A stretch of 64,000 bases of DNA, taken from the NCBI RefSeq assembly GCF_044758975.1, contig NZ_CP172862.1; one strand, 5' to 3'. A program made the position numbers and the translations under genes. The notes under the pieces are model-generated. The model was not told the DNA's origin. It ran no database searches and saw only the letters and a list, made by a program, of their open reading frames with translations. Every line of letters starts with the position of its first letter. Within the stretch, counting starts at the first letter, position 1. Below are positions 1-64,000 of this stretch, in pieces. The stretch is from Methylosinus sporium. Lineage in GTDB: Bacteria; Pseudomonadota; Alphaproteobacteria; Rhizobiales; Beijerinckiaceae.

Positions 1-88
1 CCGGCTTGGTTCCGGTCGGCTTCAGATAGAAAAGCTCGGCGATCGTCGCCGCGCTGTCGGCCGGAGCGCCGGAACGGCTCGTCTCCAT
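1..88 (-). CDS. Partial ORF: first ~29 codons (METSRSGAPADSAATIAELFYLKPTGTKP...) of a minus-strand gene that runs off the window start; hypothetical
   Basis: ATG at the plus-strand 'cat' near 86-88. Third codon positions are G/C-rich, consistent with coding. No domain is recognisable in 29 residues. Confidence 0.25.
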   Translation of the reverse strand, partial: METSRSGAPADSAATIAELFYLKPTGTKP

Positions 89-161
89 GCTCGTCGCCTT
101 CGGTGGGAAAAAAGCGCCTCGCGCGCCTCGCTGGATAAATCTACCAGTCTGGTCGAAATAT

Positions 162-1280
162 TCAACGGGGCGAGAGATCGGCGTCGACGGTGACGATGTT
201 GCGGCCGCGCGATTTGGAGACATAGAGCTTGGCGTCGGCGCGCTGGATCAGATTCTCGGCGTTCTCATTGGGCGCCAGCTGGGCGACGCCGAAGGAGGCG
301 GTGATGCGGCCGATCGGCGCGCCGCCCTTGATCGCCCATTTCTTGGTCTCGAATTCGGCGCGAATGCGCTCGGCCGCCATTTTCGCCTCGGCATAGGAGA
401 CGGCGGGCATGATGATCGCGAATTCCTCGCCGCCATAGCGCGCGACCGTGTCCTTCTCCTCGACATGCTTGGCCATCGTCCTGGCGAAATTCTTCAGCAC
501 CTCGTCGCCGATGAGATGGCCATGGCCGTCGTTGATCTTCTTGAAATTATCGATGTCGGCCATGATGAGGCTCAAGGCGCTCGCCGTCGAAGCCGCGAGC
601 TTCGCCTCGCGCGCCAGCGTTTCGTCGAAATGGCGGCGCGTGAACACTTGCGTCAGCGAGTCGCGGACATTGAGCTCCTGCGTCTCGGCCAGCTCGGCGC
701 GCAATTGCGTGATCTGCCGCTGCGAGTCCTCCAGCTGGCGCTGATGCTCCTCGGTCTCGCGCAGCATCTTCTGATTTTCGGCGATCAGCAGCACGATGGC
801 GGCGCGGATCTGATCCGGGCTCGTCGTCGCCGTGATCTCCTTGTGGCCTTTCGCGAGGGCGGCGGAATAGGTCTTGTTGCTGTCGAGATGCGAGCGCACC
901 AGAGTGAGAATCGTTCCGAGCTCGCCGTCGATCAGCCGCCGCGTCTTGGCGAAATCCTCCGGCGCTCCCGCCGCTGCGGCGCCGTCGCGTCCCGAGCGCG
1001 TGACGATCTCCACGACGCGCGGCGTTCCCATCACGACGCCGATGAAGGAGACTGAGATCAGCGCCAGATTGCGCGCCAAGGCGAGCGGCTCATGGGCGAT
1101 GCGCAAGCGCTCGCCGGAGGCGCCCACGATTGTCGTCTCCCAATTGTCGAGCGACCATGACCAGAACGAGGAAGGGTCCGGCGCCGAGAAAAAGCCGGCC
1201 CGGCACAGAGCGAACACGCCTGCCGCGGCGACGAGCGCGCAGCCCGCGACCAAAGCCCAGCTTCTCGAATCGAGTTTCAT
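162..1280 (-). CDS. Membrane-anchored GGDEF-domain diguanylate cyclase
   Basis: GGEEF active-site motif (RYGGEEFAIIMP) in the C-terminal half. N-terminal hydrophobic segment MKLDSRSWALVAGCALVAAAGVFAL. The ORF is open upstream to 1574; I chose M99 (1280, preceded by a GGGAGA Shine-Dalgarno) over M83 (1328). Confidence 0.8.
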   Translation of the reverse strand: MKLDSRSWALVAGCALVAAAGVFALCRAGFFSAPDPSSFWSWSLDNWETTIVGASGERLRIAHEPLALARNLALISVSFIGVVMGTPRVVEIVTRSGRDGAAAAGAPEDFAKTRRLIDGELGTILTLVRSHLDSNKTYSAALAKGHKEITATTSPDQIRAAIVLLIAENQKMLRETEEHQRQLEDSQRQITQLRAELAETQELNVRDSLTQVFTRRHFDETLAREAKLAASTASALSLIMADIDNFKKINDGHGHLIGDEVLKNFARTMAKHVEEKDTVARYGGEEFAIIMPAVSYAEAKMAAERIRAEFETKKWAIKGGAPIGRITASFGVAQLAPNENAENLIQRADAKLYVSKSRGRNIVTVDADLSPR

Positions 1281-1501
1281 CTTGGTCCGTCTCTCCCGTC
1301 TCGGCCGGCGAGAAATTTCTATCCGCATCGTCTCGCCGGCGGGAAAAACATGCTCGCCGACGGGACGCGAATCAGAAAATGCCCGGAAACTATTTTCCTC
1401 TCTCCTCGGCGCGCGTCCATAGCGACGTTCGCGCCGGCGCGCGAAGCCTTTCGAGCGGGAGAGGGCGTTTTTTTGAGGAAACGGCGGCAGGCTGGCCGGG
1501 C

Positions 1502-2164
1502 TCAGACGCCGCGGCCGCTCTCGTCCATCGCGACGCGGCGCGCGTCGGTGAGCGCCTTTATGGCGAGGCCGCAAATGGCGAAACCCGCCAAAATCAGGAT
1601 GGCGGCGTCGAGCCGGGAGACGCCGACGTCATTGGTCTCGTCTATTCCCATGGCGTGGGCGGCGAAGGGCCAGAGCGCCATCAGCAGTCGGAACTCGGTC
1701 GCGCCGAGGCCGATATAGGCCATTTGCTGAACGTGGCGGACGATCGCGCGGATATAAGTATAGGCCGAGAAGAGCAGATAGCAGATCAGCACGACGAAGG
1801 CCGATTCGATCGACAAGAAGGGCGAGAGGCCGAAGGCGACGATCAGCAATATTTGGGAGAAGAGATCGAATGTGTGCTCGACGAGGCCGAGCCGCGGATC
1901 GGCGCTCTTGCGATGCAGCGCCAGCCGCCCGTCCAGCGCCGCGCCGAACCAGTTGAGAAAGACGCCCAGCGGAATCAAAGGCATCCACAACGCCGACCAC
2001 CGGCAGCCGACGAGCGCGACGGCGGCAACGCAGGCGCCGAACAGTCCGATGCGCGTCAGCTGCAGAGGCGTCACCGATTCGGGTAGCTCGATCACGAGCG
2101 CGCGCAACAGCCGTTGCTCGGCCGGAGCCAGGAAGCTCTGATGATGGTGATCGGCGGTCTTCAT
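1502..2164 (-). CDS. CDP-alcohol phosphatidyltransferase family protein (paralog 1)
   Basis: Motif FLNWFGAALDGRLALHRKSADPRLGLVEHTFDLFSQ approximates D-G-x2-A-R...G...D...D of CDP-alcohol phosphotransferases. Multiple hydrophobic helices. Clear paralog of the 6487..7293 product (shared LNWFG-DG-LA block and the YTY(I/L)R..V..V....Y.G(L/M)GATEFR(L/I)L.A.W block). Confidence 0.7.
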   Translation of the reverse strand: MKTADHHHQSFLAPAEQRLLRALVIELPESVTPLQLTRIGLFGACVAAVALVGCRWSALWMPLIPLGVFLNWFGAALDGRLALHRKSADPRLGLVEHTFDLFSQILLIVAFGLSPFLSIESAFVVLICYLLFSAYTYIRAIVRHVQQMAYIGLGATEFRLLMALWPFAAHAMGIDETNDVGVSRLDAAILILAGFAICGLAIKALTDARRVAMDESGRGV

Positions 2165-2334
2165 GAGCGACGCACTCCGCGGTTGCCTCCGCTCGATCGT
2201 TTGCGCTTCGGACGATTTTTGTATTGTCGCATATCGTCGGCGGCGCGCAAGCCCGAGCGAGAGCCGCCGGCCTTAAGCCAAGCGTTAACCTTTCGAAAGG
2301 CATAGTGCTCGCGAAAATGGCGAGGACATGACCG

Positions 2335-3171
2335 ATGGCGAGAGCAGGCTCGGCGCGGGGCCGGAAACATTCGCCCCTATCCTATGACGAAGCGGCGGCG
2401 GCCGCGCGTTGCGCGGCGGCGCGGCGGCGCGTCATTTCCATGTCTTATAGCGCCAATTCGGCTCATCTCGGCTCCTCGCTCGGCGTCGTCGAGATTCTCG
2501 ACGCCGTGCTCGCCGTCTCCGATCTGCGTCCGGCGACCGCCGGCGCGACGGAGCGCGACCGCGTCATTCTCTCCAAGGGCCATGCGGCCATGGCCTATTA
2601 CGCCGCGCTCGAGCAATATGGCCTCGTCGCGCCCGGCCTTCTCGACGCCTATCTGCAGAATGGCACGCCGCTCTGGGGGCATGTCGGCCTCACCGAGGCG
2701 GTCCCCGCCATCGACGCCACCAGCGGCTCGCTCGGCCATGGCCTGTCGCTGGCGGCGGGCTTTTCGCTCGGGCATCGGCTGCGCGGAAGCGCCCATCGCG
2801 TCTTCTGCATTCTCTCCGACGGCGAATGCGACGAGGGCTCCACCTGGGAGGCGGCGCTCTTCGCCGGCGCGCGCAAGCTCGCCTCGCTGACCGCCATCGT
2901 CGATTACAATCACATTCAATCGCTTGCGCCCACGCGCGAGGTGATGGACCTCGAGCCCTTCGGCGCCAAATGGCGCAGTTTCGGATTCGAGACGATCGAG
3001 CTCGACGGCCATGATTGGGCGGCGCTGGTCGCGGCGCTGGAGCAGCCTTCGCGCGGACGCCCGCGCGTCATCCTCGCCCATACGGTGAAGGGCAAGGGCG
3101 TCGCCCGCATAGAGAACACGGTCGCCTCGCATTACAAGCCGGCGCTCGCCGCCGATCTGGAGCTCGCCTGA
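2335..3171 (+). CDS. Transketolase, N-terminal (thiamine-diphosphate-binding) subunit of a split transketolase
   Basis: ILSKGHAAMAYYAALEQYGL, GSLGHGLSLAAGF and CILSDGECDEGSTWEAALFAGARKLASLTAIVDYNHIQS are transketolase N-terminal signatures. An alternative ATG lies at 2440 (MSYSANSAHLG...). Confidence 0.85.
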   Translation: MARAGSARGRKHSPLSYDEAAAAARCAAARRRVISMSYSANSAHLGSSLGVVEILDAVLAVSDLRPATAGATERDRVILSKGHAAMAYYAALEQYGLVAPGLLDAYLQNGTPLWGHVGLTEAVPAIDATSGSLGHGLSLAAGFSLGHRLRGSAHRVFCILSDGECDEGSTWEAALFAGARKLASLTAIVDYNHIQSLAPTREVMDLEPFGAKWRSFGFETIELDGHDWAALVAALEQPSRGRPRVILAHTVKGKGVARIENTVASHYKPALAADLELA

Positions 3172-4112
3172 TGCGCAAGCGGATCATCGAGCTCATAGAG
3201 GCGGACGCCAGCGTCGATCCCAGAATCGTCTTTCTCACCGGCGATCTCGGCTTTTCTTTCGTCGAGCCGCTCGAGCAGGCGCTCGGCGAGCGTTTCGTCA
3301 ATATGGGCGTCGCCGAGGCCAATATGGTCTCGGTCGCCGCCTCGCTGGCCGCCGGCGGCTTTCGGCCCTTCGCCTATTCCATCGCGCCCTTCATGACGGC
3401 GCGCTGCCTCGAGCAGATTCGCAACGACATCTGCTATCAGCGCCGCGCCGTGCGGCTGATCGGCGTCGGCGCCGGCTTCTCCTACGGCACGCTCGGTCCG
3501 TCGCATCATGCGCTCGAGGACGCCACGATCATGGCGGCGCTGCCCGATCTCGTCGTCGCCAATCCGGGCAACGCCGCCGAGCTCGATCGCTGTTACGCGG
3601 CGCTGCTCGACGATCCGCGCCCCGCCTATTTCCGCATCGCTCGCGAGAGCGGCGCCTCTTATGGCGCGCCGATCTTCTCGCCGCAGACGGCGGCTTTCGC
3701 GGCGCGCCGCGGCGCCGATGTCACCCTGGCTGCGAGCGGCGGCTCGGTGACGCAATGTCTCGCGGCGGCGGAGATTTTGGCGGCGCAGGGGATCGAGGCC
3801 GCCGTCGTCAGCGTTCCGATCGTCCAGCCTTTTCCGGCGGAGGCTTTCGCCGCTCTGCTCACCGGCGCGCCGGTCGTCGCCGTCTTCGAGGGCTATCGCG
3901 GCAATCCGCTGTCGGTCGGCGTCATGGAGACGCTTCTCGCGCGCGGGATGGGCGAGGCCTTCGTCGATCTCACCGCGCCGCAGGCTTTCCCCAGCCTCGT
4001 CGGCGACACGGAGACGCTGCGCCGCCGCGCCGGGCTCGACCCCGCCGCCATCGCCGCTCGGGCGCGCGCGGTCGCCGGACGGGACGAGCGGCTTCTCAGC
4101 GGCCGGGCCTGA
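3171..4112 (+). CDS. Transketolase, C-terminal (pyrimidine-binding) subunit
   Basis: MRKRIIELIEADASVDPRIVFLTGDLGFSF...FVNMGVAEANMVSVAASLAAGGFRPFAYSIAPF is typical of the C-terminal section. Its ATG overlaps the upstream TGA (TGATG at 3169-3173), indicating translational coupling with the N-terminal subunit. Confidence 0.85.
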   Translation: MRKRIIELIEADASVDPRIVFLTGDLGFSFVEPLEQALGERFVNMGVAEANMVSVAASLAAGGFRPFAYSIAPFMTARCLEQIRNDICYQRRAVRLIGVGAGFSYGTLGPSHHALEDATIMAALPDLVVANPGNAAELDRCYAALLDDPRPAYFRIARESGASYGAPIFSPQTAAFAARRGADVTLAASGGSVTQCLAAAEILAAQGIEAAVVSVPIVQPFPAEAFAALLTGAPVVAVFEGYRGNPLSVGVMETLLARGMGEAFVDLTAPQAFPSLVGDTETLRRRAGLDPAAIAARARAVAGRDERLLSGRA

Positions 4113-4115
4113 CGC

Positions 4116-5039
4116 TTGCGCGTCTTTCTCACAGGCGGGACGGGCTTCCTCGGGGCGCAGGCGACCCGGCTCCTCGTCGAATCGGGACATGAATGCGCCG
4201 TTCTCCTGCGCGGAGAGATCGAAGCGACGCGGCTCGCGCCTCTCGTCTCCCGGCTTCATGCGATCCGCGGCGATCTCTTCGCGCCGGAGAGCTATCGCGA
4301 GGCCTTGACGAATTTCGCGCCCGACGCGCTTTTGCACAGCGGCTGGCGCGGCGTCGCCGGGGCGGAGCGCAATGATCTCGGCCAACTCGACAATATCGTC
4401 GCCACGGGACGATTGGCCGTGGCCGCCGCCGACGCCGGCGCCCGCATTCTGATCGGCGTCGGCTCGCAGGCCGAATATGGCCTCCTCTCCGGCCGCGTCG
4501 CCGAAGACGCCGCGGCCGAGCCGACCACACTCTATGGAGTGGCCAAGCTGGCCGCCGGCCGGGCCCTGCTCGCAATAGCGGCGGAGCGCGGGCTGCGCGC
4601 AGCCTGGGGGCGCGTTTTTTCTCTTTATGGTCCCGGCGAGGCGCGGCCCTGGCTCGTGCCGTCGCTCATTCGCGCCTTCGCGGCGGGCCGTTCGCCCGAT
4701 CTCACCGCTTGCGAGCAGATTTGGGAGTTCACCCATGTCTCCGACGCGGCCGCGGCGCTGCTCGCGCTGCTCGATCACGAGGCGAGCGGCGTCTTCAACA
4801 TAGGATCGGGCGAGCCGACGCCATTGCGCGACGCTGTTCTGCTCTTGCGCGATCTGACGGCGCCCGGGGTCGCTCCGAGATTCGGCCGCACGCCCTATCG
4901 CCCGGATCAGATCATGCATCTCGAAGCCGATATCGACCGGATAAGCGCCGCGACCGGCTGGCGACCCGGCGTGTCCCTGGCGTGCGGCTTCGCCGAAACG
5001 GTCGAATGGTTTCGCGCCGGCGGCGGTGAAAATTGTTAA
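4116..5039 (+). CDS. NAD-dependent epimerase/dehydratase (extended SDR)
   Basis: N-terminal Rossmann motif MRVFLTGGTGFLGAQATRLL and catalytic YGVAK (YxxxK). Starts 4 nt after the transketolase C-subunit stop, so likely the same operon. Confidence 0.8.
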   Translation: MRVFLTGGTGFLGAQATRLLVESGHECAVLLRGEIEATRLAPLVSRLHAIRGDLFAPESYREALTNFAPDALLHSGWRGVAGAERNDLGQLDNIVATGRLAVAAADAGARILIGVGSQAEYGLLSGRVAEDAAAEPTTLYGVAKLAAGRALLAIAAERGLRAAWGRVFSLYGPGEARPWLVPSLIRAFAAGRSPDLTACEQIWEFTHVSDAAAALLALLDHEASGVFNIGSGEPTPLRDAVLLLRDLTAPGVAPRFGRTPYRPDQIMHLEADIDRISAATGWRPGVSLACGFAETVEWFRAGGGENC

Positions 5040-5091
5040 CCTTACCCTGTAGCGAACGGGTCACAGCCGGGCGATAAAGGGTTGGCGTGGC

Positions 5092-6354
5092 GTGGAAGGC
5101 CTTGTCTTCGCCAAAGAGACAGGGTCATTTGGGCGCGCGGCGAAGCTCCGGGAGCGGCTCGGAGCATTGGTCGGGGGCGGCGTGGTTTTGAAGACGCTTC
5201 GTATTTTCGGGGTTTTTGCGGCTGCTTCGCTCTCGGGCTGCAGCTTGCTTCCGGGCAGCGGCCCTTCGGGCGATGCGGTGATGACCGCCGGCGTGCCGAG
5301 CGAATCGCAGCCGGAGACGGCCTTCGCCCTCGTCGAGATCGACGGCCAGGTGGTGGCGGCGTTGGCCAAGCATGGCGCGCCAGGCCTGCGCGGCTCCTTC
5401 GGCGATTATCGTCCGCCGGCCTCGCAGCCGATCGGGGTCGGCGACACGCTGCAGATCACTCTATGGGAGGCGGCCGCGGGCGGCCTGTTCTCCTCGCCGG
5501 CGACGGATCGAACCAGTCCGGGCTCGCGCTCGGCGGCGATTCCCGATCAGACGGTCGGGCGCGACGGCTCGGTGACGGTTCCCTACGCCGGGCGCATACA
5601 GGTCGCCGGCCGCACCCAGCAGGAGGTGGAGGCGGTCATCATCGAGCGGCTGCGCGGCAAGGCGATCGAGCCGCAGGCGCTGGTCAATGTGTCGCGCAAC
5701 ATCAGCAATACGGCGACGGTGACGGGCGAGGTGACGCAGGGCGCGCGCGTGCCGCTGACCTTGCGCGGCGATCGCGTGATGGACGTCATCGCCCAGGCGG
5801 GCGGCTTTCGTTCGCCGGTGCACGAGACCTTCGTCAGCCTGACGCGCGGCGACCGCACCGCGCGCGCGCCGATCCAGGCGCTGCTCGCCAATCCGCGCGA
5901 GAATATATTCGTGCGTCCGGGCGATGTGCTGACGGTGGAGCGGACGCCGCAGACTTTTACCGTCGCCGGCGCGACGGGGGCCAACGCCGTGGTGCCCTTC
6001 GACGCGCGGGGAATCACGCTGGAGGAGGCGATCGGCAAGGCCGGCGGCCTCGCGGACCAGCGCGCCGATCCGAGCGGGCTGTTCGTGCTGCGCTACGAGC
6101 AGACGGCGGTGATCGCGGATTATCCGACCGTGTCGCCGCTGCTGGCCTCGCAGCGTCAGGTTCCGGTGGCCTATCATCTCGACATGCGCAGTCCGGCGGC
6201 GCTGTTCACGGCGCGTCGGTTCGCGATGCGGGACAAGGACATATTATATGTGTCCAACGCGCCTGTGACGGAGATCGCCAAGGCGTTTCAGCTGGTCTCC
6301 ATGCTGACGCAGCCGGCGATTCAGGGCGCTGCGGTCGGCGCTGCGGTGAAGTGA
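5092..6354 (+). CDS. Polysaccharide export outer-membrane lipoprotein (Wza/GumB-like, Poly_export + SLBB domains)
   Basis: Lipobox AAASLSGC. PIGVGDTLQITLWE poly-export motif and repeated SLBB-like segments. The true start may be a GTG/TTG a few codons downstream of 5092. Confidence 0.75.
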   Translation: MEGLVFAKETGSFGRAAKLRERLGALVGGGVVLKTLRIFGVFAAASLSGCSLLPGSGPSGDAVMTAGVPSESQPETAFALVEIDGQVVAALAKHGAPGLRGSFGDYRPPASQPIGVGDTLQITLWEAAAGGLFSSPATDRTSPGSRSAAIPDQTVGRDGSVTVPYAGRIQVAGRTQQEVEAVIIERLRGKAIEPQALVNVSRNISNTATVTGEVTQGARVPLTLRGDRVMDVIAQAGGFRSPVHETFVSLTRGDRTARAPIQALLANPRENIFVRPGDVLTVERTPQTFTVAGATGANAVVPFDARGITLEEAIGKAGGLADQRADPSGLFVLRYEQTAVIADYPTVSPLLASQRQVPVAYHLDMRSPAALFTARRFAMRDKDILYVSNAPVTEIAKAFQLVSMLTQPAIQGAAVGAAVK

Positions 6355-6486
6355 CCTATCATGCGCGAAACCATTATCGGGACGTCTGAAATTCGTCCCG
6401 AGGCGTGATAGCGATTGACGCGACGGCAAGCCGCGGGCAAGCTGATGATGGATAATATTGCGGTGCAATAGAGCGCGTGGCCGCTG

Positions 6487-7293
6487 GTGAGGACGCCAGA
6501 CAAGGGCTGCGAGGGCGGGCTTGGTTTTCGAGGGGGTTTCTTGGCGAACCGATTGAACACGAGCCTTTTGGCGATCGGCGAGCGGCGCGTGCTGCAGGCG
6601 CTGGCGCCGCGGCTTCCCGCCTGGACCACGCCGGATCATCTGACGGCGGCCGGGCTGGTCGGCGCGGCGGTGACGGCGGCGGGCTTCGCGCTCAGCCATT
6701 GGTCGGCCGGCTTCCTCGCAGTGGTCGTGGCGGGCCTGTTCCTGAACTGGTTCGGCGATTCGCTCGACGGAACGCTGGCCCGCTATCGCGGGATCGAGCG
6801 CCCGCGCTACGGCTTCCTGCTCGATCATTCGAGCGATCTGATCGCGCAGAGCCTGATCGTCGTGGGCCTCGGCGTCTCGCCCTATTTCACGCTTCCCTCG
6901 GCGCTGTTCGTGCTGTCGCTCTATCTGCTGATGAGCTCCTACACCTATCTGCGCGTGGCGACGGCGGGCGTGCATCGCTTGTCCTATGGCGGCATGGGCG
7001 CGACGGAGTTCCGCATTCTGGTCGCGGCCTGGAGCCTGTTCGCCTGCTGGCTCGGCCCGCAGGTGGTGGAGGCGCGGCTGTGGCGCTTCGCCATTCTCGA
7101 CGTGACGATCGGAACGATGTCGGCCATCGCCTTTGCGCTCTTCGTGCTGATGGTGCGTCAGGATCTGTCGCGGATGGATCGCGACGACGACCAGGAATCG
7201 GCGACCATTCACCGCCTGCCGACGCGCCGCCACGCGGCCGAGCCGGCTGCGGCCGAGCCTGCGCGCGAGCTTCCCGGCGTCTCGGCCGGCTGA
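6487..7293 (+). CDS. CDP-alcohol phosphatidyltransferase family protein (paralog 2)
   Basis: FLNWFGDSLDGTLARYRGIERPRYGFLLDHSSDLIAQ matches the CDP-alcohol phosphotransferase motif. Multi-pass membrane protein. Paralog of 1502..2164. Confidence 0.7.
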   Translation: MRTPDKGCEGGLGFRGGFLANRLNTSLLAIGERRVLQALAPRLPAWTTPDHLTAAGLVGAAVTAAGFALSHWSAGFLAVVVAGLFLNWFGDSLDGTLARYRGIERPRYGFLLDHSSDLIAQSLIVVGLGVSPYFTLPSALFVLSLYLLMSSYTYLRVATAGVHRLSYGGMGATEFRILVAAWSLFACWLGPQVVEARLWRFAILDVTIGTMSAIAFALFVLMVRQDLSRMDRDDDQESATIHRLPTRRHAAEPAAAEPARELPGVSAG

Positions 7294-7445
7294 CGACGAC
7301 GAAACAGGACGGCAGGCCCGGTTTTGACGGCGCATCAGATTTTCCAGAGTGACGAACTCTGGCGGGGCGACGCCCTGCGGCGCGAGCGTGAGCTCGCGGC
7401 GGGACTTGCTTTCGCGGGTCTTGCTTTCATGAGCGCGCGCCCCAG

Positions 7446-8558
7446 ATGCGACGTGGGAGCGACGCCTCCGGCGCCGCCACAATGGAGCCTGTCGACGTTT
7501 TGGCCATGACGAGCGACATGCGCGATATCGCCCTCGTCACCGGCGCGAGCGGTTTCATCGGAGGAGCGGTCGCCGGCCTGCTGCACGAGCAGGGCTGTCG
7601 CGTGCGCGCTTTCGTCCGGCCGACCAGCCCGCGCGCCAATCTCCGCCCGCAATACGAGACTTTCGAAGGCGATGTGACCGATCGCGAGAGCCTGCGCGCC
7701 GCGCTCTCCGGCGTGCGCTACCTCTTCCATGTCGCCGCCGACTATCGCCTGTGGGCGCCCGATCCCGCCGTCGTCATGCGCACCAATCTCGAGGGAACGC
7801 GCATCGTCATGGAGGAGGCGCTGCGCGCCGGCGTCGAGCGAATCGTCCACACCAGCAGCGTCGCGACGCTCGCGCCCGACGCCTCCGGCCTTTGCGACGA
7901 GACGCGCCGGCTCGCGGCCTGCGACAGGCTCGGCGCCTATAAGCGCAGCAAGCTCCTCTCGGAGCGGCTGGTCGAGGATATGGTGGAGCGGCTGCAGCTG
8001 CCGGCCATCATCGTGAATCCCTCCGCGCCGCTCGGCCCCGGCGACGTCCGTCCGACGCCGACCGGCCGCATCGTCCTCGAGGCGATGCGCGGCAATATGC
8101 CGGCCTATGTCGACACCGGCCTCGCCGTGGTGCATGTGGCGGATGTCGCCGCCGGCCATCTCGCCGCTCTGCGCCAGGGACGAATTGGCGAGCGCTATAT
8201 TCTCGGCGGCGAGAATGTCGAGCTCTCCGAGCTGCTCGCCGAGGTGGCGAGCCTCGTCGGCGGCCGTCCGCCGCTCATGCGCCTGCCGCGCTGGCCGCTG
8301 CTGCCGCTGGCGCACGCCAATGAGGCGTTGGCGCGGCTCACCGGCCGTGAGCCTTTCCTCAATGTCGAGAGTCTGCGTCTCTCGGCGACGACCATGTTCT
8401 TCGACGATTCCAAGGCGCGCCGCGAGCTCGGCTACTGCTCGCGCCCCTATCGGCAGGCACTCGCCGACGCCGTGGAATGGTTCGGCGCCCGCGCCGCCGA
8501 GACGCGGCAGGCGCCGCGCGACGCACGCCGCGCGCCGGACGGAGCGCCGGGCGAATAG
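7446..8558 (+). CDS. NAD-dependent epimerase/dehydratase, HpnA-like sugar epimerase subfamily
   Basis: IALVTGASGFIGGAVAGLLHEQGCRVRAFVRPTSPRANL resembles the N-terminus of hopanoid-associated sugar epimerase HpnA-type SDRs. YxxxK present (YKRSK). The real start is probably an internal ATG (7482-7518). Confidence 0.7.
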   Translation: MRRGSDASGAATMEPVDVLAMTSDMRDIALVTGASGFIGGAVAGLLHEQGCRVRAFVRPTSPRANLRPQYETFEGDVTDRESLRAALSGVRYLFHVAADYRLWAPDPAVVMRTNLEGTRIVMEEALRAGVERIVHTSSVATLAPDASGLCDETRRLAACDRLGAYKRSKLLSERLVEDMVERLQLPAIIVNPSAPLGPGDVRPTPTGRIVLEAMRGNMPAYVDTGLAVVHVADVAAGHLAALRQGRIGERYILGGENVELSELLAEVASLVGGRPPLMRLPRWPLLPLAHANEALARLTGREPFLNVESLRLSATTMFFDDSKARRELGYCSRPYRQALADAVEWFGARAAETRQAPRDARRAPDGAPGE

Positions 8559-8635
8559 CGTCGGCGCCCTTGCGCGCGGCCGCGCGACGAGGCAATTCTC
8601 CGCGCGTGGCTGGGTTTTCTCATGACGAGCGTCGG

Positions 8636-8974
8636 ATGATCATCGATCGGCGTCCGCCCGCGCGCGGCGCGGGACGGCGCTTGCTCTTTCTCATGCGTCT
8701 CGCCGCATCGGCGGCGGCGCTCTCAATTCCCGAGACGGCTTTCGCGCAGGCGGCTCCCGGCTTCAATCTCTGCGTGCAGCCAGGCGCGCCCCCTTGCGTC
8801 TTCATGCCCGGCCGGGCGGCGGAGGCCTGCGGGGCCGAGGTCGAGGCCTATATCGCCTCCGTATTCCATTATCGCGAATGTCTCTCCAAGGAGAGCGAGC
8901 GCGTGATTCGCGAATCGAACGACGTCATCGACCATTGGCGATGCCGGGAGCGCGGCGAGCGGTGCCGCAAATGA
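8636..8974 (+). CDS. Small secreted Cys-rich protein (~112 aa), hypothetical
   Basis: Signal peptide MIIDRRPPARGAGRRLLFLMRLAASAAALSIPETAFAQ. Six Cys in the mature part. High GC3. Its stop overlaps the ATG of the downstream glycosyltransferase (ATGA at 8971-8974). Confidence 0.5.
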   Translation: MIIDRRPPARGAGRRLLFLMRLAASAAALSIPETAFAQAAPGFNLCVQPGAPPCVFMPGRAAEACGAEVEAYIASVFHYRECLSKESERVIRESNDVIDHWRCRERGERCRK

Positions 8975-10269
8975 AGCGGCCCGTGGTCTATGACGTCACG
9001 CGGCTCGTCACGCGCGCGCTCAATCCGACGCCCAATGGCATAGATCGGGTCGATTTCGCTCTGGCGCGGCATTTTCTCTCGGGCGAGGGCGGCGTCGCGT
9101 TGGCCGCGGCGGCGCTCGGGCCGCGGCTCGCCTCCGCCGAGGCGGGGCTGCGCACGCTCATCGACATAGAGACCTATTGGAACGAGCTTCGCGATTCCTC
9201 CACGGACGACGGCTTCTCCACGGACGAGATGTACGAGCGTGTGGTCGCCTCGCTCGGCGCGACGCCGCAGGGGCCGCGGGCGCCGCGGGTGGCGCGTCGC
9301 GATTGGGCGATCGTTCGAGAGAATTGGCGCGCCATGCGGCGCTGGGCTCTGCGTCTCGGGCGGCCGCCGTCGGAGGCGCCGGAGGGCGCCGTGTTCTTCA
9401 ATGCGAGCCAGTTTCCCGTGCATAAGGAATGGCATTTGCGCTGGCTCGACGCGCGGCCGGACGTGAAGCCCGTCTTCTTCGTCTATGATCTCCTGCCGCT
9501 GGACGCGCCCGAATTCTTCCGTCCGGCCGAGCGCGACAAGCATCGTCTGGTCATGGGCAATATCGTGCGGCGGGCGGCGGGGGTGGTCGTCGCATCGGCT
9601 TCGGTCGCGCGGCGGGTCGCGGACTATGCGAAAGAGAAGGGCAGGGGCGATCTGCCGGTCTGCGTCGCCGGCCTGCCGGCGGCGCCCGCCTTCGAGCGCG
9701 AGGCGGTCGCCGATCCGCGGCTCGCCGACACGCCTTATTTCGTCTTCTGCAGCACGATCGAGCCGCGCAAGAATCATATGCTTCTGCTCGACGTCTGGCG
9801 CGAGCTGGCCGAGCGCGCGGGCGCGGGCGCGCCCAAGCTCGTCCTCGTCGGCAAGCGCGGCTGGCACAATGAGAATGTGCTCCGCATGCTGGAGCGCTGC
9901 GCGGCCCTGCGCCCGCATGTGGTGGAGGCCTCCGGCCTGTCGACGCCGGCGATGCGGCGGCTGCTGGCCGGCGCGCGCGCCGCGCTCGCGCCCTCCTTCG
10001 CGGAAGGATTCGGGCTCCCCATCGCCGAGGCCGCGGCCTGCGGCGCCCCGATCATCGCCTCCGACATAGAGATATTTCGCGAGATCGCCGACGACACGCT
10101 CGACTATATCGATCCGCTCGACGGCCTCGGCTGGCGCGACGCGATCCTCGACTATAGCGCCCCCGATTCGCCGCGCCGCGCCGCGGCTTCGCGGCGGATC
10201 GCAGGGTTCCCGCGCCGCGACGCCGCTTCTTTTTTCGAGACGATCGACGAATTCCTCCGCGCTTTGTGA
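8971..10269 (+). CDS. Glycosyltransferase family 1 (GT4-like)
   Basis: C-terminal EPRKNHMLLLDVW...APSFAEGFGLPIAEAAACGAPIIASDIEIFREI is the GT1/GT4 donor-binding signature. The start MKRPVVYDVTRL is coupled to the upstream small ORF. Confidence 0.8.
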   Translation: MKRPVVYDVTRLVTRALNPTPNGIDRVDFALARHFLSGEGGVALAAAALGPRLASAEAGLRTLIDIETYWNELRDSSTDDGFSTDEMYERVVASLGATPQGPRAPRVARRDWAIVRENWRAMRRWALRLGRPPSEAPEGAVFFNASQFPVHKEWHLRWLDARPDVKPVFFVYDLLPLDAPEFFRPAERDKHRLVMGNIVRRAAGVVVASASVARRVADYAKEKGRGDLPVCVAGLPAAPAFEREAVADPRLADTPYFVFCSTIEPRKNHMLLLDVWRELAERAGAGAPKLVLVGKRGWHNENVLRMLERCAALRPHVVEASGLSTPAMRRLLAGARAALAPSFAEGFGLPIAEAAACGAPIIASDIEIFREIADDTLDYIDPLDGLGWRDAILDYSAPDSPRRAAASRRIAGFPRRDAASFFETIDEFLRAL

Positions 10270-10364
10270 ACGCGCCCGTTTCCGCGGCGCGGCGCGCCTT
10301 GCCGGAGCGGCGGCGGTTTCCTATTAAGGTCGAACAAAGGCCCACCAGCGAAAGAGAGGCGTCG

Positions 10365-11093
10365 ATGACGGACCCTTCGAGCCCGCCGAAATGGAAGCGG
10401 GTCGTCGTCAAGCTCTCGGGCGAGGCGCTGATGGGCGACGCCCCGCATGGTCTGCACGCGCCGACATTGGAGCGCATCGCCAAGGATCTCGCCGCTTCCG
10501 CCGCGCTCGGCGCGCAGATCGCGGTCGTCGTCGGCGGCGGCAATTTCTTTCGCGGCATTCAAGGCGCCGACAAGGGCATAGAGCGCGCTCGCGCCGATTC
10601 GATCGGCATGCTGGCGACGGTGATGAACGGGCTCGCGCTCGAGCAGGCGATCGAAGCGCAGGGCCGCCAGGCGCGCGCGCTCTCGGCCGTGCCCATGCCC
10701 TCGCTCTGCGAATCCTATTCGCGGCGGGCGGCGCTGCATCATCTCGACAAGGGCCGCGTCGTCATCGCCGCCGGCGGCACGGGCCTGCCTTTCTTCACCA
10801 CCGACACGCCCGCCGTGGTGCGCGCCGCCGAGCTTTCGGCCGACGCCGTGCTGAAGGCGACTCAGGTCGATGGCGTCTATACCGCCGATCCCAAGCGCGA
10901 CCCTTCGGCGCGGCGCTACGAGCAGCTGACTCATGACGAGGCCATCGCCAAAAGCCTCGCCGTGATGGACACCGCAGCCTTCGCTCTTGCCCGCGAGAAC
11001 AAGATTCCCATAATCGTCTTCTCCATCGCCGAGGCGGGCGCGATCCGCGCGGTGCTGGAAGGAAGAGGGCGGGCCACCCATGTCGTTCCTTAG
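10365..11093 (+). CDS. pyrH: UMP kinase
   Basis: KRVVVKLSGEAL, VVVGGGNFFRG and the conserved C-terminal block. Confidence 0.92.
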   Translation: MTDPSSPPKWKRVVVKLSGEALMGDAPHGLHAPTLERIAKDLAASAALGAQIAVVVGGGNFFRGIQGADKGIERARADSIGMLATVMNGLALEQAIEAQGRQARALSAVPMPSLCESYSRRAALHHLDKGRVVIAAGGTGLPFFTTDTPAVVRAAELSADAVLKATQVDGVYTADPKRDPSARRYEQLTHDEAIAKSLAVMDTAAFALARENKIPIIVFSIAEAGAIRAVLEGRGRATHVVP

Positions 11094-11224
11094 CGGACGA
11101 GCGCCTTCTGGATGCGGCGGCGATTTCCGCCTCGGCGGATTATGTTCTATGAAACGCTCCGACCCCTGAGCCGGCGCGGCCCGCTCGTTCGAACCGAAGA
11201 CATCACGAATAGGCAAAGTTTCCT

Positions 11225-11785
11225 ATGGCTCAGACTTTCGATCTGCCCGAACTGAAACGCCGCATGCAGGGCGCGCTGGCGACCCTCAAGCACGAGCTCG
11301 GCGGGCTTCGCACCGGACGCGCCTCGGCGAGCCTGCTGGAGCCGATCCATGTCGAGGCCTATGGCCAGGCGACCCCGCTCAATCAGGTGGCGACGATCAG
11401 CGTGCCGGAGTCGCGCATGCTGGCCGTGCAGGTGTGGGACAAGGGCCTCGTCGGCGCCGTCGACAAGGCGATTCGCGATTCCAATCTCGGGCTCTCGCCG
11501 ACCATCGAGGGTCAGGTGCTGCGCATTCGCACGCCGGAGCTCAACGAGCAGCGCCGCAAGGAGCTGGTGAAGGTCGCGCACAAATACGCCGAGGATGCGC
11601 GGGTCTCGGTGCGCCACGTTCGGCGCGACGGCATCGATATATTGAAGAAGCTGCTGAAGGATCACGCTCTTCCCGAGGACGACTCCAAGCGTCACGAGGC
11701 CGAGGTGCAGAAGGCGACCGACGAGTCGGTGCGCGAAATCGACACCATGCTCGCGCAAAAAGAAAAAGAGATCATGCAAGTTTGA
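11225..11785 (+). CDS. frr: Ribosome recycling factor
   Basis: Full-length similarity pattern: [24 protein letters not shown]...[11 protein letters not shown]. Confidence 0.92.
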
Positions 11786-11858
11786 TTTGTCTTTTCGATT
11801 TTCACGAGACGCCGGCCGGTCCGGCCCGAGCTCTCGAGTATGGCGCGGAACAAAAAAA

Positions 11859-12638
11859 ATGGGAGATGGTGGAATATTGGAGCTGGGAGCGCCGGCCTTG
11901 GCGCCGAGATCCGCGCCGCGTCATGTCGCTTTGATCATGGACGGCAACGGCCGCTGGGCGGCCGCGCGAGGCCTGCCGCGATTCGAGGGTCATAGGCGTG
12001 GCGTCGACGCTCTGCGCAAGACCGTGCGCGCGGCGATCGAGCTCGGGGTGGATTATCTGACGGTCTATTCCTTTTCTGTGGAAAATTGGTCGCGTCCGCC
12101 CGAGGAGGTGCAGAGCCTGCTCGCGCTGCTGCATCGGTTCATCCGTAACGACCTCGCCGAGCTGCGGGGCAATAATGTTCGCGTGAAGGTCATCGGCGCG
12201 CGCGCGGATCTTTCGGCCGAGATCGCCGGGCTGCTGCGCGAGGCCGAGCAGATGACCGCCGCCAACACTGGCCTCACCCTCGTCGTCGCCTTCAATTATG
12301 GCGCGCGGCAGGAGATCGCCGCCGCGGCGCGGGCGCTCGCGGAGGAGGTCGCCGCGGGCCGTCTGCGTCCGCAGGACATAGACGCCGAGGCGATCGCCCG
12401 ACGTCTCGACACGGCCGATATTCCCGATCCCGACCTCATCATCCGCACCAGCGGCGAGCAGCGCCTGTCCAATTTCATGCTGTGGCAGGCCGCCTATGCG
12501 GAATTGCTGTTCGTGCCGGTCCACTGGCCGGACTTCAGCCGGGCGGATTTCGAGGCGGCGATTGACGAATATGCGCAGCGCGATCGGCGTTTCGGCGGGC
12601 TGGCGCCGGTCGATCGCAGAGCGAAGACCGCTTCATGA
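11859..12638 (+). CDS. uppS: Di-trans,poly-cis-undecaprenyl-diphosphate synthase
   Basis: [13 protein letters not shown] and [11 protein letters not shown] motifs. The ORF is open from 11787 but M25 (11859) fits the conserved N-terminus. Confidence 0.9.
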
Positions 12639-13501
12639 GCGAATCTTCCGAGCCGCCCGCCGCCAAAGCCGGCGCGAGGGGCGGTCAATTCTCCGATCTT
12701 GGTCCCCGCATCGGCTCGGCGGCGGCGCTGATCGCGACCGCGGTGGTCGCGCTCTATGTCGGCGGCGACGCTTTCGCGCTGTTCTGGCTGCTCGCCGGCT
12801 TCGCCGTCTCCTGGGAGTGGCAGAGCATCGTCGGCGGCAAGATGGCGCTCGCGCGCTTCGCGCTCGGCGGCGCCTCTCTCGCGGGGGCGACGGCCTTCGC
12901 CGCCCATGGCGGCGGCCCGGCCGCGCTGGCCTCGCTCGTCTTCTTCTCGGCGATTCTCGCGATTCTCGCCGGACCCGGCCGTCGGCTGTGGGCGCCGGCC
13001 GGCCTGCTCTACGCCGGCTCCTTGATCGTCTCCACCAATGTGCTGCGCCATTCGTCCGATTATGGCGCGCTCTCCATCGCCTGGCTGTTCGCCGTGGTCT
13101 GGGGCACGGATGTGATGGCCTATTTCGGCGGCCGCCTGATCGGCGGGCCGAAGCTGTGGCCGCGCGTCTCGCCGGGCAAGACCTGGTCGGGAACGCTTGT
13201 CGGCGTCGCCAGCGGCGCGCTGGCGGGCGTCGGCGTCGTCTATCTCAGCCGCTGGAGCGCGGCGGCGACCCTGCCTTTGTTTTTCGTCGGCATTGTCGCG
13301 GCGGCGCTGGCGCAGGCGGGCGATCTTTTCGAATCCTGGATCAAGCGACGCTTCGGCGTGAAGGATTCGAGCCGGCTCATCCCCGGCCATGGCGGCGTGA
13401 TGGATCGCGTCGACGGCTTCATCTTCGCCAGCGCCTTCGCGGCCATGCTCGGCGGTTTGCGCGGTCAGGAGTCCCTGGCCGCCGGCATCTTCATCTGGTA
13501 G
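12635..13501 (+). CDS. cdsA: Phosphatidate cytidylyltransferase
   Basis: [30 protein letters not shown] signature. ATGA overlap with the uppS stop. Confidence 0.9.
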
Positions 13502-13511
13502 GCGGCGTCAC

Positions 13512-14756
13512 ATGGCGACAGGGACAGGATCGGATCAGCTCGGGACGGGGTCGCGCGGCCGGCCGCCGAAGCGAATCGCGCTGCTCGGCGCGACCGGATC
13601 GATCGGTCGCTCCACCGTCGATCTGCTGCTGCGCAACCCGGAAGCCTATTCCGTCGCGGCCATCGCGGGCGGGCGCGACCACGCCGCTCTGGCGCGGACG
13701 GCGCTGGCGGTGAAGGCCGAATTCGTCGCCATTCGCGACGAGGACGGCTATGCGGCGCTGAAGGAGGCGCTCTCCGGCACCAATATTCAGGTCGCCGCCG
13801 GACGTGAGGCGGTGATCGAGGCCGCGACGCGCGAGGCCGATCTCGTCGTATCGGCCATTGTCGGCGCCGCCGGAGTCGAGCCGACCCATGCGGCGCTGGA
13901 GCTCGGCCGCGTCGTCGCCCTCGCCAACAAGGAGTGTCTCGTCTGCGCCGGCGGGCCCTTCATGCGCACGGCGCAGCAGAAAAAGGCGCGGCTGCTGCCC
14001 ATCGACAGCGAGCACAACGCCATTTTCCAGGCGCTCGGCGGCGAGGACGTCTCGCGAATCGAGAAAATGACCATCACCGCGTCCGGCGGCCCGTTCCGCA
14101 CCTGGACCAGGGAGGCGATCGAGGCCGCGACGGTGGAGCAGGCGCTCAACCATCCCAATTGGGCGATGGGGCCGAAGAACACGATCGATTCGGCCAGCCT
14201 GATGAACAAGGGCCTCGAGCTGATCGAGGCGCATCATATTTTCGCCGTGCCGGCGGAAAAGCTCGACGTCGTCGTGCATCCGCAATCCATCGTGCATGGG
14301 CTCGTCAGCTTCACCGACGGCTCGGTCACGGCTGGGCTCGCCCGCCCGGACATGCGCGTGCCGATCGCCCATTGCCTGGCCTATCCCGAGCGAATCGAGA
14401 CGCCGGCGCCGCGGCTCGATCTCGTCGCCCTCGGCGCGCTGACTTTCGAGAAGCCCGATCTCGACCGTTTTCCGGCGCTCGGTCTCGCGCTCGACGCGCT
14501 GCGCGAGGGGGGCGCCTTGCCGACAGTGCTCAACGCCGCCAATGAGATCGCGGTCGAGGCCTTCCTGTCCGGCCGCATCGGTTTCAGCGGAATCGCCCGC
14601 GAGGTCGAGAAGGCGCTGGAGGCCGCGCTCAAGGACGGCACGGCGCGGGAGCCGGCCACCGTTGAGGACGCCCTCGATATTGACCATATTGTCAGAGAAA
14701 GATCGCGCGGCGCCTTGGCGATGAACCAGGCTTCGGGCATGTTAACGCTTCAGTAA
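13512..14756 (+). CDS. dxr: 1-deoxy-D-xylulose 5-phosphate reductoisomerase
   Basis: IALLGATGSIGRSTVDLL NADPH-binding N-terminus and conserved catalytic-domain blocks. Confidence 0.92.
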   Translation: MATGTGSDQLGTGSRGRPPKRIALLGATGSIGRSTVDLLLRNPEAYSVAAIAGGRDHAALARTALAVKAEFVAIRDEDGYAALKEALSGTNIQVAAGREAVIEAATREADLVVSAIVGAAGVEPTHAALELGRVVALANKECLVCAGGPFMRTAQQKKARLLPIDSEHNAIFQALGGEDVSRIEKMTITASGGPFRTWTREAIEAATVEQALNHPNWAMGPKNTIDSASLMNKGLELIEAHHIFAVPAEKLDVVVHPQSIVHGLVSFTDGSVTAGLARPDMRVPIAHCLAYPERIETPAPRLDLVALGALTFEKPDLDRFPALGLALDALREGGALPTVLNAANEIAVEAFLSGRIGFSGIAREVEKALEAALKDGTAREPATVEDALDIDHIVRERSRGALAMNQASGMLTLQ

Positions 14757-14774
14757 CCAAGAGAGCGAGGCCGC

Positions 14775-15974
14775 GTGGCGGACTCTTGGTGCGTAGCGTT
14801 TGCCGGGAGTATCGCTTTGCTGGACTTGCTCATGACGATCCTCATCTATGTCGTCCCCTTCGTCTTCGTGCTGACGATGGTGGTGTTCTTCCACGAGCTC
14901 GGCCATTTCCTCGTCGGCCGCTGGTGCGGGGTCAAGATCGACGCTTTCTCGATCGGCTTCGGGCCGGAGCTCTGGGCCTTCCATGACCGCTATGGCACGC
15001 GTTGGCGCGTGGCGGCGATTCCGCTCGGCGGCTATGTGAAGTTCCACGGCGACGCCAATGGCGCCAGCGTGCCCGATCCCGAGCGCATCGAAGCCATGCC
15101 GGAGGAGGAGCGCAAGGTCACCTTCTTCGGCCAGCCGGTGTGGAAGCGCGCCGCGATCGTGGTGGCGGGGCCGCTCGCCAATTTCGTGCTGGCGATCGTC
15201 ATCTTCACCCTTCTCTACGCCTCCTTCGGCCGCAATATCCTGCTGCCCAAGGTCGCCGCCGTGCAGGCGGGCGGCGCGGCCGAGCAGGCCGGCTTCCAGA
15301 AGGGCGATCTCGTCCTCACCATAGACGGCGAGCCGATCGACAGCTTCGGCAAGATGCAGGAGATCGTCTCGGCCTCGACCGGCAAGCCGCTCAGCATCGT
15401 CGTGCGGCGCGGCGGCGAGGATGTGCCGCTGCAGGCGACCCCGCAATTGCGCGAGATCGAGACCGCGCTGGGCAAGACCAAGATCGGCATGATCGGCCTG
15501 CAGGCGAGCTCGGACCCCGCCGACCAGCGCGAGGAGCGTTTCGGCGTCGGCCAGTCCTTCGTTCTCGCGGTCAATGAGACCTGGACGATCATCGGCCGCA
15601 CCGCCTCCTATCTCGGCGGCCTCGTCGTCGGCCGCGAGGCGACCGACCAATTGTCCGGCCCGATCGGCATTGCGCAGGTCTCCGGCCAAATGGCGAAGGC
15701 GATCGACAAGGTGGGCGTCGGGCCGCTGTTCAATCTCATCGCGATCCTGTCGATCTCGATCGGCCTGCTCAATCTGGCGCCGGTGCCGCTCCTCGACGGC
15801 GGACATCTGCTCTTCTATCTGATCGAGGCGGCGCGCGGCCGCGCGCTCGCGGAACGTACGCAAGAATACGCGTTCCGAGTCGGGCTAGCGATGGTCTGCA
15901 CCTTGATGGTGTTCTCCACCTACAATGACCTCGCCAGGTTGTTGCGCCGCGTCACCGGCGCAGGGGTCGACTGA
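14775..15974 (+). CDS. rseP: RIP zinc metalloprotease (site-2 protease)
   Basis: HELGHFLVGRWCGV zinc site, PDZ region and C-terminal LDGGHL motif. GTG start at 14775 or ATG at 14832. Confidence 0.9.
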   Translation: MADSWCVAFAGSIALLDLLMTILIYVVPFVFVLTMVVFFHELGHFLVGRWCGVKIDAFSIGFGPELWAFHDRYGTRWRVAAIPLGGYVKFHGDANGASVPDPERIEAMPEEERKVTFFGQPVWKRAAIVVAGPLANFVLAIVIFTLLYASFGRNILLPKVAAVQAGGAAEQAGFQKGDLVLTIDGEPIDSFGKMQEIVSASTGKPLSIVVRRGGEDVPLQATPQLREIETALGKTKIGMIGLQASSDPADQREERFGVGQSFVLAVNETWTIIGRTASYLGGLVVGREATDQLSGPIGIAQVSGQMAKAIDKVGVGPLFNLIAILSISIGLLNLAPVPLLDGGHLLFYLIEAARGRALAERTQEYAFRVGLAMVCTLMVFSTYNDLARLLRRVTGAGVD

Positions 15975-16326
15975 CAGGCTTCGTGTCTCGTTCTTTTCTT
16001 CCCACTGAAATTCGGGGCGAAAGGGGCGAGACCGGCGGTTATGACCGCTTTTCGCCATCATTCTGGGGAGGATCGCCTCATGGGACTCGCGGCCAGCGCC
16101 GCGGGTTCCCGACGTTAACGCGACGCTGACCATAAAAAGTGGCTTCGCGGCGATGGGCCGGGCAAAACGGGGAAACTCGCGGCGTTCGGCATTTGCAGTA
16201 AACGGTAAACCTTGTAGAAGGTGAACATCGGATCGGACGGCGTGCGGTAGCGTGCGTGCGTTGTCCCAGTTCGTGAGCCGCGCCGCTTTCGGCGGGCGAC
16301 GGCGCGACGAGGACTTAGGATTGACA
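15975..16326 (+). promoter_or_regulatory. Long (~350 nt) non-coding leader / promoter region upstream of bamA
   Basis: No convincing ORF and no tRNA-like structure. The longest intergenic region inside the otherwise compact rseP-bamA-lpxD block. Confidence 0.3.
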
Positions 16327-18813
16327 ATGCGGTCCATCGAGGCTTTTCGGAATCGTTCCTATCTCTTGGCAGCCGTGGTATCGGCGGTCCTCGGCTTCTC
16401 TCTTCCTTCCTTTGCTCAGGATATCGTCGTCGTCGGCAACGCCCGCGGCGATTCCGACGTGATCCGCTCCTATTTCTCCGGCACCAGCCCGGAGGAGATC
16501 GAGAAGGGGCTCGAAGCGCTGCGCAACAGCGGCCGCTTCGCCAATGTGAGCGCCAGCCGCGAGAAGGGACGCGTGGTCATCCATGTGTCGGAGACCAATC
16601 TCATCAATCGCGTCGTCTTCGAGGGCAACAGCAAGGTCAAGACCGACACGCTGACCTCGGAAGTGCGCACGCGCGCGCATGGCTCCTTCAATCAGACCGT
16701 CGTGCAGCAGGACATTGCGCGCCTGCTCGAGATCTACAAACGCTCCGGCCGCGCCGCCGCTAAGATCACCTATCGCACCGTGCAGCTGCCCAATGGCCGC
16801 ATCGATGTGGTGTTCACGGTGGAGGAGGGCGACAAGACCGGCGTCAAGGAGATCAAATTCGTCGGCAACACCGTCTTCTCGACCGGCCGTCTCGTCGATC
16901 TGATGGAAACGACGGAGATGAACTTCCTGTCGTTCATCAAGACGAGCGACGTCTATGATCCCGACCGCATCGCCTCCGATCTCGAATTGGTGCGCCGCTT
17001 CTATCTGAAGAACGGCTACGCCGACTTCCACGTCGTCAGCTCCGACGCCGTGTTCGATCCGGGCCAGGGCGGCTATGTCATCACGGTCGTGGTGGAGGAG
17101 GGGCCGCAGTATCGCGTCTCCAACGTCGATATCGAATCGCATCTGCCCGATATCGATCCGGCCTCTCTGCAGCCCTATCTGCGTCTTTCCGCCGGCGACG
17201 TCTATAATGGCGACGCGGTGGAGAAGACGGTCGAATCGCTGACCCGCGAGATCGCCAAGAAAGGCTACGCCTTCTCGCAGGCGCGCCCGCGCGGCGAGCG
17301 CAATCCCGCCGCTCAGACGGTGGCGATCCGCTTCGTCGTCGACGAGGGTCCGCGCGTCTATATCGAGCGCATCAATATTCGCGGCAACACGCGCACGCGC
17401 GACTACGTCATTCGCCGCGAGTTCGAGATCGGCGAGGGCGACGCCTATAATCGCGTGCTGATCGATCGCGCCGAGCGACGCCTCAACGGCCTCGGCTTCT
17501 TCAAGAAGGTCCGCGTCACCAATGAGCCGGGCTCGGCCGCCGACCGCGTCGTCGTCAATGTGGACGTCGAAGATCAGGCGACCGGCAATTTCGGCGTGTC
17601 GGGCGGCTATTCGACGACGGAAGGCTTCATCGGCGAAGTCTCGGTGTCGGAGAGCAACTTCCTCGGCCGCGGCCAGGCGACGCGCCTCTCGGTGCAGGCC
17701 GGCCAGCGCGCCCGCGGCGTGTCCTTCAGCTTCACCGAGCCCTACTTCCTCGATCAGCGCTTCTCGGCGGGCTTCGATCTCTTCGCGAAGAAGTCGGACG
17801 CCTACAACTACTCCTATTATTCCACCACCTCGATCGGCGGCACGCTGCGCTTCGGCGTGCCGATCACCGAGGAGATCAGCTTCTCGCCGCGTTATTCGAT
17901 CTACAACACGACGATCTCCATCCCCAACGACAGCAACCGGCCCTACAACGACTGTCAGACGCCTCTGCCGGGATATACGCCGGGCTTCGGCTATATCTTC
18001 GCGCCGACGCCGGCCGATCTCAACATTCTCTATAACTGTCAGTCGAATGGCGAGGCCTCGCTGGCCATCAAGGAATCGCAGGGGTCGCGGCTCACCTCGC
18101 TCATCGGCTACACGCTGTCGTACAATTCGCTCGACAATTTCCGTAATCCGAAGAACGGCATCCATTCGCAGCTGTCGCAGGATATCGCCGGCCTCGGCGG
18201 AAACAGCCGCTATGTGCGCACGACCGGCGACCTGCGCTACTTCCACGAGATTCCCTATGTGGATGACGTGGTCGGCATCGCGCGCGTGCAGGGCGGCAAT
18301 ATGTTCGCGCTCGGCGACTATCAGTTCCGGGTGATGGACAATTTCAACCTCGGCCCGACTCTGGTGCGCGGCTTCGCGCCGGGCGGCCTCGGCCCGCGCG
18401 ACATCTCCAACTGGACCAGCTCGCGCGGCAACTCGCTCGGCGGCACCAATTACATCGGCGGCTCGCTCGAGGTGCAGTTCCCCATCTGGGGCCTGCCGAA
18501 GGACATCGGCCTGCGCGGCGCGCTCTTCGCCGACGCCGGCACGCTCTGGGGCTACAAGGGCGCGACCAACTTCAGCAGCAAGCTCTATGGCGTCACTCTG
18601 CCCTGCGTCTATCCCTATTCGGCGCCGACCTACGGCCAGGGCACCTGTATCGTCGTCTCGGGCGACGCCGCGCAGATCCGCTCCTCGGTCGGCGCTTCGG
18701 CGCTGTGGCAATCGCCGCTCGGGCCGATCCGCTTCGACTATGCGGTGGTGCTGTCCAAGGCCTATGGCGACATCACGCAGCGCTTCCGCTTCTCCGGCGG
18801 CACCAATTTCTAA
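16327..18813 (+). CDS. bamA: Outer membrane protein assembly factor BamA (Omp85)
   Basis: Signal peptide ending ...LPSFAQD, POTRA-like repeats, C-terminal beta-barrel ending RFRFSGGTNF. Confidence 0.93.
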   Translation: MRSIEAFRNRSYLLAAVVSAVLGFSLPSFAQDIVVVGNARGDSDVIRSYFSGTSPEEIEKGLEALRNSGRFANVSASREKGRVVIHVSETNLINRVVFEGNSKVKTDTLTSEVRTRAHGSFNQTVVQQDIARLLEIYKRSGRAAAKITYRTVQLPNGRIDVVFTVEEGDKTGVKEIKFVGNTVFSTGRLVDLMETTEMNFLSFIKTSDVYDPDRIASDLELVRRFYLKNGYADFHVVSSDAVFDPGQGGYVITVVVEEGPQYRVSNVDIESHLPDIDPASLQPYLRLSAGDVYNGDAVEKTVESLTREIAKKGYAFSQARPRGERNPAAQTVAIRFVVDEGPRVYIERINIRGNTRTRDYVIRREFEIGEGDAYNRVLIDRAERRLNGLGFFKKVRVTNEPGSAADRVVVNVDVEDQATGNFGVSGGYSTTEGFIGEVSVSESNFLGRGQATRLSVQAGQRARGVSFSFTEPYFLDQRFSAGFDLFAKKSDAYNYSYYSTTSIGGTLRFGVPITEEISFSPRYSIYNTTISIPNDSNRPYNDCQTPLPGYTPGFGYIFAPTPADLNILYNCQSNGEASLAIKESQGSRLTSLIGYTLSYNSLDNFRNPKNGIHSQLSQDIAGLGGNSRYVRTTGDLRYFHEIPYVDDVVGIARVQGGNMFALGDYQFRVMDNFNLGPTLVRGFAPGGLGPRDISNWTSSRGNSLGGTNYIGGSLEVQFPIWGLPKDIGLRGALFADAGTLWGYKGATNFSSKLYGVTLPCVYPYSAPTYGQGTCIVVSGDAAQIRSSVGASALWQSPLGPIRFDYAVVLSKAYGDITQRFRFSGGTNF

Positions 18814-18990
18814 AGGCGACGCGCTGGCGCGCCGCCGACACCGCGTCTAGAATTTGCGATCCCCGAGCGGCGAGACCCGCCTCTCGGGGATCGTTTTCGT
18901 AGAGGGCGCCGCAATGGCCTCGGGCCGGCCGGCGTTCTCCTTGCGTTTTTCGTCCCGGCCTCGGCCGGGCGCGACGGGGAGGAGCGCGGC

Positions 18991-20034
18991 ATGGGCGCCG
19001 CTGGATTTTTCCGCCTCGACCGGCCGCTGACGGCGGCGGAGGTCGCCGAGATCGCGGGCGCACGCCTCCCCGAGGCCGCCTTGGACGCCGAGGACGTCAT
19101 CATCGGCGTCGCGCCGCTCGATCTGGCGCGGCCGGGCGAGCTCGCCTTCTATGACCGTCGACGTTATGCGCAGGCGCTCCGCCTCTGCCGCGCCACCGCC
19201 TGCCTGCTGCGCGCGCGCGATCTCGATTCGCTGCCGAGCGGCGTCATTCCGCTGGTGACGCCCGAGCCCCACAAGGCCATGGCGAGGGTGATGGCGCGGC
19301 TGTTTCCCGATTCGCTGCGGCCGCAGTCGCTATTTTCCGCGAGCGGCGTCTCACCCGGCGCGATCATCCACCCGACAGCGCGGCTGGAGCCGGGCGTCTT
19401 AGTCGATCCTGGCGCCGTCGTCGGCCCACGCGCGGAGATCGGCTCGGGCAGCGTCATCGGCCCGCAGGCGGTGATCGGCCCGGATGTCCGCATCGGGCGC
19501 GACTGCTCCATCGGCGCCAATGTCAGCGTCATTTGCGCGCTCATCGGCGACCGCGTCATCCTTCATCCGGGCGCGCGGCTCGGCCAGGACGGCTTCGGCT
19601 TCGCGCTGTCGACGGAGGGGCATGTGAAGGCGCCGCAGATCGGCCGCGTCATCGTGCAGGACGATGTCGAGATCGGCGCCAATACGACGATCGACCGCGG
19701 CGCGACGCGCGACACCATCATCGGGGAGGGGACCAAGATCGACAATCTGGTCCAGATCGGCCACAACGTGGTCATCGGCCGCGGCTGCGTCATCGTCGCG
19801 CAATCGGGACTCGCCGGCTCCTGCGAGCTCGGCGACTTCGTCGCTCTGGGCGGCCAATCGGCGATCGGCGGCCATATCACCGTTGGCGAAGGCGCGCAGA
19901 TCGCCGCCAAATCCGGCGTGACCCGTGACGTGCCGGCCGGCGCGCGCTGGAGCGGCGCGCCGGCGCGCCCTGTGCGGCGCCATTTGCGCGGCGAGCTTCT
20001 GCTCGATCGCCAATCCCGCCGCGAGGCGAGGTAA
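18991..20034 (+). CDS. lpxD: UDP-3-O-(3-hydroxyacyl)glucosamine N-acyltransferase
   Basis: Left-handed beta-helix hexapeptide repeats and the conserved N-terminal domain. Position after bamA. Confidence 0.9.
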
Positions 20035-20115
20035 ACCGGCGCCGGACGCCGGGTGAACGAGAGACGGGCCAGCGGCGGAGAGACGCGTGGGACCCGGAGG
20101 GGGAGGAAAAAGAAA

Positions 20116-20577
20116 ATGAGCGAAGAAACAACGGCCGACGCGCTGGAAACCCTCGGCGTCCATCAGATTTTGGAGCTGCTGCCGCACCGTTATCCGTTTC
20201 TGCTGGTCGATCGCATCATCGATATCCGCGGCGACGAGAGCGGCGTCGGACTGAAGAACGTCACCTTCAACGAGCCGCAGTTTCAGGGCCATTTCCCCGA
20301 AAATCCGGTGTTTCCGGGCGTGCTGATGGTGGAGGCCATGGCGCAGACGGCGGGCGCCATCGCCGCCCACATGCTGCCGAAGGGCTCGACCGGCAAGGTC
20401 TTCTTCACGACGATCGACAAGGCGAAATTTCGCCGTCCGGTGACGCCGGGCGATCGTCTCGAGTTTCATGTCGCCAAAACGGCCCGCAAGCGGAACATTT
20501 ATTGGTACGCCTGCCGGGCGCTGGTCGATGGCGTGCTGGTCTGCGAGGCGGAGCTGAGCGTGATGATCGGCGCCTGA
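20116..20577 (+). CDS. fabZ: 3-hydroxyacyl-ACP dehydratase
   Basis: [13 protein letters not shown] and [12 protein letters not shown] motifs. ATG at 20116 follows an AGGAAAAAG Shine-Dalgarno. Confidence 0.92.
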
Positions 20578-20605
20578 GCGCCGCCGCATCGCCCGGACGG
20601 GGCCA

Positions 20606-21421
20606 ATGACCGCGAGCGCGCGCATCCATCCTTCCGCTGTCGTCGAGGCGGGCGCGCGCCTCGGCGAGGGCGTCGTCATCGGGCCATTCTGCCATATCGG
20701 CGCCGAGGTCGAGCTCGGCGCCGGCGCGCGTCTCCTCTCGCATGTCGTCTTGACCGGGCGAACGCGCATCGGCCCGGAGGCGGAAATCCATCCTTTCGCC
20801 GTGCTCGGCGCCGCGGCGCAGGATTTGAAATCCCGCGGCCTGCCGGGAGCGCTCGTCATCGGCCGCGGCTGCCTCGCGCGCGAGGGCGTCACCATCAACG
20901 CGGGAACGCCGGCGGGCGGCGGCGAGACGCGCATCGGCGACGATTGCGCCTTTCTCGCCTATTCCCATGTCGGCCACGATTGCGCGATCGGCGATGGCGT
21001 GGTCCTCTCCAATAATGTGCTGCTCGGCGGCCATGTCCACATCGGCGATCATGTGGCGATCGGCGGCGCGACGGTCGTGCATCAGCGTGTGCGCATCGGC
21101 GCGCATAGCTTCGTCGCCGGCCTCTCGGGCCTCGAGGGCGATCTCATTCCTTTCGGCCTCGCGGGCGGCAATCGCGCGCATTTGTTCGGCCTCAATCTCG
21201 TCGGCCTGCGCCGGCGCGGCTTTTCCGACGCGCGCCTCGCTGTTTTGCGCGAGGCGTTTCGCTGCTTGTTCCCGCAGGAGACGGGCGCCGATGTGCTCGC
21301 TGCGCGCGTCGAATCCGTCGCTGCGGATTTCGCCGGCGCCGAGGATGTGGAGGCGCTGATCGCCTTTCTGCGCGGCGAGCGGGAGCGGCCGCTCTGCGCG
21401 CCGCGTCCGGCGCGGGGCTAG
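20606..21421 (+). CDS. lpxA: Acyl-ACP--UDP-N-acetylglucosamine O-acyltransferase
   Basis: Hexapeptide repeats and a C-terminal helical domain. Genomic context. Confidence 0.9.
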   Translation: MTASARIHPSAVVEAGARLGEGVVIGPFCHIGAEVELGAGARLLSHVVLTGRTRIGPEAEIHPFAVLGAAAQDLKSRGLPGALVIGRGCLAREGVTINAGTPAGGGETRIGDDCAFLAYSHVGHDCAIGDGVVLSNNVLLGGHVHIGDHVAIGGATVVHQRVRIGAHSFVAGLSGLEGDLIPFGLAGGNRAHLFGLNLVGLRRRGFSDARLAVLREAFRCLFPQETGADVLAARVESVAADFAGAEDVEALIAFLRGERERPLCAPRPARG

Positions 21422-21425
21422 GGCG

Positions 21426-22583
21426 GTGGCGAGGCCCGGCCATGTGTTTCTCGTCGCGGGGGAGGCCTCCGGCGACCTTCTCGGCGCGCTGCTGATGCGC
21501 GCGCTGCGGGCCGAGCGGCCGGAGATTCGCTTCTCCGGCGTCGGCGGCGAGGCGATGGCGCGCGAAGGGCTCGCGAGCCTCTTTCCCCTCGGCGATATCG
21601 CCGTCATGGGCCTCGTTCCCGTGCTGCGGCTCCTGCCGACGCTGCTCGAGCGCATAGACCGAACAGCGCGCGCGATCGTGGAGACGCAGCCCGATTGCCT
21701 CGTGCTCATCGATGCGCCGGATTTCACTCATCGCGTCGCGCGGAGGGTGCGGCGCGCGCGGCCGGAACTGCCGATCCTCGATTATGTGAGCCCGACGGTC
21801 TGGGCCTGGCGGCCCGGACGGGCGCGGGCGATGCGCGCCTATATCGACGAGGTGCTGGCTGTGCTGCCCTTCGAGCCGGCGGCGCATCGGCGGCTCGGCG
21901 GCCCGGCCTGCGTCCATGTGGGCCATCCGCTGCTCGATTGCCTCGACGCGCTGACGCCATCGGCCGCCGAGCTGGCGGCGCGCGAGACGGAGAGGCCGCT
22001 GCTGCTCGTCCTGCCGGGCTCGCGCCGCGCCGAGGTGGCGCGGCTCATGCCGGCTTTCGGCGAGACAGTGGCGGCGCTCGCCGCGCGATGCGGGCCGTTG
22101 GATGTGGCCCTCCCTGTCGTGCCCCATGTCGCCGAAGACATCGAAGCGCGCCTCGCCGGCTGGCCGCTGCGGCCGCGGCTTCTCTCGCAAGAGGAGAAGC
22201 CGGCGGCTTTCCGCCGGGCGCGCGCGGCGCTCGTCGCCTCGGGCGCGGCGACCTTGGAGCTGGCGCTGGCCGGCGTTCCCATGGTCGTCGCCTATAAGGT
22301 CGCGCCGATCGAATGGCCGCTGCGCGCGCTCATCAGCGTCGACAGCATAGTGCTGCCCAATCTCGTGCTCGGCGAGCGGGTCGTTCCCGAATTTTTGCAG
22401 AAGCGGGCGGAGCCTAGGGCGCTCGCGGCGGCGCTGGAACCGCTCCTGCGCGGCGGCGCCGAGCGCGCGGCGCAAGCGAGCGGCCTCGCGCGCGTGCGCG
22501 AGCGTATGCTGGCGGATGGGCGCAGCCCCAGCGCGCGCGCCGCCGAGCGTGTGCTCTTAAGGCTGGATGGCGCAAGCAAATAG
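21426..22583 (+). CDS. lpxB: Lipid-A-disaccharide synthase
   Basis: VFLVAGEASGDLLGA N-terminal signature. Confidence 0.9.
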   Translation: MARPGHVFLVAGEASGDLLGALLMRALRAERPEIRFSGVGGEAMAREGLASLFPLGDIAVMGLVPVLRLLPTLLERIDRTARAIVETQPDCLVLIDAPDFTHRVARRVRRARPELPILDYVSPTVWAWRPGRARAMRAYIDEVLAVLPFEPAAHRRLGGPACVHVGHPLLDCLDALTPSAAELAARETERPLLLVLPGSRRAEVARLMPAFGETVAALAARCGPLDVALPVVPHVAEDIEARLAGWPLRPRLLSQEEKPAAFRRARAALVASGAATLELALAGVPMVVAYKVAPIEWPLRALISVDSIVLPNLVLGERVVPEFLQKRAEPRALAAALEPLLRGGAERAAQASGLARVRERMLADGRSPSARAAERVLLRLDGASK

Positions 22584-22617
22584 GGGAGGCCGCGCTTCCG
22601 GACGCACGACCTCCCCG
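22584..22617 (+). terminator. GC-rich hairpin immediately after the lpxB stop (GGGGAGG ... CCTCCCC)
   Basis: 7-bp G/C stem (22584-22590 / 22611-22617) enclosing a ~20-nt loop. No T-tract, so function as an intrinsic terminator is uncertain. Confidence 0.35.
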
Positions 22618-22754
22618 CGATATGTAAAAACGTAACCAACAGCAACAACGCTCGAGGCTTAGCCCGGCTTCACCTTCGCCGCATCCCCCATTTGGGAGAG
22701 GTCGCGCAAAATTCGGCGAGCAGAGCCTTCATCCTGGTCGGCTCACGTCTCGCT

Positions 22755-24179
22755 CTATTCTTGACGCTTGCCGCCGCTGTCGGCCAGCTCATTGGAAAAA
22801 TATTCGCCGGTCGATTTGAACAGATGACAGGCGCTCTCGTCGAGACGGAAGGTGAAAGCGACGCAGGCGTCCTCCTCGCGGCAGGCCGCCTCGCAGGCGT
22901 CGGGACCTTCGGCGGAGGCCGTCTTATAGCCGGCGCCGGGGAAGGCCTTGGACGGGTAGCGCTCCATGGCGAGCGCGCCGGAGGGCGCGCGCGGAATGCG
23001 AATATCCTCGCGCAGGCCGCTGGTCATGCGCGGATTGAGCGAGAAAGCGACGGCCGCGGATTTGAGGCGGCAGGTGCGATTCCAGCGATCGAAGGCATAG
23101 GCCCGGCAATCGGCGCGGCCGCGGCAGGCGGCGACGCAGGCGGGCTGATCGAGCTTGCGCAGAGTGGCGAGCGTCGGCCCCGTGAGGTCGCGATTGTCGA
23201 AGCCGCGAAAGGCCGTCGGCTTTTGCGGGCCGATGACGGCGGGCGGAAGCCGCTCCGGCTCCTCCTCCGGCGCGAGCGCTGTCGTCGCCTCCGGCGCTGG
23301 CGTCTCCGCTCGCGGCGCGATCTGGGGCGGAACGGCGATCGCCTCTTTCGCCGGCGGCTCGGACGGCGCTAGCGTGACAGGCGCCGGCCCGCTCGGCGGG
23401 AAGGGGGATATCTTCGCGCGCGCGAGCTCGGGATCGGCGGCGATCGCGCGTGCGATCACATAGGCCTTGTCCTCACGAAGCAGCGCCGCGAGCGCCTCCT
23501 CGCGCGCCCGGCTTGCCGCGAGATCGCCGAGCGTCGCGCGGGCGCGCGTCTCCAGCTCGCTCGCGGAAGCGTCGAGATGCGCGAGCGCGGCGCGCAGCTC
23601 GGGCGGCGCCGCCTCCGAACGCCGCGCCCATTGCGCCGCGCCGACGAGGGCGGCGAAAAGGACGAGCGCAGCGACGATGAGGGCGCGCCCTCGGCGGCGC
23701 GGCGGCGGCGGCGCGGCTGCGATGGCGGCGGCCGTTTCCGCCGCTCGCTGCGCCGCGCGCCGCTGAGCCTCTGCGAGGCGCTCCTCCAATTGCTGAATAT
23801 GTCGGGCGCCTTCGTCGAGACGCTGCTCCAGCTCCTGCGATCGCGCATCGGCTTCCGGGCTCGCGCTCGCGGAGCTCGGCGGCTCCAGCCGCCGCGCGCC
23901 GCGCTCCAGCCAGATCTCGAACAGAGTGGAGAGATTCGGCTTGGGCGAGGAAATTCCGCGCCGCTCGCGATCGAGCCAAGCGTCGAAATCGCGGGCGAAA
24001 GCGGCGAGCACATTCTCGACCGTCGTCTGCTCGCGCGCGGCGCGCTGCTCGTAATGACGGCGCGCGTCGCGCAGCATCGTCGCGCATTCCTCGCGATATT
24101 GCGCCTCGACCTCGTCCCATGAACGTCGCGCGTCGGGAGCGCTCGCCTCGCGCCGCGCCACATCGTTCACAGCACCCAT
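22755..24179 (-). CDS. Single-pass membrane protein with two C-terminal PAN/Apple-like Cys-rich domains
   Basis: Cytoplasmic coiled-coil N-terminus, TM segment ALIVAALVLFAALVGAAQWA, Pro/Ala-rich linker, then two modules with the Cys spacing CVAACRGRADCRAYAF...CRL and CEAACREEDACVAFTF...CHLF. Confidence 0.55.
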   Translation of the reverse strand: MGAVNDVARREASAPDARRSWDEVEAQYREECATMLRDARRHYEQRAAREQTTVENVLAAFARDFDAWLDRERRGISSPKPNLSTLFEIWLERGARRLEPPSSASASPEADARSQELEQRLDEGARHIQQLEERLAEAQRRAAQRAAETAAAIAAAPPPPRRRGRALIVAALVLFAALVGAAQWARRSEAAPPELRAALAHLDASASELETRARATLGDLAASRAREEALAALLREDKAYVIARAIAADPELARAKISPFPPSGPAPVTLAPSEPPAKEAIAVPPQIAPRAETPAPEATTALAPEEEPERLPPAVIGPQKPTAFRGFDNRDLTGPTLATLRKLDQPACVAACRGRADCRAYAFDRWNRTCRLKSAAVAFSLNPRMTSGLREDIRIPRAPSGALAMERYPSKAFPGAGYKTASAEGPDACEAACREEDACVAFTFRLDESACHLFKSTGEYFSNELADSGGKRQE

Positions 24180-24589
24180 CGTCGTCTCCCGCTTCGTGCT
24201 CTCGGTCGCTGCGCGATCGCTCGATCACGTTCGGTTTCTAATACGGATTTGCGGCGCTCGTCCAAATCATGCGCCGTCGTCGCGGCGGCGACGACGGAGT
24301 TCACGGGCGGTCCCTTGGGACACGGGGGATTTTGCCGCGGGCGGGGCGGGGGCGTTTCGCTCATGACGAATGATCCGATCATGGCGAATCGCGCGGGACG
24401 CGATTCGGCGATTCGCCGGGGCTGAAATCGATGATTGAAACGCAGCGACGAAAAGCACGCGCAGGGCGAAAAATGCTCGCGTGAATCGAGGGGCGGGCGT
24501 CGCCATTGGCGGCGACGAACGTGTCAATTTCGAGTCGCGCGCCCGTGTCTGCGCAACCTACGGAGAGGCCGGCGCCGACCGCTCGACGA

Positions 24590-25237
24590 TCACGCGCGCA
24601 GGACGGCGCGGCCGGAGCGAATGGCGGAGACGATGCGAACGACGATCTCCGAGCCCGTGCGGCGGCTGCGCGCGTCGAATTCCGTCGCCGCCTCGGGCGT
24701 CAATATGTCGAGATAGGACTCGGCGACGCGCAGCTTCTCGCTCATCGTCGGATCGACATAGCCGAGCGCGAAAGAGAGCGCGGGCGTGCGCCCGGCGACG
24801 ACGGTCGCATGATCGTCGGTGACGAGATGGCTCGCAGAGAGCGAGCCGCCGATCTCGCAGCGGCCGGCGCTCGCGCTGTTGAAGACCGCGCCTTCCGCGC
24901 GCAGATCGCCGCGCACGACGACCTCGGCGCCGCCGAGCGTGACCGTGCGCGCTCTGAGATTGCCGCGCGCCAGCACGAAGGCCGCCGAGCCGTCGAAGGA
25001 ATTGTCCATGAGATCGCCGTCGATCGTCACATCGCCATCGACGACGAGGCCTGCGATCTTGTCGCACCACATCCATTGATAGAGCTCTATGTCGCCGACA
25101 TAGGCGAAATCGCCCGGGCAATAGGCGATGCGGAAAGTGGAGAGATCGAAGAGGCCGAGGCTGATCTCGCGATCGAAGCGCAGCTTCTGGCGCGCCTCCT
25201 CGAAAGAGAGCAATTCATAGGACCCCGTCTCGATCAT
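24590..25237 (-). CDS. Hypothetical protein with beta-helix-like short repeats
   Basis: Start MIETGSYELL chosen at M97 of the longer ORF. The central region has repeated G-D-L/V-x-x-x-G motifs (VVDGDVTIDGDLMDN..., VVVRGDLRAEGAVFN...). Confidence 0.45.
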   Translation of the reverse strand: MIETGSYELLSFEEARQKLRFDREISLGLFDLSTFRIAYCPGDFAYVGDIELYQWMWCDKIAGLVVDGDVTIDGDLMDNSFDGSAAFVLARGNLRARTVTLGGAEVVVRGDLRAEGAVFNSASAGRCEIGGSLSASHLVTDDHATVVAGRTPALSFALGYVDPTMSEKLRVAESYLDILTPEAATEFDARSRRTGSEIVVRIVSAIRSGRAVLRA

Positions 25238-25395
25238 TTCCGCCTCCCCGTTTGGTGAGGAGACAATGGCGGGAGCGGAACCGTAAATCTGTGCGTGAGC
25301 GCACAAGACGTTTCGGCCTTCGCATCTCGAGACGCGAAGGCCGGTAGCAGCGTTCGGATACGGCAATCGGGTGAATGCCGAAAGGGGCGCGCTCA

Positions 25396-25519
25396 CCCTC
25401 CCCTTTAGGGGGAGGGTCGGTCGGCGATAGCCGGACGGGGTGGGGTTCGCGGCGAAGACTCGGGGCGTCACCCCCTCCCGAGCGCCTGCGGCGCTCGACC
25501 TCCCCCTCGAGGGGGAGGT
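25396..25519. repeat. Cluster of G-rich hairpin (REP-like) elements
   Basis: CCCTCCCC-TTTA-GGGGGAGGG hairpin, a GCGCC-TGC-GGCGC palindrome and a CCTCCCCC-TCGA-GGGGGAGG hairpin within ~125 bp, between two minus-strand genes. Confidence 0.5.
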
Positions 25520-25591
25520 GGACACGCCTCTTCAATCACCACTTCTCGTTCGCCCGATCGCCCTGAGCGTTCGGACGTCAGCGCGTCGACA

Positions 25592-26878
<1,287 letters not shown>

Positions 26879-27210
26879 GGCCCCACCTTCTCGCGTTATC
26901 CGTGCAGTTTCGCGGTGCTTCGGCGAAACGCCGCAGCATATTTTACGCCACGCCCGAGCCGCGCTTCCCTCGCGGCTCGATCTCGCCAGCGAAAATCGTT
27001 CGAGCGCAGGCGCTTTCGCGCCATGGGCCGCCGCGCCCGCTCGATCGAACGTAAATCGCTTTAAATTCAAACCCTCCTGCGATTGGCCGGCGGAACTGCG
27101 TCGGTCGCCGCGCCGTTGCGGCGCATGCGCAGCGGGCAGGGGGAGGCAATGTGGCGCAGCAGAGGACCTCTTTGTGCGTTGCACAAACTATAGCATCCCG
27201 CGCCCGCGGT

Positions 27211-28638
27211 TCAAGCGCGTTGCGCCGCCTGGTCGCGCAGGCGGGCGAGGCTCTCTTCCTTGCCGAGGATCGCCAGCACGTCGAAAATGCCGGGGGAGGT
27301 GGTGCGCCCGGTGAGCGCGGCGCGCAATGGCTGCGCCAGATCGCCGAGCTTGACGCCCTGCGCCGCCGCCGTCTCGCGCACGATATTCTCGGTCGCGGCG
27401 GCGCTCCACTCCTCGAGCGCGGCCAGCTTTTCCGTCAGCGCGGCGAGATGCGCCTTCGCCGCCGGCGACAGCAGCGCGGCGGCCTTGGCGTCCAGCGCCA
27501 GCGGCCGCTCGGCGAAGAGGAAGCCCGAGCCGTCGACCAGCTCGTTGAGCGTCTTGGCGCGCGCCTTGAGGCCGGGCATGGCCGCGGCGAGCTGCGCCTT
27601 GCGCGTGTCGTCGAGCTTGGCGGCGAGCGCCGCGCCGCCCTCGAGATAGGGCAGAGTGGCGATCAGCGCCTCGAGCAGCTCGGAATCCTCGCTGCTGCGC
27701 AGATAATGGCCGTTCATATTCTCGAGCTTCACGAAATCGAAGCGCGCCGGCGAGCGATGAATGCTCTCGAGATCGAAAGCCTCGATCATCTCCGCGGTCG
27801 AGAAAAACTCGCGGTCGCCCTGGCTCCAGCCGAGGCGCAGAAGATAATTGCGCAGCGCCGCCGGCAGATAGCCCATGCCGCGATAGGCGTCCACGCCGAG
27901 CGCGCCATGGCGCTTCGACAGCTTGGCGCCGTCCGGCCCATGGATGAGCGGAATATGGGCGAGCTTGGGCGCCTCCCATCCCAGCGCGTCATAGATGTGC
28001 TTTTGCCGCGCGGCGTTGGTGAGATGATCGTCGCCGCGGATGATCTGCGTGACGCCCATATCGTGATCGTCGACGACGACGGCGAGCATATAGGTCGGCG
28101 CGCCATCCGAGCGCAGCAGCACGAAATCGTCGATATCCTTGTTGGGGAAGACGACGCGGCCCTGCACGGCGTCCTCGATCACCGTCTCGCCCTCTTGCGG
28201 AGTCTTCAGCCGAATGACCGGCGCGACGCCCGCCGGCGCCTCGGACGGATCGCGGTCGCGCCAGCGCCCGTCATAGCGCGGCGGACGGCCCTCGGCGCGC
28301 GCCCTCTCGCGCATCTCCTCCAGCTCCTGCGCGCTGGCGTAGCAGCGATAGGCCTTGCCTTTGGCGAGCAGCTCCTCGGCGATCTCGCGATGACGCGGCG
28401 CGCGCGCGAATTGAAATACGGCGTCGCCGTCCCAATCGAGCCCGAGCCAGCGCATTCCATCGAAAATAGCGTCGACGGCCGCCTGGGTGGAGCGCTCGCG
28501 ATCCGTGTCTTCTATGCGCAGCAGAAAGCGCCCGCCGTGGCGCTTGGCGTAGAGCCAGCTGAACAGCGCCGTGCGCGCGCTGCCGATATGGAGGAAGCCG
28601 GTGGGAGAGGGGGCGAAGCGCGTGACGACCTGAGACAT
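27211..28638 (-). CDS. gltX: Glutamate--tRNA ligase
   Basis: HIGH-type motif ([14 protein letters not shown]) and KMSKS-type motif (KLSKRHG). Start MSQVVTRF at M95. Confidence 0.92.
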
Positions 28639-28744
28639 GAGCGCGGCTGACGGTCCTTGAGAATTTAGAGCGGAGGCCCGTCTAGCACGCTGCGGGCCAG
28701 GGGGGAACTGCGGGGGGAGGGGCGCGCCCTGCCTCGGCTTCCGG

Positions 28745-28960
28745 CCGATGGCGCAACCCTCGCCCTCATGCCGAGAACAGGGGCGTCGAGCGCGGCCTTC
28801 GGGAACTCGCCCTCGTGCTTCGAGACGGCTCCTGCGGAGCCTCCTCAGCATGAGGGCGAGGGTTGAGGCCTTTCCCGCATCGCCCCTGCATTCCGGCGCC
28901 TCGGCAGAAGCTTTCCTCATCCTGAGGAGCCCGCGCAGCGGGCGTCTCGAAGGACGAGGA
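28745..28960. repeat. Two nested palindromic REP-like elements in opposite orientation
   Basis: Element A (28758-28861) is closed by 14-bp inverted termini CCTCGCCCTCATGC / GCATGAGGGCGAGG. Element B (~28907-28958) is TTCCTCATCCTGAGGAGCCCGCGCAGCGGGCGTCTCGAAGGACGAGGAA, with an inner GCCCGC-GCA-GCGGGC palindrome. A carries an inverted diverged copy of B's core. Confidence 0.55.
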
Positions 28961-28984
28961 AAGCGTCGGGCGGAAACTCCCCAC

Positions 28985-30703
28985 TCACGAGAGAAAATCG
29001 AGAATGGGTCGCAGCCACTCCTCGATTTGCGGAAACTGATGCATCAGTTTTTGGATGGTCAGCGCTATGGCGCCGCCTTTTACGCCTATATAGCCCGCGC
29101 TCGTGACCGGCACGCCGATCAAAGCGCGTTTGGCCCATTTCGTCAGCTCGGGGCCGACTCCGTCGCCGAGCTTGCCGGCTTCTTTCACTATGCTCTTTTC
29201 GGCATGGCTCGCAAAGTTTTTCCCGGCGCGCTTCGCTGTTCCAGCCACGCCGTTCTTTGTAGAGATCGCCGCTTCGGCGATCGTCTTCAACACATTATCG
29301 ATGCTGGCGACGAGGTCTTCCGCCAGAAGATCGGCGCCCGCGGCGATCGGATCAAAGCGTTCGGCCTGCGCGTCGCGCTGGGCAGCGAGGCGGCTCGCCA
29401 TCTCACTCACGATCGCCGCGATTTCTTGCTCGACGAATTGCGCCGCCTCGTCTTCGCGTAACGCTTCCGCGAATTCGGCCGCGATGCGCGGCGTCTCCTC
29501 GCGCTGCTCGGCGGTGAGGCGGTCCTTTTCGGCGTTCGCCTTGAACTCGCGCCATTTCGGGAATTGTCGCACGGTACGATCGAAGGCGCGCGTAGCGGCG
29601 AGATAATCCGCGGCGAGCATGCGCGGCCATTCTTCGACGACGCCCGCGGCGTAAGCGTCGAGCTTTTCTTGCTCATGGGCGAGGCGAAACAATTGCTCCT
29701 GCGTCGGGCGTTTCGTCGGAATGAGGTCGGCGAGGCGTCGCAGAGAGGCGGCCGCGCGCTTGTCGATATTCGACTCTGCGTCGAGGCTTTCGACGAGATC
29801 GCCGAACTGCCGTTTCAATGCGAGCAAGGCTGCATTAAGAGCGCGAGCGTCGAGTTCTGCGCTGGCGGGCTTTTTCCGAAGGAGGATTTTTCCGTCCTCC
29901 GAGATCGGCTCGAGCGCAGCAGGTTTCGGTTCTGGAATTTTTGGCTGTTCGCGCGGCTTCTGTTTCTGCGTCAGCCGCGCGATTTCCTGTGCGAGCAGCG
30001 CATTTTGCTCGGCGGGGTCTTTCTCGCGCGGGTCGACGGGCAACGTCGCGAAGAGAAGCTCGATCTCCTCCGAGAGCTCCACGCCGTCGAGGCGGCGTTC
30101 GTACCAGTCGAACCAGGGCCGCCAATGCGTTTCCGCGAGGAGATCGCGCAAGAGCCACCAACGCTGTTTTACCCATGTCGGTGCGCCGCTCTGCGACCAC
30201 AGTGGATCGCCTGCGAGTTCGATCGGGGAGCGACCTGCTTCGAGCGCCGTGACGTCGCCGGAAATAGAACGCCAAATGGCGGCGCCATTGTTGTGGTAGT
30301 AGGCCGCAGCCGAGGCCGCGGCCTCGGCTGCGGCGGTAGCAGCGTAGATGTTGTCGGTGACGGCGGTAAAGTCGACAGCGTGGGCGGCGAAGGAGGCGGC
30401 GGGATCAGCGGCGTATTTGGCGACGTCGGCGGCACGAAGGCCATTGGTTCGGGCCGGATATTTGATGGCTACACGCGCTACCGCATTAGGCCAAAATATT
30501 GCCAGTGCCTCTTGCCCGAATTCCAGCGCTTTCAGTTCCTGAGCCCTTCGCGCCGTCAGTGGCAGGACTCTGAGTGCTGCGCGCGCCGCGATGACTCCCG
30601 CTGCTGGCTCCTGCCGATCAGGTGGCTGTGCCTCGAACCATCGCCTCAAGCTCCCTGAGTTGGAAATCCTCGGCTGTTCCTCTTCGTCGTCCAAATTCGA
30701 CAT
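28985..30703 (-). CDS. Large (572 aa) hypothetical protein, Ala/Glu-rich, no recognisable domain
   Basis: Start [10 protein letters not shown] at M77 of the ORF. No signal peptide or TM helix seen. Its upstream region (30704-31001) contains an A8 run and the lowest GC of the window. Divergently arranged with the flotillin gene. Confidence 0.5.
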
Positions 30704-31001
30704 GAAAAAAAACTCCGCGCCGTAGCGAGGATGGATGCTCGCGAGCCAAAAAGCAAGGTGCGCCGCGCGGACGAGAAGACTCCGATAGTTAACTTTTTTA
30801 TGGATATATTTCAGCTGGTTGTGCTCAGATTCGTGCTCCTTCCAACCCCACCCCTCCTTGCAACTCCCCCGCCGCGTCCCCACGTCTCGCGCCGCATGAT
30901 CCGCGGCTGCGCCGAAGGCGCGGCGCCGCATGCTCCCGGCGGAATGCGCCTGGGAGAAAAGGCTTTGAACCGCGCATTCCGCTCAACCATGAGCAAATGA
31001 G

Positions 31002-32999
31002 ATGTTTCCCCTCGATTATCCTCTGACGCCGTTCTGGCAGACGAGCCTTCTCGTCGCCGGAGCGGTCGGATCGCTGCTGCTTCTCGCGCTCGTCGGCGGC
31101 GCCGTTCGCTATATTCCGAATGATCGGCTCGGCGTTTTGGAGAAGCTGTGGAGTTTTCGCGGCTCGGTCGGCGAAGGCTTCATCGCGCTCAAAGGCGAGG
31201 CGGGCTTTCAGCCCGATGCGCTGCGCGGCGGCTTTCATTTCTTCGTCCCCTTCCAATATCGCGTGCATCGCGTGCCGCTGGTCTCCATTCCGCAGGGACA
31301 GATCGGCTATGTCTATGCGCGCGACGGCGCCGCGCTCGCGCCGGAGCAGACTCTCGCGTCCAATGAGAAGGCGTCCGATTTCGAGGATGTGCGCGGCTTT
31401 CTCGTGCAGGGCGGGCAGAAGGGGCCGCAGCGCAAGATTTTGCGCGAGGGCGTCTACGCCATCAATCTCGCGCAATTCGTCGTGCTGACGGCGGCGCGCA
31501 ATTACGCGGTGACGCTGGCGTCCAACGACGATGAGCTGTTCGCGCGCACGGCGGCGATCATCGGCGCGCGCCATGGCTTCGAGCCCATCGTCATCAAGGA
31601 CGAGCAGGACGTGCTCGGCGTCGTCACCGTGCATGACGGTCCGGCGCTGCGCGAGGGCGAGATCATCGCGCCTTCCGTCGGCGGCGAGGCTTCCGATCCG
31701 AGCTTTCACAATAATTTCCAAAATCCCGAAGCCTTCTTGCGCGCCGGCGGCTTTCGCGGGCGTCAGCATCAGGTGCTGGTCGACGGCAGCTATTACATCA
31801 ATCGCCTGTTCGCGACGGTGGAGCTCGTCCCGAAGACGATCGTCGACGTCGGCACGGTCGGCGTCGTCGTGTCCTATACGGGCGCGAGCGGCGTCGATAT
31901 TTCGGGCGACGATTATCGCCATGGCGAATTGGTCGCGCCCGGCTGTCGCGGCGTGTGGAGCAAGCCGCTGCTGCCCGGCAAATACGCCTTCAACACTTAT
32001 GCGGGAAAAATCATCGCGGTGCCGACGACGAATTTCGTCCTGAAATGGACGGCGGAATCGACCGGCCCGCATCGTCTCGATGAAAATCTCTCGGAGATCG
32101 CGCTCATCACCAAGGATGCCTTCGAGCCTTTGATGCCGCTCTCCGTCGTCGTCCATATCGACTATATGAAAGCGCCGCTGGTGGTGCAGCGCTTCGGCGA
32201 CGTCAAGCGGCTCGTCGAGCAGACGCTCGATCCCATGGTTTCGGCCTATTTCAAAAATATCGGCCAGACCAAGACTCTCATCCAATTGCTGCAGGAGCGC
32301 AGCGACATTCAGAGCCGCTCCAGCGAGGAGATGCGCGCCAAATTCGCGGCTTATAGCCTCGATCTGCAGGAGGTGCTGATCGGAACGCCGCGCGCCGACA
32401 AGGAGCGCGGATCATCGGCGATCGAGTCGATATTGGCGCAGCTGCGCGAGCGGCAGATCGCGGTCGAGAAGGTGGAGACCTATCGGCTGCAGGAGGCCGC
32501 CGCGGCGCAGGAGAGGAGCCTGCGCGAGAAGCAGGCGCTCGCCGAGCAGCAGGCCAATATCACGGCGTCGTCGCTCGCCATTCAATTGCGCGAGAACGAA
32601 GGCAAGGCGCGCCTCGCGCAGACGCGCCAGGAGGCGGAGACGATCCAGGTTACGGCGAAAGCCAACGCCGAGCGCGCCCGCGTCGAAGGACAGGGCGAGG
32701 CCGATCGCATTCGCGCCATCGGCTTCGCCGACGCCGAGAAGATCAAGGCCGTAGGCCTCGCGCAGGCGGAGGCGACGGAGAAGCAGGTCGCCGCCTATGG
32801 CGGGCCGGAGTATCAGCTCAACTCGACCGTGCTGCTGCGCTTCGCCGAGGCGATCGAGAATGGCAAGCTGCCGCTCGTTCCCGGCATTGTCGTCGGCGGC
32901 GGCGACGGCCGCGCCAATGGCGGCGGGCTCGTCGAGATGCTGCTCGCCATGCTGGTCGCCGAGAAGGGAGAGGCGCGAAAGGGGCTTCCCCCGGCGTAA
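31002..32999 (+). CDS. Flotillin-like SPFH/band-7 protein (YqiK family)
   Basis: N-terminal TM helix, SPFH core (IPQGQIGYVYARDG), long C-terminal coiled-coil with EA/flotillin-type repeats. Confidence 0.8.
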   Translation: MFPLDYPLTPFWQTSLLVAGAVGSLLLLALVGGAVRYIPNDRLGVLEKLWSFRGSVGEGFIALKGEAGFQPDALRGGFHFFVPFQYRVHRVPLVSIPQGQIGYVYARDGAALAPEQTLASNEKASDFEDVRGFLVQGGQKGPQRKILREGVYAINLAQFVVLTAARNYAVTLASNDDELFARTAAIIGARHGFEPIVIKDEQDVLGVVTVHDGPALREGEIIAPSVGGEASDPSFHNNFQNPEAFLRAGGFRGRQHQVLVDGSYYINRLFATVELVPKTIVDVGTVGVVVSYTGASGVDISGDDYRHGELVAPGCRGVWSKPLLPGKYAFNTYAGKIIAVPTTNFVLKWTAESTGPHRLDENLSEIALITKDAFEPLMPLSVVVHIDYMKAPLVVQRFGDVKRLVEQTLDPMVSAYFKNIGQTKTLIQLLQERSDIQSRSSEEMRAKFAAYSLDLQEVLIGTPRADKERGSSAIESILAQLRERQIAVEKVETYRLQEAAAAQERSLREKQALAEQQANITASSLAIQLRENEGKARLAQTRQEAETIQVTAKANAERARVEGQGEADRIRAIGFADAEKIKAVGLAQAEATEKQVAAYGGPEYQLNSTVLLRFAEAIENGKLPLVPGIVVGGGDGRANGGGLVEMLLAMLVAEKGEARKGLPPA

Positions 33000-33102
33000 C
33001 ATCCGGGTGCGCGCTCGCGTATAGGCTGCGGACGGGCGGCGGCCGTGGCGTCGCCGCCCGTCTTTCCGCGCTTTTGCGGGCTCTGAAACAGAGGATTTCG
33101 CT

Positions 33103-33486
33103 ATGACGCTTCGCTTCGCTTCCGCGCTTTTCTCCGCCGCGCTCCTCGCCACGCCGCTCTTCGCCGCCGAGAAGCACGCCTTCACGCCGCAAGGCTTCGA
33201 GGCGGCGCAGACCGCCGGCAAGCCTATACTCGTCGAGATTCACGCGCCTTGGTGCCCCACCTGCAAGGCGCAGCAGCCGATCCTCGAAAAGCTCGAGAAA
33301 GACGCCAAATTCGACGCTCTGCAGGTCTTCCATGTCGATTTCGACAGCCAGAAGGACGCGGTGCGCGATTTCCACGCGACGACGCAGAGCACGCTGATCG
33401 TCTTCAAAGGCAAGAGCGAGACCGGCCGCTCGGTCGGCGACACCGGCGCCGCCTCCATCGCCGCTCTGCTCGACAAGACGTTGTGA
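33103..33486 (+). CDS. Periplasmic thioredoxin-like protein
   Basis: Signal peptide MTLRFASALFSAALLATPLFAA and CxxC active site (WCPTC). Confidence 0.8.
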   Translation: MTLRFASALFSAALLATPLFAAEKHAFTPQGFEAAQTAGKPILVEIHAPWCPTCKAQQPILEKLEKDAKFDALQVFHVDFDSQKDAVRDFHATTQSTLIVFKGKSETGRSVGDTGAASIAALLDKTL

Positions 33487-34214
33487 TGACGCTCGATCTC
33501 GCGGGAGCGAGCCTCGCCTTTTTGGCGGGGCTCTTCTCCACCCTCTCGCCCTGCGTGCTGCCGCTGCTGCCGATCATTCTCGGCGCAGCGGGCTCCGAGC
33601 ACAAGCTCGGGCCGGCGGCGCTGGCGCTCGGCGTCGCCAGCTCCTTCGTCGCCATCGGCCTGTTGCTGGCGCTCCTCGGCTTCGGGGCCGGCATAGACGG
33701 CGACAGCCTGCGCTTCGGCGCGGCGCTGCTGATGGTGGCGCTGGGCGTGCTGCTGGCGGCGCCGGCGCTGCAAGTGAGGATCGCCGCCGCTGGCGGTCCG
33801 CTCGCCGATTGGATCGAGCGCCGCTTCTCCGGCTTCTCGACCCATGGGCTGCGCGGCCAATTGGCGCTCGGCCTGCTGCTCGGCGCGGTGTGGAGCCCCT
33901 GCGCCGGGCCGACTCTCGGCGCGGCCTCGCTGCTCGCCGCGCAGGGCCAGAATCTCGGCCAGGTCGGGCTGGTGATGGCGTTCTTCGGCCTCGGGGCGGG
34001 CCTGCCCTTGGTCGCGCTCGGCGCCGTCTCGCGGAGCGTTTCGATGCGGCTGCGGAATTCGCTGCTCGTCGGCGGCAAATGGGGCAAGGGCGCGCTCGGC
34101 GCGGCGCTCGCCTCCATCGGCCTCTTGATCGCCACCGGGCTCGACAAGCCGCTGGAGACGGCGCTGGTCTCCGCCTCGCCGGAATGGCTGACCGGCCTGA
34201 CGACGCGTTTTTGA
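33486..34214 (+). CDS. ccdA: Cytochrome c-type biogenesis/thiol-disulfide transporter CcdA (DsbD transmembrane-domain family)
   Basis: Two membrane-embedded Cys (LSPCVLPLLPI and VWSPCAGPTLG). ATG overlaps the thioredoxin stop (TGATG). Confidence 0.75.
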   Translation: MTLDLAGASLAFLAGLFSTLSPCVLPLLPIILGAAGSEHKLGPAALALGVASSFVAIGLLLALLGFGAGIDGDSLRFGAALLMVALGVLLAAPALQVRIAAAGGPLADWIERRFSGFSTHGLRGQLALGLLLGAVWSPCAGPTLGAASLLAAQGQNLGQVGLVMAFFGLGAGLPLVALGAVSRSVSMRLRNSLLVGGKWGKGALGAALASIGLLIATGLDKPLETALVSASPEWLTGLTTRF

Positions 34215-34291
34215 TCGTCGCGGCGCTCGCGCGCTCGGCGGTTTCGGATATAGCATGAGCGAGACCTTGCTCGCTGCGATATTCGAGGCCT

Positions 34292-36547
34292 TTGGTGAGT
34301 TGGAGCGCGAAAGCCGTCGCCGGCGCGGCCGATCGGGCGCGGGGCGTCATCCGCCCCGCTTCGTCGGCCGCTTTCGCGTCGCTCGCCGCCGGCGCCCGCG
34401 CCGCGCTGGAAGAAGAGATCGCGCTGCGGCGGCCGTTTCTGTGGCTGCCCGTCGCGTCCGGCGCCGGCGTCCTTCTCTATTTCGCGGCCGATCGCGAGCC
34501 CTCGTTCGCCGCCTCGGCGGCGGGCGTCGTCATTCTGGCGGCGCTCGCCGTCCTTCTGCGCGCGCATAGGGCGGGCGCTCTGCTTCTCATGCTCGCCTGC
34601 CTCTCGGGCGGCTTCTTCGCCGCCGTCTGGCGCGCCGCGCGCGTCGATGCGCCGATCGTCTCACGCGCCGGCGTCGGCTTTCTCACCGGCTTCGTCGAGG
34701 AGCTGGACCCGCGCCCCAATGGCGCGCGCTTCATTCTGCGCATCGCCAGCGCGGAAGGACTGCCCAATGACGTCGCGCCCTTTCGCGTTCGGCTGACGAC
34801 GCGGGGCGAGGCGAAATTTTCGGCCGGCGATTTCATCGCGCTGAAGGCGCGCGTGCTGCCGCCGGCCCACGCCGCTCTGCCGGGCGGCTATGATTTCTCG
34901 CGCGACGCATATTTCGCCGGCCTCGGCGGCGTCGGCAATGCGCTCGGCCGCATCGACGTCTTGCCGCCGCCCGATCCTGCGCCAATGTCGCTGCGCTTCT
35001 TCGCCGCCGTCGATCGGCTGCGCAATGCGCTGGCGGCGCGGGTCTATCGCGCGCTCGGCGGCGACACCGGCGCCATCGCCGCCGCAATGGTGACGGGCAA
35101 GCGCGATTTTCTGGGCGAGGAGGCAAAAGAGCTGATCCGCCGCGCCGGCATATTCCACATCATCACGATATCCGGCGTGCAGATGACGCTCGTCGCCGGC
35201 ATTTTCTTCGTCGGGCTGCGACGGCTGCTGGCGCTCTCGCGCACGCTGGCGTTGAATTATCCGATCAAGAAATGGGCGGCCGGCGTCGCCATCATCGGCG
35301 CCGTTCTCTACGATATCGGCACGGGCTCGCGCGTCGGCACGGAGCGCGCGCTCATCATGACGACGATCATGCTGATCGCCGTGCTCTTCGATCGTCCGTC
35401 TCTGTCCATGCGCAATCTGGCGCTGGCGGTTTTCTTCATCGTCGCCTTCCAGCCGGAGGCGCTGCTCGGGGCCAGCTTTCAGCTCTCCTTCGCCGCGGTG
35501 GCGGCGCTGGTCGCCGTCTATGAGGCGCGCGGCGCGCTCATCGAGCGTCGGCGCGAGCCGCCCGCCTTCGGCCGAACGCCGACGCGCTTCATGCGCTGGC
35601 GCGAGAATATGGGCGAGCTATTGCTGCGCGGGCCGGCGGCGCCGATCTTCGCGACTCTCTGCGCCACATCGGCGACGGCCTCCTTCATGGCGGACGATTT
35701 TCACGAATTGAGCCCCTATGTGCTGATCGGCAATCCGCTGACGCTCGCCATCATCGAATTCTTCGCCGTGCCGGGGGCGCTGCTCGGCGCCTTTCTCTAT
35801 CCTCTCGGCCTCGACGGTCCGGTCTGGCGCTATGTCGGCTTCGGCATCGATCTCGTCACCGCCATTGCGCGGCTCATCGGCGCCGCGCCCGGCGCCAGCC
35901 TGCCGGTGAAGAGCTTCGCGCCTTTCGCGATTATTTTCCTGTCGCTCGCGGTTCTCTCGCTCGTGCTGTGGCGGACATGGCTGTTCCGGGCGACGGCCAT
36001 TCCCTTCGCCATGCTCGGCCTCTTCGGCGCCGCCAGCGGAGAGGGCTTCGATCTCGCCGTCGCGCCCGGCGGCGACGCCGCGGCGCTGCGCCTGCCCTCG
36101 GGCGAGCTGGCGCTGCTCGGCCGCGGAAAGCTCTCCTTCGTCGGCGAGCAATGGCTGCGCGCCGACGCCGACGCCAGAGCACCGGCCGACGCCCGCGGCG
36201 GCGTCTCCTGCGACGATCTCGGCTGCGTGGCCAAGGCGATCGACGGCCGCGCCGTCGCGCTGGCGACGGACCGCAAGGCGCTGATCGAGGATTGCGCCCG
36301 CGCGGCGATCGTCATCGCGCCCTTCTATGCGCCGGAGGGCTGTGGCGCGCCGATCCTGCTCGATCGCCGCAAGCTCGCCGAGACAGGCGCGGCGACGCTG
36401 CGCTTTGTCGGCGAGCGAGTGGAATGGCGAACCGCCCGCGCCCCGGGCGAGGACCGCCCCTGGTCGCGCGCGCCGAGGCGGAGGGCGGCGAGCGCGTCGC
36501 CTTCCGGCGCGGAGCCGCCCCTCGAGGAGGAGGAGCGGCTGAACTAA
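34292..36547 (+). CDS. comEC: ComEC/Rec2 family DNA-uptake channel protein
   Basis: Multi-pass membrane protein with a competence-domain core (IFHIITISGVQMTLVAGIFF resembles the ISGLH region). No C-terminal metallo-beta-lactamase fold recognisable. TTG/GTG start. Confidence 0.7.
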   Translation: MVSWSAKAVAGAADRARGVIRPASSAAFASLAAGARAALEEEIALRRPFLWLPVASGAGVLLYFAADREPSFAASAAGVVILAALAVLLRAHRAGALLLMLACLSGGFFAAVWRAARVDAPIVSRAGVGFLTGFVEELDPRPNGARFILRIASAEGLPNDVAPFRVRLTTRGEAKFSAGDFIALKARVLPPAHAALPGGYDFSRDAYFAGLGGVGNALGRIDVLPPPDPAPMSLRFFAAVDRLRNALAARVYRALGGDTGAIAAAMVTGKRDFLGEEAKELIRRAGIFHIITISGVQMTLVAGIFFVGLRRLLALSRTLALNYPIKKWAAGVAIIGAVLYDIGTGSRVGTERALIMTTIMLIAVLFDRPSLSMRNLALAVFFIVAFQPEALLGASFQLSFAAVAALVAVYEARGALIERRREPPAFGRTPTRFMRWRENMGELLLRGPAAPIFATLCATSATASFMADDFHELSPYVLIGNPLTLAIIEFFAVPGALLGAFLYPLGLDGPVWRYVGFGIDLVTAIARLIGAAPGASLPVKSFAPFAIIFLSLAVLSLVLWRTWLFRATAIPFAMLGLFGAASGEGFDLAVAPGGDAAALRLPSGELALLGRGKLSFVGEQWLRADADARAPADARGGVSCDDLGCVAKAIDGRAVALATDRKALIEDCARAAIVIAPFYAPEGCGAPILLDRRKLAETGAATLRFVGERVEWRTARAPGEDRPWSRAPRRRAASASPSGAEPPLEEEERLN

Positions 36548-36548
36548 A

Positions 36549-37427
36549 TCAGACGCTCTCCAGCGTCTTGGCGCATTCGGCGATGAAGGGCACGGACTTC
36601 CAGGCGTCGTCCATTCTGCCGAGAGATTCGAAGATGATGTCGATCACGCCGGACAAGGACATTTCGCGGGGCGCGTATTGGGGCTGCTTGAGCCAAGTGA
36701 AGCCGCCCTCGAAGCCGAAACGACGCGCGATCTCGGGATAGACGGGCCATACTTCCGAGATAGCGAGCCTATCGGGCTGTGTCCGGCGCAGCGACTCGGA
36801 GCGAGCGAAGGCCTCTTCGTCGAGAAAGCGCCCCTTCAGCGCGTTCCGAGCAATGTCGACCAGAACGAAGCTGCGAGGGTGGTGGCAGATATAGAAGAAA
36901 TCGCGCTGCGTTTCCCAATAATCGAACGCATCTTGCAGCCCAATTCCATATTTGCCGAATTCGGCGACGAGGCGGCTTCTGTCGGTCTTATACAGGTCGA
37001 AATAGCCGAGCTTCTCATAGACGTCTTCACGGAAGAGCGCCTGCGTCTCCTCCGCCGTCTTGCCGATCGCCCGTGCGCCCAGCGCGATCAGAGAGGTCTG
37101 CGTGTGCGGCGCGCCCTCGCTGAATGGTCCCCAGAAGCCGTCCAGCATGGCGACGTCTGGATGCAGGCCGCGGAAATACAGCTCTGGAATGATCACGCGT
37201 TCGGCGTCGGGATTGAGCGCGCTCGCCAAGCGGAGCCCGTCGAGCGGCCAGCCGATATAGAGATCGCACTCTTTGAGATATTTCTCGAACTCGGGCTTCT
37301 CGCCGGTCTCGAGCCATCGCTCCGCCTCGTTGAATCCGGCGCCCTTGATCGTCCAATCGGGGAACAGCGTCTGGACCACCTCGTAATAGGTGGAGGTCAC
37401 GCAATTCGAAACAATGATGACCTTCAT
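36549..37427 (-). CDS. Conserved hypothetical protein (292 aa), possibly WcbI-like; function unknown
   Basis: Soluble, with an MKVIIVSNCVTSTYYEVVQTLFPDW N-terminus. Immediately downstream of, and 1 bp from, the GSCFA gene on the same strand. GC slightly lower than neighbours. Confidence 0.5.
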   Translation of the reverse strand: MKVIIVSNCVTSTYYEVVQTLFPDWTIKGAGFNEAERWLETGEKPEFEKYLKECDLYIGWPLDGLRLASALNPDAERVIIPELYFRGLHPDVAMLDGFWGPFSEGAPHTQTSLIALGARAIGKTAEETQALFREDVYEKLGYFDLYKTDRSRLVAEFGKYGIGLQDAFDYWETQRDFFYICHHPRSFVLVDIARNALKGRFLDEEAFARSESLRRTQPDRLAISEVWPVYPEIARRFGFEGGFTWLKQPQYAPREMSLSGVIDIIFESLGRMDDAWKSVPFIAECAKTLESV

Positions 37428-37428
37428 C

Positions 37429-38475
37429 TCAAAACCCTATGTTCGTGCCGTATTTCTCTTCGTCGCAGATGATGCGGCCCGCATAGGACTGGTCCAGCAC
37501 GCCGCTCGCGGCGGCCGGCTTCGCCGGCGGGGCGACAGGTTCCGACGTCTGGCCGAAATAGGCGGCCTTGAAGACGCGCATGACATGGGAGACGCCGATT
37601 TCGGGCACGGTGCGCTTATTGCTGTCGTAATATTTTCCATTGTTGAAATGGCTGGAGATAATCTCGTAGGACGGGAAATAGTAGACGTTCTCGACAGAGC
37701 TCTCGACGCTGCCGCAGACGGCGCGCAGCACCGACTTGCTGTAGACGGTCGCCGACAGCACATGCTCATCGGTGTAGGTCGCCGTGAGCGGCACCGGCGA
37801 GACGGTCAGAATGACGCGCGCGCCCGGATTGATCTTGCGCAGCCCGGCCAGGAACTCCTCGAGATCGGCCTTCACCTCCTCATAGGAATAGCGATGGAAG
37901 AGGGCGGCGGAGGCCTGCGGATCATCCGTCGTGACGCCGGGGTGAATGGGCAGAACGAACTGGCCGTCCGGCGTCGTCCAGCCCTCGATGAGCCCGAGCG
38001 TGAAGACGAACACGGTGCAATCGGCAAACACGCGGCGCACCGCCTCGAGATGCGCGCGCCGGGCGGCGGCGACGTCCTCGACGCTCGTGAAGCCTTCCGT
38101 ATAGGTGGTCGGACGAAAAGCGTCGACCAGGCGTCCGTCGGGACGCGGCAGCGCCAGCGGCGGCAGGCTCAGCTGGCCGGTGGCCTCGAGCAGAAGCTGG
38201 CGAAGCTGGGCGACCGTATAGATATTGCCATAGCGCGCCGAGAACACCGGCTGATCGGCGGGGCTCGCCTCGGTCTGCAGGAAGCGGACGCCCGGCATCG
38301 CTTCTATGTAGCGGGACACGTGCTGCGCGAAGCAGCTGCCCGCGGTCGCTATGCGGTCTTCTTCGCCGATGAGGAATTTCTTGTGCGGGATCGGGCTGAC
38401 ATCCTCGGGAGCGAGGTCGGCGACAGCCGTGCGCCAGAATTGGGAAGGCCCCTTCGTCGCATATGGATTGCCCAT
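37429..38475 (-). CDS. GSCFA-family protein (uncharacterised, SGNH-hydrolase-like)
   Basis: Contains the family-defining G-S-C-F-A motif (IATAGSCFAQHV) near the N-terminus. 348 aa. Confidence 0.65.
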   Translation of the reverse strand: MGNPYATKGPSQFWRTAVADLAPEDVSPIPHKKFLIGEEDRIATAGSCFAQHVSRYIEAMPGVRFLQTEASPADQPVFSARYGNIYTVAQLRQLLLEATGQLSLPPLALPRPDGRLVDAFRPTTYTEGFTSVEDVAAARRAHLEAVRRVFADCTVFVFTLGLIEGWTTPDGQFVLPIHPGVTTDDPQASAALFHRYSYEEVKADLEEFLAGLRKINPGARVILTVSPVPLTATYTDEHVLSATVYSKSVLRAVCGSVESSVENVYYFPSYEIISSHFNNGKYYDSNKRTVPEIGVSHVMRVFKAAYFGQTSEPVAPPAKPAAASGVLDQSYAGRIICDEEKYGTNIGF

Positions 38476-38683
38476 CGGATCACCTCATGAAAGTCGTGGC
38501 GCCCCGGTCGTCCTTCGGCGCCGCGAATAGCCGACGTTCGAAAGAGATGAAGGCGAGGGCCGCCGTTGCGCATCGTCCCGACTTGTGCGGTGCAATGGGC
38601 ATATCGACGCCGGAGGACGATGGCAAGCCCGCAATCGGGCTCGCCTTTTCATCCCGATCGTCGCTGGTCGGCCGGGGGAGGGA

Positions 38684-39592
38684 TCAGTCGTGCGGCTCGC
38701 GTCCGCCGGAGGACTGGCTGCGGCGCTCGCTCACCGGCCGCGCGGCGCGGCGCTCGACGCTCGGCCGGCCATGCTTGCTGGCGCGCTCCATCGCCGCGAG
38801 GCGGCGGCGGATGGGCTCATCGAGATCGGGAGAACGGGCGAGGGGACGGAAGTCGTTCTTCGAATAGGGATAGCGGCTGGCGCCGTGGAAGATTTCGACG
38901 CCGTGTGTCGTCATCACGGCGTCGCCTCGCCGTAGCGTCGGGTCGAGATAGATCGCCTCGATCGAGCTCTCATTGGTCTGGCCGGCGTGGCAGGAGCATT
39001 CCTTGTCCTTCTCGCCCTCGTTCTTGCGCTGCAGGGAGGCCATCAGCCGCGCATAGGTCGCGCCGCCGCGCGCCGCCACGGCGTCCTCCATCTTGTCGGA
39101 GCCGCCGCGCATCACATAGAGCGTCGTGCGCGCGCCGGGGCAGAGGCGCCCGCAGGCGCGCTGGTGGCTCGCCGTGTCATTGGCGCTCGAATAGAGGCCG
39201 ACGGGGAAGAAATAGCCGTCGCATTCGCGCACGCAGTAGGAGCGTCCGCCGGCCGCAGTCTCCGTATAGACGGAGCGCTCCGGCTCGCCGCCGCCGCCGC
39301 GGGAGGCTCTGCGCGTGGGCTCGCCCCGGCGCTCGCGCGGGACATAGACGCGACGCTCCTGCTGGGCGGCGCCATGGCGCCGGGCGTGGCCGTGGCGGCG
39401 ATAGCTCGGATAGGCGCCGGCGCCATAGTCCGAGTAGCCGCCGCCTCCGCCGCCGAACAATTGCTGGAAGAAATCCTGGGCGAATGCGGAAGAAGGCTCT
39501 AGCGCCGCTATGAGAAAGGCGAGGATCAGGCCGCCGACAGCGGCGAGGCGACGTCGGGAGCACTCCCGCTCGCCGCTTTTACGCGAAGACAT
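38684..39592 (-). CDS. Secreted DUF2865-like protein (Gly- and Cys-rich, Rhizobiales-type)
   Basis: Signal peptide LAAVGGLILAFLIAALEPSSAFAQ, then a Gly-rich stretch and YCVRECDGYFFPV...CGRLCPGARTTLYV...CSCH Cys pattern. Confidence 0.55.
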   Translation of the reverse strand: MSSRKSGERECSRRRLAAVGGLILAFLIAALEPSSAFAQDFFQQLFGGGGGGYSDYGAGAYPSYRRHGHARRHGAAQQERRVYVPRERRGEPTRRASRGGGGEPERSVYTETAAGGRSYCVRECDGYFFPVGLYSSANDTASHQRACGRLCPGARTTLYVMRGGSDKMEDAVAARGGATYARLMASLQRKNEGEKDKECSCHAGQTNESSIEAIYLDPTLRRGDAVMTTHGVEIFHGASRYPYSKNDFRPLARSPDLDEPIRRRLAAMERASKHGRPSVERRAARPVSERRSQSSGGREPHD

Positions 39593-39685
39593 GACGCGGC
39601 ACCTGTTTTGACGCAACTCCCCCTTAGATGGAGCGTGATCGCAAGAGACAAGCCGTCCGGTCCTCGGTATCTCGCCGTCTGCGTC

Positions 39686-40096
39686 TCAGGCGTCCTGCGC
39701 GGCGCGGCGCGACGCCGTGAGCAGAGCGGCGATCAGCGCCTCGGTGCGGAAGGGCTTTTCGACGATCGGGCGCGCGGCGTGGGCCGAAGGCAGGGCCGAA
39801 CGCCCATAGCCGGTCGCGAAGACGAAAGGGACGCCCATGGCCGCGAGGCGATCGGCGACCGGCTCCACGCTCTCGGCGCCGATGCGAAGATCGAGCAGGG
39901 CGACGTCGAATTGCGCCTCGGCGATGTCCCGCAACGCGACGGCGACGGTCTGGGCCGAGGCCACGACTCGGAATCCTTGCTCGACGAGCGTCTCCTCGAG
40001 CGCGAGCGCGATCAGCGGCTCGTCCTCGACGATGAGCACGCGCCGACCGAGCGCCGCCTCAGCGCTCCAATGTTCTGTCCCCATCTCGGCCCCCAC
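39686..40096 (-). CDS. Stand-alone response-regulator receiver domain (CheY-like)
   Basis: VLIVEDEPLIALALEETL...DVALLDLRIG...PFVFATGY receiver signature. No output domain. Confidence 0.75.
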   Translation of the reverse strand: MGAEMGTEHWSAEAALGRRVLIVEDEPLIALALEETLVEQGFRVVASAQTVAVALRDIAEAQFDVALLDLRIGAESVEPVADRLAAMGVPFVFATGYGRSALPSAHAARPIVEKPFRTEALIAALLTASRRAAQDA

Positions 40097-40153
40097 GCTC
40101 GCGAGGGTGGGGTCGATTCCGGGCCTCTGTCCAGAGCGGGAAAGCGCGGGCCG

Positions 40154-40528
40154 CTATCGCGCCCGCAGCGCGGCGAGCGCCCAGATCGCCAGCGCCAGCC
40201 AGCTTCCGATCGTCAGCGAGCCGCCGATGGGCGCGGCGTAAGGAAACAGCCGATCGCCCGTGAAGCTGCGGGCGGCGAGGTCGCCGGAAAACAGCGCGAC
40301 GCCGGCGATGAGGGCGAAGCTCGCGCCGCCGAGCCAGCGCGCGAGCGGGGGCTTTGTCGCCAGCAGCGCGCCGAGGCCGAGCGCCGCCGCCGCATGGATC
40401 ATCAGGAAGCGACTCGCCGTCTCGAGATTGGCGGCGTTGGAAATATGCGCGCTCGCGGCTGCGAGCGCGACGCCCGCGGCGCCCGAGAGCGCAGCGAGAA
40501 AGACGATGAGAAGGCTCGGGCGCTGCAT
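40154..40528 (-). CDS. Small four-helix membrane protein, DUF423 (YgdD/TMEM256)-like
   Basis: 124 aa, four hydrophobic segments, AHIS motif typical of DUF423. Confidence 0.5.
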   Translation of the reverse strand: MQRPSLLIVFLAALSGAAGVALAAASAHISNAANLETASRFLMIHAAAALGLGALLATKPPLARWLGGASFALIAGVALFSGDLAARSFTGDRLFPYAAPIGGSLTIGSWLALAIWALAALRAR

Positions 40529-40696
40529 TAGATACTCGTTATAAATATAAGCAGAACAACAATAATCCTGCTCATGTTGATGTTCTGGATGAGGTCTTTG
40601 GCCGCAGGGCTCGCGCTTCGCGGCGAAGGCCAGGATTGGCTTTGGAGAGCGAGCCTGAAGGCTCGCGGTCCAGGAAGCGTTTCGGGCCTTGAGTCT

Positions 40697-42214
40697 CTAG
40701 TAGGCGTTCTCGGTCTTCAGCAGCGCGATCGGCGTCAGCGCGAGAATATAGATATCGAGCAGGATCGACCAGTTCTCTATGTAGTAGAGATCGCATTCGA
40801 CGCGCTTCTGGATCTTCTCGGGCGTGTCGGTCTCGCCGCGCCAGCCATTGATCTGCGCCCAGCCGGTGAGGCCGGGCTTGACGCGATGGCGGGCGAAATA
40901 GCCGTCGACGACCTCGTCATAGAGATGCTCGGCGGCGCGCGCATGCATGGCGTGGGGGCGGGGGCCGACCAGCGACAGATTGCCCTGGAACACGACATTG
41001 AACAGCTGCGGCAGCTCGTCCAGCGAGGTCTTGCGGATGAAGCGGCCGACGCGGGTCACGCGCGGATCGCCCTTGGTGACGAGCTTGGCCGCGGCGGGAT
41101 CGAGCTTGTCCGCATACATGGAGCGGAATTTATAGACCTCGATCTTCTCATTGTTGAAGCCGTAGCGCGTCTGGCGGAACAGCACCGGGCCGCGCGAGTC
41201 GAGCTTGATGGCGAGCGCCACCGCCGCCATCACGGGCGCGAAGAGCAAAAGGCACAGTGCGCCGACGATCTTGTCGAAGGCGGATTTGATGAGCACGTCC
41301 CAATCGGCGATCGGCTTGTCGAAGACGTCGAGAACCGGAACATTGCCGATGTAGGAGTAAGAGCGCGGGCGAAAGCGCAGCTTATTGGTGTGCGCGGCGA
41401 GCCGAATGTCGATCGGCAGCACCCAGAGCTTGCGCAGCATTTGCAATAGGCGCGTCTCGGCCGAGATGGGCAGGGTGAAAATCACGAGATCGAGCCGCGT
41501 GTGCCGCGCGAATTCGACGAGATCGTCGATCGTGCCGAGCTTGGGATAGCCGGCGACGACATCCGGCGAGCGATCGTCGCGGCGATCGTCGAACACGCCC
41601 AATATGCGCAGATCGCTGTCCTGCTGCGAGGCGGCGAGCGCGCGCAACACGGGCTCGGCCGCCGGGCCGCCGCCCACGACGACAGTGCGACGGTCGAGCT
41701 TGCCCTGCTGCGTCAGCGAGCGCACCACGGCGGCGACGGCGAAGCGCTCCGCCGCCAGCACGGCGAGACCGCCCGCGTACCAGCCGAGCAGCCAGACGCG
41801 CGACAGAGCATTGTCGAGCTTCAGGAAGAAGATCGCCGCGAGCGCCGCGAGAAAGACGAGGGTCCAGCCGCCTGCGAGCTTGAGCCCCTGGCCGATGGGC
41901 GTGCGAAAAGCGGTGGGCGTGTAGAGATCGAGCGCCTGCCAGGCGACGACCGCGAGCAGCGCCATTCCGGGAATGACGATGAAATATTCGAAGCCATAGC
42001 CATAGCCCGGCGCGACATGCAGCCGATGCACGGCGAAGCCGGTCGCAGTGATCAGCGCGAATTCGAGGATGCGGACGAGGCCCGCCAGCACGACCGGCGA
42101 ATAGGCTGGAATCGGCCGCGCGTCGGCGGAGATTTCCGCCAGCCGCGAGGCGGCGCGACTATCGTCATTGGCCGGCGCGGCCGCTTTGATGTCGCGTAGG
42201 GCGAAAGCACACAT
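40697..42214 (-). CDS. Undecaprenyl-phosphate hexose-1-phosphate transferase (WbaP/ExoY-type priming phosphoglycosyltransferase)
   Basis: Five N-terminal TM helices and the C-terminal bacterial sugar-transferase domain ([22 protein letters not shown]...[12 protein letters not shown]). Confidence 0.85.
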
Positions 42215-42230
42215 GACGTCACTCCACTCA

Positions 42231-43459
42231 TCAGGCCCGCTGCGGCAGAACGGCCTCCGCGGCGCTGCGATGTCCGGCGGCCTCCAGCGCTTCGCGATAT
42301 CCGCGCAGCACGGCCTCGACCATTGCAGTCAAAGAGAAATTTTCTGCTACTCGTTCAGCGAGCTGGCCGGCGGCGCGCCTCCGCGCCTCCTCGTTCATGC
42401 CGCTCGCGGCGATCATCGCGCGCGCCAGCGCCGCCGGATCGTCGCTCTCGACGAGACGATTCGCGTGCTCGCCGAAAATCTCTGGAATGCCGCCGACATT
42501 GGTGGCGATCAGCGGCGTGCGCGCGGCGATGGCTTCGAGCACGATATAGGGAAGCGACTCGGCCCGGCTCGGCACCACCAATATGCGCCCCAGCCGCAGC
42601 GCCTCGCGCGCCGGCATGGGCGGCGCGAAGGAGAGACGCTCGCTCACGCCGAGCCTCTCGGCGCAGGCGCGCAGAGCCGCTTCGTCCGGCCCGGAGCCGA
42701 CGAGGGCGAGCCGCGGCGCTTCGCCGGTCGCGTCGCGAATGAGCGACAGCGCCTCGATCAGCGTGTCCACGCCTTTGAAGCGGCGCCATTCGCCGACATA
42801 GAGAAAATCCGCCGCTCCGGCGATTGGGGTGATCGGCTCGAGCTCCTCCGGCCGCAGCCCATTGGGCACGACGCGAGTCGCCGCGCGGGAGAAGCCGATC
42901 GCTCTCGCGAAGCGCTCTTGCGCATAGGCGCTCTCGAAAGGAATGAAATCGGTGACGCGCTCCAGCGCCTTCTCCACCGAGAGATAGAGACGATTGACGA
43001 GCGCGTCGGGATCGTAATGGAGGCTGCCGCCATGCGGCGTGTAGACGCGAATATGCGGATGCGGCAGCGTCGGAAACAAGGGCAGCAGCGCCGGCAGGCG
43101 CGCATAGAGCCCGCCTTTGGCGCCGTGGCCATGCACGACATCGGGCGCGAGCCGCTTGAGCGCCATGGCGATGCGAAAGGCGACGATCGGATCGCTCCAG
43201 CTCGGCAGCCGGCGCATGCACAGACGCGTGACGCCGAGCTCAGCGAGGGCTCGAGCATTCGCAGCGTCGCCTCCGCGCGCTCGCCGCCGGTGGAGGAATC
43301 GGCGATGACGCCGACCGCATGTCCGCGCGCCGCCTGGGCGCCGGCGAGATCGACGACATGACGAAAGAGCCCGCCGATCGGCGCGCGCATCACATGCACG
43401 ATGCGCAGCCGTCCGGGGCTCTCGTCGTCGCTCGTCTGGCTCTGCCGGTTCTCGCGCAT
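42231..43459 (-). pseudogene. Glycosyltransferase family 1 gene interrupted by a frameshift
   Basis: The N-terminal GT4 domain (RIVHVMRAPIGGLFRHVVDLAGAQAARGHAVGVIADSSTGG) is in the frame ending at 43459. The rest (…LAPDVVHGHGAKGG…VVPSRAESLPYIVLEAIAARTPLIATNVGGIPEIF…) is in the frame 42231..43217. The two frames differ by 1 nt with the switch near 43220-43290. Confidence 0.6.
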
Positions 43460-43467
43460 CTTTCTTC

Positions 43468-44034
43468 TTAGAAAATCCGTTCGCGAACAGTGATCGTGTC
43501 TCCTGGCCGGACCGCCTGCAGCAAAGGCACGCGGCCGGTGACTGGAACGCCGCCGTAGTCGCGCGTCAAATCGACCTCGCCTTGATAGCCGCGCGGGTTG
43601 AAGCCGCCGGCTATGGCGATCGCCTTCTGCACGGTGAGACCCTCGACGAAAGGATATTGTCCGGCGCTCATCACTTCTCCGAGCACGAAGAAGGGACGAT
43701 ACGCCTCGACTTCCACCGAGACGCGAGGATCGCGGACGAATCCGTTGCGCAAACGTGCGGCGATTTCATGTTGCAGCGCCTGGGTCGTGAGGCCGGCCGC
43801 CGGAACGATGCCGATGAGCGGCATCGAAATATGGCCGGAGCCGTCGACCGTGTAGCTGTTGGAGATCGCATCCTGGCCGAAGACGATCACGCGAAGCCGA
43901 TCGCCTGCCGCGAGCGTGTAGGGCTCCTCGGTCGAGGAGGTCAAAAGCTCTGGAACATAGGCGCCCGGCAGGGCGCATCCCGACAATGTCGCGCACATCA
44001 TCAGCCAGAACAGGAGAAAGCCATATCTCGGCAT
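43468..44034 (-). CDS. Polysaccharide export lipoprotein (short Wza/ExoF-like, Poly_export + SLBB)
   Basis: Lipobox CATLSGC, poly-export motif LAAGDRLRVIVFG, SLBB-like C-terminus. Confidence 0.8.
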   Translation of the reverse strand: MPRYGFLLFWLMMCATLSGCALPGAYVPELLTSSTEEPYTLAAGDRLRVIVFGQDAISNSYTVDGSGHISMPLIGIVPAAGLTTQALQHEIAARLRNGFVRDPRVSVEVEAYRPFFVLGEVMSAGQYPFVEGLTVQKAIAIAGGFNPRGYQGEVDLTRDYGGVPVTGRVPLLQAVRPGDTITVRERIF

Positions 44035-44223
44035 TTAGAATCTCGGGCTCGAGGAACAGCTAAAGAACGTGTCCCGGGGAAATTTTTTAACGGTTCATGG
44101 TTAACAAAGCCTGATCGCCGCGGGCCGCTTCGTCGCCTCTCGAATGGCGCCGTCTCGCCGCGGTTAACCCCGCGGAAACCATAATCTCGGTACAAGGTCC
44201 GAGCGCCAATTGGAGTTCGCGAG
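44035..44223. promoter_or_regulatory. Divergent promoter region of the EPS locus with repeated GGTTAAC-containing sites
   Basis: TTAACGGTTCATGGTTAAC (44087-44105) and CGGTTAACCCCGCGGAAACCATAATC (~44161-44186) between the divergently transcribed export-lipoprotein and exoP-like genes. Confidence 0.35.
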
Positions 44224-46479
44224 ATGAGTTTCGGCCACCCTCACGATGACGCGGGGAGCCCCCGGGGCGAGACGGGACGCGCGATTTCGCGCGAGGTCCC
44301 GCAGACAGACGTCTCGACCGGCGAGATCGATCTCGGGCAGATCGCCGGCGCCTTGTCGCGCCGCCGCCGCATCGTGATCGGCGTGACGCTCGCCGCTTTT
44401 CTCGGCTCGCTCGTCTTCGTCAATGTCGTCAAGCCGCGCTACACGGCCGAGGCGCGCGTGCTGCTCGAGAATCAAGAGAGCTATCTGACCCGCGCCGACA
44501 AGGAGCGCTCCGACCCCACCGCGGCGCCCGACGCCGAAGCCGTGCAGAGCCAGATTCAAATGCTCACCTCGCGCGATCTCGCGCGGCGCGTGCTGAAATC
44601 GCTCGATCTGCAAGGCAATTCCGAATTCGATCCGATCGCCAACGGTCTCGGGCTCGGCACGAAGATCGGCGTGATGCTGGGACTGACGCGCGATCCTTCC
44701 AAGCTCGCGCCGGAAGAGCGCATGCTGGACGCCTATTTCGACAAGCTGCTCGTGCTGTCTCCGACCAAGACGCGCGTGCTGCAGATCGAATTTTCCGCGC
44801 GCGATCCCGATCTCGCGGCGCGCGCCGCCAACGCTATCGCTTCCTTCTATATAGACATTCAGCGTGAGGCGAAGCGCGAGAACGCTCGCGACGCCGCGCA
44901 ATCGCTGAGTCCGCTGGTCGCCGATCTGCGCGAGCGGCTCGGCCGGGCCGAGGCCAAGGTGGAGGCCTTCCGCTCGCGTTCCGGCCTCTTCGCCGGCACG
45001 AATAATATGACGATCGCCACGCAGCAGCTCGGCGACCTCACCAATCAGCTCTCCATTTCGCGCACGGCGCAGGCCGACGCCGAGGCGAAAGCGAAGCTGG
45101 TGCGCGACATGCTGCGGCAAAATCGCGTGGGAGAAATTCCCGACGTCGCCAATAATGAGATGATCCGCCGCATCGGCGAGCAGCGCGTGTCGCTGCGCGC
45201 TCAGCTCGCGCTCGAATCGCGCACGCTGCTGCCCGGCCATCCGCGCATAAAGGAGCTGCAGGCGCAGCTCGCCGATCTCGACGCCGATTGGCGCCGCGCC
45301 GCCGAGCGCACCGCGCGCACATTGGAGAATGAGGCGCATATCGCCTCCTCCCGCGTCGAGAATCTCTCTCGCGCCATGGACGAGCAGAAGCGCGTCGCCG
45401 GCGCCGCGGGCGCGGATGAGGTGCAGCTACGTGAGCTCGAGCGCGCCGCGCGCGTGCTCAAGGATCAGCTCGAGGCGGATTCGGCCAAATATCAGGAAGC
45501 GCTGGCGCGCGAGGGTCCGAAGGCTTCGCCCGCCGACGCGCGCGTCATTCAGCGCGCCGTCGCGCCGCCGATTCCCTCCTTCCCGAAAAAGGTTCCGATC
45601 ACCGCCTTTGCGACGATCGCCGCTTTTGTTCTCTCCGCGGGATCGATCGTCGCGATCGAGCTGCTGAGCGGCCGCGCGCGCGCTACGGCGCCGCTTCCGG
45701 TTCCGCGCCTCGAGGAGCGCGACGACGCGGAGCTGGAGGCGCCGCCCAAGGCGCGCATCGCCGCCGATCGGCGCGAGCCGACCTTTGTGGAGCCCGAAGA
45801 AGAAGAGGAGCAGGCGCCGCCTCCGAAGATGGCGAGCCTCGCCGCCGAGCCGCGGACGCGCCTGTCGCCCTCGCGCACGCCCAAGCTCGAAAGCAGATCG
45901 ACGCGCGCCTATCGATCGAGCGTCGTCGGAAAGATCGACGCGGCGCGCATGGCGACGCTCTCGGTGAAAGTTCTGCTGGTCGGCTGCGCCGACGCCGAGC
46001 ATAGTTTCGACAGCGCGGTGACATTGTCGCGCGCGCTGGCGCGGCGCGGCCTCGCCATTATCGTCGCCGCCGATGCGCAGGAGCGCGGCGAGCTCTATGA
46101 TCGGCTGATCCCCGATGTCGATCGCGCCCGGCCGCTCGGCCTCGCCGATCTTTCGAGCGGCGCCGCGACCTTCGCCGAGGCCATTCATCGCGACGCGGAT
46201 TCGCGTTTGCATGTGATGCCGGGCGGCCGCGCCGCGGCGGAATATGATCAGGACGCCGAGCCCGTGCTGGAAGCGCTGGCGCAGACCTATGATTTCATCG
46301 TCTTCGCCACGCGCGATTATGATCGCGCCATGTTCCTCGCGCCGTCCTTCGACATCGTTCTGGTGAGCGGCTCCGAGCGCGCGGCCGAGGCGGTCATCGA
46401 CGAGCTGGCGCAAGCGGGCGTCAGCGACGCCTTCCTGCTCGAGGACGAGACCGCTCCCGCCGACGCTTCGGCCGCGTAA
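44224..46479 (+). CDS. Polysaccharide co-polymerase / chain-length determinant protein (ExoP/Wzc/GumC family) with a degenerate C-terminal ATPase domain
   Basis: Wzz-like N-terminal region (TM + KPRYTAEARVLLENQESYL), long periplasmic coiled-coil, second TM. The C-terminal CpsD/Wzc-like fold lacks a canonical Walker A (VKVLLVGCADAEHSFDSAVTL). Confidence 0.8.
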   Translation: MSFGHPHDDAGSPRGETGRAISREVPQTDVSTGEIDLGQIAGALSRRRRIVIGVTLAAFLGSLVFVNVVKPRYTAEARVLLENQESYLTRADKERSDPTAAPDAEAVQSQIQMLTSRDLARRVLKSLDLQGNSEFDPIANGLGLGTKIGVMLGLTRDPSKLAPEERMLDAYFDKLLVLSPTKTRVLQIEFSARDPDLAARAANAIASFYIDIQREAKRENARDAAQSLSPLVADLRERLGRAEAKVEAFRSRSGLFAGTNNMTIATQQLGDLTNQLSISRTAQADAEAKAKLVRDMLRQNRVGEIPDVANNEMIRRIGEQRVSLRAQLALESRTLLPGHPRIKELQAQLADLDADWRRAAERTARTLENEAHIASSRVENLSRAMDEQKRVAGAAGADEVQLRELERAARVLKDQLEADSAKYQEALAREGPKASPADARVIQRAVAPPIPSFPKKVPITAFATIAAFVLSAGSIVAIELLSGRARATAPLPVPRLEERDDAELEAPPKARIAADRREPTFVEPEEEEEQAPPPKMASLAAEPRTRLSPSRTPKLESRSTRAYRSSVVGKIDAARMATLSVKVLLVGCADAEHSFDSAVTLSRALARRGLAIIVAADAQERGELYDRLIPDVDRARPLGLADLSSGAATFAEAIHRDADSRLHVMPGGRAAAEYDQDAEPVLEALAQTYDFIVFATRDYDRAMFLAPSFDIVLVSGSERAAEAVIDELAQAGVSDAFLLEDETAPADASAA

Positions 46480-46481
46480 AG

Positions 46482-47648
46482 TCAGCGCGCGAGTCGGCGC
46501 AGCTCGGTGAGCTTGGCGAGAAGACGCGGATTCTGCTTCACCGCGCGCTTGGCGCGGGTGAGCGCGGACAGCACGGGCGCCGCGAGCGCGCCGAGCGTTG
46601 TCGCCGGAATGAGCGTGTCGACGAGCGCGATCGTCTCGTCGCAGACGGCGTTCTTGTAGCGCGCCTCGCCGACGCCGAGATCGAAGCGCGTGACGCCGCG
46701 TGAGAGAAGATCGCGCAGCAGCGAATGCAGCAGCAGATCGCCGGGCGAGGAGCGCGCGATCTCCTCATCCGCCACGAAGGAATTGAGCATCGCCGAAAAG
46801 CGCCCGCGATGGGTGAAGCCCGCATAGGTCGCGATGATGCGCGCGTTCAGCGTCAGCGCATGGACCTCGAGCGCGCCGCCGCAGAGGCCGAGCACGAAAT
46901 CGCGCATGGCGCCGCTCGCAAAGGAGGGATCCTGCAAGCGCTCGGCCTTTTGCGCGAGCAGCGCCTCGAGAATTTCTGTCGCGCGCGCGCCCGTCGCGCC
47001 ATGCTCGAAGACGAGCGCGCCCATTTTCTCGAGCCGCGCCTGCTTCTTGCGCAGCTTCTTGCGCGTATCGGCGGAGAAGCGCGCGTCGAGCTCGCTCGCT
47101 GTCGCAGGAAGGCTCGTCCCATAGGCGAAGCTCGGGCTCGCGCTCGAGCCGGGCAGGGCGAGCGGATTGGCGACGCCCTCGAAAGTCTGCGGCTGATTGG
47201 CGAGGCGATAGAGATCGACGCCGCCGGCGCGCGCGGCGCGGCGCAGCAGAGCGCGAAGCGCGGCGGCGTCGAGACGCGCATCGGCGGCGAAGAGGCCGAG
47301 ATTGAAATTGCTCTCCTTGCCGCCGAGAAATTGCGCGATCCGCAGCGGGCCGAGACGCGATGTCGCCAGCGCGAGCAGTGCGAGAGGGCGCGCGTTCTCG
47401 CCATGCCTCGCGACGACGATCATCGGCGTGAGGCCGCGCGCGCGTCCGAATGTCTCGAACCAATCGCGCGCGAATCCGAAAGATTGATAGGCGCTGGCCG
47501 GCGCATTGGCGAACAGAACCTCCCAATCAGCGCGCGCCGCCTCGAAGGAGGCGAAGACGTCGAGCGAGATTGCGTCCACGGACGTCTCTGGTCGCGACAG
47601 ATCCATGAGGCTTTCTTCTGTGAGATTCTCTGCCCTTGCATTAACCAT
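46482..47648 (-). CDS. GNAT-fold acyltransferase of the CelD/BioF2-like (Acetyltransf_6) family
   Basis: ~390 aa with a C-terminal GNAT-like block (VHALTLNARIIATYAGFTHRGRFSAMLNSF). Common in EPS/cellulose loci. Confidence 0.55.
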   Translation of the reverse strand: MVNARAENLTEESLMDLSRPETSVDAISLDVFASFEAARADWEVLFANAPASAYQSFGFARDWFETFGRARGLTPMIVVARHGENARPLALLALATSRLGPLRIAQFLGGKESNFNLGLFAADARLDAAALRALLRRAARAGGVDLYRLANQPQTFEGVANPLALPGSSASPSFAYGTSLPATASELDARFSADTRKKLRKKQARLEKMGALVFEHGATGARATEILEALLAQKAERLQDPSFASGAMRDFVLGLCGGALEVHALTLNARIIATYAGFTHRGRFSAMLNSFVADEEIARSSPGDLLLHSLLRDLLSRGVTRFDLGVGEARYKNAVCDETIALVDTLIPATTLGALAAPVLSALTRAKRAVKQNPRLLAKLTELRRLAR

Positions 47649-47761
47649 ATCGTCGCCGCATTGCTGATGTTTGCGCTTCTTCGCGACACTAGCAAGGAAA
47701 GGTCAACGAGACCTCGAGATGGTGGGCGCAGAAAAAGAAATGCGCGGGGAGGCGCGGGGTT

Positions 47762-48817
47762 GTGACGAAATGGCGTCGAATGGCCATAGAGGCGGGCATG
47801 GAGTTCTTCCGCGCGAGCGGCGTGCACCGTCTGGCCGAGCCTTATACGCGCGGGCTGGGCGCGATATTGATGTTCCATCGCGTGCGTCCGCGGCTCGAGC
47901 AGGCCTTCGAGCCCAATCAGCCGCTCGAGATCACGCCGGAGTTTTTGAACGCGCTGATCGCGCGGCTGCGTCAGCGCGGCGTCGAGATCGTCTCGCTGGA
48001 GACCGCGCTCGCGCGGCTGCGCGCCGGCGAGGCCGGGACGCCCTTCGCGGTCCTCACCTTCGACGACGGCTATCGCGATTTTGTCGAGCATGCGCTGCCG
48101 GCGCTGGAGCGCCACAATGCGCCATTCACGCTCTATCTCACCGCAGGTTACGCCGACGCTTCGGCGCGGCTGTGGTGGGTGGAGCTGGAGGAGGCGATCC
48201 GGCGCCTCGATCGTCTCGACGTCATCGCCGGCGGCAAGCACATTTGCTGCGCGGCGGCGACGGCGGCGCAAAAGCGCGTCGCATTCGCCGAGGTCTATGC
48301 GCAGCTGCGCGCCGGCGACGAGGCGGAGCTGTTGCGCGTCGTCACCGCTCTCTCCGCCGAGGCGCGGATCGAGCCTCACGCGCTCACGCGGCGTCTTTGT
48401 CTCGGATGGAGCGAGCTGCGCGCGCTGGCCGATCACCCGCTGGCGACGATCGGCGCGCATTCGGTGACGCATGCGCGATTGGCCAAGGTGGATTGCGCGG
48501 CCGCCATCTATGAGATGGCCGAGAGCCGGCTGCGTCTAGAGTCCGAGCTGCAACGGCCGGTCCCGCATTTTTGCTATCCGGTCGGCGACCCGACCTCGGC
48601 GGCGCGACGGGAATTCGAGCTGGCGGCTCGGCTCGGCTTCGCCAGCGCCGTGACGACGCGTGCGGGCATGATCTTTCCCGAGCATCGCGAGCGTCTCATG
48701 TCGCTGCCGCGGCTCTCGGTGAATGGGCGTCATCAGTCGCTCGCCGCGCTGGACATTCTCCTGTCCGGCGCGCCTTTCGTTCTGATGAACGGAGGCCGCC
48801 GCGTGGCGGCGGCCTGA
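47762..48817 (+). CDS. Polysaccharide deacetylase (NodB-homology, carbohydrate esterase 4)
   Basis: LTFDDGYRDFVEHALPALERHNAPFTLYLTAGY contains the NodB TFDDG motif. Confidence 0.8.
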   Translation: MTKWRRMAIEAGMEFFRASGVHRLAEPYTRGLGAILMFHRVRPRLEQAFEPNQPLEITPEFLNALIARLRQRGVEIVSLETALARLRAGEAGTPFAVLTFDDGYRDFVEHALPALERHNAPFTLYLTAGYADASARLWWVELEEAIRRLDRLDVIAGGKHICCAAATAAQKRVAFAEVYAQLRAGDEAELLRVVTALSAEARIEPHALTRRLCLGWSELRALADHPLATIGAHSVTHARLAKVDCAAAIYEMAESRLRLESELQRPVPHFCYPVGDPTSAARREFELAARLGFASAVTTRAGMIFPEHRERLMSLPRLSVNGRHQSLAALDILLSGAPFVLMNGGRRVAAA

Positions 48818-48848
48818 TCCAGCTTTATCCAGTCAGTCCAATATTCAA

Positions 48849-49295
48849 TCAGGCGAAGCCGAGACGCTGCGTGAAGCTGCGCCACAGCTCGCCGAGCGAT
48901 TTCTTCTCCGCGACGGAACGGGCGCGAGCGGCGACGGCGCCGGGCGTGATCGCGCCGGAATAATTGCAATCGCAGAAAATGTGATGCGCCTCGCGCATGG
49001 AGAGCTGGAAAAAGTCGATCGCATCGCCGAGCTTGTCGCCCTTCAGGCCTTCCTCGCGAAACGCGGCGTCGCGAAAGGCGATCGACAAGGGCGACTCGTC
49101 CTGGCGCAGCTTCACGCGTTCCTTCACCGGCACATATTCCATCATCGAGAAAAGACGGATGCGCCCGACATGCGCTTCGATGAGAGCCGCGAGCCGCTCC
49201 AGGCGCGCGCGACGCAGCGACGCCTGGTCGCGCTTCGCCTCGATCGGCTCGACGCCCGCGAGCTTGGTTATTTCTTCGAGAGTCCGGTATTTCAT
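48849..49295 (-). CDS. Hypothetical protein (148 aa)
   Basis: Start MKYRTLEEITKLAG (M23 of the ORF). No recognisable domain. Confidence 0.4.
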   Translation of the reverse strand: MKYRTLEEITKLAGVEPIEAKRDQASLRRARLERLAALIEAHVGRIRLFSMMEYVPVKERVKLRQDESPLSIAFRDAAFREEGLKGDKLGDAIDFFQLSMREAHHIFCDCNYSGAITPGAVAARARSVAEKKSLGELWRSFTQRLGFA

Positions 49296-49467
49296 CACGC
49301 CCTCCGTCGCCAATGGGGCCTTTCGCCCGACAAAACAAATCCCCGACTCGACTGAACACATTCGACGAAGATTGGTTCCGGCGGCTTTCCGCGGTCGGCG
49401 CCGGCACGGCGACGCTCGCGTCGACGGGCGCGATCGTCGCTCTTGCCGGCTCGGACAGCGCGACTAG

Positions 49468-50211
49468 ATGCTTCGCGGGGTTGCAGGACGGGCTGCAGGA
49501 ACGGAGATCCTCATGTCCATGACCTTCCGAGAGGCGACAGCGCAAGAAAACGCCGCAGTCTATGGCGGTCTCGTCGATGCGGTGGGAGGCATCGCAACGA
49601 TCGTCCTCGCCGTGTGCGGGCTCGCCGGAATCAATCCACCGCTCATGGCGGGCATAGCGACGATCGTGTTCGGCGTCGCTCTGCTCATTCAAGGCGGCGC
49701 GATGCTGTCGGAATATGCGCAGATCATTTTTCCCGCGGGCGCGAAGGCTGCGAATTTCGAGCATTTCGGAGGCGGCAGCCTCTCGGCCGTCTTCCTCGTG
49801 GGAGCGGCGGGAATTGTGCTCGGCGTTCTCTCGCTGCTCGGCATCAATTCCGGCGTGCTGACTCCGATCGCGACCATCGCTTTCGGCACGGCGCTCGTGC
49901 TCAGCAGCAACGCCGTGTGGCATCTCTACACGCTGCGTCATGCGCAGGCGAAGAGCGAAGCCGCGCAATCGCAGAATGTCGGCGGCGAGTTTCTGGCGAG
50001 CGAGATGGCCTCTGGCTCGGCGGGCATTCAGGCGCTGGCGGGCTTGGCTGCGATCGTGCTCGGCGTTCTCGCCGTCGCGGGCAACAGCAATGATCTCGTG
50101 CTCAATCTCGTCGCGCTGCTGGCGCTCGGCGCGACCGTCGTGCTCACCGGCAGCACGCTGAGCGCGACGGTGTTGAGCTTCATGCGTCCGTGGTCGTCGT
50201 CGCAATCCTGA
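49468..50211 (+). CDS. Internally repetitive membrane protein, HdeD/DUF308-like
   Basis: Six tandem ~23-aa hydrophobic repeats of type G-IATIVLGVL-LLG-N (GIATIVLAVCGLAG, GIATIVFGVALLIQG, GAAGIVLGVLSLLGIN, PIATIAFGTALVLSS, GLAAIVLGVLAVAGNS, LVALLALGATVVLTGS). The real start is probably M16/M18 (49513/49519). Confidence 0.55.
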   Translation: MLRGVAGRAAGTEILMSMTFREATAQENAAVYGGLVDAVGGIATIVLAVCGLAGINPPLMAGIATIVFGVALLIQGGAMLSEYAQIIFPAGAKAANFEHFGGGSLSAVFLVGAAGIVLGVLSLLGINSGVLTPIATIAFGTALVLSSNAVWHLYTLRHAQAKSEAAQSQNVGGEFLASEMASGSAGIQALAGLAAIVLGVLAVAGNSNDLVLNLVALLALGATVVLTGSTLSATVLSFMRPWSSSQS

Positions 50212-50289
50212 TCGGGCCGCTCGTCTCTCGGAGCCGTGACGAAAACGGCTCCGGGGGTCGTCGAGCGCGCGAGCGAGTCGCGCCGCGCT

Positions 50290-50766
50290 TCAGCGCGGCG
50301 TCTGATCCTGCGACTCGCCGTCCGACGGCGTGTCGAAGAGATGCAGAAAGGCGCTCTTGTCGGCGCGCAGCTTGCGCAAATGCACGAAAGCGAGCTGCGC
50401 CAGCCGACGGTCGCCGAGCGTCGTCAGCACGATGAGCGATCGGCGGCGATCGAGCGGATCGCTCTTGCGCTTGACGAGCTTGGCTTGCTCGAGGCGCGAG
50501 ACCAGCTCCGCGGCGCTGTGATCGCGGATCAGCAGCTGCTCGGCGAGCTCGCCGACGCTGATATGCGCCCCGGCGCGAAAGGTCTTGATGGCGAGCAGCG
50601 CCTGATAGCGCTGCATGGTGAGGCCGACATCGGCGGCGGCCTGCTCGCTGAAGGCGAGGAATTGCCGCAGTGCGTAGCGGAAATCGGCGAGCGCGCGAAG
50701 CTCCTCGTCGGAGGGGCGGCCGGCGTCATCGCTTTCCTGAGGTCGGCTCTCGAGCGCCGTCGACAT
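50290..50766 (-). CDS. MarR-family transcriptional regulator
   Basis: Winged-helix core with DPLDRRRSLIVLTTLG wing motif. Confidence 0.8.
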   Translation of the reverse strand: MSTALESRPQESDDAGRPSDEELRALADFRYALRQFLAFSEQAAADVGLTMQRYQALLAIKTFRAGAHISVGELAEQLLIRDHSAAELVSRLEQAKLVKRKSDPLDRRRSLIVLTTLGDRRLAQLAFVHLRKLRADKSAFLHLFDTPSDGESQDQTPR

Positions 50767-50878
50767 TTTTCTCGTTCTCCTCGGATTCGCTGCCCGCGAT
50801 CTTCGGCCAAGCGCCCATGATGGCCTTCGCCCCGCGCGGGGTCAAGCGCCGACGCCGCGGCGCAATGGAAGCGCGCTC

Positions 50879-50913
50879 TTGCATTTATATCGCTATACGA
50901 TGTATATTCATCG
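50879..50913 (+). promoter_or_regulatory. Candidate sigma70-type promoter (TTGCAT-N18-TATATT) overlapping an inverted repeat CGATG-TATATT-CATCG; putative MarR operator
   Basis: Located in the 227-bp divergent region between the MarR gene and the secreted-protein/PCuAC genes. Arms 50898-50902 and 50909-50913 are exact reverse complements. Confidence 0.4.
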
Positions 50914-50993
50914 TGTCACGATGAGCGGCCGATGCGGCGGCGGCGCTCGGGGAAAAGCGCGCCCCTTTAAAGACGCGCGATCGGGAGAGAAGC

Positions 50994-51557
50994 ATGATCG
51001 TTCGATTTTTGGCCGCCGCGGTTTTGGTCGGCGTGGCGACGCAGGCGCAGGCGCATGGCGGCGTCAGCATCGACGAAGGCCAGTGCAAGATGAAGATCGG
51101 CCCCGATCAGATGAATTTCACCGGCTATCAGCCGCTGAAATCGCGCGAGCAGTTCTGCGACGACATTCCCGATGTCGGTCCCACCATCATCGTGCTCGAC
51201 GCCGTGCAGGAAGAGCTGCGCGACATGAATTTGGAGATCCGCGTTCTGCGCGACGTCGGTCAGGCGAGCGACGACGAGAACCTCGAGCAGAACACGGAGA
51301 CCTATGTGCCGGCGAAGAAATATCGCGCCGGCACGCTCAACTTCGAATACGACTTCAAGAACAAGGGCAAGTTCATCGGCCTGGTGAAGGCGAGGAGCGA
51401 CGACGGGACGAAAGAATATGTCTCGCGCTTTCCCTTCTCCGTCGGCGAGACCGAAAGCCGCAACATCACCATCGCGACATTTTTTGCGGCGCTGGGACTG
51501 GTCGGATTCGGTGTCTGGTACAAAAACTCCTTCAAGGCGAAGCCGCCGCGAGCGTGA
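50994..51557 (+). CDS. Secreted hypothetical protein with C-terminal membrane anchor
   Basis: Signal peptide MIVRFLAAAVLVGVATQAQA, mature part begins HGGVSIDEGQC, C-terminal TM ITIATFFAALGLVGFGVWY. Two Cys, no recognisable domain. Confidence 0.5.
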   Translation: MIVRFLAAAVLVGVATQAQAHGGVSIDEGQCKMKIGPDQMNFTGYQPLKSREQFCDDIPDVGPTIIVLDAVQEELRDMNLEIRVLRDVGQASDDENLEQNTETYVPAKKYRAGTLNFEYDFKNKGKFIGLVKARSDDGTKEYVSRFPFSVGETESRNITIATFFAALGLVGFGVWYKNSFKAKPPRA

Positions 51558-51627
51558 TCGCGGCGGCTTCGCCGTCATTGCGTGTGCGACGCTGCGATTC
51601 CTGCGGCGCGCCGAAAGGGAGGCGAGC

Positions 51628-52236
51628 ATGTCTATCGATCGACGGCGCGTTCTGTTTTTGACCGGAGGCGCTGCGCTGGCTGCGAGCGGCCTTTCTCGCG
51701 CGAGCGCGCATGAATATGAAAAAGGCGGGATCAAGGTGGAGCATCCTTGGCTGCGCGCGCCGCGCGACGGCGAGAGCGACGCCAATCTGTTCATGGCCGT
51801 GTATAACCGCAGCGATTCCGCCGATCGTCTCATCGGAGTAAAATCTCCCGAGATCGGCGGCTTCGATCTGCATGTCGCTCCACACTTCGCGGTCGCGACA
51901 GATGCGATCTTCTTTCCCAATGGATCGAAGGTGACGCTCGCGCCCGGCGGCTCCTTCGTCCATCTCTCCGGCATAAAGAAAATCAACCCCGTCGGCTGGG
52001 GCTTCGAGCTCACGCTGGTGTTCGAGAAGGCCGGCGATCTGCTCATCGACGCGGCGATCGACGCGCCGGACGCCGCGCATGCGCATGATGCGGAGGCGAT
52101 GGAGAGATGGGAGAAGGCGCATCGGACGCCGCAGGCGGGCGATGCGCCGGTCGAGGATCATCGTTCGGGCCATGAGGAGCAGAAGGGGCAGGGCGAGGCG
52201 CAGCCGGGCGTCGGCGAGCCGCAACCGGCGCAGTGA
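51628..52236 (+). CDS. Periplasmic copper chaperone PCu(A)C (DUF461)
   Basis: Tat-type signal MSIDRRRVLFLTGGAALAASG. Core HPWLRAP...LFMAVYNRSDSADRLIGVKSP...DLHV and His/Met-rich C-terminal tail (AHAHDAEAMERWEKAH). Confidence 0.7.
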   Translation: MSIDRRRVLFLTGGAALAASGLSRASAHEYEKGGIKVEHPWLRAPRDGESDANLFMAVYNRSDSADRLIGVKSPEIGGFDLHVAPHFAVATDAIFFPNGSKVTLAPGGSFVHLSGIKKINPVGWGFELTLVFEKAGDLLIDAAIDAPDAAHAHDAEAMERWEKAHRTPQAGDAPVEDHRSGHEEQKGQGEAQPGVGEPQPAQ

Positions 52237-52366
52237 GCGCTTTTCCCCACGCTGCTCGAAAAATTAACTTGCGCGCGACGCAATATGTCGCCATTCGATA
52301 GGTCAAGCTGCGACCTCTGACGCCTCTGCACGCAGCCAATTCGAAACAACGAGCGGCGGCGCACCA

Positions 52367-52495
52367 ATGGAGAAGAAAATGGCTCTGCAGACCTCTGGGA
52401 AGGACATCGTCAAGTCTCTGGCGTGGTTCATCGGCGCGATCGCGCTGATCATCACCCTGGTTCATTTCGCCCCCATCATTTCCCACGGGGGCTGA
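52367..52495 (+). CDS. Unlisted small ORF (42 aa) encoding a single-TM peptide MEKKMALQTSGKDIVKSLAWFIGAIALIITLVHFAPIISHGG
   Basis: High GC3 consistent with coding. Hydrophobic helix. Lies between PCuAC and the GT4 gene. Confidence 0.3.
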   Translation: MEKKMALQTSGKDIVKSLAWFIGAIALIITLVHFAPIISHGG

Positions 52496-52650
52496 GCGGG
52501 GCACTCTCGCTGGCGCTACGCCGGTCGCGATCCGTCAGCGATCACGGCCGGCGTCCTCGCATTCGGCGGCCTATGCGCGCCGAATGCGCGTTTGGAATTG
52601 CCCGACCGGGCCGCTATTGTCCGCGACGTCACAGACGAGGTCGCGCGCAA

Positions 52651-54033
52651 ATGGTCGAAAAAAGGTCGGGAGAGGGCCGTATCGAGGCCTATCTTCTGCA
52701 GGAGATGAAGGCGGAGATCGACGAGCTCGCGCGCAGCGAGGTCGATGACGCCACGAAATTTTTCTATGTGCGAGCCCGCGAGTTCTATTGGACGGTGACG
52801 CGTCTGCTCGGCCTCGGCCGGCTGCATGACGGCATATGGCGAAAGCCGAGCGACGACAAGGCGAGCGCGTGGCGCACGGCGCTCGCGGGCGACATTCCGC
52901 CTCCCGCCACGCATGCGCGGCTGCTCGTCGATATGACGGCGACACATCGCACCATAGGCCGCACCGGCATTCAGCGCGTCGTTCGCGAGATCGCGCGCGC
53001 TATGGTCGAGAGCGGCGCCGGAATTCCCGTCTTCATGGAGGATGGGAGGCTCTTTTCCCATTTTCTGCACGATAATCTTCCCAATGAGGTGACGCCGGCC
53101 GCCGGCGATAAATTTCTTCTGCTCGACGCCGGCTGGCACCTCACGGCGGAATATTCGCGAATGATCGATGTCGTCGCGCAGGCCGGCGGCGAGACGGTCG
53201 GCTGCCTCTACGATCTCATTCCGATCCTCTATCCCTCCGTGGTGACGAATTCCGCGCGTCGCGCCTTTGTGGAATGGTTCGATCTCCTCATTCGAAAGAG
53301 CGACGCGATCGTCGGCATCTCCAAGTCCGTCATCGACGATCTCGAGGCCTATGCGCGGGAGCGCGACCTGCCGTGCAAGCCGGGCCTCCGCCTCGGCTGG
53401 TGGCCGCTCGGCGCGGATTTTCGCGCGCCCGGCGACGCGGCGCCGTCGCCGAACGCCGTCGAGGCCGCGGCGGGAGGACAGCCGCTCTTTCTCAGCGTCG
53501 GCACGCTGGAGCCGCGCAAAGGCCATGCGGTCGCGCTCGGCGCCTTCGATCGCTGGTGGGAGCAGGGCGCCGATGTCCGCTATGTCATCGTCGGCGCGAA
53601 AGGCTGGAATGTGCGGGCGCTCGAGCGGCGCATTCTGGAGCATCCCGAATTCGGCCGTCGCCTGTACTGGCTGCGCGGCGCGAGCGACGCCGATCTGCGC
53701 TATCTCTACGAGCGCACGCATGCGCTCGTGTTTCCCTCCATCGCCGAAGGCTTCGGCCTGCCGCTCGTCGAGGCGGCGCATTTCGGCGCGCGCGCCATAG
53801 CGAGCGACATTCCGGTGTTTCGGGAGGTGGGCGGCGACTGGGCGTCCTATTTCGATCCGGGCGACAGCGACGCTCTGCTGGCCCGGCTGAAGGAGGCGCT
53901 CGCCGCTCCACCCGCCGCGCCGGCCTGCGACATATTGTCCTGGGGGCGCTCCGCAGAGGCGCTGGCGCGCCTTCTGCGCGAGGGCGACTATCCCGCCCGG
54001 CTTTCGGAAAACGTCGCCCAGGAGGCGCGCTGA
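52651..54033 (+). CDS. Glycosyltransferase family 1 (GT4-like), paralogous in architecture to 8971..10269
   Basis: C-terminal EPRKGHAVALGAF...FPSIAEGFGLPLVEAAHFGARAIASDIPVFREV. Start MVEKRSGEG at M77 of the ORF. Confidence 0.8.
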   Translation: MVEKRSGEGRIEAYLLQEMKAEIDELARSEVDDATKFFYVRAREFYWTVTRLLGLGRLHDGIWRKPSDDKASAWRTALAGDIPPPATHARLLVDMTATHRTIGRTGIQRVVREIARAMVESGAGIPVFMEDGRLFSHFLHDNLPNEVTPAAGDKFLLLDAGWHLTAEYSRMIDVVAQAGGETVGCLYDLIPILYPSVVTNSARRAFVEWFDLLIRKSDAIVGISKSVIDDLEAYARERDLPCKPGLRLGWWPLGADFRAPGDAAPSPNAVEAAAGGQPLFLSVGTLEPRKGHAVALGAFDRWWEQGADVRYVIVGAKGWNVRALERRILEHPEFGRRLYWLRGASDADLRYLYERTHALVFPSIAEGFGLPLVEAAHFGARAIASDIPVFREVGGDWASYFDPGDSDALLARLKEALAAPPAAPACDILSWGRSAEALARLLREGDYPARLSENVAQEAR

Positions 54034-54039
54034 GGCGCC

Positions 54040-55620
54040 TCAGAACGGGTGATATTGGAAGAGCCAGTTCTCCGACAACGCTTCATTCTTATGCGCGAGG
54101 AAGAGCCGCATCTCGACGGGATCATGTCCGTCGACGGTGAGATCGAATTGCGCGCGCCAATGTCCCGGCACGCCGTCGAACACGGCTTCCGTGTAAATGT
54201 AGGAGAAGCTTCCGCGCGAGGACCACAGCACCGGCTCCGGCTTCACGCCGAAGGGCAGACGCTCGAGCGGTCCGCCGAGAAATTCCACCATGAATTTGCG
54301 CACGCCTTTGGGGCGCGGCTTGCCGGGCTGTCCGCCATTGCCGAGCCGCGTCGCGACGCAGCGCGCGAGCGGCGTCGGATCGGGCTCGTCGGCGAGCCAA
54401 TGCAGGCGATAGGAGAAGTCGAATGACGCGCCGGGAACGGCGGGCTTCGCCGGCACCCACATGGCGACGATGTTATCGTGGATCTCGTCGTCGGTCGGAA
54501 TCTCGACGAGCTGAATCGTTCCCTTGCCCCAATCGCCTTTGGGCTCGATCCACACGCTCGGGCGGCGATCGTAGAAAACGCCGTCGAGATAATGATCGAA
54601 ATTGCGGTCGCGCTGCAGTAGGCCGAAGCCTTTCGGATTTTCGTCTCCGAAAGCGGAAGCCATCACGCGATCGGGATTGTTGAGCGGACGCCACAGACGC
54701 TCGCCGCGGCCGGTCCACATTGCGAGACCATCGGAATCATGCACCTCCGGCCGCCAATCGACGGCGGTCGGCTTCTTGGTCTCGGAGAACCAATACATGG
54801 AGGTGAGCGGCGCTATGCCGAAACGCTCGAAGGCGCCGCGCAAATGCAGCGAGCAGTCGACGTCCATCACGACTCCCTTGCCGCGCTTCGCCAAGATGCG
54901 AAACGCGCCGACGATGGAGGGACCTTCGAGCAGGAGATGCAGCGGCAGCCCGTCTTCCGTCTCCGGCCCGATATAGACATTGGTGAAATCTGGAAACTCC
55001 TCCGGCCGGCCGGAGACCCAAGTGTCGAGCGCGACGCCGCGCGCCGAGAGCCCATATTGGCGCAATTCGCCGATGGCGCGGAAATAGGAGGCGCCGAGAA
55101 AAGCCGCCCAGTCATTCTTGCGCCAGTCGAGCGGCCCGTCCTTGGGCTCTTGAATGCGAAAGCCTGCGAAGCCCGCGCCCGGCGGCAGCTGGCGGGCGAT
55201 CGAATCGTCCGGCATGTCGAAATATTTGGAGTTGTAGAGCACCTCGCGCGCCTGGCCGTTCTCGACCGCATAGAAGCGGACGGCCTTTTTGAAGAACATG
55301 CCGAGGTGGAAGAACTCGACCGGGAAACGGCCGGCGCCCGTGGTGAGCGCGTAATTCGTGTCGTAGCTGATCTTGCCCCAGGCCTCATAGTCGATCTTGG
55401 AGGTGATCTGCGGATCGGGCTGGCTCGGCGGGCGGAAGGGCTCCGCTATGCGGCGGCGGGCGGTCTCCTTCAGCCGCTCGAATGAGAAGGGCTCGGCTGG
55501 GCCGAGGTCGAGACGGCCGGGGACGGGCTGGGCGTCGGCCTCATTCGCGCTCATTGCGCCGAGCGCGCCTGTAGCGGCCGCGGCCTTGAGGAAGGAGCGG
55601 CGATCCGTGTCGTCGATCAT
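54040..55620 (-). CDS. opgD: Periplasmic glucan biosynthesis protein, OpgG/OpgD (MdoG/MdoD) family, Tat-exported
   Basis: Twin-arginine signal MIDDTDRRSFLKAAAATGALGA. Full-length MdoG-family pattern (~520 aa). Confidence 0.8.
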   Translation of the reverse strand: MIDDTDRRSFLKAAAATGALGAMSANEADAQPVPGRLDLGPAEPFSFERLKETARRRIAEPFRPPSQPDPQITSKIDYEAWGKISYDTNYALTTGAGRFPVEFFHLGMFFKKAVRFYAVENGQAREVLYNSKYFDMPDDSIARQLPPGAGFAGFRIQEPKDGPLDWRKNDWAAFLGASYFRAIGELRQYGLSARGVALDTWVSGRPEEFPDFTNVYIGPETEDGLPLHLLLEGPSIVGAFRILAKRGKGVVMDVDCSLHLRGAFERFGIAPLTSMYWFSETKKPTAVDWRPEVHDSDGLAMWTGRGERLWRPLNNPDRVMASAFGDENPKGFGLLQRDRNFDHYLDGVFYDRRPSVWIEPKGDWGKGTIQLVEIPTDDEIHDNIVAMWVPAKPAVPGASFDFSYRLHWLADEPDPTPLARCVATRLGNGGQPGKPRPKGVRKFMVEFLGGPLERLPFGVKPEPVLWSSRGSFSYIYTEAVFDGVPGHWRAQFDLTVDGHDPVEMRLFLAHKNEALSENWLFQYHPF

Positions 55621-55674
55621 GCAGGGAACCTCGCGGGGCGGGGAAGCGCCTGTCGTCGGCCTAGGGTCGAAAAA

Positions 55675-55905
55675 TCAGCGGATAGGCTCGTGGCGGACGG
55701 CTGTGCGCATGAAGAAATACAGGCCGACCAGACCGGCCAGCGCGAAGACGATCTCGAAAATGCGGCTGATGGCCGGATCGAGCTGAAACAGGCCGCCGAG
55801 CGCCCAGCCGGCGGCCCAGGAGGTCGCGACGAGCTCCGTGCCGACCAGGATCGCGACGGCGACCAGAGTCGACAAATGCACCAGGTTCAACGGCTTCTTG
55901 CTCAT
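55675..55905 (-). CDS. Small two-TM membrane protein (76 aa), hypothetical
   Basis: Two hydrophobic helices (LVHLSTLVAVAILVGTELV; IFEIVFALAGLVGLYFFM). Confidence 0.4.
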   Translation of the reverse strand: MSKKPLNLVHLSTLVAVAILVGTELVATSWAAGWALGGLFQLDPAISRIFEIVFALAGLVGLYFFMRTAVRHEPIR

Positions 55906-56112
55906 CGGGCGAAGGACTCCGCGCTCATCGTCCAGAGGAACCTGCTATACGATCGGCCGGCCCGGCGCAAGTCGGCGCCCCCAAAGGCCGCGGAACGCCT
56001 CTTGCGATGCGCCGCGCGCCGCTGGTATTCTGTAATTGGGGGCGACGCGGGCGCTTTTTTTTGTTTTTTTCGTGCGCTGAAGCAAAGTCGCTGTTTTTTC
56101 AGGGGCAGGGCT

Positions 56113-57921
56113 ATGGGTGGAGTCGTCGAGCGCGTCGTCATTCGACATTTGTCGGGGTCGAAGGCCAATCAGATCGAGCAGCTTCCGATCGGCGATCTGA
56201 AAGAGATCACCATCGGCCGCGATCCGACATCGAAAATCGCTTTCGATCCCACCATAGACGGCGTCGTCAGCCGGCAGCACGCCGTCATCCGCATCGAGGG
56301 CGAAGGCGACGATCTGAAGTTCAAGCTGATCGACCTCGGCTCCAGCAATGGCACTTTCCTCAACGGCCAGCGCATCTCGCAAGACGCCGAGCTGCTGCCC
56401 GAGGACAAGATCGAGCTCGGCGGCGCCAAGGGGCCGAAATTCACCTTCGATCTGCAGCCCCGGCCGGCCAGCTTCGCGGCGCGCACGCGCGTCATCGGCA
56501 TAGACGATTCCGCCGCGACCCGGCTGATCGAAACGGCGCAGACGGCGGCCTCCACCGCTGTCGCCGAGATCGGCTCGACGTCGACTGAGGCGCCTCCGCA
56601 CAAGGCGGGCGTCGGGCAGGAGACGGTGCAGCGGCTGATCGTCGAGGAGCGCCGATCGGCGGGCCGCACCTGGGGCGCCGTGGCGGCCGGTCTGCTCGCC
56701 TTCATCGCGCTCGGCGGCGGCGCCGTCTATTGGAAGCAGATCAAGGACGACGAGCGCCATCAGGCCGAGCTCGCCGATGTGAAGGCGGACGCTAAGCACG
56801 CCGATCAGCGCAGCGCCGCGCTGCAGGGCGAGGTGAAGACCAATCTCATCGGCATGACGCCGCTCGACATCTACAACAAATATTCCAACGCCACCGCGCG
56901 CGTCGATCTGCGCTGGCGTCTCTTCGACACGCAGACCGGCAAGCCGATCTTCCATCAGACCTTCCGGTTCGGAAAGGACACGCTGCCCGCTTATGTGCGC
57001 CTGCCCAATGGCAAGGTCGTGCGCTGGCTGACGCTCGAGGACGATCAGCGCTCCAATCTGCAGATCGCCGGCGCCGGGCGCGGCTCCGGCTTCGTCATCA
57101 GCGAGCAGGGCTATCTGCTCACCAACAAGCATGTCGCCGCCGGCTGGAAGGTGACTTACGATTCCCCGCGTCTCGGCTATGTGTTCGATCTCGGCGGCGG
57201 CCCCGGCGCCAAAAACGCGAAGCTGCGGAAGCCTATCGGCGTCATCGATCTCGAATCCGAGGATTACGCCGATCTCAACATGTGGGTGCCGGAAGCGGGC
57301 GGCGTCATTTTTCCGTCGAGCGTCGCCATTCCGATCGGCCGCAACAACATCCCCGACATGACGCGCAATGAGCAGCGCACTTTCGAGGGCCGCAATGAGC
57401 AGCTCGAGGTGCGTTTTCCCGGCGCGCGGCTCGGCGTCAACGCCTCGCTGGTGCGCGCTTCGGCGGATTCCGACGCCGCGCTCATCAAGATCGACTCGCC
57501 GCAGCTGCTCGACAAGGTCGAGCTCGCCGACGACGATCAGGTGACGATCGGCGAGAAGGTCATCGTGCTCGGCTATCCGGGCATTTCGGTGGAGAATGTC
57601 CAGCGTCAGGTGACGGTGGAGAACGGCCTGACGCGCGTTCAGAACGAGGTCATTCCCGAGGCGACGGTGACGGATGGCATCGTCTCCAAGCTCTCCACCG
57701 GCTATAAGGAGAAGGACGGCGTCACGCTGACCAGCGCCGGCGAGCGCATTCAGCTCAGCGTGCTGGCCACCGGCTCCGGCAATAGCGGCGGGCCGGTGTT
57801 CAACGCCAATGGCAAGGTCATCGGCCTGTTCACCTACAGCCGCAGCCGCGGCGACGCGCGCGTGACGCTCGCCGTGCCGATCAAATTCGGGCGCGACCTG
57901 CTGCGCGCGCAGCGCAACTGA
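56113..57921 (+). CDS. FHA-domain protein fused via a TM helix to a trypsin-like (S1) serine protease domain
   Basis: N-terminal FHA signature (ITIGRDP...VSRQHAVIRIEG...LIDLGSSNGTFLNGQRI). TM AVAAGLLAFIALGGGAVYW. C-terminal catalytic triad context TNKHV (His), SDAALIKID (Asp), GNSGGPVFN (Ser). Confidence 0.8.
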   Translation: MGGVVERVVIRHLSGSKANQIEQLPIGDLKEITIGRDPTSKIAFDPTIDGVVSRQHAVIRIEGEGDDLKFKLIDLGSSNGTFLNGQRISQDAELLPEDKIELGGAKGPKFTFDLQPRPASFAARTRVIGIDDSAATRLIETAQTAASTAVAEIGSTSTEAPPHKAGVGQETVQRLIVEERRSAGRTWGAVAAGLLAFIALGGGAVYWKQIKDDERHQAELADVKADAKHADQRSAALQGEVKTNLIGMTPLDIYNKYSNATARVDLRWRLFDTQTGKPIFHQTFRFGKDTLPAYVRLPNGKVVRWLTLEDDQRSNLQIAGAGRGSGFVISEQGYLLTNKHVAAGWKVTYDSPRLGYVFDLGGGPGAKNAKLRKPIGVIDLESEDYADLNMWVPEAGGVIFPSSVAIPIGRNNIPDMTRNEQRTFEGRNEQLEVRFPGARLGVNASLVRASADSDAALIKIDSPQLLDKVELADDDQVTIGEKVIVLGYPGISVENVQRQVTVENGLTRVQNEVIPEATVTDGIVSKLSTGYKEKDGVTLTSAGERIQLSVLATGSGNSGGPVFNANGKVIGLFTYSRSRGDARVTLAVPIKFGRDLLRAQRN

Positions 57922-57936
57922 TCGAAGGTCGGGGAA

Positions 57937-58806
57937 ATGGCGACGGGGCGCGAGGCTCCTTTGGGCGCTTTCCGCGTCGTCGGCGCGATGCGGACCGATG
58001 TCGGCCGCGTACGCTCCTCCAATGAGGACAGCGTCGCCTATGTCGCGCCGGCTCCCGATGCGCCGGAGGCGGGAATGGGCTATCTCGCCATCGTCGCCGA
58101 TGGCATGGGCGGCCACGCCGCTGGCGAGGTGGCGAGCGCTCTGGCGACGGAAGTCGTGCGCCGCGTGTTCTACTCGCTCGACGTCGAGCCGCCGCGCGCG
58201 TTGAAGGCGGCCTTCGAGGCCGCCAATCGCGCCATTTTCGAGCACAGCGCGCGCGAGCCCGAATGCAAGGGCATGGGCACGACCTGCACCGCCGTCGTCA
58301 TTCGCGATGGCAGACTTTGGCTCGCGCACGTCGGCGACAGCCGCGCTTATATCTTGCGCGGCGGCGAGGCGACGCAGCTCTCCGACGATCAGACGCTGCA
58401 TGCGCAATTGGTGCGTGAGGGCGTGATGACGCAGGAGGAGGCCGAGCGCAGCCCCGGCGGCAATGTCATTCTGCAGGCGGTCGGAACGCGCAAGGAGGTC
58501 GCGCCGACCATTTGGTCGGAAGGACTGCCGCTCGCGATCGGCGACACGATCATTCTGTGCTCGGACGGGCTCTCCAATCTCGTTTCGAAGGCGCAGCTCG
58601 TCGCCGCGATCGCCGATCGCTCGCCGCAGGACTCTTGCCATTTGCTGGTGGAGGCCGCTCTCGCGGCGGGCGGCCACGACAATATTTCCGTCGGCGTGTT
58701 TCAGATCGTCGCGCCGCCGCCGGGCGCGCGCGATCAGGCCGCGACGCAGAAGATTTCCGTCGTCGCGGATGTCGCGCCGCCGACGCGCGTCATCGTCGTT
58801 CGATAG
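57937..58806 (+). CDS. PP2C-family Ser/Thr protein phosphatase
   Basis: RTDVGRVRSSNEDS and VADGMGGHAAGEVAS metal-binding motifs. Starts 15 nt after the FHA-protease stop. Confidence 0.85.
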   Translation: MATGREAPLGAFRVVGAMRTDVGRVRSSNEDSVAYVAPAPDAPEAGMGYLAIVADGMGGHAAGEVASALATEVVRRVFYSLDVEPPRALKAAFEAANRAIFEHSAREPECKGMGTTCTAVVIRDGRLWLAHVGDSRAYILRGGEATQLSDDQTLHAQLVREGVMTQEEAERSPGGNVILQAVGTRKEVAPTIWSEGLPLAIGDTIILCSDGLSNLVSKAQLVAAIADRSPQDSCHLLVEAALAAGGHDNISVGVFQIVAPPPGARDQAATQKISVVADVAPPTRVIVVR

Positions 58807-58818
58807 AGGCATGAGGTC

Positions 58819-60645
58819 ATGAGCGACCAGAAAATGATCGGCCATTACCGCATCGTCGAGCTGCTCGGCGCCGGGGCCATGGGCAAGGTGCATGTCGCCT
58901 TCGACACATTCATCGAGCGCGAGGTGGCGATCAAATCGCTGCGCCCCGAGCTGACGCAGGATCCTGAATTCGTCGGGCGCTTTAAGGCCGAGGCGCAGAG
59001 TCTCGCGCGCTTGAACCACCCCAATATCACCACGCTCTACTCGCTGCTGCCCGAAGGCCGCGACCTCTATATGGTGATGGAGCTGGTGCGCGGACGCGCG
59101 CTCGACGACGTTCTGCGCGAGCGCGGCGGGCCGATCGGCGTGAAGGAATGTCTCGCCATCATCTCGCAGGCCGCCGACGGCGTCGCCTATGCGCATCAGA
59201 TGGGCGTGATCCATCGCGACATAAAGCCGTCCAATCTGATGATCGGCAATGACGGCCGCGTGAAGATCATGGATTTCGGCATCGCCCGCGTGCAGGGCAG
59301 CGTGCGCATGACGCGCGCCGGCACGGCGATCGGCACGCCGCTCTATATGGCGCCGGAGCAGCGACGCGGCAGCGAGGGCGACGAGCGCAGCGATCTCTAT
59401 GCGCTCGCCGTCGTTCTCTATGAGATTCTCTCCGGCGCGGCGCCCTTCGCAGGGCTCGACGAGGTGGAGCTGCTGCAAGCGCAGATCGGCAGAGATCCGC
59501 CGCCGCTGGTGCCGCGCATTCCCGGCGTGACGCCGGAGCTGGAAGCCGCGATCATGAAGGCGCTCTCGAAACGGCCGGAGCAGCGCTATCCGTCGATCCG
59601 CGCCTTCAGCGACGCCATAGGCGCGACTGCGCTGCGCATCGACGCCACATCCATCGTGCAGAGCCCCGCGCATCTTCTCGACAAGGCGACGCAGACGAGC
59701 GCGAGCGCCGGCTCCGCCGCGTCTCTGCCATCCGTCGCTCTGGCGGTCGCCAAAAGCCGTTCGACATCGCTGGTCCGGCGCTTCAAATCGCTGCATCCGG
59801 CCGTGCAGGGCGTGTCGGTTGCTGTCGTCGCCTTTGCAGCCGTCGCGCCGCTGCTGTTCGGCGGCGACGGCGACAGCGTCAATAAGAAGCGCGAGCTCGA
59901 CAAGGCCGAACGCGAGCGGCGCGCGGCCGTCGAGCTCGAGAGCGAGCGTCGTCCGACGACGAAGACTTTGGATTATGGCCAGACCGGCGAGATCAAGCCG
60001 GCGCGAAGCGAGATCGACCGTCCGGCCGTTCTGACGAATGATGCGCCGCCGGCCAAGCCCAAATGCAATGAGGGCTTCAGCATCGCCGATTGCCAGCCTT
60101 CGACTGTCCCCGGCCAGAAGACCGCCGCCGTGGAAAAGGCGTCGCTTGCGGCGCCGGCGACGTTGGCCGACATGCGCAAGGCCCTCAAGGACAAGGACTA
60201 TCTCAAGGCTGTCAGTTTGGCGGAGGCGCTCGCTCAATCTAGCGACAAGACCGATCAGCGAGAGGCGCAATTTCAGCTCGGCTGGGCTGCGCTCAAAGGA
60301 ATGGGACGGCCGCAGAATCTCGATGCGGCGCTGAATTGGATGAAGCTCTCAGCGGCGCAGGGCTATCCCGAGGCGCAATTCGTGCTCGGCATAATGTATC
60401 AGAACGGCGATGGCACGGGCGGCCAGGAGAATCCGAGCGAAACCGTCCGCTGGTTCACCGAGGCCGCCAACCAGGGTCATCCCCGCGCGCAATTCCTGCT
60501 CGGCAAAATTTACGAGCGCGGCGTGCCGAATATTTTGAAGAGGGATTATCGAAGGGCGGGCGATTTCTATCGCCTCGCCAAGGAGCAGAGTTTTCCGGGC
60601 GCCGCCGAGGCGCTGGACAGCTTGCGTAAGGCCGGCCGCTACTGA
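58819..60645 (+). CDS. Hanks-type Ser/Thr protein kinase with a TM segment and periplasmic Sel1-like repeats
   Basis: GAGAMGKV glycine loop, VAIK, HRDIKPSNLMI catalytic loop, DFGIAR, APE. TM GVSVAVVAFAAVAPLLFGG. C-terminal Sel1/TPR-like repeats (AAQGYPEAQFVLGIMYQNGDG; ANQGHPRAQFLLGKIYERG). Confidence 0.85.
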   Translation: MSDQKMIGHYRIVELLGAGAMGKVHVAFDTFIEREVAIKSLRPELTQDPEFVGRFKAEAQSLARLNHPNITTLYSLLPEGRDLYMVMELVRGRALDDVLRERGGPIGVKECLAIISQAADGVAYAHQMGVIHRDIKPSNLMIGNDGRVKIMDFGIARVQGSVRMTRAGTAIGTPLYMAPEQRRGSEGDERSDLYALAVVLYEILSGAAPFAGLDEVELLQAQIGRDPPPLVPRIPGVTPELEAAIMKALSKRPEQRYPSIRAFSDAIGATALRIDATSIVQSPAHLLDKATQTSASAGSAASLPSVALAVAKSRSTSLVRRFKSLHPAVQGVSVAVVAFAAVAPLLFGGDGDSVNKKRELDKAERERRAAVELESERRPTTKTLDYGQTGEIKPARSEIDRPAVLTNDAPPAKPKCNEGFSIADCQPSTVPGQKTAAVEKASLAAPATLADMRKALKDKDYLKAVSLAEALAQSSDKTDQREAQFQLGWAALKGMGRPQNLDAALNWMKLSAAQGYPEAQFVLGIMYQNGDGTGGQENPSETVRWFTEAANQGHPRAQFLLGKIYERGVPNILKRDYRRAGDFYRLAKEQSFPGAAEALDSLRKAGRY

Positions 60646-60664
60646 GCCGCTGACCTGGGCTGGA

Positions 60665-61063
60665 TCAATAATCCAGCTTGCCGAGCCCCGTCGCGCTGCT
60701 AGCGGCGCTTCCGCCGTTTCCACTCTTGTCGCTGCCGCCGCTCGCATGGCCGCCGCCCTCATCTCGATGGCTGCGTCGCGATGCGTGTCGCGAGCCGCCG
60801 TCACTGCGATGGACGTGCTGGCGCGGCGGAGGCCGACGCGTGCGATAGGGATAGCCGCCGCCATTGCCGCCGCCACGCATCGCCCGACGCGCCAGCTCGG
60901 CCGCAATTCCGAAAAACTCGGCTTGAGCGCGAGCGGGCCCGGCATCGAGCGCGGCGATCGGCAAAGCGAAAAGCCCCAACAATAGAGCGCGTCGGGAGAG
61001 CTTCGGCGAAGCCGCAGTATCGGATGCGTCGCCGATTAAATCGCCCTTATGTTCGTCGATCAT
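60665..61063 (-). CDS. Tat-signal secreted Gly/His/Arg-rich low-complexity protein
   Basis: SRRALLLGLFALPIAALDAGPARAQA signal, then GGGNGGGYPY...HRDEGGGHASGGSDKSGNGGS, ending GLGKLDY. Confidence 0.45.
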   Translation of the reverse strand: MIDEHKGDLIGDASDTAASPKLSRRALLLGLFALPIAALDAGPARAQAEFFGIAAELARRAMRGGGNGGGYPYRTRRPPPRQHVHRSDGGSRHASRRSHRDEGGGHASGGSDKSGNGGSAASSATGLGKLDY

Positions 61064-61237
61064 CTTCGTCAGCCTGAAAAAGTCCCCGGCTGAACTATCG
61101 GGCGCGGTCTCGACATTGTCAAACGAGCATTCGCGCGAGGCGGCGCATCATCCAAAGACATATGGCGCGACGTTTTTTCGCCCATCGCGCCATACGGTCG
61201 TCAGCGGCTCGTCACGCGCCGCGCGGCGGGGAGAGCC

Positions 61238-61606
61238 TCACCAGCCCCAGCCGCCGCCCCAGCCGCCGAAGCTGGCGCCGACGAGGCCATAGCCGGCGCC
61301 GTAGCCGCCGTAGCCGGCATAGCCGTATGGGTAGGCATAGCCATAGGAGTAGGCGGGATAGGCGACCACCGGCGTCGCCACCACCTCGGGCTGCGACACA
61401 TAGACGGTCCGGCGCTCGACGATGCGGCGCACATAGCTCGTCCTGTGCTCGCAATTCGGCTGTTCCGATTTCGGCGGCTCATACTCGGTTTTCTCTTCGC
61501 AGATTTGCCGACAGCGCTTCTCCTTGGCGACGGCGGCGTCGACGCCGAGCATGCCGATGACGAGCGCCGCGGCGCCGACGATCGATAATCTGACGACTGT
61601 GCTCAT
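61238..61606 (-). CDS. Secreted Gly/Tyr/Trp-rich protein (122 aa)
   Basis: Signal peptide MSTVVRLSIVGAAALVIGMLGVDAAVA. Four Cys, then YPAYSYGYAYPYGYAGYGGYGAGYG...GGWGGGWGW C-terminus. Confidence 0.5.
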   Translation of the reverse strand: MSTVVRLSIVGAAALVIGMLGVDAAVAKEKRCRQICEEKTEYEPPKSEQPNCEHRTSYVRRIVERRTVYVSQPEVVATPVVAYPAYSYGYAYPYGYAGYGGYGAGYGLVGASFGGWGGGWGW

Positions 61607-61873
61607 GATGCGGTTCTCCTTCGTCTGCGCTTGGAACGAATATGCGCGAACGCGGTTGAACCTATGTCGCCGATCCGCAGCGGCGAGTGCGTTTCTTCGT
61701 TGCGACGCGTTTTGATGAAAATCAAATTCGTCGCGTTTTGTCTGAGATTTTCGTGATTGCGGTCGATTGACGCTGCGGCCCCGCGCGCGCTCGTCGCGCT
61801 GAGACGCGAAGCCTAATCTCTCATGCAAGCCTGGCGTCTCGAATTATCGCACAGGCGACTGGAGGAGTCGGCA

Positions 61874-62017
61874 ATGTCCACTTATGGAGCCAATGATCCG
61901 ATCGTTTTCGCTTTGCTCGCCGAAGCCGTTGTGATCGCCGTCGTCGCCGTGTCGATTGTCGGCTATCTGCTTTTCAAAGCGAGCGCGCGCGCCTTGAGCA
62001 AGCCGCACGCGCATTGA
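61874..62017 (+). CDS. Small single-TM protein (47 aa)
   Basis: GGAGG Shine-Dalgarno 8 nt upstream of the ATG. Hydrophobic helix IVFALLAEAVVIAVVAVSIVGYLLF. Confidence 0.4.
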   Translation: MSTYGANDPIVFALLAEAVVIAVVAVSIVGYLLFKASARALSKPHAH

Positions 62018-62075
62018 CGAGTCGAACGCGAGACGAGCCGACCCCGTCTTTCGACGGGATCGGCGCTGTCATGGA

Positions 62076-62759
62076 CTAGAAGTGATAATTGAGGCCGCCG
62101 CGGATCGTCGACGTATCGATATTCGTCTGCAGCGAATTGGCCGAGAAATCGAAATAGCGATCGCCGCCGATAGAGGTGAAGAGATATTCCGCCTTGGCCG
62201 AGAGATTGGGCGCGAGGCCGAATTCGATGCCCGCGCCGAGCGCCCAGCCGGCGGTGAATTTCGACTGCTGGCCGTAGAAGCCCTGGAAGGCGTTGTTCAC
62301 GCTCGCCGTCGTGTTGCTGCCGGCGAAGCCGCCGGTGACGAACAGCAGAGCGCGATCGATGGTGACGCCGGCGCGCGCGCGAATGGTGAGCGTGTTGTCG
62401 ACGGAGCCATTGCCGGAGACGCCGGCGAAAGGCGAGCGTCCGTCCTTCGAGCTGTTGAAGTCGAAGTCGCCTTCGACGCCGACGAGGAAGTTGGGCGCGA
62501 AGGTGAGATTATAGCCGGCCGTGCCGCCGACGACCCACCCATTGGGATTGCCGAGCAGATTGCTGCTGCCGTTCTGGAACGAGCCCAGCGCATAGCCGCC
62601 GTTGATGCCGATATAGAAGCCCTGCCAGGTGAAGGCGGGCGGCGGGCTGTAGTAGTCGGCCGCGGGGGCGGAGCGCCGCGGCAGATCGGCGGCGAGGGCG
62701 GAGGCGCCGGCGCAGAGCAGAGCGGGCGCCAGCAGCGCAGGAAGCAGCATAGGTCTCAT
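62076..62759 (-). CDS. Outer-membrane beta-barrel protein of the Omp25/Omp31/RopB family
   Basis: Signal peptide MRPMLLPALLAPALLCAGASALA, alternating amphipathic beta-strands, aromatic C-terminus GGLNYHF. Confidence 0.8.
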   Translation of the reverse strand: MRPMLLPALLAPALLCAGASALAADLPRRSAPAADYYSPPPAFTWQGFYIGINGGYALGSFQNGSSNLLGNPNGWVVGGTAGYNLTFAPNFLVGVEGDFDFNSSKDGRSPFAGVSGNGSVDNTLTIRARAGVTIDRALLFVTGGFAGSNTTASVNNAFQGFYGQQSKFTAGWALGAGIEFGLAPNLSAKAEYLFTSIGGDRYFDFSANSLQTNIDTSTIRGGLNYHF

Positions 62760-62869
62760 CGAACTCGACTCCACATTCGCGCGCCTTAAGGGCCTTCGGC
62801 TCGCGGTCACAAAACTCGGCGCAGGCGAGGGGCAAGGCCCAGCCAGAGCTCAGTCGAATTAAAATCGTT

Positions 62870-63070
62870 CACGTTAACGGAACCTTTCCGCGCCCGAGCC
62901 CGCGCTGCGGGCGAAGCAAAACCACGATGCGCTGGAATGTATTGATTGTGTCGAAACCATGTTATATTTAGCATTAACCGAGCCATTCTGGCCATTATCC
63001 ATTTTGAATTGGATCATCACGTCGCATAGAGGCGTTGAGATTGCCTAATAATCGGTAAATTCAGCCGCGG
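62870..63070. promoter_or_regulatory. AT-rich upstream/leader region of the Omp25/RopB-like porin gene
   Basis: Markedly AT-rich stretch (e.g. ATGTATTGATTGTGTCGAAACCATGTTATATTTAGCATTAACC) in a >65 % GC genome, upstream of the minus-strand porin gene. Confidence 0.35.
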
Positions 63071-63107
63071 TTACGTCTCAAGGGCGCATTGACCGCGCCG
63101 GCGCGGC

Positions 63108-63923
63108 GTGAGAATTGCCTTTCACGGCGGCATGATGGGGATTCGGGCGATGAGCGCTGGCGGCGCAGGCGGTTCGGGGCCGGTTCTGGTGACGGGCGCG
63201 GCGCGGCGCATCGGCTTGGCGATCGCCGCTCGGCTGGCGCATTGCGGGCACCCTGTGGTGCTGCACGCCTCGCATCGCTCCATAGAGGAGGCGGAGCTCG
63301 CCGCAGAGGCGATCCGCGCCAAGGGCGGACGCGCCGCTGTGGTCGGCGCCGATCTCTCCGACGCGCGCGAGACCGAGGCGCTGATGGGGCTCGCCGCGCG
63401 CGCTTTCGGTCCGGTGACGCTGCTCGTCAACAACGCCTCGGTGTTCGAGCTCGACGCTGCGCAGGATTTCTCGGTCGAGGTCTTCGATCGGCAATTCGCC
63501 GTCGATCTGCGCGCGCCGCTGCTGCTGGCGCGCGACATGGCCGCGCAATTGCCGCAGGAGGCGGAAGGCGCGATCGTCAATATCGTCGATCAGCGCGTGT
63601 TTCGCCTGACGCCGCGCTACTTCACCTATACGCTGGCGAAGTCCGCTCTTTGGACGGCGACGCGCACAATGGCGCAGGCTTTCGCGCCGCGCATTCGCGT
63701 CAACGCCGTGGGGCCGGGGCCGGTGTTTCCCAACGCCGTCCATGGTCAGAAGGGCTTCGAGACGGAAGCGCGCGGCGTGCCGTTGCGCCGGCCGGCGGAT
63801 GTGTCCGGCGTCGTCGACGCGGTGGTGTTCCTCGCCGAGGCGCGCAGCGTCACCGGGCAGATGATCGCCGTGGACGGCGGCCAGCATCTCGCCTGGGAGA
63901 CGCCGGACGTGCTGCCGGATTAG
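63108..63923 (+). CDS. Short-chain dehydrogenase/reductase, pteridine-reductase-like
   Basis: VLVTGAARRIGLAIA cofactor motif, YTLAK catalytic YxxxK, NAVGPG. The real start is probably an internal ATG (63132-63150). Confidence 0.75.
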   Translation: MRIAFHGGMMGIRAMSAGGAGGSGPVLVTGAARRIGLAIAARLAHCGHPVVLHASHRSIEEAELAAEAIRAKGGRAAVVGADLSDARETEALMGLAARAFGPVTLLVNNASVFELDAAQDFSVEVFDRQFAVDLRAPLLLARDMAAQLPQEAEGAIVNIVDQRVFRLTPRYFTYTLAKSALWTATRTMAQAFAPRIRVNAVGPGPVFPNAVHGQKGFETEARGVPLRRPADVSGVVDAVVFLAEARSVTGQMIAVDGGQHLAWETPDVLPD

Positions 63924-64000
63924 CGCGTCGCCGGGCAATCGACGTCGGCGGGCATGACAAATCCGCGCGGATAAGGGAAAAGGCGCGAATGCGTCCCTCG

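Follow-up and report, generated by a model that had tools for sequence, protein, structure and literature searches.

Gene content of the locus

The window analysed here is a 64-kb stretch of Methylosinus sporium DNA. Open reading frames together with Pfam and NCBIfam profiles recovered the nine genes between 1502 and 10269 that a sequence-only reading of this DNA had described, with matching coordinates and families. For the transketolase C-terminal subunit (TK_C) the identity stood and the start did not, as it had been placed inside the upstream ORF and actually lies at 3171. The genes and their flanks are:

162..1280, minus strand: GGDEF diguanylate cyclase (Pfam GGDEF, 1.4e-43), left flank; the end coordinate is borrowed from the 372-aa homolog in Methylosinus sp. 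PW1
1502-2164, minus strand: PTpar, CDP-alcohol phosphotransferase paralog, 220 aa (archaetidylinositol-phosphate synthase model, 8.5e-6)
2335-3171, plus strand: TK_N, split transketolase N-terminal (ThDP-binding) subunit, 278 aa (Transketolase_N PF00456, 5.8e-28)
3171-4112, plus strand: TK_C, split transketolase C-terminal subunit, 313 aa (Transket_pyr PF02779 and Transketolase_C PF02780)
4116-5039, plus strand: extended SDR, 307 aa (Epimerase PF01370, 3.8e-34)
about 5176-6354, plus strand: Wza/OPX-type outer-membrane polysaccharide export lipoprotein, about 392 aa (Poly_export, 7.1e-16, and SLBB domains); the start is uncertain and the ORF opens at 5092
6541-7293, plus strand: PT, CDP-alcohol phosphotransferase, 250 aa (CDP-OH_P_transf PF01066, 24.0 bits against a cutoff of 22)
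7446-8558, plus strand: HpnA-family extended SDR, 370 aa (TIGR03466, 437.5 bits against a cutoff of 367.65)
8636-8974, plus strand: small secreted protein, 112 aa, with a signal-peptide-like N-terminus and six conserved Cys
8971-10269, plus strand: GT4 glycosyltransferase, 432 aa (Glyco_trans_1_4, 8.7e-18)
10365-11093, plus strand: pyrH, 242 aa (TIGR02075, 290.7 bits against a cutoff of 243.9), right flank

The genes from 2335 to 10269 were all on the same strand, with three gene pairs overlapping or nearly abutting and no terminator-like sites in the intergenic gaps. TK_N and TK_C share one base in TGATG and are translationally coupled, as had been proposed, and GT4 is likewise coupled to the small-protein gene, the two overlapping by 4 bases. 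The diguanylate cyclase gene was found at the equivalent position in Methylosinus PW1, LW5 and the AZUO01 genome, and accompanies the transketolase module in relatives. On the other side, pyrH opens the conserved block pyrH-frr-uppS-cdsA-dxr-rseP-bamA-lpxD-fabZ-lpxA-lpxB and is a flank only, outside the system; in Methylocystis heyeri the cluster of PT and its associated genes lies away from pyrH. The locus lacked genes for a cytidylyltransferase, a dehydratase, a flippase, an ABC transporter and a PCP/Wzc partner, and no homolog of rfbF, rfbG, gtrA or GT2 was present across the 64-kb window, so that both the CDP-sugar supply and the export route are incomplete here.

Split transketolase and adjoining SDR

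The best matches among solved structures were 6YAK, the Carboxydothermus split transketolase, for TK_N (2e-53) and 6YAJ for TK_C (7.5e-34). The ThDP motif of TK_N reads SDGE...N and alignment showed the catalytic His residues to be retained, while the clade has substrate-side substitutions of its own (SAHLG for SGHPG, SDGE for GDGE, and GSLGHG for GSLGQG). Three transketolase contexts outside Methylosinus were covered (L087, L006 and L089), and in all three the transketolase pair directly followed a glucose-1-phosphate cytidylyltransferase (TIGR02623) and a CDP-glucose 4,6-dehydratase (TIGR02622), both above their NCBIfam cutoffs. Downstream in L087 and L006 were genes for a GtrA-domain protein and a GT2, the latter resembling PgfS/ArnC in L087. 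Since the closest relatives always follow these two CDP-glucose genes, the trio of TK_N, TK_C and SDR is most likely a sugar-tailoring module and not a housekeeping transketolase, which agrees with the accessory, sugar-related role assigned to it from the sequence alone. The 307-aa SDR is probably a reductase or epimerase acting after the transketolase step.

Phosphotransferases and the genes around them

Translation of PT most likely starts at the TTG at 6541, as the resulting 250 aa equals the length of its homologs. The signature DxxDGxxAR...GxxxDxxxD was invariant among 14 homologs, and PT looks catalytically competent by this measure. The second, upstream phosphotransferase of the sequence-only reading proved to be a paralog of PT (39% identical) on the opposite strand, as described, that has lost key catalytic residues: its signature is without the first Asp and without the Arg, and has Glu in place of the third Asp, with comparable losses in every aligned ortholog. 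PTpar, for which Pfam gave no match, is thus probably non-catalytic or functionally altered.

PT belongs to a clade without a characterised member. Its best NCBIfam matches were archaetidylinositol-phosphate and PIP synthases, although its scores fell far short of all curated equivalog cutoffs (51.7 bits where archaetidylinositol-phosphate synthase requires 180, and 30.2 against 170). The predicted fold was nearest to PIP synthases (5D92, 6H59, 6WMV), AF2299 and DIPPS, at E-values of about 1e-2 and TM-scores near 0.5 for a model with a pLDDT of 71.7, whereas the sequence profile was nearest to the lipid head-group enzymes CHPT1/CEPT1 (1.6e-9), which were preferred over PgsA1 and align better with the clade-specific motif LSYGG[ML]GATE. 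The fold search and the profile therefore point to different subfamilies. More distant homologs of PT adjoin Spt-like and other lipid genes.

Among the remaining genes, the Wza-type protein has an LSGC lipobox in its translation. The "HpnA-like" label given earlier to the SDR at 7446-8558 was borne out by its score above the family cutoff, and its best solved homolog was the "putative oxidoreductase" 3WJ7 (1.6e-101). The small protein, whose Cys positions and N-terminus come from an alignment of nine homologs, had no family match in Pfam or NCBIfam profiles. For GT4, the only significant glycosyltransferase matches among solved structures were an inositol-3-phosphate glycosyltransferase and PimB'.

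Distribution and synteny

In Methylocystaceae a core order was conserved, comprising PTpar, the Wza-type channel, PT, the HpnA-family SDR, the small six-Cys protein and GT4. Methylocystis sp. JAN1 (L010) and a MAG (L011) had it complete and with no transketolase, and subsets were found in L002, L008, L009, L012, L013, L014 and L017; the block is consequently not a single ancestral pathway, in contrast to the one pathway suggested from sequence alone. Next to PT, the Wza-type gene occurred in 12 alphaproteobacterial loci and the HpnA-family SDR in six from Methylocystaceae (L001, L002, L008, L010, L011 and L012), where PT and Wza lie upstream of the SDR and the small protein and GT4 often downstream. 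The small-protein gene co-occurred with PT in 7 loci. Pairing of PT with GT4 was seen in 11 loci across Alphaproteobacteria; Asaia, Methylocella, Pseudoxanthobacter and a Rhodospirillales MAG also showed it, in several cases together with Wza.

The transketolase trio was limited to one Methylosinus sublineage, five genomes of which carry the transketolase. Searching the same database with PT brought up several Methylocystis species as well as Methylosinus sp. Sm6 by name, and none of these appeared by name in the best 120 transketolase matches. In the window, PW1, LW5 and the AZUO01 genome, PTpar bordered the trio on one side and Wza-PT on the other; in strain sav-2, whose contig stops immediately upstream of PT_A, only the right flank can be seen. 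The linkage of transketolase to phosphotransferases that had been noticed in this DNA was therefore seen in five of five genomes (right flank only in sav-2). In PW1, LW5, sav-2 and the AZUO01 genome, the HpnA-family SDR, small-protein and GT4 genes were about 330 kb from the transketolase, each half having a separate Wza-PT copy and the transketolase half keeping PTpar, Wza and PT. Unlinked neighbours in related genomes had been named as one half of what would speak against the sequence-only reading, and this is what the HpnA-family SDR, small protein and GT4 showed in these four genomes, while PTpar, Wza and PT stayed linked. The two layers, core and trio, need not act on one product given this distance. 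The trio and the whole core were fused in this window alone, a layout that could also stem from a false join made by the assembly at the 2.3-kb Wza-PT repeat.

Selection and strain variation

Compared with PW1, each gene of the cluster that has a counterpart there gave a dN/dS of 0.08-0.30 (0.12 for PTpar), indicating real genes under purifying selection. TK_N was 95% identical to its PW1 counterpart. The 307-aa SDR has no counterpart in PW1: its slot in PW1, LW5 and the AZUO01 genome was occupied by an unrelated 368-aa SDR, 27-28% identical and with no nucleotide match. The reductase-type SDR being replaced by a different one in related strains, the chemistry is not conserved. GT4 was only 80% identical to PW1 at the amino-acid level, with most of the divergence falling in the part that codes for the N-terminal domain, 9050-9800. 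A swapped SDR slot and a mosaic GT4 N-terminal domain are expected of a surface structure.

Proposed function and alternatives

The region is best read as a composite envelope-glycoconjugate locus in two layers, a conserved core and an inserted trio, a reading to which we give a probability of roughly 0.45. From this arrangement and the families involved we infer a phosphodiester-containing glycolipid or lipid-anchored glycan, which would vary among strains by a CDP-linked branched deoxysugar. PT would transfer a phospho-alcohol from a CDP-activated donor, so that a membrane lipid or a lipid-linked primer receives a phosphodiester head group, with PTpar as a putative non-catalytic partner, given that this enzyme family functions in dimers. 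GT4 might then glycosylate the PT product and the HpnA-family SDR tailor the sugar or polyol, while the Wza-type lipoprotein and the small secreted protein would serve passage to the cell surface. In one sublineage of Methylosinus the trio, drawn from a CDP-glucose/CDP-4-keto-6-deoxyglucose tailoring cassette, was inserted into the gap between PTpar and wza; it may add a two-carbon branch to a CDP-linked keto-sugar and reduce it, which would provide the core with a decoration or donor that varies among strains. As the sequence-only reading had anticipated, no characterised pathway was matched.

The closest known system to the trio is an uncharacterised Hyphomicrobiales CDP-glucose branching cassette (rfbF, rfbG, split transketolase and SDR, often with gtrA and a PgfS/ArnC-like GT2). 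Its TK_N, TK_C and SDR are orthologous to those of the window (72%, 64% and 67% identical, respectively, in L087), with the same gene order and subunit overlap. Unlike the cassette, the window trio is without cytidylyltransferase, 4,6-dehydratase, GtrA and GT2, and is flanked by phosphotransferase and Wza genes. The split-gene transketolases of miharamycin and amipurimycin synthesis, for which hydroxyacetyl branching of a keto-sugar has been proposed and never shown in vitro (PMC12247030), resemble the window pair, by description, as split ThDP enzymes in a sugar-tailoring context with an expected two-carbon transfer to a keto-sugar; they belong to antibiotic pathways, whereas the pair here lies in a primary envelope locus.

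The adjacency of the trio could also be incidental, for which we see about one chance in four: it would serve an O-antigen or other glycan with a distant rfbF/rfbG pair and a polyprenyl-phosphate glycosyltransferase, with no functional link to PT and GT4. All three relatives outside Methylosinus sit in self-contained CDP-glucose cassettes, none with a phosphotransferase and two with GtrA and GT2 genes; most Methylocystaceae have the core without transketolase, and the 330-kb separation in four genomes points the same way. However, the visible flanks of the trio are PTpar at one end and a Wza-PT copy at the other in all five genomes, even after the locus was split and Wza-PT duplicated, and the rfbF, rfbG, gtrA and GT2 genes missing from the window were also absent from the 20-kb PW1 locus.

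That the core makes a phosphatidylinositol-type glycolipid is unlikely. PT would then use CDP-diacylglycerol and a polyol phosphate, as PIP synthases do, and GT4 would act on the head group like PimA/MshA. Like members of the PIP synthase/archaetidylinositol-phosphate synthase/DIPPS clade, PT has the complete signature, a length of some 250 aa and an all-helical membrane fold, and this clade gave its best fold and NCBIfam matches; the structural matches of GT4 are of the same kind, and cdsA lies 2.4 kb downstream. As in the mycobacterial PI/PIM operon (pgsA1, acyltransferase, pimA), a CDP-alcohol phosphotransferase stands beside a GT4. Yet the sub-cutoff scores, the marginal fold statistics and the profile favouring CHPT1/CEPT1 argue against this assignment, the window genes scanned included neither an inositol-phosphate synthase nor a PIP phosphatase, and the cdsA adjacency is not kept in Methylocystis. 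Unlike that operon, the locus has no acyltransferase, and its Wza, HpnA-family SDR, small Cys-rich protein and degenerate paralog play no part in PIM synthesis.

Decoration of a sphingolipid or a hopanoid by the core is more improbable still. PT homologs adjoin Spt-like aminotransferase genes in Methylocella (there also with a GT21-type transferase), Pseudoxanthobacter, Bacteroidales and others. Caulobacter CC_1159 (CpgA), needed for ceramide diphosphoglycerate, has a CDP-alcohol transferase domain (PMC11324152). Like the Bacteroides vulgatus-type "alternative" inositol-lipid phosphotransferase, it has a lipid head-group role assigned by genetics or genomics only, and by description the genes of both adjoin sphingolipid or inositol genes, as those of the distant PT homologs do. 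In contrast, the window was without homologs of the Spt-like, GNAT-like (C17) and short-chain SDR (C4) neighbours that PT has in other taxa. The Methylocella Spt-like protein had homologs at least 61% identical in Methylocella, Methylocapsa and Methylobacterium, yet no Methylosinus or Methylocystis was named among its best 120 matches, and Methylocystaceae thus appear to be without such a gene. For the hopanoid variant, the HpnA-family SDR passes the cutoff of the hopanoid-associated sugar epimerase, and hpnA is found only in genomes carrying hpnH, its function being unknown (PMC12583986). Nevertheless, the SDR is not in a hopanoid gene cluster, and no hopanoid gene was found in the 64-kb window. 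Against this variant we also count that, to our knowledge, no phospho-hopanoid has been described.

It is very improbable that the pair is an ordinary pentose-phosphate transketolase here by chance, despite its intact catalytic residues and the functional Carboxydothermus enzyme as nearest solved structure, given its orthologs in few Methylosinus strains, its relatives embedded in CDP-glucose cassettes and its clade-specific substrate-side motifs.

Distant PT homologs in Chloroflexi and Coriobacteriia had a conserved neighbour of ∼307 aa that resembled HtrB/LpxL-type acyltransferases by eye only.

Gene Content and Operon Structure

The G+C content of the window was about 68%. All nine genes listed in the sequence-only reading were present at 1502–10269, essentially as positioned there, and profile searches confirmed each family assignment.

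Genes of the locus at 1502–10269 of the window.
1502–2164, −: PTpar, homolog of the phosphotransferase PT, divergently transcribed
2335–3171, +: TK_N, Transketolase_N (PF00456, 5.8e-28)
3171–4112, +: TK_C, Transket_pyr (PF02779, 5.6e-23) and Transketolase_C (PF02780, 6.4e-13)
4116–5039, +: extended SDR, 307 aa (profile search)
~5176–6354, +: Poly_export/SLBB lipoprotein of Wza/OPX type (PF02563, 7.1e-16; SLBB_2, 1.7e-16; SLBB, 1.3e-10)
6541–7293, +: PT, CDP-alcohol phosphotransferase (PF01066, 24.0 bits, cutoff 22)
7446–8558, +: HpnA-family SDR (TIGR03466, 437.5 bits, cutoff 367.65)
8636–8974, +: small protein, 112 aa, no family
8971–10269, +: GT4 glycosyltransferase

The GT4 gene was followed on its 3' side by pyrH and then by frr, uppS, cdsA, dxr, rseP, bamA, lpxD, fabZ, lpxA and lpxB. 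The two transketolase genes overlapped in the sequence TGATG, as expected of a coupled pair, and the GT4 and small-protein genes overlapped by four bases. A scan of the gaps within the locus gave no convincing intergenic terminator, which is weak evidence. The 112-aa protein had a signal-peptide-like N-terminus and six cysteines that were kept across nine homologs, in agreement with its description as a small, Cys-rich secreted protein. A role in anti-phage defence, raised by a GT4-conflict Pfam match, was rejected, with 0 of the 9 proteins matching a PADLOC defence model.

Comparison With Related Genomes

PT was 97% identical to the PT of Methylosinus sp. PW1, and the window DNA matched this genome at ∼93% nucleotide identity, indicating that the source species differs from PW1. 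The PW1 counterpart genes were split between two sites about 330 kb apart on a single contig. Locus A had the order GGDEF (−), PTpar (−), TK_N, TK_C, a 368-aa SDR, Wza, PT, ferritin and pepN, and locus B the order response regulator, Wza, PT, HpnA-family SDR, 112-aa protein, GT4 and pyrH. A complete A-type locus was also found in LW5 and in the AZUO01 genome; the sav-2 contig starts just upstream of the A-type PT, leaving only the right-hand part of the locus visible. Positions 1–4086 of the window matched locus A (93.4%) and positions 5033–15999 matched locus B (93.2%), with 5033–7293 (Wza–PT) matching both. Positions 4087–5032, encoding the 307-aa SDR, had no match in either PW1 locus.

In Methylocystis sp. 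JAN1 and a metagenome-assembled genome (L011), a core of PTpar, Wza, PT, HpnA-family SDR, small protein and GT4 lay on a single strand, with the transketolase absent, and other Methylocystaceae genomes carried subsets of this core. The JAN1/L011 arrangement is likely the ancestral state. Judged against its gene order, the window looks like a core altered twice, by insertion of a three-gene trio (TK_N, TK_C and the 307-aa SDR) between PTpar and wza, and by inversion of PTpar, while in PW1-type genomes the locus seems to have split later, with duplication of Wza–PT. Beyond PTpar, the flanks of JAN1 and L011 had nothing in common with either PW1 flank and did not help in ordering these events. 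The earlier view of a single combined block was therefore borne out only in part: the trio keeps its neighbors PTpar and Wza–PT in the five genomes that have it (only the right side being visible in sav-2), but the PW1 halves are far apart and the JAN1/L011 core has no transketolase.

The 2.3-kb Wza–PT unit occurred twice in PW1 (L001 8477–10753 and L003 12979–15232, in direct orientation, ∼330 kb apart). The copies were 94.8% identical overall, ∼99% across wza and only ∼68–70% in the wza–PT intergenic region, a pattern that looks like gene conversion confined to wza.

The fused layout, with the trio half joined to the HpnA/GT4 half, was seen in the window alone among the compared genomes. It equals "A-left + repeat + B-right", and may be an assembly mis-join across the Wza–PT repeat. 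A switch from A-type to B-type was sought within the repeat; the wza–PT intergenic region and PT of the window were B-type, and the near identity of the two PW1 copies across wza leaves that gene without power for this test.

Selection and Strain Variation

Each cluster gene with a PW1 counterpart had a dN/dS between 0.08 and 0.30. The GT4 was an outlier, with 80% amino-acid identity to PW1 and a dS of 0.41, compared to 93–97% for neighboring genes. Its divergence was confined to about 9050–9800, the N-terminal domain, where nucleotide identity to PW1 was 50–80%, as against 90–97% around this mosaic segment, suggesting allelic replacement of the domain. The SDR slot 3' of the transketolase was occupied by two unrelated SDRs, depending on the strain. 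Surface-glycan loci such as those for O-antigen and capsule typically show swapped cassettes and mosaic transferases, and the present locus shows signs of a product that is surface-exposed and variable.

The Phosphotransferases

All eight residues of the PT signature D(x)2DG(x)2AR(x)7-12G(x)3D(x)3D were invariant in 14 homologs. PTpar, initially read as a second CDP-alcohol phosphatidyltransferase on the other strand, was indeed a homolog (39% identical to PT), but its catalytic signature was degenerate. It had no Pfam match and fell outside PF01066; in its motif GAALDGRLAL...G...VEHTFD the first Asp and the Arg were gone and the third Asp was replaced by Glu, with comparable losses in every aligned ortholog. 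PTpar is probably not a catalyst. Its dN/dS of 0.12 indicates purifying selection, and a degenerate signature maintained under such selection is most simply read as that of a conserved non-catalytic partner.

The PT clade comprised more than 590 loci among species-representative genomes, in Alphaproteobacteria, Bacteroidales, Chloroflexi and Coriobacteriia. Evidence on its subfamily was conflicting. The best NCBIfam match was archaetidylinositol-phosphate synthase, and the predicted structure (pLDDT 71.7) matched PIP synthases, AF2299 and DIPPS (E ∼1e-2), whereas the family profile, searched against solved sequences, matched CHPT1/CEPT1 at 1.6e-9, with the clade motif LSYGG[ML]GATE included, and mycobacterial PgsA1 at only 1e-3. 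The CDP-activated partner of PT may therefore be either a lipid or a soluble head group. Identity as a PIP or archaetidylinositol-phosphate synthase was not supported, with scores of 51.7 bits against a cutoff of 180 (the best NCBIfam match) and 30.2 against 170. Inositol-phosphate synthase was absent from the scanned window genes.

Of 80 loci of the PT family, 12 had Wza alongside PT and 11 had a GT4 family member; loci of this kind mostly carried an alphaproteobacterial label, and one (L028) was binned as Bifidobacterium, probably wrongly. Clade members were often next to lipid genes. The Methylocella neighborhood contained a methyltransferase, an Spt-like aminotransferase, a protein of no family, a GT2/GT21-type transferase, PT and GT4, and that of Pseudoxanthobacter a short-chain dehydrogenase, an Spt-like gene, PT and GT4, while Bacteroidales homologs adjoined an Spt-like gene, GNAT and DUF5686/CarboxypepD_reg proteins. 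Such contexts point to membrane-lipid head groups. They resemble those of CC_1159 (CpgA) of Caulobacter, required for ceramide diphosphoglycerate (PMC11324152), and of the "alternative" inositol-lipid cluster of Bacteroides vulgatus (PMC9246714), both of which were assigned by genetics or genomics rather than biochemistry.

Ceramide is unlikely as the acceptor here, because the Spt-like, GNAT-like (C17) and short-chain SDR (C4) neighbors had no homolog in the window and because, among the best 120 matches, close homologs of the Methylocella Spt-like protein were named only from Methylocella, Methylocapsa and Methylobacterium, with no Methylocystaceae. A sphingolipid product was rejected as the main reading on the same missing homologs. 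An apparent sphingolipid-type locus was observed in a Methylocella genome bin (L078 4882–11979, in which the protein of no family has 378 aa) and in one of Pseudoxanthobacter (L068), and close Spt-like homologs were widespread in Methylocapsa and Methylobacterium.

The HpnA-Family SDR and the Wza-Type Channel

The score against TIGR03466 placed the 7446–8558 product in the HpnA family, as proposed from sequence. No hopanoid genes were found among the scanned window genes, so that the gene lies outside a hopanoid cluster. The best solved homolog was 3WJ7, deposited as a "putative oxidoreductase", which we take to be Gox2253; a literature search on Gox2253 yielded no function. To our knowledge, no function has been established for HpnA-family SDRs since 1998. 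A 2025 survey of hopanoid genes in Alphaproteobacteria states that hpnA still lacks an established function and is confined to genomes with hpnH (PMC12583986); the supplements of this survey held no information on an hpnA locus in Methylosinus. Within the Methylocystaceae, PT was the conserved neighbor of the HpnA-family SDR; Wza lay upstream, and the small protein and GT4 frequently followed downstream. This gives HpnA-family SDRs a conserved partner outside hopanoid clusters, as a lead rather than a result.

The Wza-type protein had Poly_export and SLBB domains and an LSGC lipobox in its translation, typical of the Wza/OPX family. No inner-membrane partner (PCP/Wzc, KpsE, flippase, polymerase or ABC transporter) was found within 1502–10269, and the only Wzz-domain protein in the window (44224–46479) belonged to a different locus, for EPS, that has an OPX gene of its own. 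This EPS locus, at 36549–48817, was a complete-looking Wzy-type exopolysaccharide locus with genes for WcbI, a GSCFA-family protein, a Bac_transf initiating transferase, GT4, a 188-aa OPX protein, a 751-aa Wzz-domain protein, GNAT and a polysaccharide deacetylase. At another compared locus (L017), a GSCFA-family gene adjoined GT4–Wza–PT.

The Split Transketolase and the CDP-Glucose Cassette

The domains were distributed as in split-type transketolases, with Transketolase_N on one gene and Transket_pyr and Transketolase_C on the adjacent gene. The best solved match was the functional split transketolase of Carboxydothermus, and the ThDP-binding motif, the catalytic His residues and the cofactor-activating Glu were kept in the alignment to 6YAK/6YAJ (SDGE...DYN, SAH, KGH, WGH, GVAEAN and PSHH). 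The first Gly of GDG was replaced by Ser throughout the clade, and the substrate-side motifs carried clade-specific substitutions. Among the best 120 matches, orthologs were named from a few Methylosinus strains and scattered other taxa, and none from Methylosinus sp. Sm6 or the several Methylocystis species that had been named in the PT search; this patchy distribution argues against a housekeeping enzyme.

Outside Methylosinus, the nearest relatives of TK_N were 59–73% identical. Three independent contexts of these relatives were inspected: a metagenomic contig found in two samples (L087/L088), Hyphomicrobium sp. D-2 and Bradyrhizobium sp. F1.4.3. Each had genes for glucose-1-phosphate cytidylyltransferase (rfbF) and CDP-glucose 4,6-dehydratase (rfbG), both above NCBIfam equivalog cutoffs, immediately 5' of the transketolase pair, and an SDR gene (about 303 aa) on its 3' side. 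Farther downstream, two of the three (L087 and L006) also encoded a GtrA-domain protein and a GT2, the latter PgfS/ArnC-like in L087. The 307-aa SDR of the window was 67% identical to that of L087, which, together with the cassette context of the relatives, shows the trio to be orthologous to part of a cassette for CDP-hexose tailoring. Compared to the full CDP-glucose cassette (rfbF–rfbG–TK–TK–SDR, often with gtrA and GT2), the window has only TK_N, TK_C and the SDR of the seven genes, and no rfbF, rfbG, gtrA or GT2 homolog was found within its 64 kb.

The original interpretation of the transketolase as sugar-related and accessory agrees with these contexts and with the naming of orthologs from few strains. 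A housekeeping role is unlikely: no family-wide ortholog appeared among the best 120 matches, and the relatives follow rfbF and rfbG. Split transketolases placed after CDP-glucose 4,6-dehydratase represent a recurrent predicted route to branched sugars. A 2025 review describes hydroxyacetyl transfer to keto-sugars by split-gene transketolases as only proposed and never demonstrated (PMC12247030), and the two-carbon branch chemistry at the trio is thus one that we infer. Beyond this review, literature searches gave nothing relevant on any characterised transketolase associated with CDP-glucose or O-antigen genes, and nothing usable on transketolase in Methylosinus trichosporium. The Hyphomicrobiales loci (L006, L087/L088 and L089) held a recurrent, apparently uncharacterised cassette of rfbF, rfbG, split transketolase and SDR, in some cases joined by several methyltransferase genes and one for a large membrane protein (524–567 aa) that has no family.

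Proposed Product

The core was shared by Methylosinus and Methylocystis, both type II methanotrophs, and the PT–GT4 pair reached other Alphaproteobacteria. As no member of this conserved core is characterised, it probably marks an undescribed lipid or glycan of the envelope in bacteria of environmental importance. Novelty is modest, since the enzyme families are all known, and lies only in their combination and its product.

In the pathway we propose, PT, possibly with PTpar, would furnish a lipid, or a lipid-linked primer, with a phosphodiester head group that the GT4 would glycosylate and the HpnA-family SDR would tailor; the small periplasmic protein would serve with the Wza-type lipoprotein in delivery to the surface. 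The trio may branch CDP-4-keto-6-deoxyglucose by two carbons and then reduce the product, and the resulting branched CDP-deoxysugar would be a donor or decoration particular to the strain. A CDP-sugar source, a flippase or transporter and an inner-membrane partner for Wza are missing from the locus. Parts are shared with a housekeeping transketolase, a PIP/archaetidylinositol-phosphate synthase, a complete CDP-glucose cassette and complete Wza-dependent export, but each of these fails as a description of the locus. Overall, the sequence-only reading was supported in part: its family assignments stood and the transketolase is probably accessory, but the block is not one ancestral unit and the second phosphotransferase is probably not catalytic.

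A bolder reading, to which we give about one chance in eight, is that PT is a Kennedy-type enzyme whose donor is a CDP-linked sugar rather than CDP-diacylglycerol, in this Methylosinus a transketolase-branched CDP-hexose (a two-carbon-branched 6-deoxyhexose). PT would then move sugar-1-phosphate onto a membrane lipid alcohol through a phosphodiester link, yielding a phospho-sugar lipid that the GT4 would extend and the Wza-type channel display. If true, this would be the first member of the CDP-alcohol phosphotransferase family shown with a CDP-hexose and the first transketolase-branched sugar in a primary envelope component, and would provide a biochemical context for HpnA-family SDRs.

Other Features of the Window

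Two long ORFs on the minus strand had no Pfam match. The first (55945–60270, 1441 aa) had a third-position G+C of 0.67, compared to about 0.8–0.85 for its neighbors, and may have been acquired horizontally; the second (28985–30931, 648 aa, third-position G+C 0.70) lay between gltX and an SPFH/Band 7 protein. At 52423–55620, a 536-aa GT4 adjoined MdoG (4.1e-175), a protein of periplasmic glucan biosynthesis encoded on the opposite strand. A 474-aa protein at 22755–24179 (−) carried PAN domains, which are uncommon in bacteria, at its C-terminus.

Follow-up and report, generated by a model that had tools for sequence, protein, structure and literature searches.

The window analysed here, by which we mean the whole stretch of 64,000 nucleotides from Methylosinus sporium (GCF_044758975.1, NZ_CP172862.1), carries on its minus strand two tightly spaced genes, namely a GSCFA-family gene (37429..38475), which contains IATAGSCFAQHV and encodes a putative SGNH-fold subunit of 348 aa, and a WcbI-family gene (36549..37427), which encodes a putative acetyl-CoA-binding donor subunit of 292 aa. 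At their junction, read from the sequence as TGA-g-ATG (37425..37431, minus strand), the stop codon of the GSCFA gene is separated by a 1-nt spacer from the start codon of the WcbI-like gene, an arrangement consistent with translational coupling of the two. An earlier note, made from the sequence alone, had placed two ORFs here with a 1-bp gap between them, and both are indeed present, with the TGA and the ATG 1 nt apart. Its description of the flanks is likewise borne out by Pfam searches, which identify ComEC (Competence and DUF4131 domains) on one side and a DUF2865 protein on the other. The gene for ComEC is convergent to the pair, with the stop codons again 1 nt apart.

The slightly lowered G+C content mentioned in the same note is also readily seen: it amounts to 0.60-0.66 in the pair as opposed to 0.68-0.76 in the flanks, and the GC3 values of the two genes (0.78 and 0.82) lie below those of their neighbours (0.84-0.87). 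The dip is real and modest. Both proteins have their closest relatives in Methylosinus and Methylocapsa (identities of 96% and 86%). With one of these relatives the locus is collinear along 15.7 kb (86% nucleotide identity), so the pair is not a recent insertion; the same collinearity makes a comparison of gene order with the closest relative uninformative. A promoter and terminator scan of the locus returned counts no better than those from shuffled sequences and so lends no support to particular operon boundaries, and neither tRNA genes nor members of Rfam families were found in scans of the window.

Upstream of the pair and on the same strand, Pfam matches identify genes for a DUF2865 protein, a response regulator and a DUF423 protein, followed by an exopolysaccharide locus that comprises a Bac_transf priming transferase, a GT4 glycosyltransferase, Wza-like (exporter) and Wzz-like proteins, a FemAB-like protein (Acetyltransf_6) and a polysaccharide deacetylase. 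This locus lies 2 kb upstream of the pair and is co-directional with it; the string of genes that starts with the priming glycosyltransferase ends with the GSCFA and WcbI-like genes.

The GSCFA protein

The upstream gene product matches the Pfam GSCFA family (PF08885, a member of the SGNH clan) over the full length of the profile (positions 1-237 of 237; E 1.1e-43, 150.1 bits against a cut-off of 25), with the domain occupying residues 41-302 of the 348-aa protein. The family assignment proposed in the earlier note is thus confirmed by both the Pfam match and the presence of the motif A45-G-S-C-F-A-Q-H52 (38320..38343, minus strand), in which Ser47 is the block-I serine and Cys48 corresponds to Cys-47 of PipG, a homologue discussed below. 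Among 75 GSCFA proteins, which fall into two classes according to the partner encoded next to them (see below), S47, C48 and Q51 are invariant in all sequences of both classes, and the same holds for E69, N84, D118, R121, T159, G161 and E164, as well as for N216, S226, K247, E271, R288 and C337, with G83 being near-invariant (73/75). The last of these invariant residues, C337, belongs to a C-terminal tail motif, C337-D-E-E in the window protein (37456..37467, minus strand; codons read from the sequence) and C-[DE]-E-E in all 75 sequences. The tail lies outside the Pfam domain and is disordered in the predicted structure (pLDDT < 50).

Structure prediction had been suggested in the earlier note as a check for an SGNH-hydrolase fold, and the model obtained does display this flavodoxin-like alpha/beta/alpha fold, with the SGNH domains of PatB and OatA among its structural neighbours. 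The canonical SGNH block V, however, appears to be missing. Judging from conservation across the 75 sequences, no invariant histidine of a block-V Asp-x-x-His motif follows the last core strand; what is found there instead is Y-F-P-x-Y-E271, and H297 is variable, being replaced by phenylalanine in PipG. SGNH-type catalysis by the GSCFA protein is therefore not assured. No NCBIfam model matches this protein or the WcbI-like protein.

The WcbI-like protein

The earlier note described the downstream product as possibly WcbI-like, a suggestion vindicated by a match to the Pfam WcbI family (PF18588; E 2.5e-18, 66.9 bits) well above the gathering score of 29.2. The 292-aa protein displays the WcbI cradle fold, consisting of an N-terminal ligand-binding subdomain and a novel helical subdomain. 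Its sequence identity to WcbI itself is only about 15%, and single-sequence searches against PDB sequences retrieved nothing, WcbI being reached by profiles only. A broad profile of WcbI-like proteins aligns to the WcbI structure 4bqn at E 2e-7 and matches Cys14 to C9 and His201 to H183. The stretch 'YGSC14Q' of WcbI falls on the invariant cysteine (Cys9 codon at 37401..37403, minus strand) and 'MNH201P' falls on the conserved 'HP' (His183 codon at 36879..36881, minus strand). Among 126 distinct WcbI-like domains, the first position is a cysteine in 123 and the second a histidine in 124.

These residues are of interest with respect to what is known about WcbI from the capsule CPS-I locus of Burkholderia pseudomallei (PDB 4bqn/4bqo), a virulence-associated protein which binds CoA and acetyl-CoA tightly, the latter with a Kd of about 58 uM (PMC4104973). 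The crystal structure shows a bond between Cys14 and the CoA thiol, with Cys14 and His201 both hydrogen-bonding the acetyl carbonyl (PMC4104973). We infer that the 292-aa protein has a CoA or acetyl-CoA cradle, predicted to be centred on C9 and H183. Translations of the two genes, read by eye, contain no obvious signal peptide or long hydrophobic segment, and within the interpretation developed below both subunits are best read as putatively soluble, cytoplasmic proteins.

Linkage of the two families

To see how general the arrangement is, we approached it from the sides of both families. A scan of species-representative genomes with a GSCFA alignment yielded 80 loci, classified with locally built HMMs, from Alpha-, Beta- and Gammaproteobacteria, Actinomycetes, Negativicutes, Acidobacteriota, Planctomycetota, Verrucomicrobiota, Bacteroidota and Desulfarculales. 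A WcbI-like domain is adjacent or fused to the GSCFA domain in 48 of them (about 60%): in 19 loci the two make up a WcbI-GSCFA fusion within one stop-free ORF, in 16 the GSCFA gene precedes the WcbI gene as it does in the window, in 12 the order is reversed, and in one the WcbI gene lies on the opposite strand. Another 25 loci (about 31%) encode a PipF-like partner in place of WcbI; this partner family was built from neighbours of GSCFA genes, and PipF itself matches the resulting HMM at E 2e-11. Neither partner was found in the remaining seven, which include two cut contigs, two partial WcbI matches and one weak PipF-like match. The choice of partner is conserved, the nearest GSCFA relative having a partner of the same class in 75 of 75 cases compared with about 54% expected by chance. 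No obligatory third component emerged, as no neighbour family occurs in more than 17 of the 80 clustered loci.

Seen from the WcbI side, the association is tighter still. A metagenome scan with an alignment of WcbI-like proteins provided 80 loci, 66 of them assessable, and a GSCFA domain is present at 65 of these 66 (24 fusions, 29 loci with GSCFA upstream, seven with GSCFA downstream and five divergent pairs). The other 15 loci comprise 14 on contigs too short to judge and a single one with room for a GSCFA gene on both sides but none present. For the subfamily of WcbI proteins represented in the window, linkage to GSCFA is essentially obligate. The size of this family can be gauged from an exhaustive search of representatives, in which the number of 50%-identity clusters was about 880 for a limit of E <= 1e-30 and rose to about 1,600 for E <= 1e-10.

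Independent evidence is offered by Pfam, where PF18588 and PF08885 co-occur in single ORFs of six phylogenetically distant organisms, and which also confirms a fusion (P0166) in the gene order of the window. Because the families are fused into single ORFs, physical interaction of the GSCFA and WcbI-like subunits seems probable. We also looked up eight homologues of one or the other protein on their contigs (P0007, P0015, P0031, P0045, P0066, P0114, P0020 and P0022), and the partner gene abuts all eight, in unrelated contexts that include planctomycete glycosyltransferases and a sulfotransferase, recA/alaS, PTS genes, an AMP-ligase and a natural-product-like cluster. Homologues in a planctomycete are 67% and 69% identical to the two window proteins, and such similar values are what joint inheritance or transfer of the pair would produce.

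The earlier note had made its view of a conserved unit depend on the two genes occurring together elsewhere, which they do, far more often than chance would allow, at 48 of 80 GSCFA loci and at 65 of 66 WcbI-like loci. Its statement that the unit has no known role is, on the other hand, dated, considering that a GSCFA homologue, PipG, is needed for O-acetylation and that WcbI binds acetyl-CoA. Its overall interpretation of the gene pair is hence partly supported.

Genomic neighbourhoods and the possible acceptor

Clustering of the neighbours of 80 loci, 55 with a WcbI-class and 25 with a PipF-class partner, reveals several recurrent families. Sugar-nucleotide epimerases are encoded at 17 loci (13 of the WcbI class), an ABC-transporter ATPase at 15 (13), an ABC-2 permease at 14 (10), GT4 glycosyltransferases at 11 (10), RmlD at eight (five), Wza/KpsD-like exporters at seven (all of the WcbI class) and KpsC/S proteins (Capsule_synth) at five (again all of the WcbI class). 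This is the architecture of capsule loci with an ABC transporter, as in the wcb locus. The closest extra-family homologue is adjoined by glycosyltransferases and a sulfotransferase. An FkbM methyltransferase, a CE4 deacetylase and GT61 occur as extra domains in fusions with WcbI-like ones, and DUF4214 is a further extra domain among the fusions. The recurrent capsule neighbours and the carbohydrate-active fused domains together favour glycan substrates for many members, and the most likely candidate for the acceptor is a sugar of a polysaccharide or glycoconjugate precursor. For the window pair, it is possibly the co-directional exopolysaccharide.

At the same time, the genes flanking the pair vary widely, and capsule loci with an ABC transporter are a subset of the contexts encountered. 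Many pairs have no glycan genes nearby, for example those in recA/alaS and PTS contexts. Fusions of TPR domains to the WcbI-like domain are common, a hint of protein partners or substrates.

A putative two-component O-acetyltransferase

Putting together the family assignments, the folds, the linkage, the conserved residues and the published data on PipG and WcbI, we arrive at a model of a two-component O-acetyl (or acyl) transferase, soluble and cytoplasmic, with one subunit encoded by each gene of the pair. We regard this as the favoured reading, held with somewhat more confidence than doubt. The WcbI-like subunit would bind acetyl-CoA and present or accept the acetyl group at C9/H183; the acetyl would be handed over to S47/C48 of the GSCFA subunit, possibly via Cys337 of the flexible tail; and from the GSCFA subunit it would finally reach a hydroxyl group on the acceptor. 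In this scheme the hand-over, the reaction's direction and the nature of the acceptor are conjectural. A more daring version of the model, which we put forward only tentatively and would not wager on, posits a new class of soluble O-acetyltransferases dependent on acetyl-CoA, in which a WcbI-fold Cys/His cradle would charge an SGNH-fold GSCFA protein taken to have lost its canonical catalytic histidine and the acetyl would be relayed via cysteines, possibly including the swinging cysteine of the tail, to Ser47 and from there to the acceptor.

That the two genes are mere neighbours with independent functions, their apparent operon being a local accident, could be argued from the failure of the promoter and terminator scan to define an operon and from the fact that the local synteny is common to very close relatives only. 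The fusion and co-occurrence data effectively refute this idea, to which we attach practically no credence: at least 43 independent single-ORF fusions are at hand, adjacency was seen at 65 of 66 assessable WcbI-like loci from many phyla in unrelated contexts, and the planctomycete homologues of the two proteins have matched identities (67% and 69%). If the products do work together, they might nevertheless constitute a hydrolase, in which either the GSCFA protein would cleave O-acetyl esters or the whole complex would work as an acyl-CoA thioesterase, and the WcbI-like protein would bind a CoA-ester or have a regulatory role. The SGNH fold is indeed shared mostly with esterases, a CE4 polysaccharide deacetylase domain occurs in fusion with one WcbI-like protein, and WcbI binds CoA and acetyl-CoA while transfer by it has never been detected (PMC4104973). 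We nonetheless consider a hydrolase improbable, given that deletion of pipG leads to a loss of O-acetylation and a build-up of the precursor, the opposite of what removal of an esterase would do (PMC12828459), that SGNH-fold transferases, such as PatB and OatA, also turn up as structural neighbours of the GSCFA model, and that there is no obvious rationale for tying a cytoplasmic esterase obligately to an acetyl-CoA binder.

A different kind of alternative accepts an acetyltransferase but not the polysaccharide, assuming instead that the acceptor is a small molecule, a natural product, a protein or a protein-linked glycan and that the proximity of the exopolysaccharide genes is coincidental. 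The only characterised GSCFA system, PipDFG, does act on a depsipeptide (PMC12828459), and one of the pairs lies beside genes for a P450, a sulfotransferase, an AMP-binding protein, a carrier protein and a glycosyltransferase. The frequent TPR fusions to the WcbI-like domain would fit recognition of a protein, many pairs lack glycan genes in their vicinity, and in the window itself the unrelated genes for DUF2865, the response regulator and DUF423 lie between the pair and the exopolysaccharide locus. Against these points stand the capsule-export and sugar-nucleotide genes that recur as neighbours, the carbohydrate-active nature of the fused extra domains (FkbM methyltransferase, CE4, GT61) and the absence of NRPS/PKS genes near the pair within the window. 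On balance, a non-polysaccharide acceptor strikes us as rather unlikely, and an O-acetyltransferase, with a sugar as its most likely acceptor, continues to be the reading that we prefer.

Significance of the GSCFA-WcbI association

Each of the two genes belongs to a known family, and the window pair is an unexceptional example of a module that occurs widely; the value of the observation lies in the general association of GSCFA with WcbI, beyond this single pair. In the literature searched, with GSCFA papers covered by title and abstract, we came across no paper linking WcbI with GSCFA or SGNH proteins, and the near-obligate partnership appears to be previously undescribed. Linkage and fusion provide two orphan families, GSCFA and WcbI, with a concrete and testable partner, and the natural GSCFA-WcbI fusions, among them a 645-aa protein of Sporomusa rhizae, are ready constructs for biochemistry and crystallography. 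If the two-component model is true, a new class of cytoplasmic O-acetyltransferases could be annotated in roughly a thousand 50%-identity clusters from many phyla, enzymes that would matter for the decoration of capsules and exopolysaccharides, for antigenicity and for the tailoring of natural products. Should the more specific notion of a new enzymatic class hold as well, it would give GSCFA a function beyond the Pip system and would identify the kind of 'missing partner' that was proposed for WcbI in 2013; it would also suggest that WcbI of B. pseudomallei likewise has an SGNH or GSCFA-type protein as its partner, with the gene at another place in the genome.

Comparison with known systems

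In the two-step O-acetyltransferases OatA, PatA/PatB, AlgI/AlgJ/AlgX and the AT3-SGNH LPS acetyltransferases, a donor module passes an acetyl group to an SGNH module, which delivers it to a carbohydrate hydroxyl. The donor module in these systems is an integral membrane protein of the MBOAT or AT3 type, and the SGNH module is extracytoplasmic. The proposed logic of a donor module serving an SGNH-fold module is the same for the window pair, a likeness that draws in part on a 2022 review of SGNH proteins (PMC9487903), where GSCFA is listed among five families without known function or structure. Unlike the OatA/PatB-type systems, however, the pair has a CoA-cradle protein of the WcbI fold as the candidate donor, and its GSCFA protein appears to lack a conserved block-V histidine; a domain scan of the pair and of its neighbours between 31002 and 50211 brought up neither AT3 nor MBOAT.

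The archetypal WcbI showed no acetyltransferase activity on its own, neither a bound acceptor nor an acceptor site was seen, and the authors proposed that a further partner is needed (PMC4104973). The only contig recovered with a wcbI of the B. pseudomallei type is 2.9 kb long and carries it as a fragment of 122 aa between a wcbH-like gene (GT1+DUF4214) and a wcbJ-like one (RmlD-like), and on this single contig no GSCFA gene is adjacent. The window protein differs in that its subfamily is essentially always paired with GSCFA. Because no GSCFA gene adjoins the B. pseudomallei-type wcbI, the archetypal WcbI may use a partner other than GSCFA, in which case the pair model would stop short of WcbI itself.

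A close parallel is provided by the PipDFG system of Pseudomonas entomophila, reported in December 2025, in which the terminal O-acetylation of pseudotetraivprolide, the product of a detoxin/rimosamide-like biosynthetic pathway, depends on PipG, on PipF and on PipD (PMC12828459). The evidence for the acetylation role is genetic: deletion of pipG abolishes O-acetylation and leads to accumulation of the non-acetylated precursor, pipG is complemented only together with pipF, which it always adjoins, and PipG Cys-47, the cysteine of the G-S-C-F-A motif, is essential in vivo (PMC12828459). Over 316 residues, the GSCFA protein from the window and PipG have 41% identity (E 5e-59). The homology extends along the entire length of the protein and takes in an N-terminal NPY...FW motif, the cysteine of the GSCFA motif and the Cys-acidic C-terminal tail.

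There are differences, too. The window partner has the WcbI fold and is not a canonical SGNH protein like PipF, and the genomic context is not an NRPS/PKS cluster. We also considered whether PipF may itself be WcbI-like and rejected the idea, since it is a canonical SGNH protein with GDSH...DxxH and the hhalign probabilities are 0.1% for PipF against the WcbI-like profile and 0.4% between the profiles of the two partner families. The HMM of the PipF family has no match in the window, and phmmer with PipD finds no PipD-like gene in the window or in 91 loci, although PipD is poorly conserved and a distant analogue may have escaped the search. That the sole characterised GSCFA system employs PipF and PipD and not WcbI is an observation that counts against the WcbI-pair model. 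What the two systems have in common is that the GSCFA gene abuts a gene whose product has a nucleophile and a histidine, and that both kinds of partner contribute these (Cys/His in WcbI-like proteins, Ser/Asp/His in PipF) would fit GSCFA proteins that are catalytically incomplete by themselves. The GSCFA-WcbI pair is, in these terms, a variant of the recently found GSCFA-based acetylation complexes.

A conserved cysteine in the GSCFA tail

An invariant cysteine lies outside the Pfam GSCFA domain, at the end of the Pro/Ala-rich, disordered C-terminal tail of the protein. In Methylosinus sporium the motif occupies GSCFA residues 337-340 (window 37456-37467, minus strand), and across the GSCFA loci (L012-L091) it takes the form [VIL]-C-[DE]-E-E, with the cysteine kept in 75 of 75 proteins. 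These represent both partner classes, WcbI-like and PipF-like, and include PipG; the residues mutated in the 2025 study of PipG do not include the tail cysteine (PMC12828459). The cysteine could serve as a swinging-arm or docking element.

Partners and domain fusions

Two GSCFA genes, in Brevibacterium and Paracoccus (loci L064, 2816-3802, and L084, 2566-3633, respectively), lack a partner of either the WcbI-like or the PipF-like class. Common to both is an ORF of ~330-355 aa that abuts the GSCFA gene on its upstream side and bears a faint alpha/beta-hydrolase (Esterase) signal; this ORF possibly represents a third class of GSCFA partner. The WcbI-type and PipF-type systems can coexist in one organism, as a single region of Muricoccus radiodurans (L036) carries two GSCFA genes (3461-5122, minus strand; 7050-9056, plus strand), one of them fused to WcbI and the second, on the opposite strand, at a locus that also has a PipF-like match. 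Methylocystis genomes likewise hold fused copies (L044, L046) as well as copies of the PipF type (L066, L071).

Fusion partners of the WcbI-like domain include a CE4 polysaccharide deacetylase, a GT61 glycosyltransferase, an FkbM methyltransferase (together with GSCFA) and long TPR arrays (up to 1803 aa); the examples are P0265, P0229, L027 (5454-9047), P0144/L005 (7079-12490), P0180 and P0190. Such combinations point to functions directed at glycans and, in addition, to recruitment through protein-protein contacts. DUF4214 stands at the head of large fusions in which 2-3 WcbI domains and GSCFA follow, and it is also fused to a GT1 glycosyltransferase (wcbH-like) that adjoins the wcbI gene of the Burkholderia pseudomallei-type contig. 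The link between DUF4214 and WcbI domains (L094, 2-1429; L035, 5469-9044; P0145; P0148) is thus a recurrent one.

Genomic surroundings in Methylosinus sporium

The stop codons of the convergent ComEC and WcbI-like genes are 1 nt apart (36547-36551), leaving no intergenic space for separate terminators; the sole terminator-like hairpin (36551-36568, minus strand) sits in the WcbI-like gene itself, at its 3' end, and does not surpass shuffled sequences. Elsewhere, a 648-aa ORF (28985-30931, minus strand) has a G+C content below its surroundings, and the adjoining 569-aa ORF (27211-28920) looks, by eye from its translation, like a glutamyl-tRNA synthetase. Neither tRNA genes nor Rfam families at the gathering threshold were found across the 64-kb window (1-64000).

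An exopolysaccharide locus (40697-48817) encodes a priming transferase (Bac_transf plus CoA_binding_3), a GT4 protein, a Wza-like exporter, a Wzz-like protein (751 aa), a FemAB-like Acetyltransf_6 protein and a polysaccharide deacetylase. This locus appears similar to those of the PEP-CTERM/EpsH type.

What the first reader, a model, noticed from the sequence alone, without database searches (positions are those of the whole stretch)
56113..60645. Three-gene operon: FHA-TM-trypsin protease, PP2C phosphatase and a Sel1-repeat receptor Ser/Thr kinase
The three genes are separated by only 15 and 12 nt, so they form one transcription unit. FHA + PP2C + Hanks kinase is a known eukaryote-like phospho-Thr signalling triad (for example the T6SS Fha/PppA/PpkA module). 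Here the FHA domain is fused through a TM helix to a periplasmic trypsin-like protease with an intact His/Asp/Ser triad context, and the kinase carries periplasmic Sel1 repeats instead of a vWA or PASTA sensor. This predicts a trans-envelope circuit in which kinase-dependent pThr recognition by the FHA domain could gate a periplasmic protease. I do not recognise this architecture as described. No T6SS or cell-division genes are nearby to explain it.
Basis: partly seen in the sequence, partly recalled or inferred. Interest (0 to 1): 0.72.

Follow-up and report, generated by a model that had tools for sequence, protein, structure and literature searches.

The report
Kinase-controlled membrane-anchored periplasmic protease module
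Three tightly packed genes encode a membrane protease with a phosphothreonine-reading domain inside the cell and an HtrA-type protease outside it, plus its own kinase and phosphatase; the same cassette recurs across many bacterial phyla and I found no paper on it, so it is probably an unexplored way for bacteria to switch on proteolysis in the cell envelope.

Summary
Gene 1 (56113-57921) has an FHA domain, one TM helix and a periplasmic HtrA-fold serine protease. It has an intact H340/D454/S558 triad and no PDZ domain. Gene 2 (57937-58806) is a PP2C phosphatase. Gene 3 (58819-60645) is a Hanks kinase with a TM helix and Sel1 repeats. The gaps are 15 and 12 nt, and the neighbours are divergent upstream and convergent downstream.

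- The cassette is not a local oddity. In 54 of 56 related loci with enough sequence, PP2C and one or two Hanks kinases directly follow the FHA-protease. These loci span Alpha-, Beta- and Gammaproteobacteria, Acidobacteriota, Bacteroidota, Rhodothermota and Abditibacteriota. Nothing else is conserved around it.
- The Sel1 sensor is specific to Rhizobiales.
- The disordered cytoplasmic linker of the protease protein carries three almost invariant threonines (T125, T136, T171).

Best reading: the kinase and phosphatase write and erase pThr marks that the FHA domain reads, and this controls assembly or activity of the periplasmic protease. This is inferred, not shown. No curated family or paper describing it was found. 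I class it as a new variant of known kinds, with interest about 0.6.

The parts
56113..57921 (+). g1: 602-aa FHA-TM-HtrA-type protease (the output protein of the module)
   Evidence: ORF and translation. Pfam FHA and Trypsin_2. 98% identical to a Methylosinus protein; full-length homologues are listed.
56113..56466 (+). Cytoplasmic FHA domain (residues 1-118; Pfam core 32-103) with pThr-pocket residues R36, S53, R54, H56, N79
   Evidence: Pfam E 7e-19. AF2 pLDDT is about 90 over this stretch. In the 78-sequence alignment R36 is 78/78, R54 75/78, H56 78/78 and N79 77/78. PDB sequence matches include GarA/Rv1827 FHA.
56467..56661 (+). Disordered cytoplasmic linker (residues 119-183) with three conserved Thr islands: T125 (56485-56487, 'RTR'), T136 (56518-56520, 'ATR'), T171 (56623-56625, 'GxxTV')
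   Evidence: pLDDT is below 50 for residues 123-168. Mean column conservation is 0.30 outside the motifs, against T125 0.96, T136 1.00, G168 0.99 and T171 1.00.
56671..56727 (+). Single TM helix (residues 187-205), followed by a poorly conserved helical stalk (206-249)
   Evidence: Hydropathy 1.84 over 19 residues. The AF2 model has a long helix over 184-245. Stalk conservation is 0.19.
56860..57912 (+). Periplasmic HtrA-fold (S1C) protease domain without PDZ. Triad: H340 (57130-57132), D454 (57472-57474), S558 (57784-57786). About 80 extra residues lie between the His and Asp motifs.
57937..58806 (+). g2: 289-aa cytoplasmic PP2C Ser/Thr phosphatase
   Evidence: Pfam PP2C_2 and PP2C. NCBIfam Stp1/IreP-type 226 bits, cut-off 230. 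Metal-binding motifs are present. No TM segment.
58819..60645 (+). g3: 608-aa receptor Hanks Ser/Thr kinase. Kinase domain 58846-59589, TM 59803-59859, periplasmic Sel1-repeat region about 60145-60624.
   Evidence: Pfam Pkinase E 4e-49 and Sel1 E 1.6e-20, three stretches. TM 329-347. Catalytic motifs and the activation loop 'RMT165R'.
60665..61063 (-). Possible lineage-specific accessory gene: 132-aa protein with a twin-arginine-type signal peptide and a Gly/His/Arg/Tyr-rich tail, convergent with g3
   Evidence: No Pfam hit. Homologues sit directly next to the Sel1-type kinase gene in L001, L003, L005, L006, L008, L009, L012 and (weakly) L068, while no other window flank gene is conserved there. 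Its role is unknown.
55906..56112 (+). 207-nt divergent intergenic region upstream of g1 (presumed promoter and 5' leader) with two T-runs
   Evidence: Sequence. No sigma-70 consensus on the + strand, and one terminator-like hairpin at 56038-56058. No Rfam match. Folding is no better than shuffles, z -0.29.

Best explanation
This is a self-contained phosphothreonine signalling cassette. Its dedicated output is a membrane-anchored, PDZ-less HtrA-type protease that acts in the periplasm. The proposed steps are:
1. The receptor Hanks kinase is switched on by an envelope or periplasmic cue, sensed through an ectodomain that differs between lineages (Sel1 repeats here).
2. The kinase phosphorylates the invariant threonines (T125, T136, possibly T171) in the disordered cytoplasmic linker of the protease protein.
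3. The N-terminal FHA domain reads these marks, most likely on a neighbouring protomer, and/or reads the kinase's phosphorylated activation loop.
4. This drives or stabilises assembly or repositioning of protease protomers. HtrA-type proteases work as trimers, so assembly would switch periplasmic proteolysis on.
5. The cytoplasmic PP2C erases the marks and resets the system.

Shown here: the domains, the catalytic and pThr-pocket residues, the conserved threonines in a disordered linker, and the cross-phylum gene linkage.
Inferred: the topology, who phosphorylates whom, the direction of signalling (inside-out), the oligomerisation step, and the still unknown substrate.
For: - Domain architecture and intact active sites in all three proteins.
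- Gene linkage: 54 of 56 loci with at least 4.5 kb downstream have PP2C plus one or two Hanks kinases directly after the FHA-protease on the same strand (30 K-P-K, 22 P-K, 1 P-K-K, 1 split). They span Alpha-, Beta- and Gammaproteobacteria, Acidobacteriota, Bacteroidota, Rhodothermota and Abditibacteriota. No other gene family is shared by more than 15 of 80 loci.
- In the 78-sequence alignment (window plus 77 loci), the protease triad is kept in 77-78 of 78 and FHA residues R36, H56 and N79 in 77-78 of 78. Both catalysis and pThr binding are therefore under selection.
- The FHA-to-TM linker is predicted disordered and poorly conserved (0.30). Yet it holds T125 (0.96), T136 (1.00) and T171 (1.00), with Arg at +1 of the first two. 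This is the pattern of short phospho-acceptor motifs.
- The partner kinase's activation loop is R-[ML]-T-[RQK] in most loci, which resembles the linker motifs 'RTR' and 'ATR'.
- Only the catalytic domain of the kinase is conserved across phyla. The juxtamembrane region and ectodomain are not. The constant partner of the FHA domain must therefore be the kinase core or the protease protein's own linker.
- The fold is HtrA/DegS/PepD-type.
- Precedents for an FHA domain fused to an effector that reads pThr in the same polypeptide: Rv1747 with PknF (PMC3138270) and Bdellovibrio DgcB (PMC6733907).
Against: - There is no experimental or transcript evidence.
- No phosphosite data exist. The conserved threonines could be structural or bind something else. 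T171 lies in a predicted juxtamembrane helix.
- The +3 positions after T125 and T136 are variable, so there is no clear FHA specificity signature.
- The AF2 model does not dock the linker on the FHA domain.
- The substrate is unknown, and nothing in the neighbourhood suggests one.
- How a cytoplasmic event would be transmitted through a single TM helix and a poorly conserved stalk is not established.
- One locus (L014, Reyranella) has the protease gene without adjacent partners.
Confidence: 0.5

Rival explanations
1. Feedback or tethering model. The FHA domain only docks the protease onto the active (phosphorylated) kinase. The protease then cleaves the kinase's own ectodomain or its periplasmic ligand, for example the co-located small Gly/His-rich secreted protein in Rhizobiales. 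In this model proteolysis tunes or terminates kinase signalling rather than being the output.
For: - FHA domains commonly bind phosphorylated kinases (established knowledge for PknB and GarA).
- The conserved activation-loop Thr is a possible docking site.
- The two proteins would sit side by side in the membrane.
- In Rhizobiales a Sel1-repeat periplasmic regulator, ExoR, is controlled by proteolysis (PMC10659215, PMC3460628).
- A small exported protein is conserved next to the Sel1-type kinases.
Against: - Kinase ectodomains are unrelated between lineages, while the protease domain is conserved (0.48 mean column conservation). A conserved protease acting on non-conserved targets is less parsimonious.
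- This model does not explain the invariant linker threonines in the protease protein.
Confidence: 0.2
2. Outside-in sensor model. The periplasmic HtrA-like domain is the sensor, detecting unfolded envelope proteins as DegS does. Its state is relayed to the cytoplasm, where the FHA domain sequesters or releases the kinase or other pThr proteins. The output would then be cytoplasmic phosphorylation, not proteolysis.
For: - HtrA-family proteases are allosterically activated by peptides (established knowledge for DegS and DegP).
- In 11 loci an ECF sigma factor plus kinase pair lies just upstream.
Against: - The catalytic triad is kept in 77-78 of 78 sequences, which argues for real catalysis.
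- There is no PDZ or other recognisable peptide-sensing domain.
- The kinases carry their own ectodomains, which makes a second sensor redundant.
Confidence: 0.12
3. Conflict or anti-phage defence cassette. The kinase and phosphatase pair senses infection and releases a protease effector.
For: - The cassette is autonomous with non-conserved flanks, even between Methylosinus and Methylocystis.
- The kinase domain scores highly against PADLOC PD-T4-6 and mad6 models (302 bits). The protease has weak hits to the protease parts of defence proteins.
- Kinase-kinase-phosphatase modules can act in defence (PMC11341870).
Against: - The PADLOC kinase hits cover only the generic Hanks catalytic domain.
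- The protease is extracytoplasmic, which is unlike abortive-infection effectors.
- There is no hit in 72,556 plasmid or 50,697 phage records.
- No integrase or defence genes are conserved nearby.
- Identity falls with taxonomic distance: 91-98% in Methylosinus, about 60% in Methylocystis, 45-57% in other Rhizobiales, 38% in Cupriavidus and 30-35% in Acidobacteriota and Bacteroidota. This is as expected for mainly vertical descent.
- KKP kinases are soluble and fused to CSD or FHA domains, unlike these receptor kinases.
Confidence: 0.06

Closest known systems
Mycobacterium tuberculosis Rv1747 ABC transporter with its operon kinase PknF (PMC3138270)
   Same: A membrane effector is fused to cytoplasmic FHA domain(s) and encoded in one operon with a Hanks kinase. 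The kinase phosphorylates threonines in the effector's own disordered linker, the FHA domains bind them, and phosphorylation activates the effector.
   Different: In Rv1747 the effector is an ABC exporter, not a protease. It has two FHA domains, and no phosphatase is in the operon. It is found in Actinobacteria only. Here the regulated domain lies on the other side of the membrane from the FHA domain.
DegS / AlgW (membrane-anchored HtrA-family site-1 proteases) and Mtb PepD/HtrA
   Different: There is no PDZ domain, which is the regulatory element of DegS. About 80 extra residues lie between the His and Asp motifs, and there is an extra N-terminal beta subdomain. A 118-residue cytoplasmic FHA domain replaces a short tail. 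NCBIfam HtrA, DegS and DegP models score 27-80 bits against cut-offs of 408-756.
T6SS threonine-phosphorylation pathway (PpkA / PppA / Fha1)
   Same: Both have the triad of receptor Hanks kinase, PP2C phosphatase and FHA protein encoded together, with pThr-dependent assembly of an envelope machine.
   Different: Fha1 is a soluble scaffold with no TM helix and no protease. PpkA has a vWA ectodomain. The T6SS system sits inside T6SS clusters, whereas no T6SS gene is near this cassette in the window or conserved in the 80 related loci.
Bdellovibrio DgcB (FHA-GGDEF) (PMC6733907)
   Same: An FHA domain fused to an enzyme is activated by a phosphopeptide derived from the enzyme's own tail.
   Different: DgcB is a soluble cytoplasmic enzyme with no adjacent kinase and phosphatase pair described in that abstract, and no membrane crossing.
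Actinobacterial fhaA-fhaB-pstP-...-pknA-pknB cluster and Stp1/Stk1 pairs
   Same: PP2C and a receptor Hanks kinase are co-transcribed with FHA proteins. The PP2C here is Stp1-like (226 bits).
   Different: Those kinases carry PASTA sensors and control cell-wall synthesis and division genes in the same cluster. The FHA proteins are not proteases. The window kinase has no PASTA domain.
Pf-prophage KKP kinase-kinase-phosphatase module (PMC11341870)
   Same: Two Hanks kinases plus a PP2C occur in one cassette, as in the K-P-K variant seen in 30 loci, and an FHA domain is involved.
   Different: KKP kinases are soluble and fused to CSD or FHA domains. The module is prophage-borne with toxin-antitoxin-like behaviour and no protease. 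The cassette here is chromosomal and has membrane kinases.

Membership tests
HtrA/DegP/DegS family (MEROPS S1C) sensu stricto | Chymotrypsin-fold protease domain with a His-Asp-Ser triad of HtrA type | tested here: met
HtrA/DegP/DegS family (MEROPS S1C) sensu stricto | At least one C-terminal PDZ domain | tested here: not met
   No PDZ hit in Pfam at E<=0.1. The protein ends about 40 residues after the catalytic Ser.
HtrA/DegP/DegS family (MEROPS S1C) sensu stricto | Score above the curated family cut-offs (NCBIfam degP_htrA_DO, DegS, DegQ, HtrA) | tested here: not met
   The best score is 80.4 bits against a cut-off of 416.2. DegS scores 35.3 against 423.
HtrA/DegP/DegS family (MEROPS S1C) sensu stricto | Trimeric (or higher) assembly as the active unit | not testable with these tools
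   Only single-chain structure prediction was available.
T6SS threonine phosphorylation pathway (PpkA/PppA/Fha1) | Location in, or co-occurrence with, a T6SS gene cluster | tested here: not met
   No T6SS genes were found among the annotated window ORFs. No such family is conserved in the 80 loci.
T6SS threonine phosphorylation pathway (PpkA/PppA/Fha1) | Soluble Fha scaffold, and a PpkA kinase with a periplasmic vWA domain | tested here: not met
   The FHA protein has a TM helix plus a protease. The kinase ectodomain is Sel1, with no vWA hit.
FHA domain (Pfam PF00498), pThr-binding competent | Pfam score above the gathering threshold and the conserved pocket residues (Gly-Arg, Ser-x-x-His, Asn-Gly) | tested here: met
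   68.4 bits against 20.7. G35-R36, S53-R54-x-H56 and N79-G80 are present.
FHA domain (Pfam PF00498), pThr-binding competent | Actual binding of a phosphothreonine peptide | not testable with these tools
   This needs ITC or a pull-down with phosphopeptides.
Hanks-type Ser/Thr kinase, catalytically active | Gly-loop, VAIK Lys, HRD, DFG and APE motifs | tested here: met
   Positions 17, 39, 132, 152 and 178. Pkinase 167.8 bits.
PknB/Stk1 PASTA kinase family | Extracellular PASTA repeats; NCBIfam NF033483 cut-off 450 | tested here: not met
   303.9 bits, over the kinase domain only (residues 7-272). The ectodomain is Sel1.
Stp1/IreP PP2C phosphatase (NCBIfam NF033484) | Full-length match above the cut-off of 230 bits | tested here: inconclusive
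   226 bits over model positions 2-231 of 232, just below the cut-off. The PP2C metal-binding motifs are present.
PD-T4-6 / MADS / KKP kinase-based defence systems | Match beyond the generic kinase domain, and the characteristic partner genes or domains | tested here: not met
   PADLOC hits cover only residues about 1-340 (kinase). There are no mad genes, no CSD or FHA fusion on the kinases, and no phage or plasmid copies.
FHA-TM-HtrA protease + PP2C + Hanks kinase cassette (the uncharacterised family defined here) | N-terminal FHA, conserved Thr linker, one TM helix and a PDZ-less S1C domain, followed on the same strand by PP2C and at least one membrane Hanks kinase | tested here: met
   The window matches all of these features. 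54 of 56 informative loci share the layout. The family has 353 clusters at 50% identity with E<=1e-30.

The most novel reading that the evidence does not exclude
A widespread inside-out signalling device: a cytoplasmic phosphothreonine code, written by a receptor Hanks kinase, erased by a PP2C and read by an FHA domain, directly gates an HtrA-type protease on the other side of the inner membrane. I found no described example of Ser/Thr-kinase-controlled periplasmic proteolysis by a single fused polypeptide, nor of this way of regulating a PDZ-less HtrA-type protease. It would be conserved from Alphaproteobacteria to Acidobacteriota and Bacteroidota.
Probability: 0.35. Interest if true: 0.8.

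Novelty: new variant of a known kind. Interest (0 to 1): 0.6.

Why it matters
Hanks kinases, PP2C phosphatases and FHA readers are common in bacteria, but few have a defined, dedicated output. HtrA-type proteases are central to envelope quality control and stress signalling, and their known regulation runs through PDZ domains in the periplasm. This cassette joins the two worlds in one polypeptide. It is conserved with its kinase and phosphatase across several phyla, including methanotrophs, Accumulibacter and abundant soil Acidobacteriota. If the inferred logic holds, it defines a new route for regulated proteolysis in the envelope and a clean one-kinase, one-substrate model for bacterial pThr signalling. 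The predictions are immediately testable: three invariant threonines, the FHA pocket and the catalytic Ser. If the logic fails, the cassette is still a well-delimited family with no assigned function that deserves a curated family definition.

Tried and rejected
- Literature: six full-text searches combining FHA, trypsin-like, HtrA, peptidase S1, PP2C, kinase, Methylosinus and Trypsin_2 found no paper on an FHA-protease fusion. The first attempt failed on syntax. The eLife conflict-systems paper mentions FHA and trypsin-like domains only in unrelated contexts.
- Curated families: NCBIfam has no model that the protease protein passes.
- Defence reading: the PADLOC hits are generic kinase-domain hits. 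There are no plasmid or phage copies.
- Exact-sequence look-up of g1 in the assembly index: not on record. The source strain is therefore only inferred to be Methylosinus, from 98% identity.
- AFDB50 fold search: the library was unavailable.
- RNA element in the T-rich leader: there is no Rfam hit in the whole window, and folding is no better than shuffles. The sigma-70 scan found no + strand promoter.
- My guess that the short second kinase (K2) ends in a PEGA domain was not supported by Pfam. I dropped it.
- Conserved juxtamembrane pThr docking motif in the kinase: none found across phyla.
- Conserved flanking genes that might name a substrate: none. Only lineage-restricted neighbours were found.

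Full report
**1. Observation**

The spacers are 15 and 12 nt, each with a purine-rich ribosome-binding-like tract. Upstream lies a divergent 76-aa membrane-protein gene (55675-55905, -), and beyond it OpgD/MdoG (54040-55620, -). Downstream lies a convergent 132-aa gene (60665-61063, -). A three-gene transcription unit is therefore the natural reading. No transcript data were available to prove it.

**2. Anatomy**

- g1 (602 aa) has a Pfam FHA domain (residues 32-103, E 7e-19) and Trypsin_2 (E 6e-20). It has one hydrophobic segment, at 187-205.
- g2 (289 aa) is a PP2C phosphatase. The Stp1-type NCBIfam model scores 226 bits against a cut-off of 230. The metal-binding motifs are present.
- g3 (608 aa) is a Hanks kinase with all catalytic motifs. 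It has a TM helix at 329-347 and three Sel1 stretches in the C-terminal 160 residues (E 1.6e-20).
- The FHA domain and the kinase domain must both be cytoplasmic, because they need ATP and pThr. Each is N-terminal to a single TM helix. I therefore infer that the protease domain and the Sel1 repeats are periplasmic. This topology was not measured.

**3. What kind of protease**

- A profile search of PDB sequences aligns the three catalytic motifs (TNKH340, D454, GNS558GGP) with HtrA-family proteases such as MucD (DegP-like), HtrA and HtrA1. It aligns the N-terminus with GarA-type FHA domains.
- An AlphaFold2 model was built from 58 sequences, with mean pLDDT 77.9. It is confident for residues 1-118 (FHA fold) and 250-600. 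It is below 50 for residues 123-168. It shows a long helix over 184-245.
- Foldseek against PDB gives DegP, DegQ, HtrA1, AlgW and DegS protease domains, with target TM-scores of 0.70-0.75 at 15-18% identity.
- There is no PDZ domain.
- About 114 residues separate the His and Asp motifs, against about 30 in HtrA proteins.
- No NCBIfam HtrA-type model comes near its cut-off.
- The domain is therefore HtrA-fold, but the protein is not a regular HtrA-family member.

**4. Distribution and linkage**

- The best database relative is 98% identical and comes from Methylosinus sp. R-45379. The top 120 hits are almost all full-length FHA plus Trypsin_2 proteins; two are shorter and lack the FHA call. They come from Methylosinus, Methylocystis, Methylocella, Xanthobacter and other Rhizobiales, and carry generic names only.
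- An exhaustive HMMER scan of 1.84 billion cluster representatives finds 353 clusters with E<=1e-30.
The 80 loci kept cover the following groups:
  - Alphaproteobacteria, including Acetobacteraceae, Reyranella and Stellaceae;
  - Cupriavidus, Accumulibacter and Competibacteraceae;
  - Acidobacteriota;
  - Bacteroidota (Spirosoma, Saprospiraceae, Ferruginibacter);
  - Rhodothermota, Abditibacteriota and a Desulfobacteraceae MAG.
- I searched the six-frame ORFs of these loci with the window's g2 and g3. Of the 56 loci with at least 4.5 kb downstream of the protease gene, 54 have PP2C and kinase directly after it on the same strand. The layouts are 22 as P-K (as in the window), 30 as K-P-K, one P-K-K and one with split ORFs.
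- The two exceptions are L014 (no partners nearby) and L009 (partners adjacent but inverted).
- All-against-all clustering of every ORF in the loci finds no further family shared by more than 15 loci, apart from overlapping or antisense ORFs.
- The extra kinase (K2) of the K-P-K form has active-site motifs, a TM helix and a short C-terminal domain with no Pfam match.
- Sel1-like C-termini occur only in 10 Rhizobiales loci. Across phyla only the kinase catalytic domain is conserved.
- No window flank gene is conserved, even in Methylocystis. The one exception is the small convergent gene described in section 9.
- The protease protein has no match in 72,556 plasmid or 50,697 phage records.

**5. 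Conserved residues**

All figures below come from the 78-sequence alignment across phyla (window plus 77 loci).

- The triad is kept: H340 in 78/78, D454 in 77/78 and S558 in 77/78.
- The FHA pocket is kept: R36 in 78/78, R54 in 75/78, H56 in 78/78 and N79 in 77/78.
- The linker between the FHA domain and the TM helix is otherwise the least conserved cytoplasmic part, at 0.30 mean column conservation. It nevertheless contains three islands: T125 (0.96) followed by R126 (0.82); T136 (1.00) followed by R137 (0.79); and G168 (0.99)-x-x-T171 (1.00)-V.
- The first two islands lie in the region that AlphaFold leaves disordered.
- The partner kinase's activation loop reads R-[ML]-T-[RQK] in most loci. 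This resembles 'RTR' and 'ATR'.

**6. Mechanism**

I commit to the following model at about 0.5 confidence. The kinase and phosphatase pair writes and erases pThr on the protease protein's linker. The FHA domain reads these marks, in trans between protomers and/or on the kinase activation loop. This controls assembly or positioning of the periplasmic HtrA-type domains and so controls proteolysis.

- The basis is the cross-phylum gene linkage, selection on both the pThr pocket and the catalytic triad, and conserved threonines in a disordered linker.
- There are two experimentally studied precedents in which an effector-fused FHA domain binds pThr in the same polypeptide. These are Rv1747 with PknF (PMC3138270) and DgcB (PMC6733907).
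- That HtrA proteases act as trimers is established knowledge. That trimerisation is the regulated step here is my inference.
- T125 lies only about 7 residues after the FHA fold, so it is unlikely to reach its own pocket. This favours trans binding, and is also inference.
- The substrate is unknown.

**7. Rivals**

- (a) The FHA domain merely tethers the protease to the active kinase, so that the protease trims the kinase ectodomain or its ligand. This is plausible for the Sel1 version, by analogy with proteolytic control of the Sel1 protein ExoR in Rhizobiales (PMC10659215, PMC3460628). It fits poorly with non-conserved ectodomains.
- (b) The protease domain is a sensor and the output is cytoplasmic. 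RsgI9 is a precedent for an S1C sensor domain. The invariant triad and the kinases' own ectodomains argue against this.
- (c) A defence cassette. The PADLOC kinase hits are generic, the effector is extracytoplasmic, there are no phage or plasmid copies, and identity tracks taxonomy.
- (d) Chance adjacency is excluded by the 54 of 56 linkage.

**8. Comparison and novelty**

- In logic, the cassette works like Rv1747 with PknF, and like the T6SS PpkA/PppA/Fha triad.
- In fold, its output resembles DegS and PepD.
- It fails defining features of each family: no PDZ, no T6SS context, no PASTA, no ABC domain (see the membership table).
- I found no curated family and no paper for the fusion or the cassette.
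- I class it as a new variant of known kinds: known parts in an undescribed, strongly conserved combination that places reader and effector on opposite sides of the membrane.
- The finding is not peculiar to this genome, and the Sel1 sensor is a lineage-specific detail.

**9. Seen in passing**

- The convergent 132-aa gene (60665-61063) encodes a protein with a twin-arginine-type signal and a Gly/His/Arg/Tyr-rich tail. It recurs right next to the Sel1-type kinase gene in eight Rhizobiales loci. It may be a fourth, lineage-specific component.
- The N-terminal motif H12-x-S-G-S-K-A-N-Q-I-E22 of the FHA domain is as conserved as the active sites, and is unexplained.

Noticed in passing
window 60665-61063 (-); L001 11465-11779 (-); L009 3996-4400 (+); L005 6651-7016 (-); L012 11661-12134 (-); L008 8046-8549 (-); L006 4362-4925 (-); L003 11593-11949 (-): A small exported protein has a twin-arginine-type signal (SRRxLL...AxAQ) and a Gly/His/Arg/Tyr-rich low-complexity tail, with no Pfam family. 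It sits directly beside the Sel1-type kinase gene in eight Rhizobiales loci, although no other flank gene is conserved. It may be a ligand or substrate of this lineage's version of the cassette.
   Followed up: partly
window 56113-56180 (g1 residues 10-22): The motif R-H-L-S-G-S-K-A-N-Q-I-E at the very start of the FHA domain is nearly invariant across phyla. It is as conserved as the catalytic triad, but it is not part of the canonical pThr pocket. Its function is unknown.
   Followed up: partly
L020-L080 (e.g. L046 8702-10000, L034 8934-10268, L022 8812-10029): In Acidobacteriota, Bacteroidota, Abditibacteriota, Accumulibacter and Competibacteraceae, the cassette has a second, shorter membrane Hanks kinase between the protease gene and the PP2C gene (K-P-K order, 30 loci). 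It has active-site motifs and a roughly 90-aa C-terminal domain with no Pfam match.
   Followed up: partly
L024, L027, L040, L044, L050, L059, L064, L066, L067, L072, L075: An ECF-type sigma factor gene, in most of these loci beside a further large Ser/Thr kinase gene, lies within a few kb of the cassette (upstream of the protease gene in most) in 11 loci. Most are Acidobacteriota or Rhodothermales.
   Followed up: no
L046 12786-13475, L048, L049, L053, L062, L069, L074; window 62076-62810 (-): In seven Bacteroidota and Rhodothermota loci a roughly 230-aa ORF directly follows the last kinase gene. From its sequence it looks like an outer-membrane beta-barrel protein, but it was not run against Pfam. 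The window has an OMP_b-brl protein 1.4 kb downstream on the opposite strand. That protein showed no detectable sequence similarity to any ORF in the 80 loci.
   Followed up: no
window 55675-55905 (-): An unannotatable 76-aa protein with two hydrophobic segments lies between OpgD/MdoG and the operon, divergent from g1. It has no Pfam hit and no homologue in the related loci.
   Followed up: partly
window 56038-56100 (+): Two long T-runs and a GC-rich hairpin (terminator-like) lie in the 5' leader of g1, although no + strand gene ends there. There is no Rfam match, and folding is no better than shuffled sequence.
   Followed up: yes
window 40697-48817: This is an exopolysaccharide-type gene cluster, identified from the translations only. 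It includes a polyprenyl glycosylphosphotransferase, glycosyltransferases, a Wza-like export protein, a GumC/ExoP-like chain-length protein and a polysaccharide deacetylase. Together with OpgD at 54040-55620, it makes the neighbourhood envelope-related, but none of it is conserved next to the cassette elsewhere.
   Followed up: partly
window 22755-24179 (-): A 474-aa protein has two PAN/Apple domain stretches (Pfam PAN_1, E 2.5e-16). This is an unusual domain for a bacterial chromosome region that otherwise holds housekeeping genes (BamA, citrate synthase, GltX, ComEC).
   Followed up: no
L024, L038, L061, L063: MAGs labelled Actinomycetota, Heliobacteriaceae or Clostridia carry cassettes that, for L038, L061 and L063, have the K-P-K layout typical of the Acidobacteriota loci, and for L024 closely mirror the Blastocatellia locus L027. 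The labels may reflect mis-binning rather than true monoderm carriers.
   Followed up: no
L014 (Reyranella) and L009 (Methylocella): These are exceptions to the layout. L014 has the FHA-protease gene without an adjacent PP2C or kinase. In L009 the PP2C and kinase are adjacent but on the opposite strand, with the small exported-protein gene in between.
   Followed up: no
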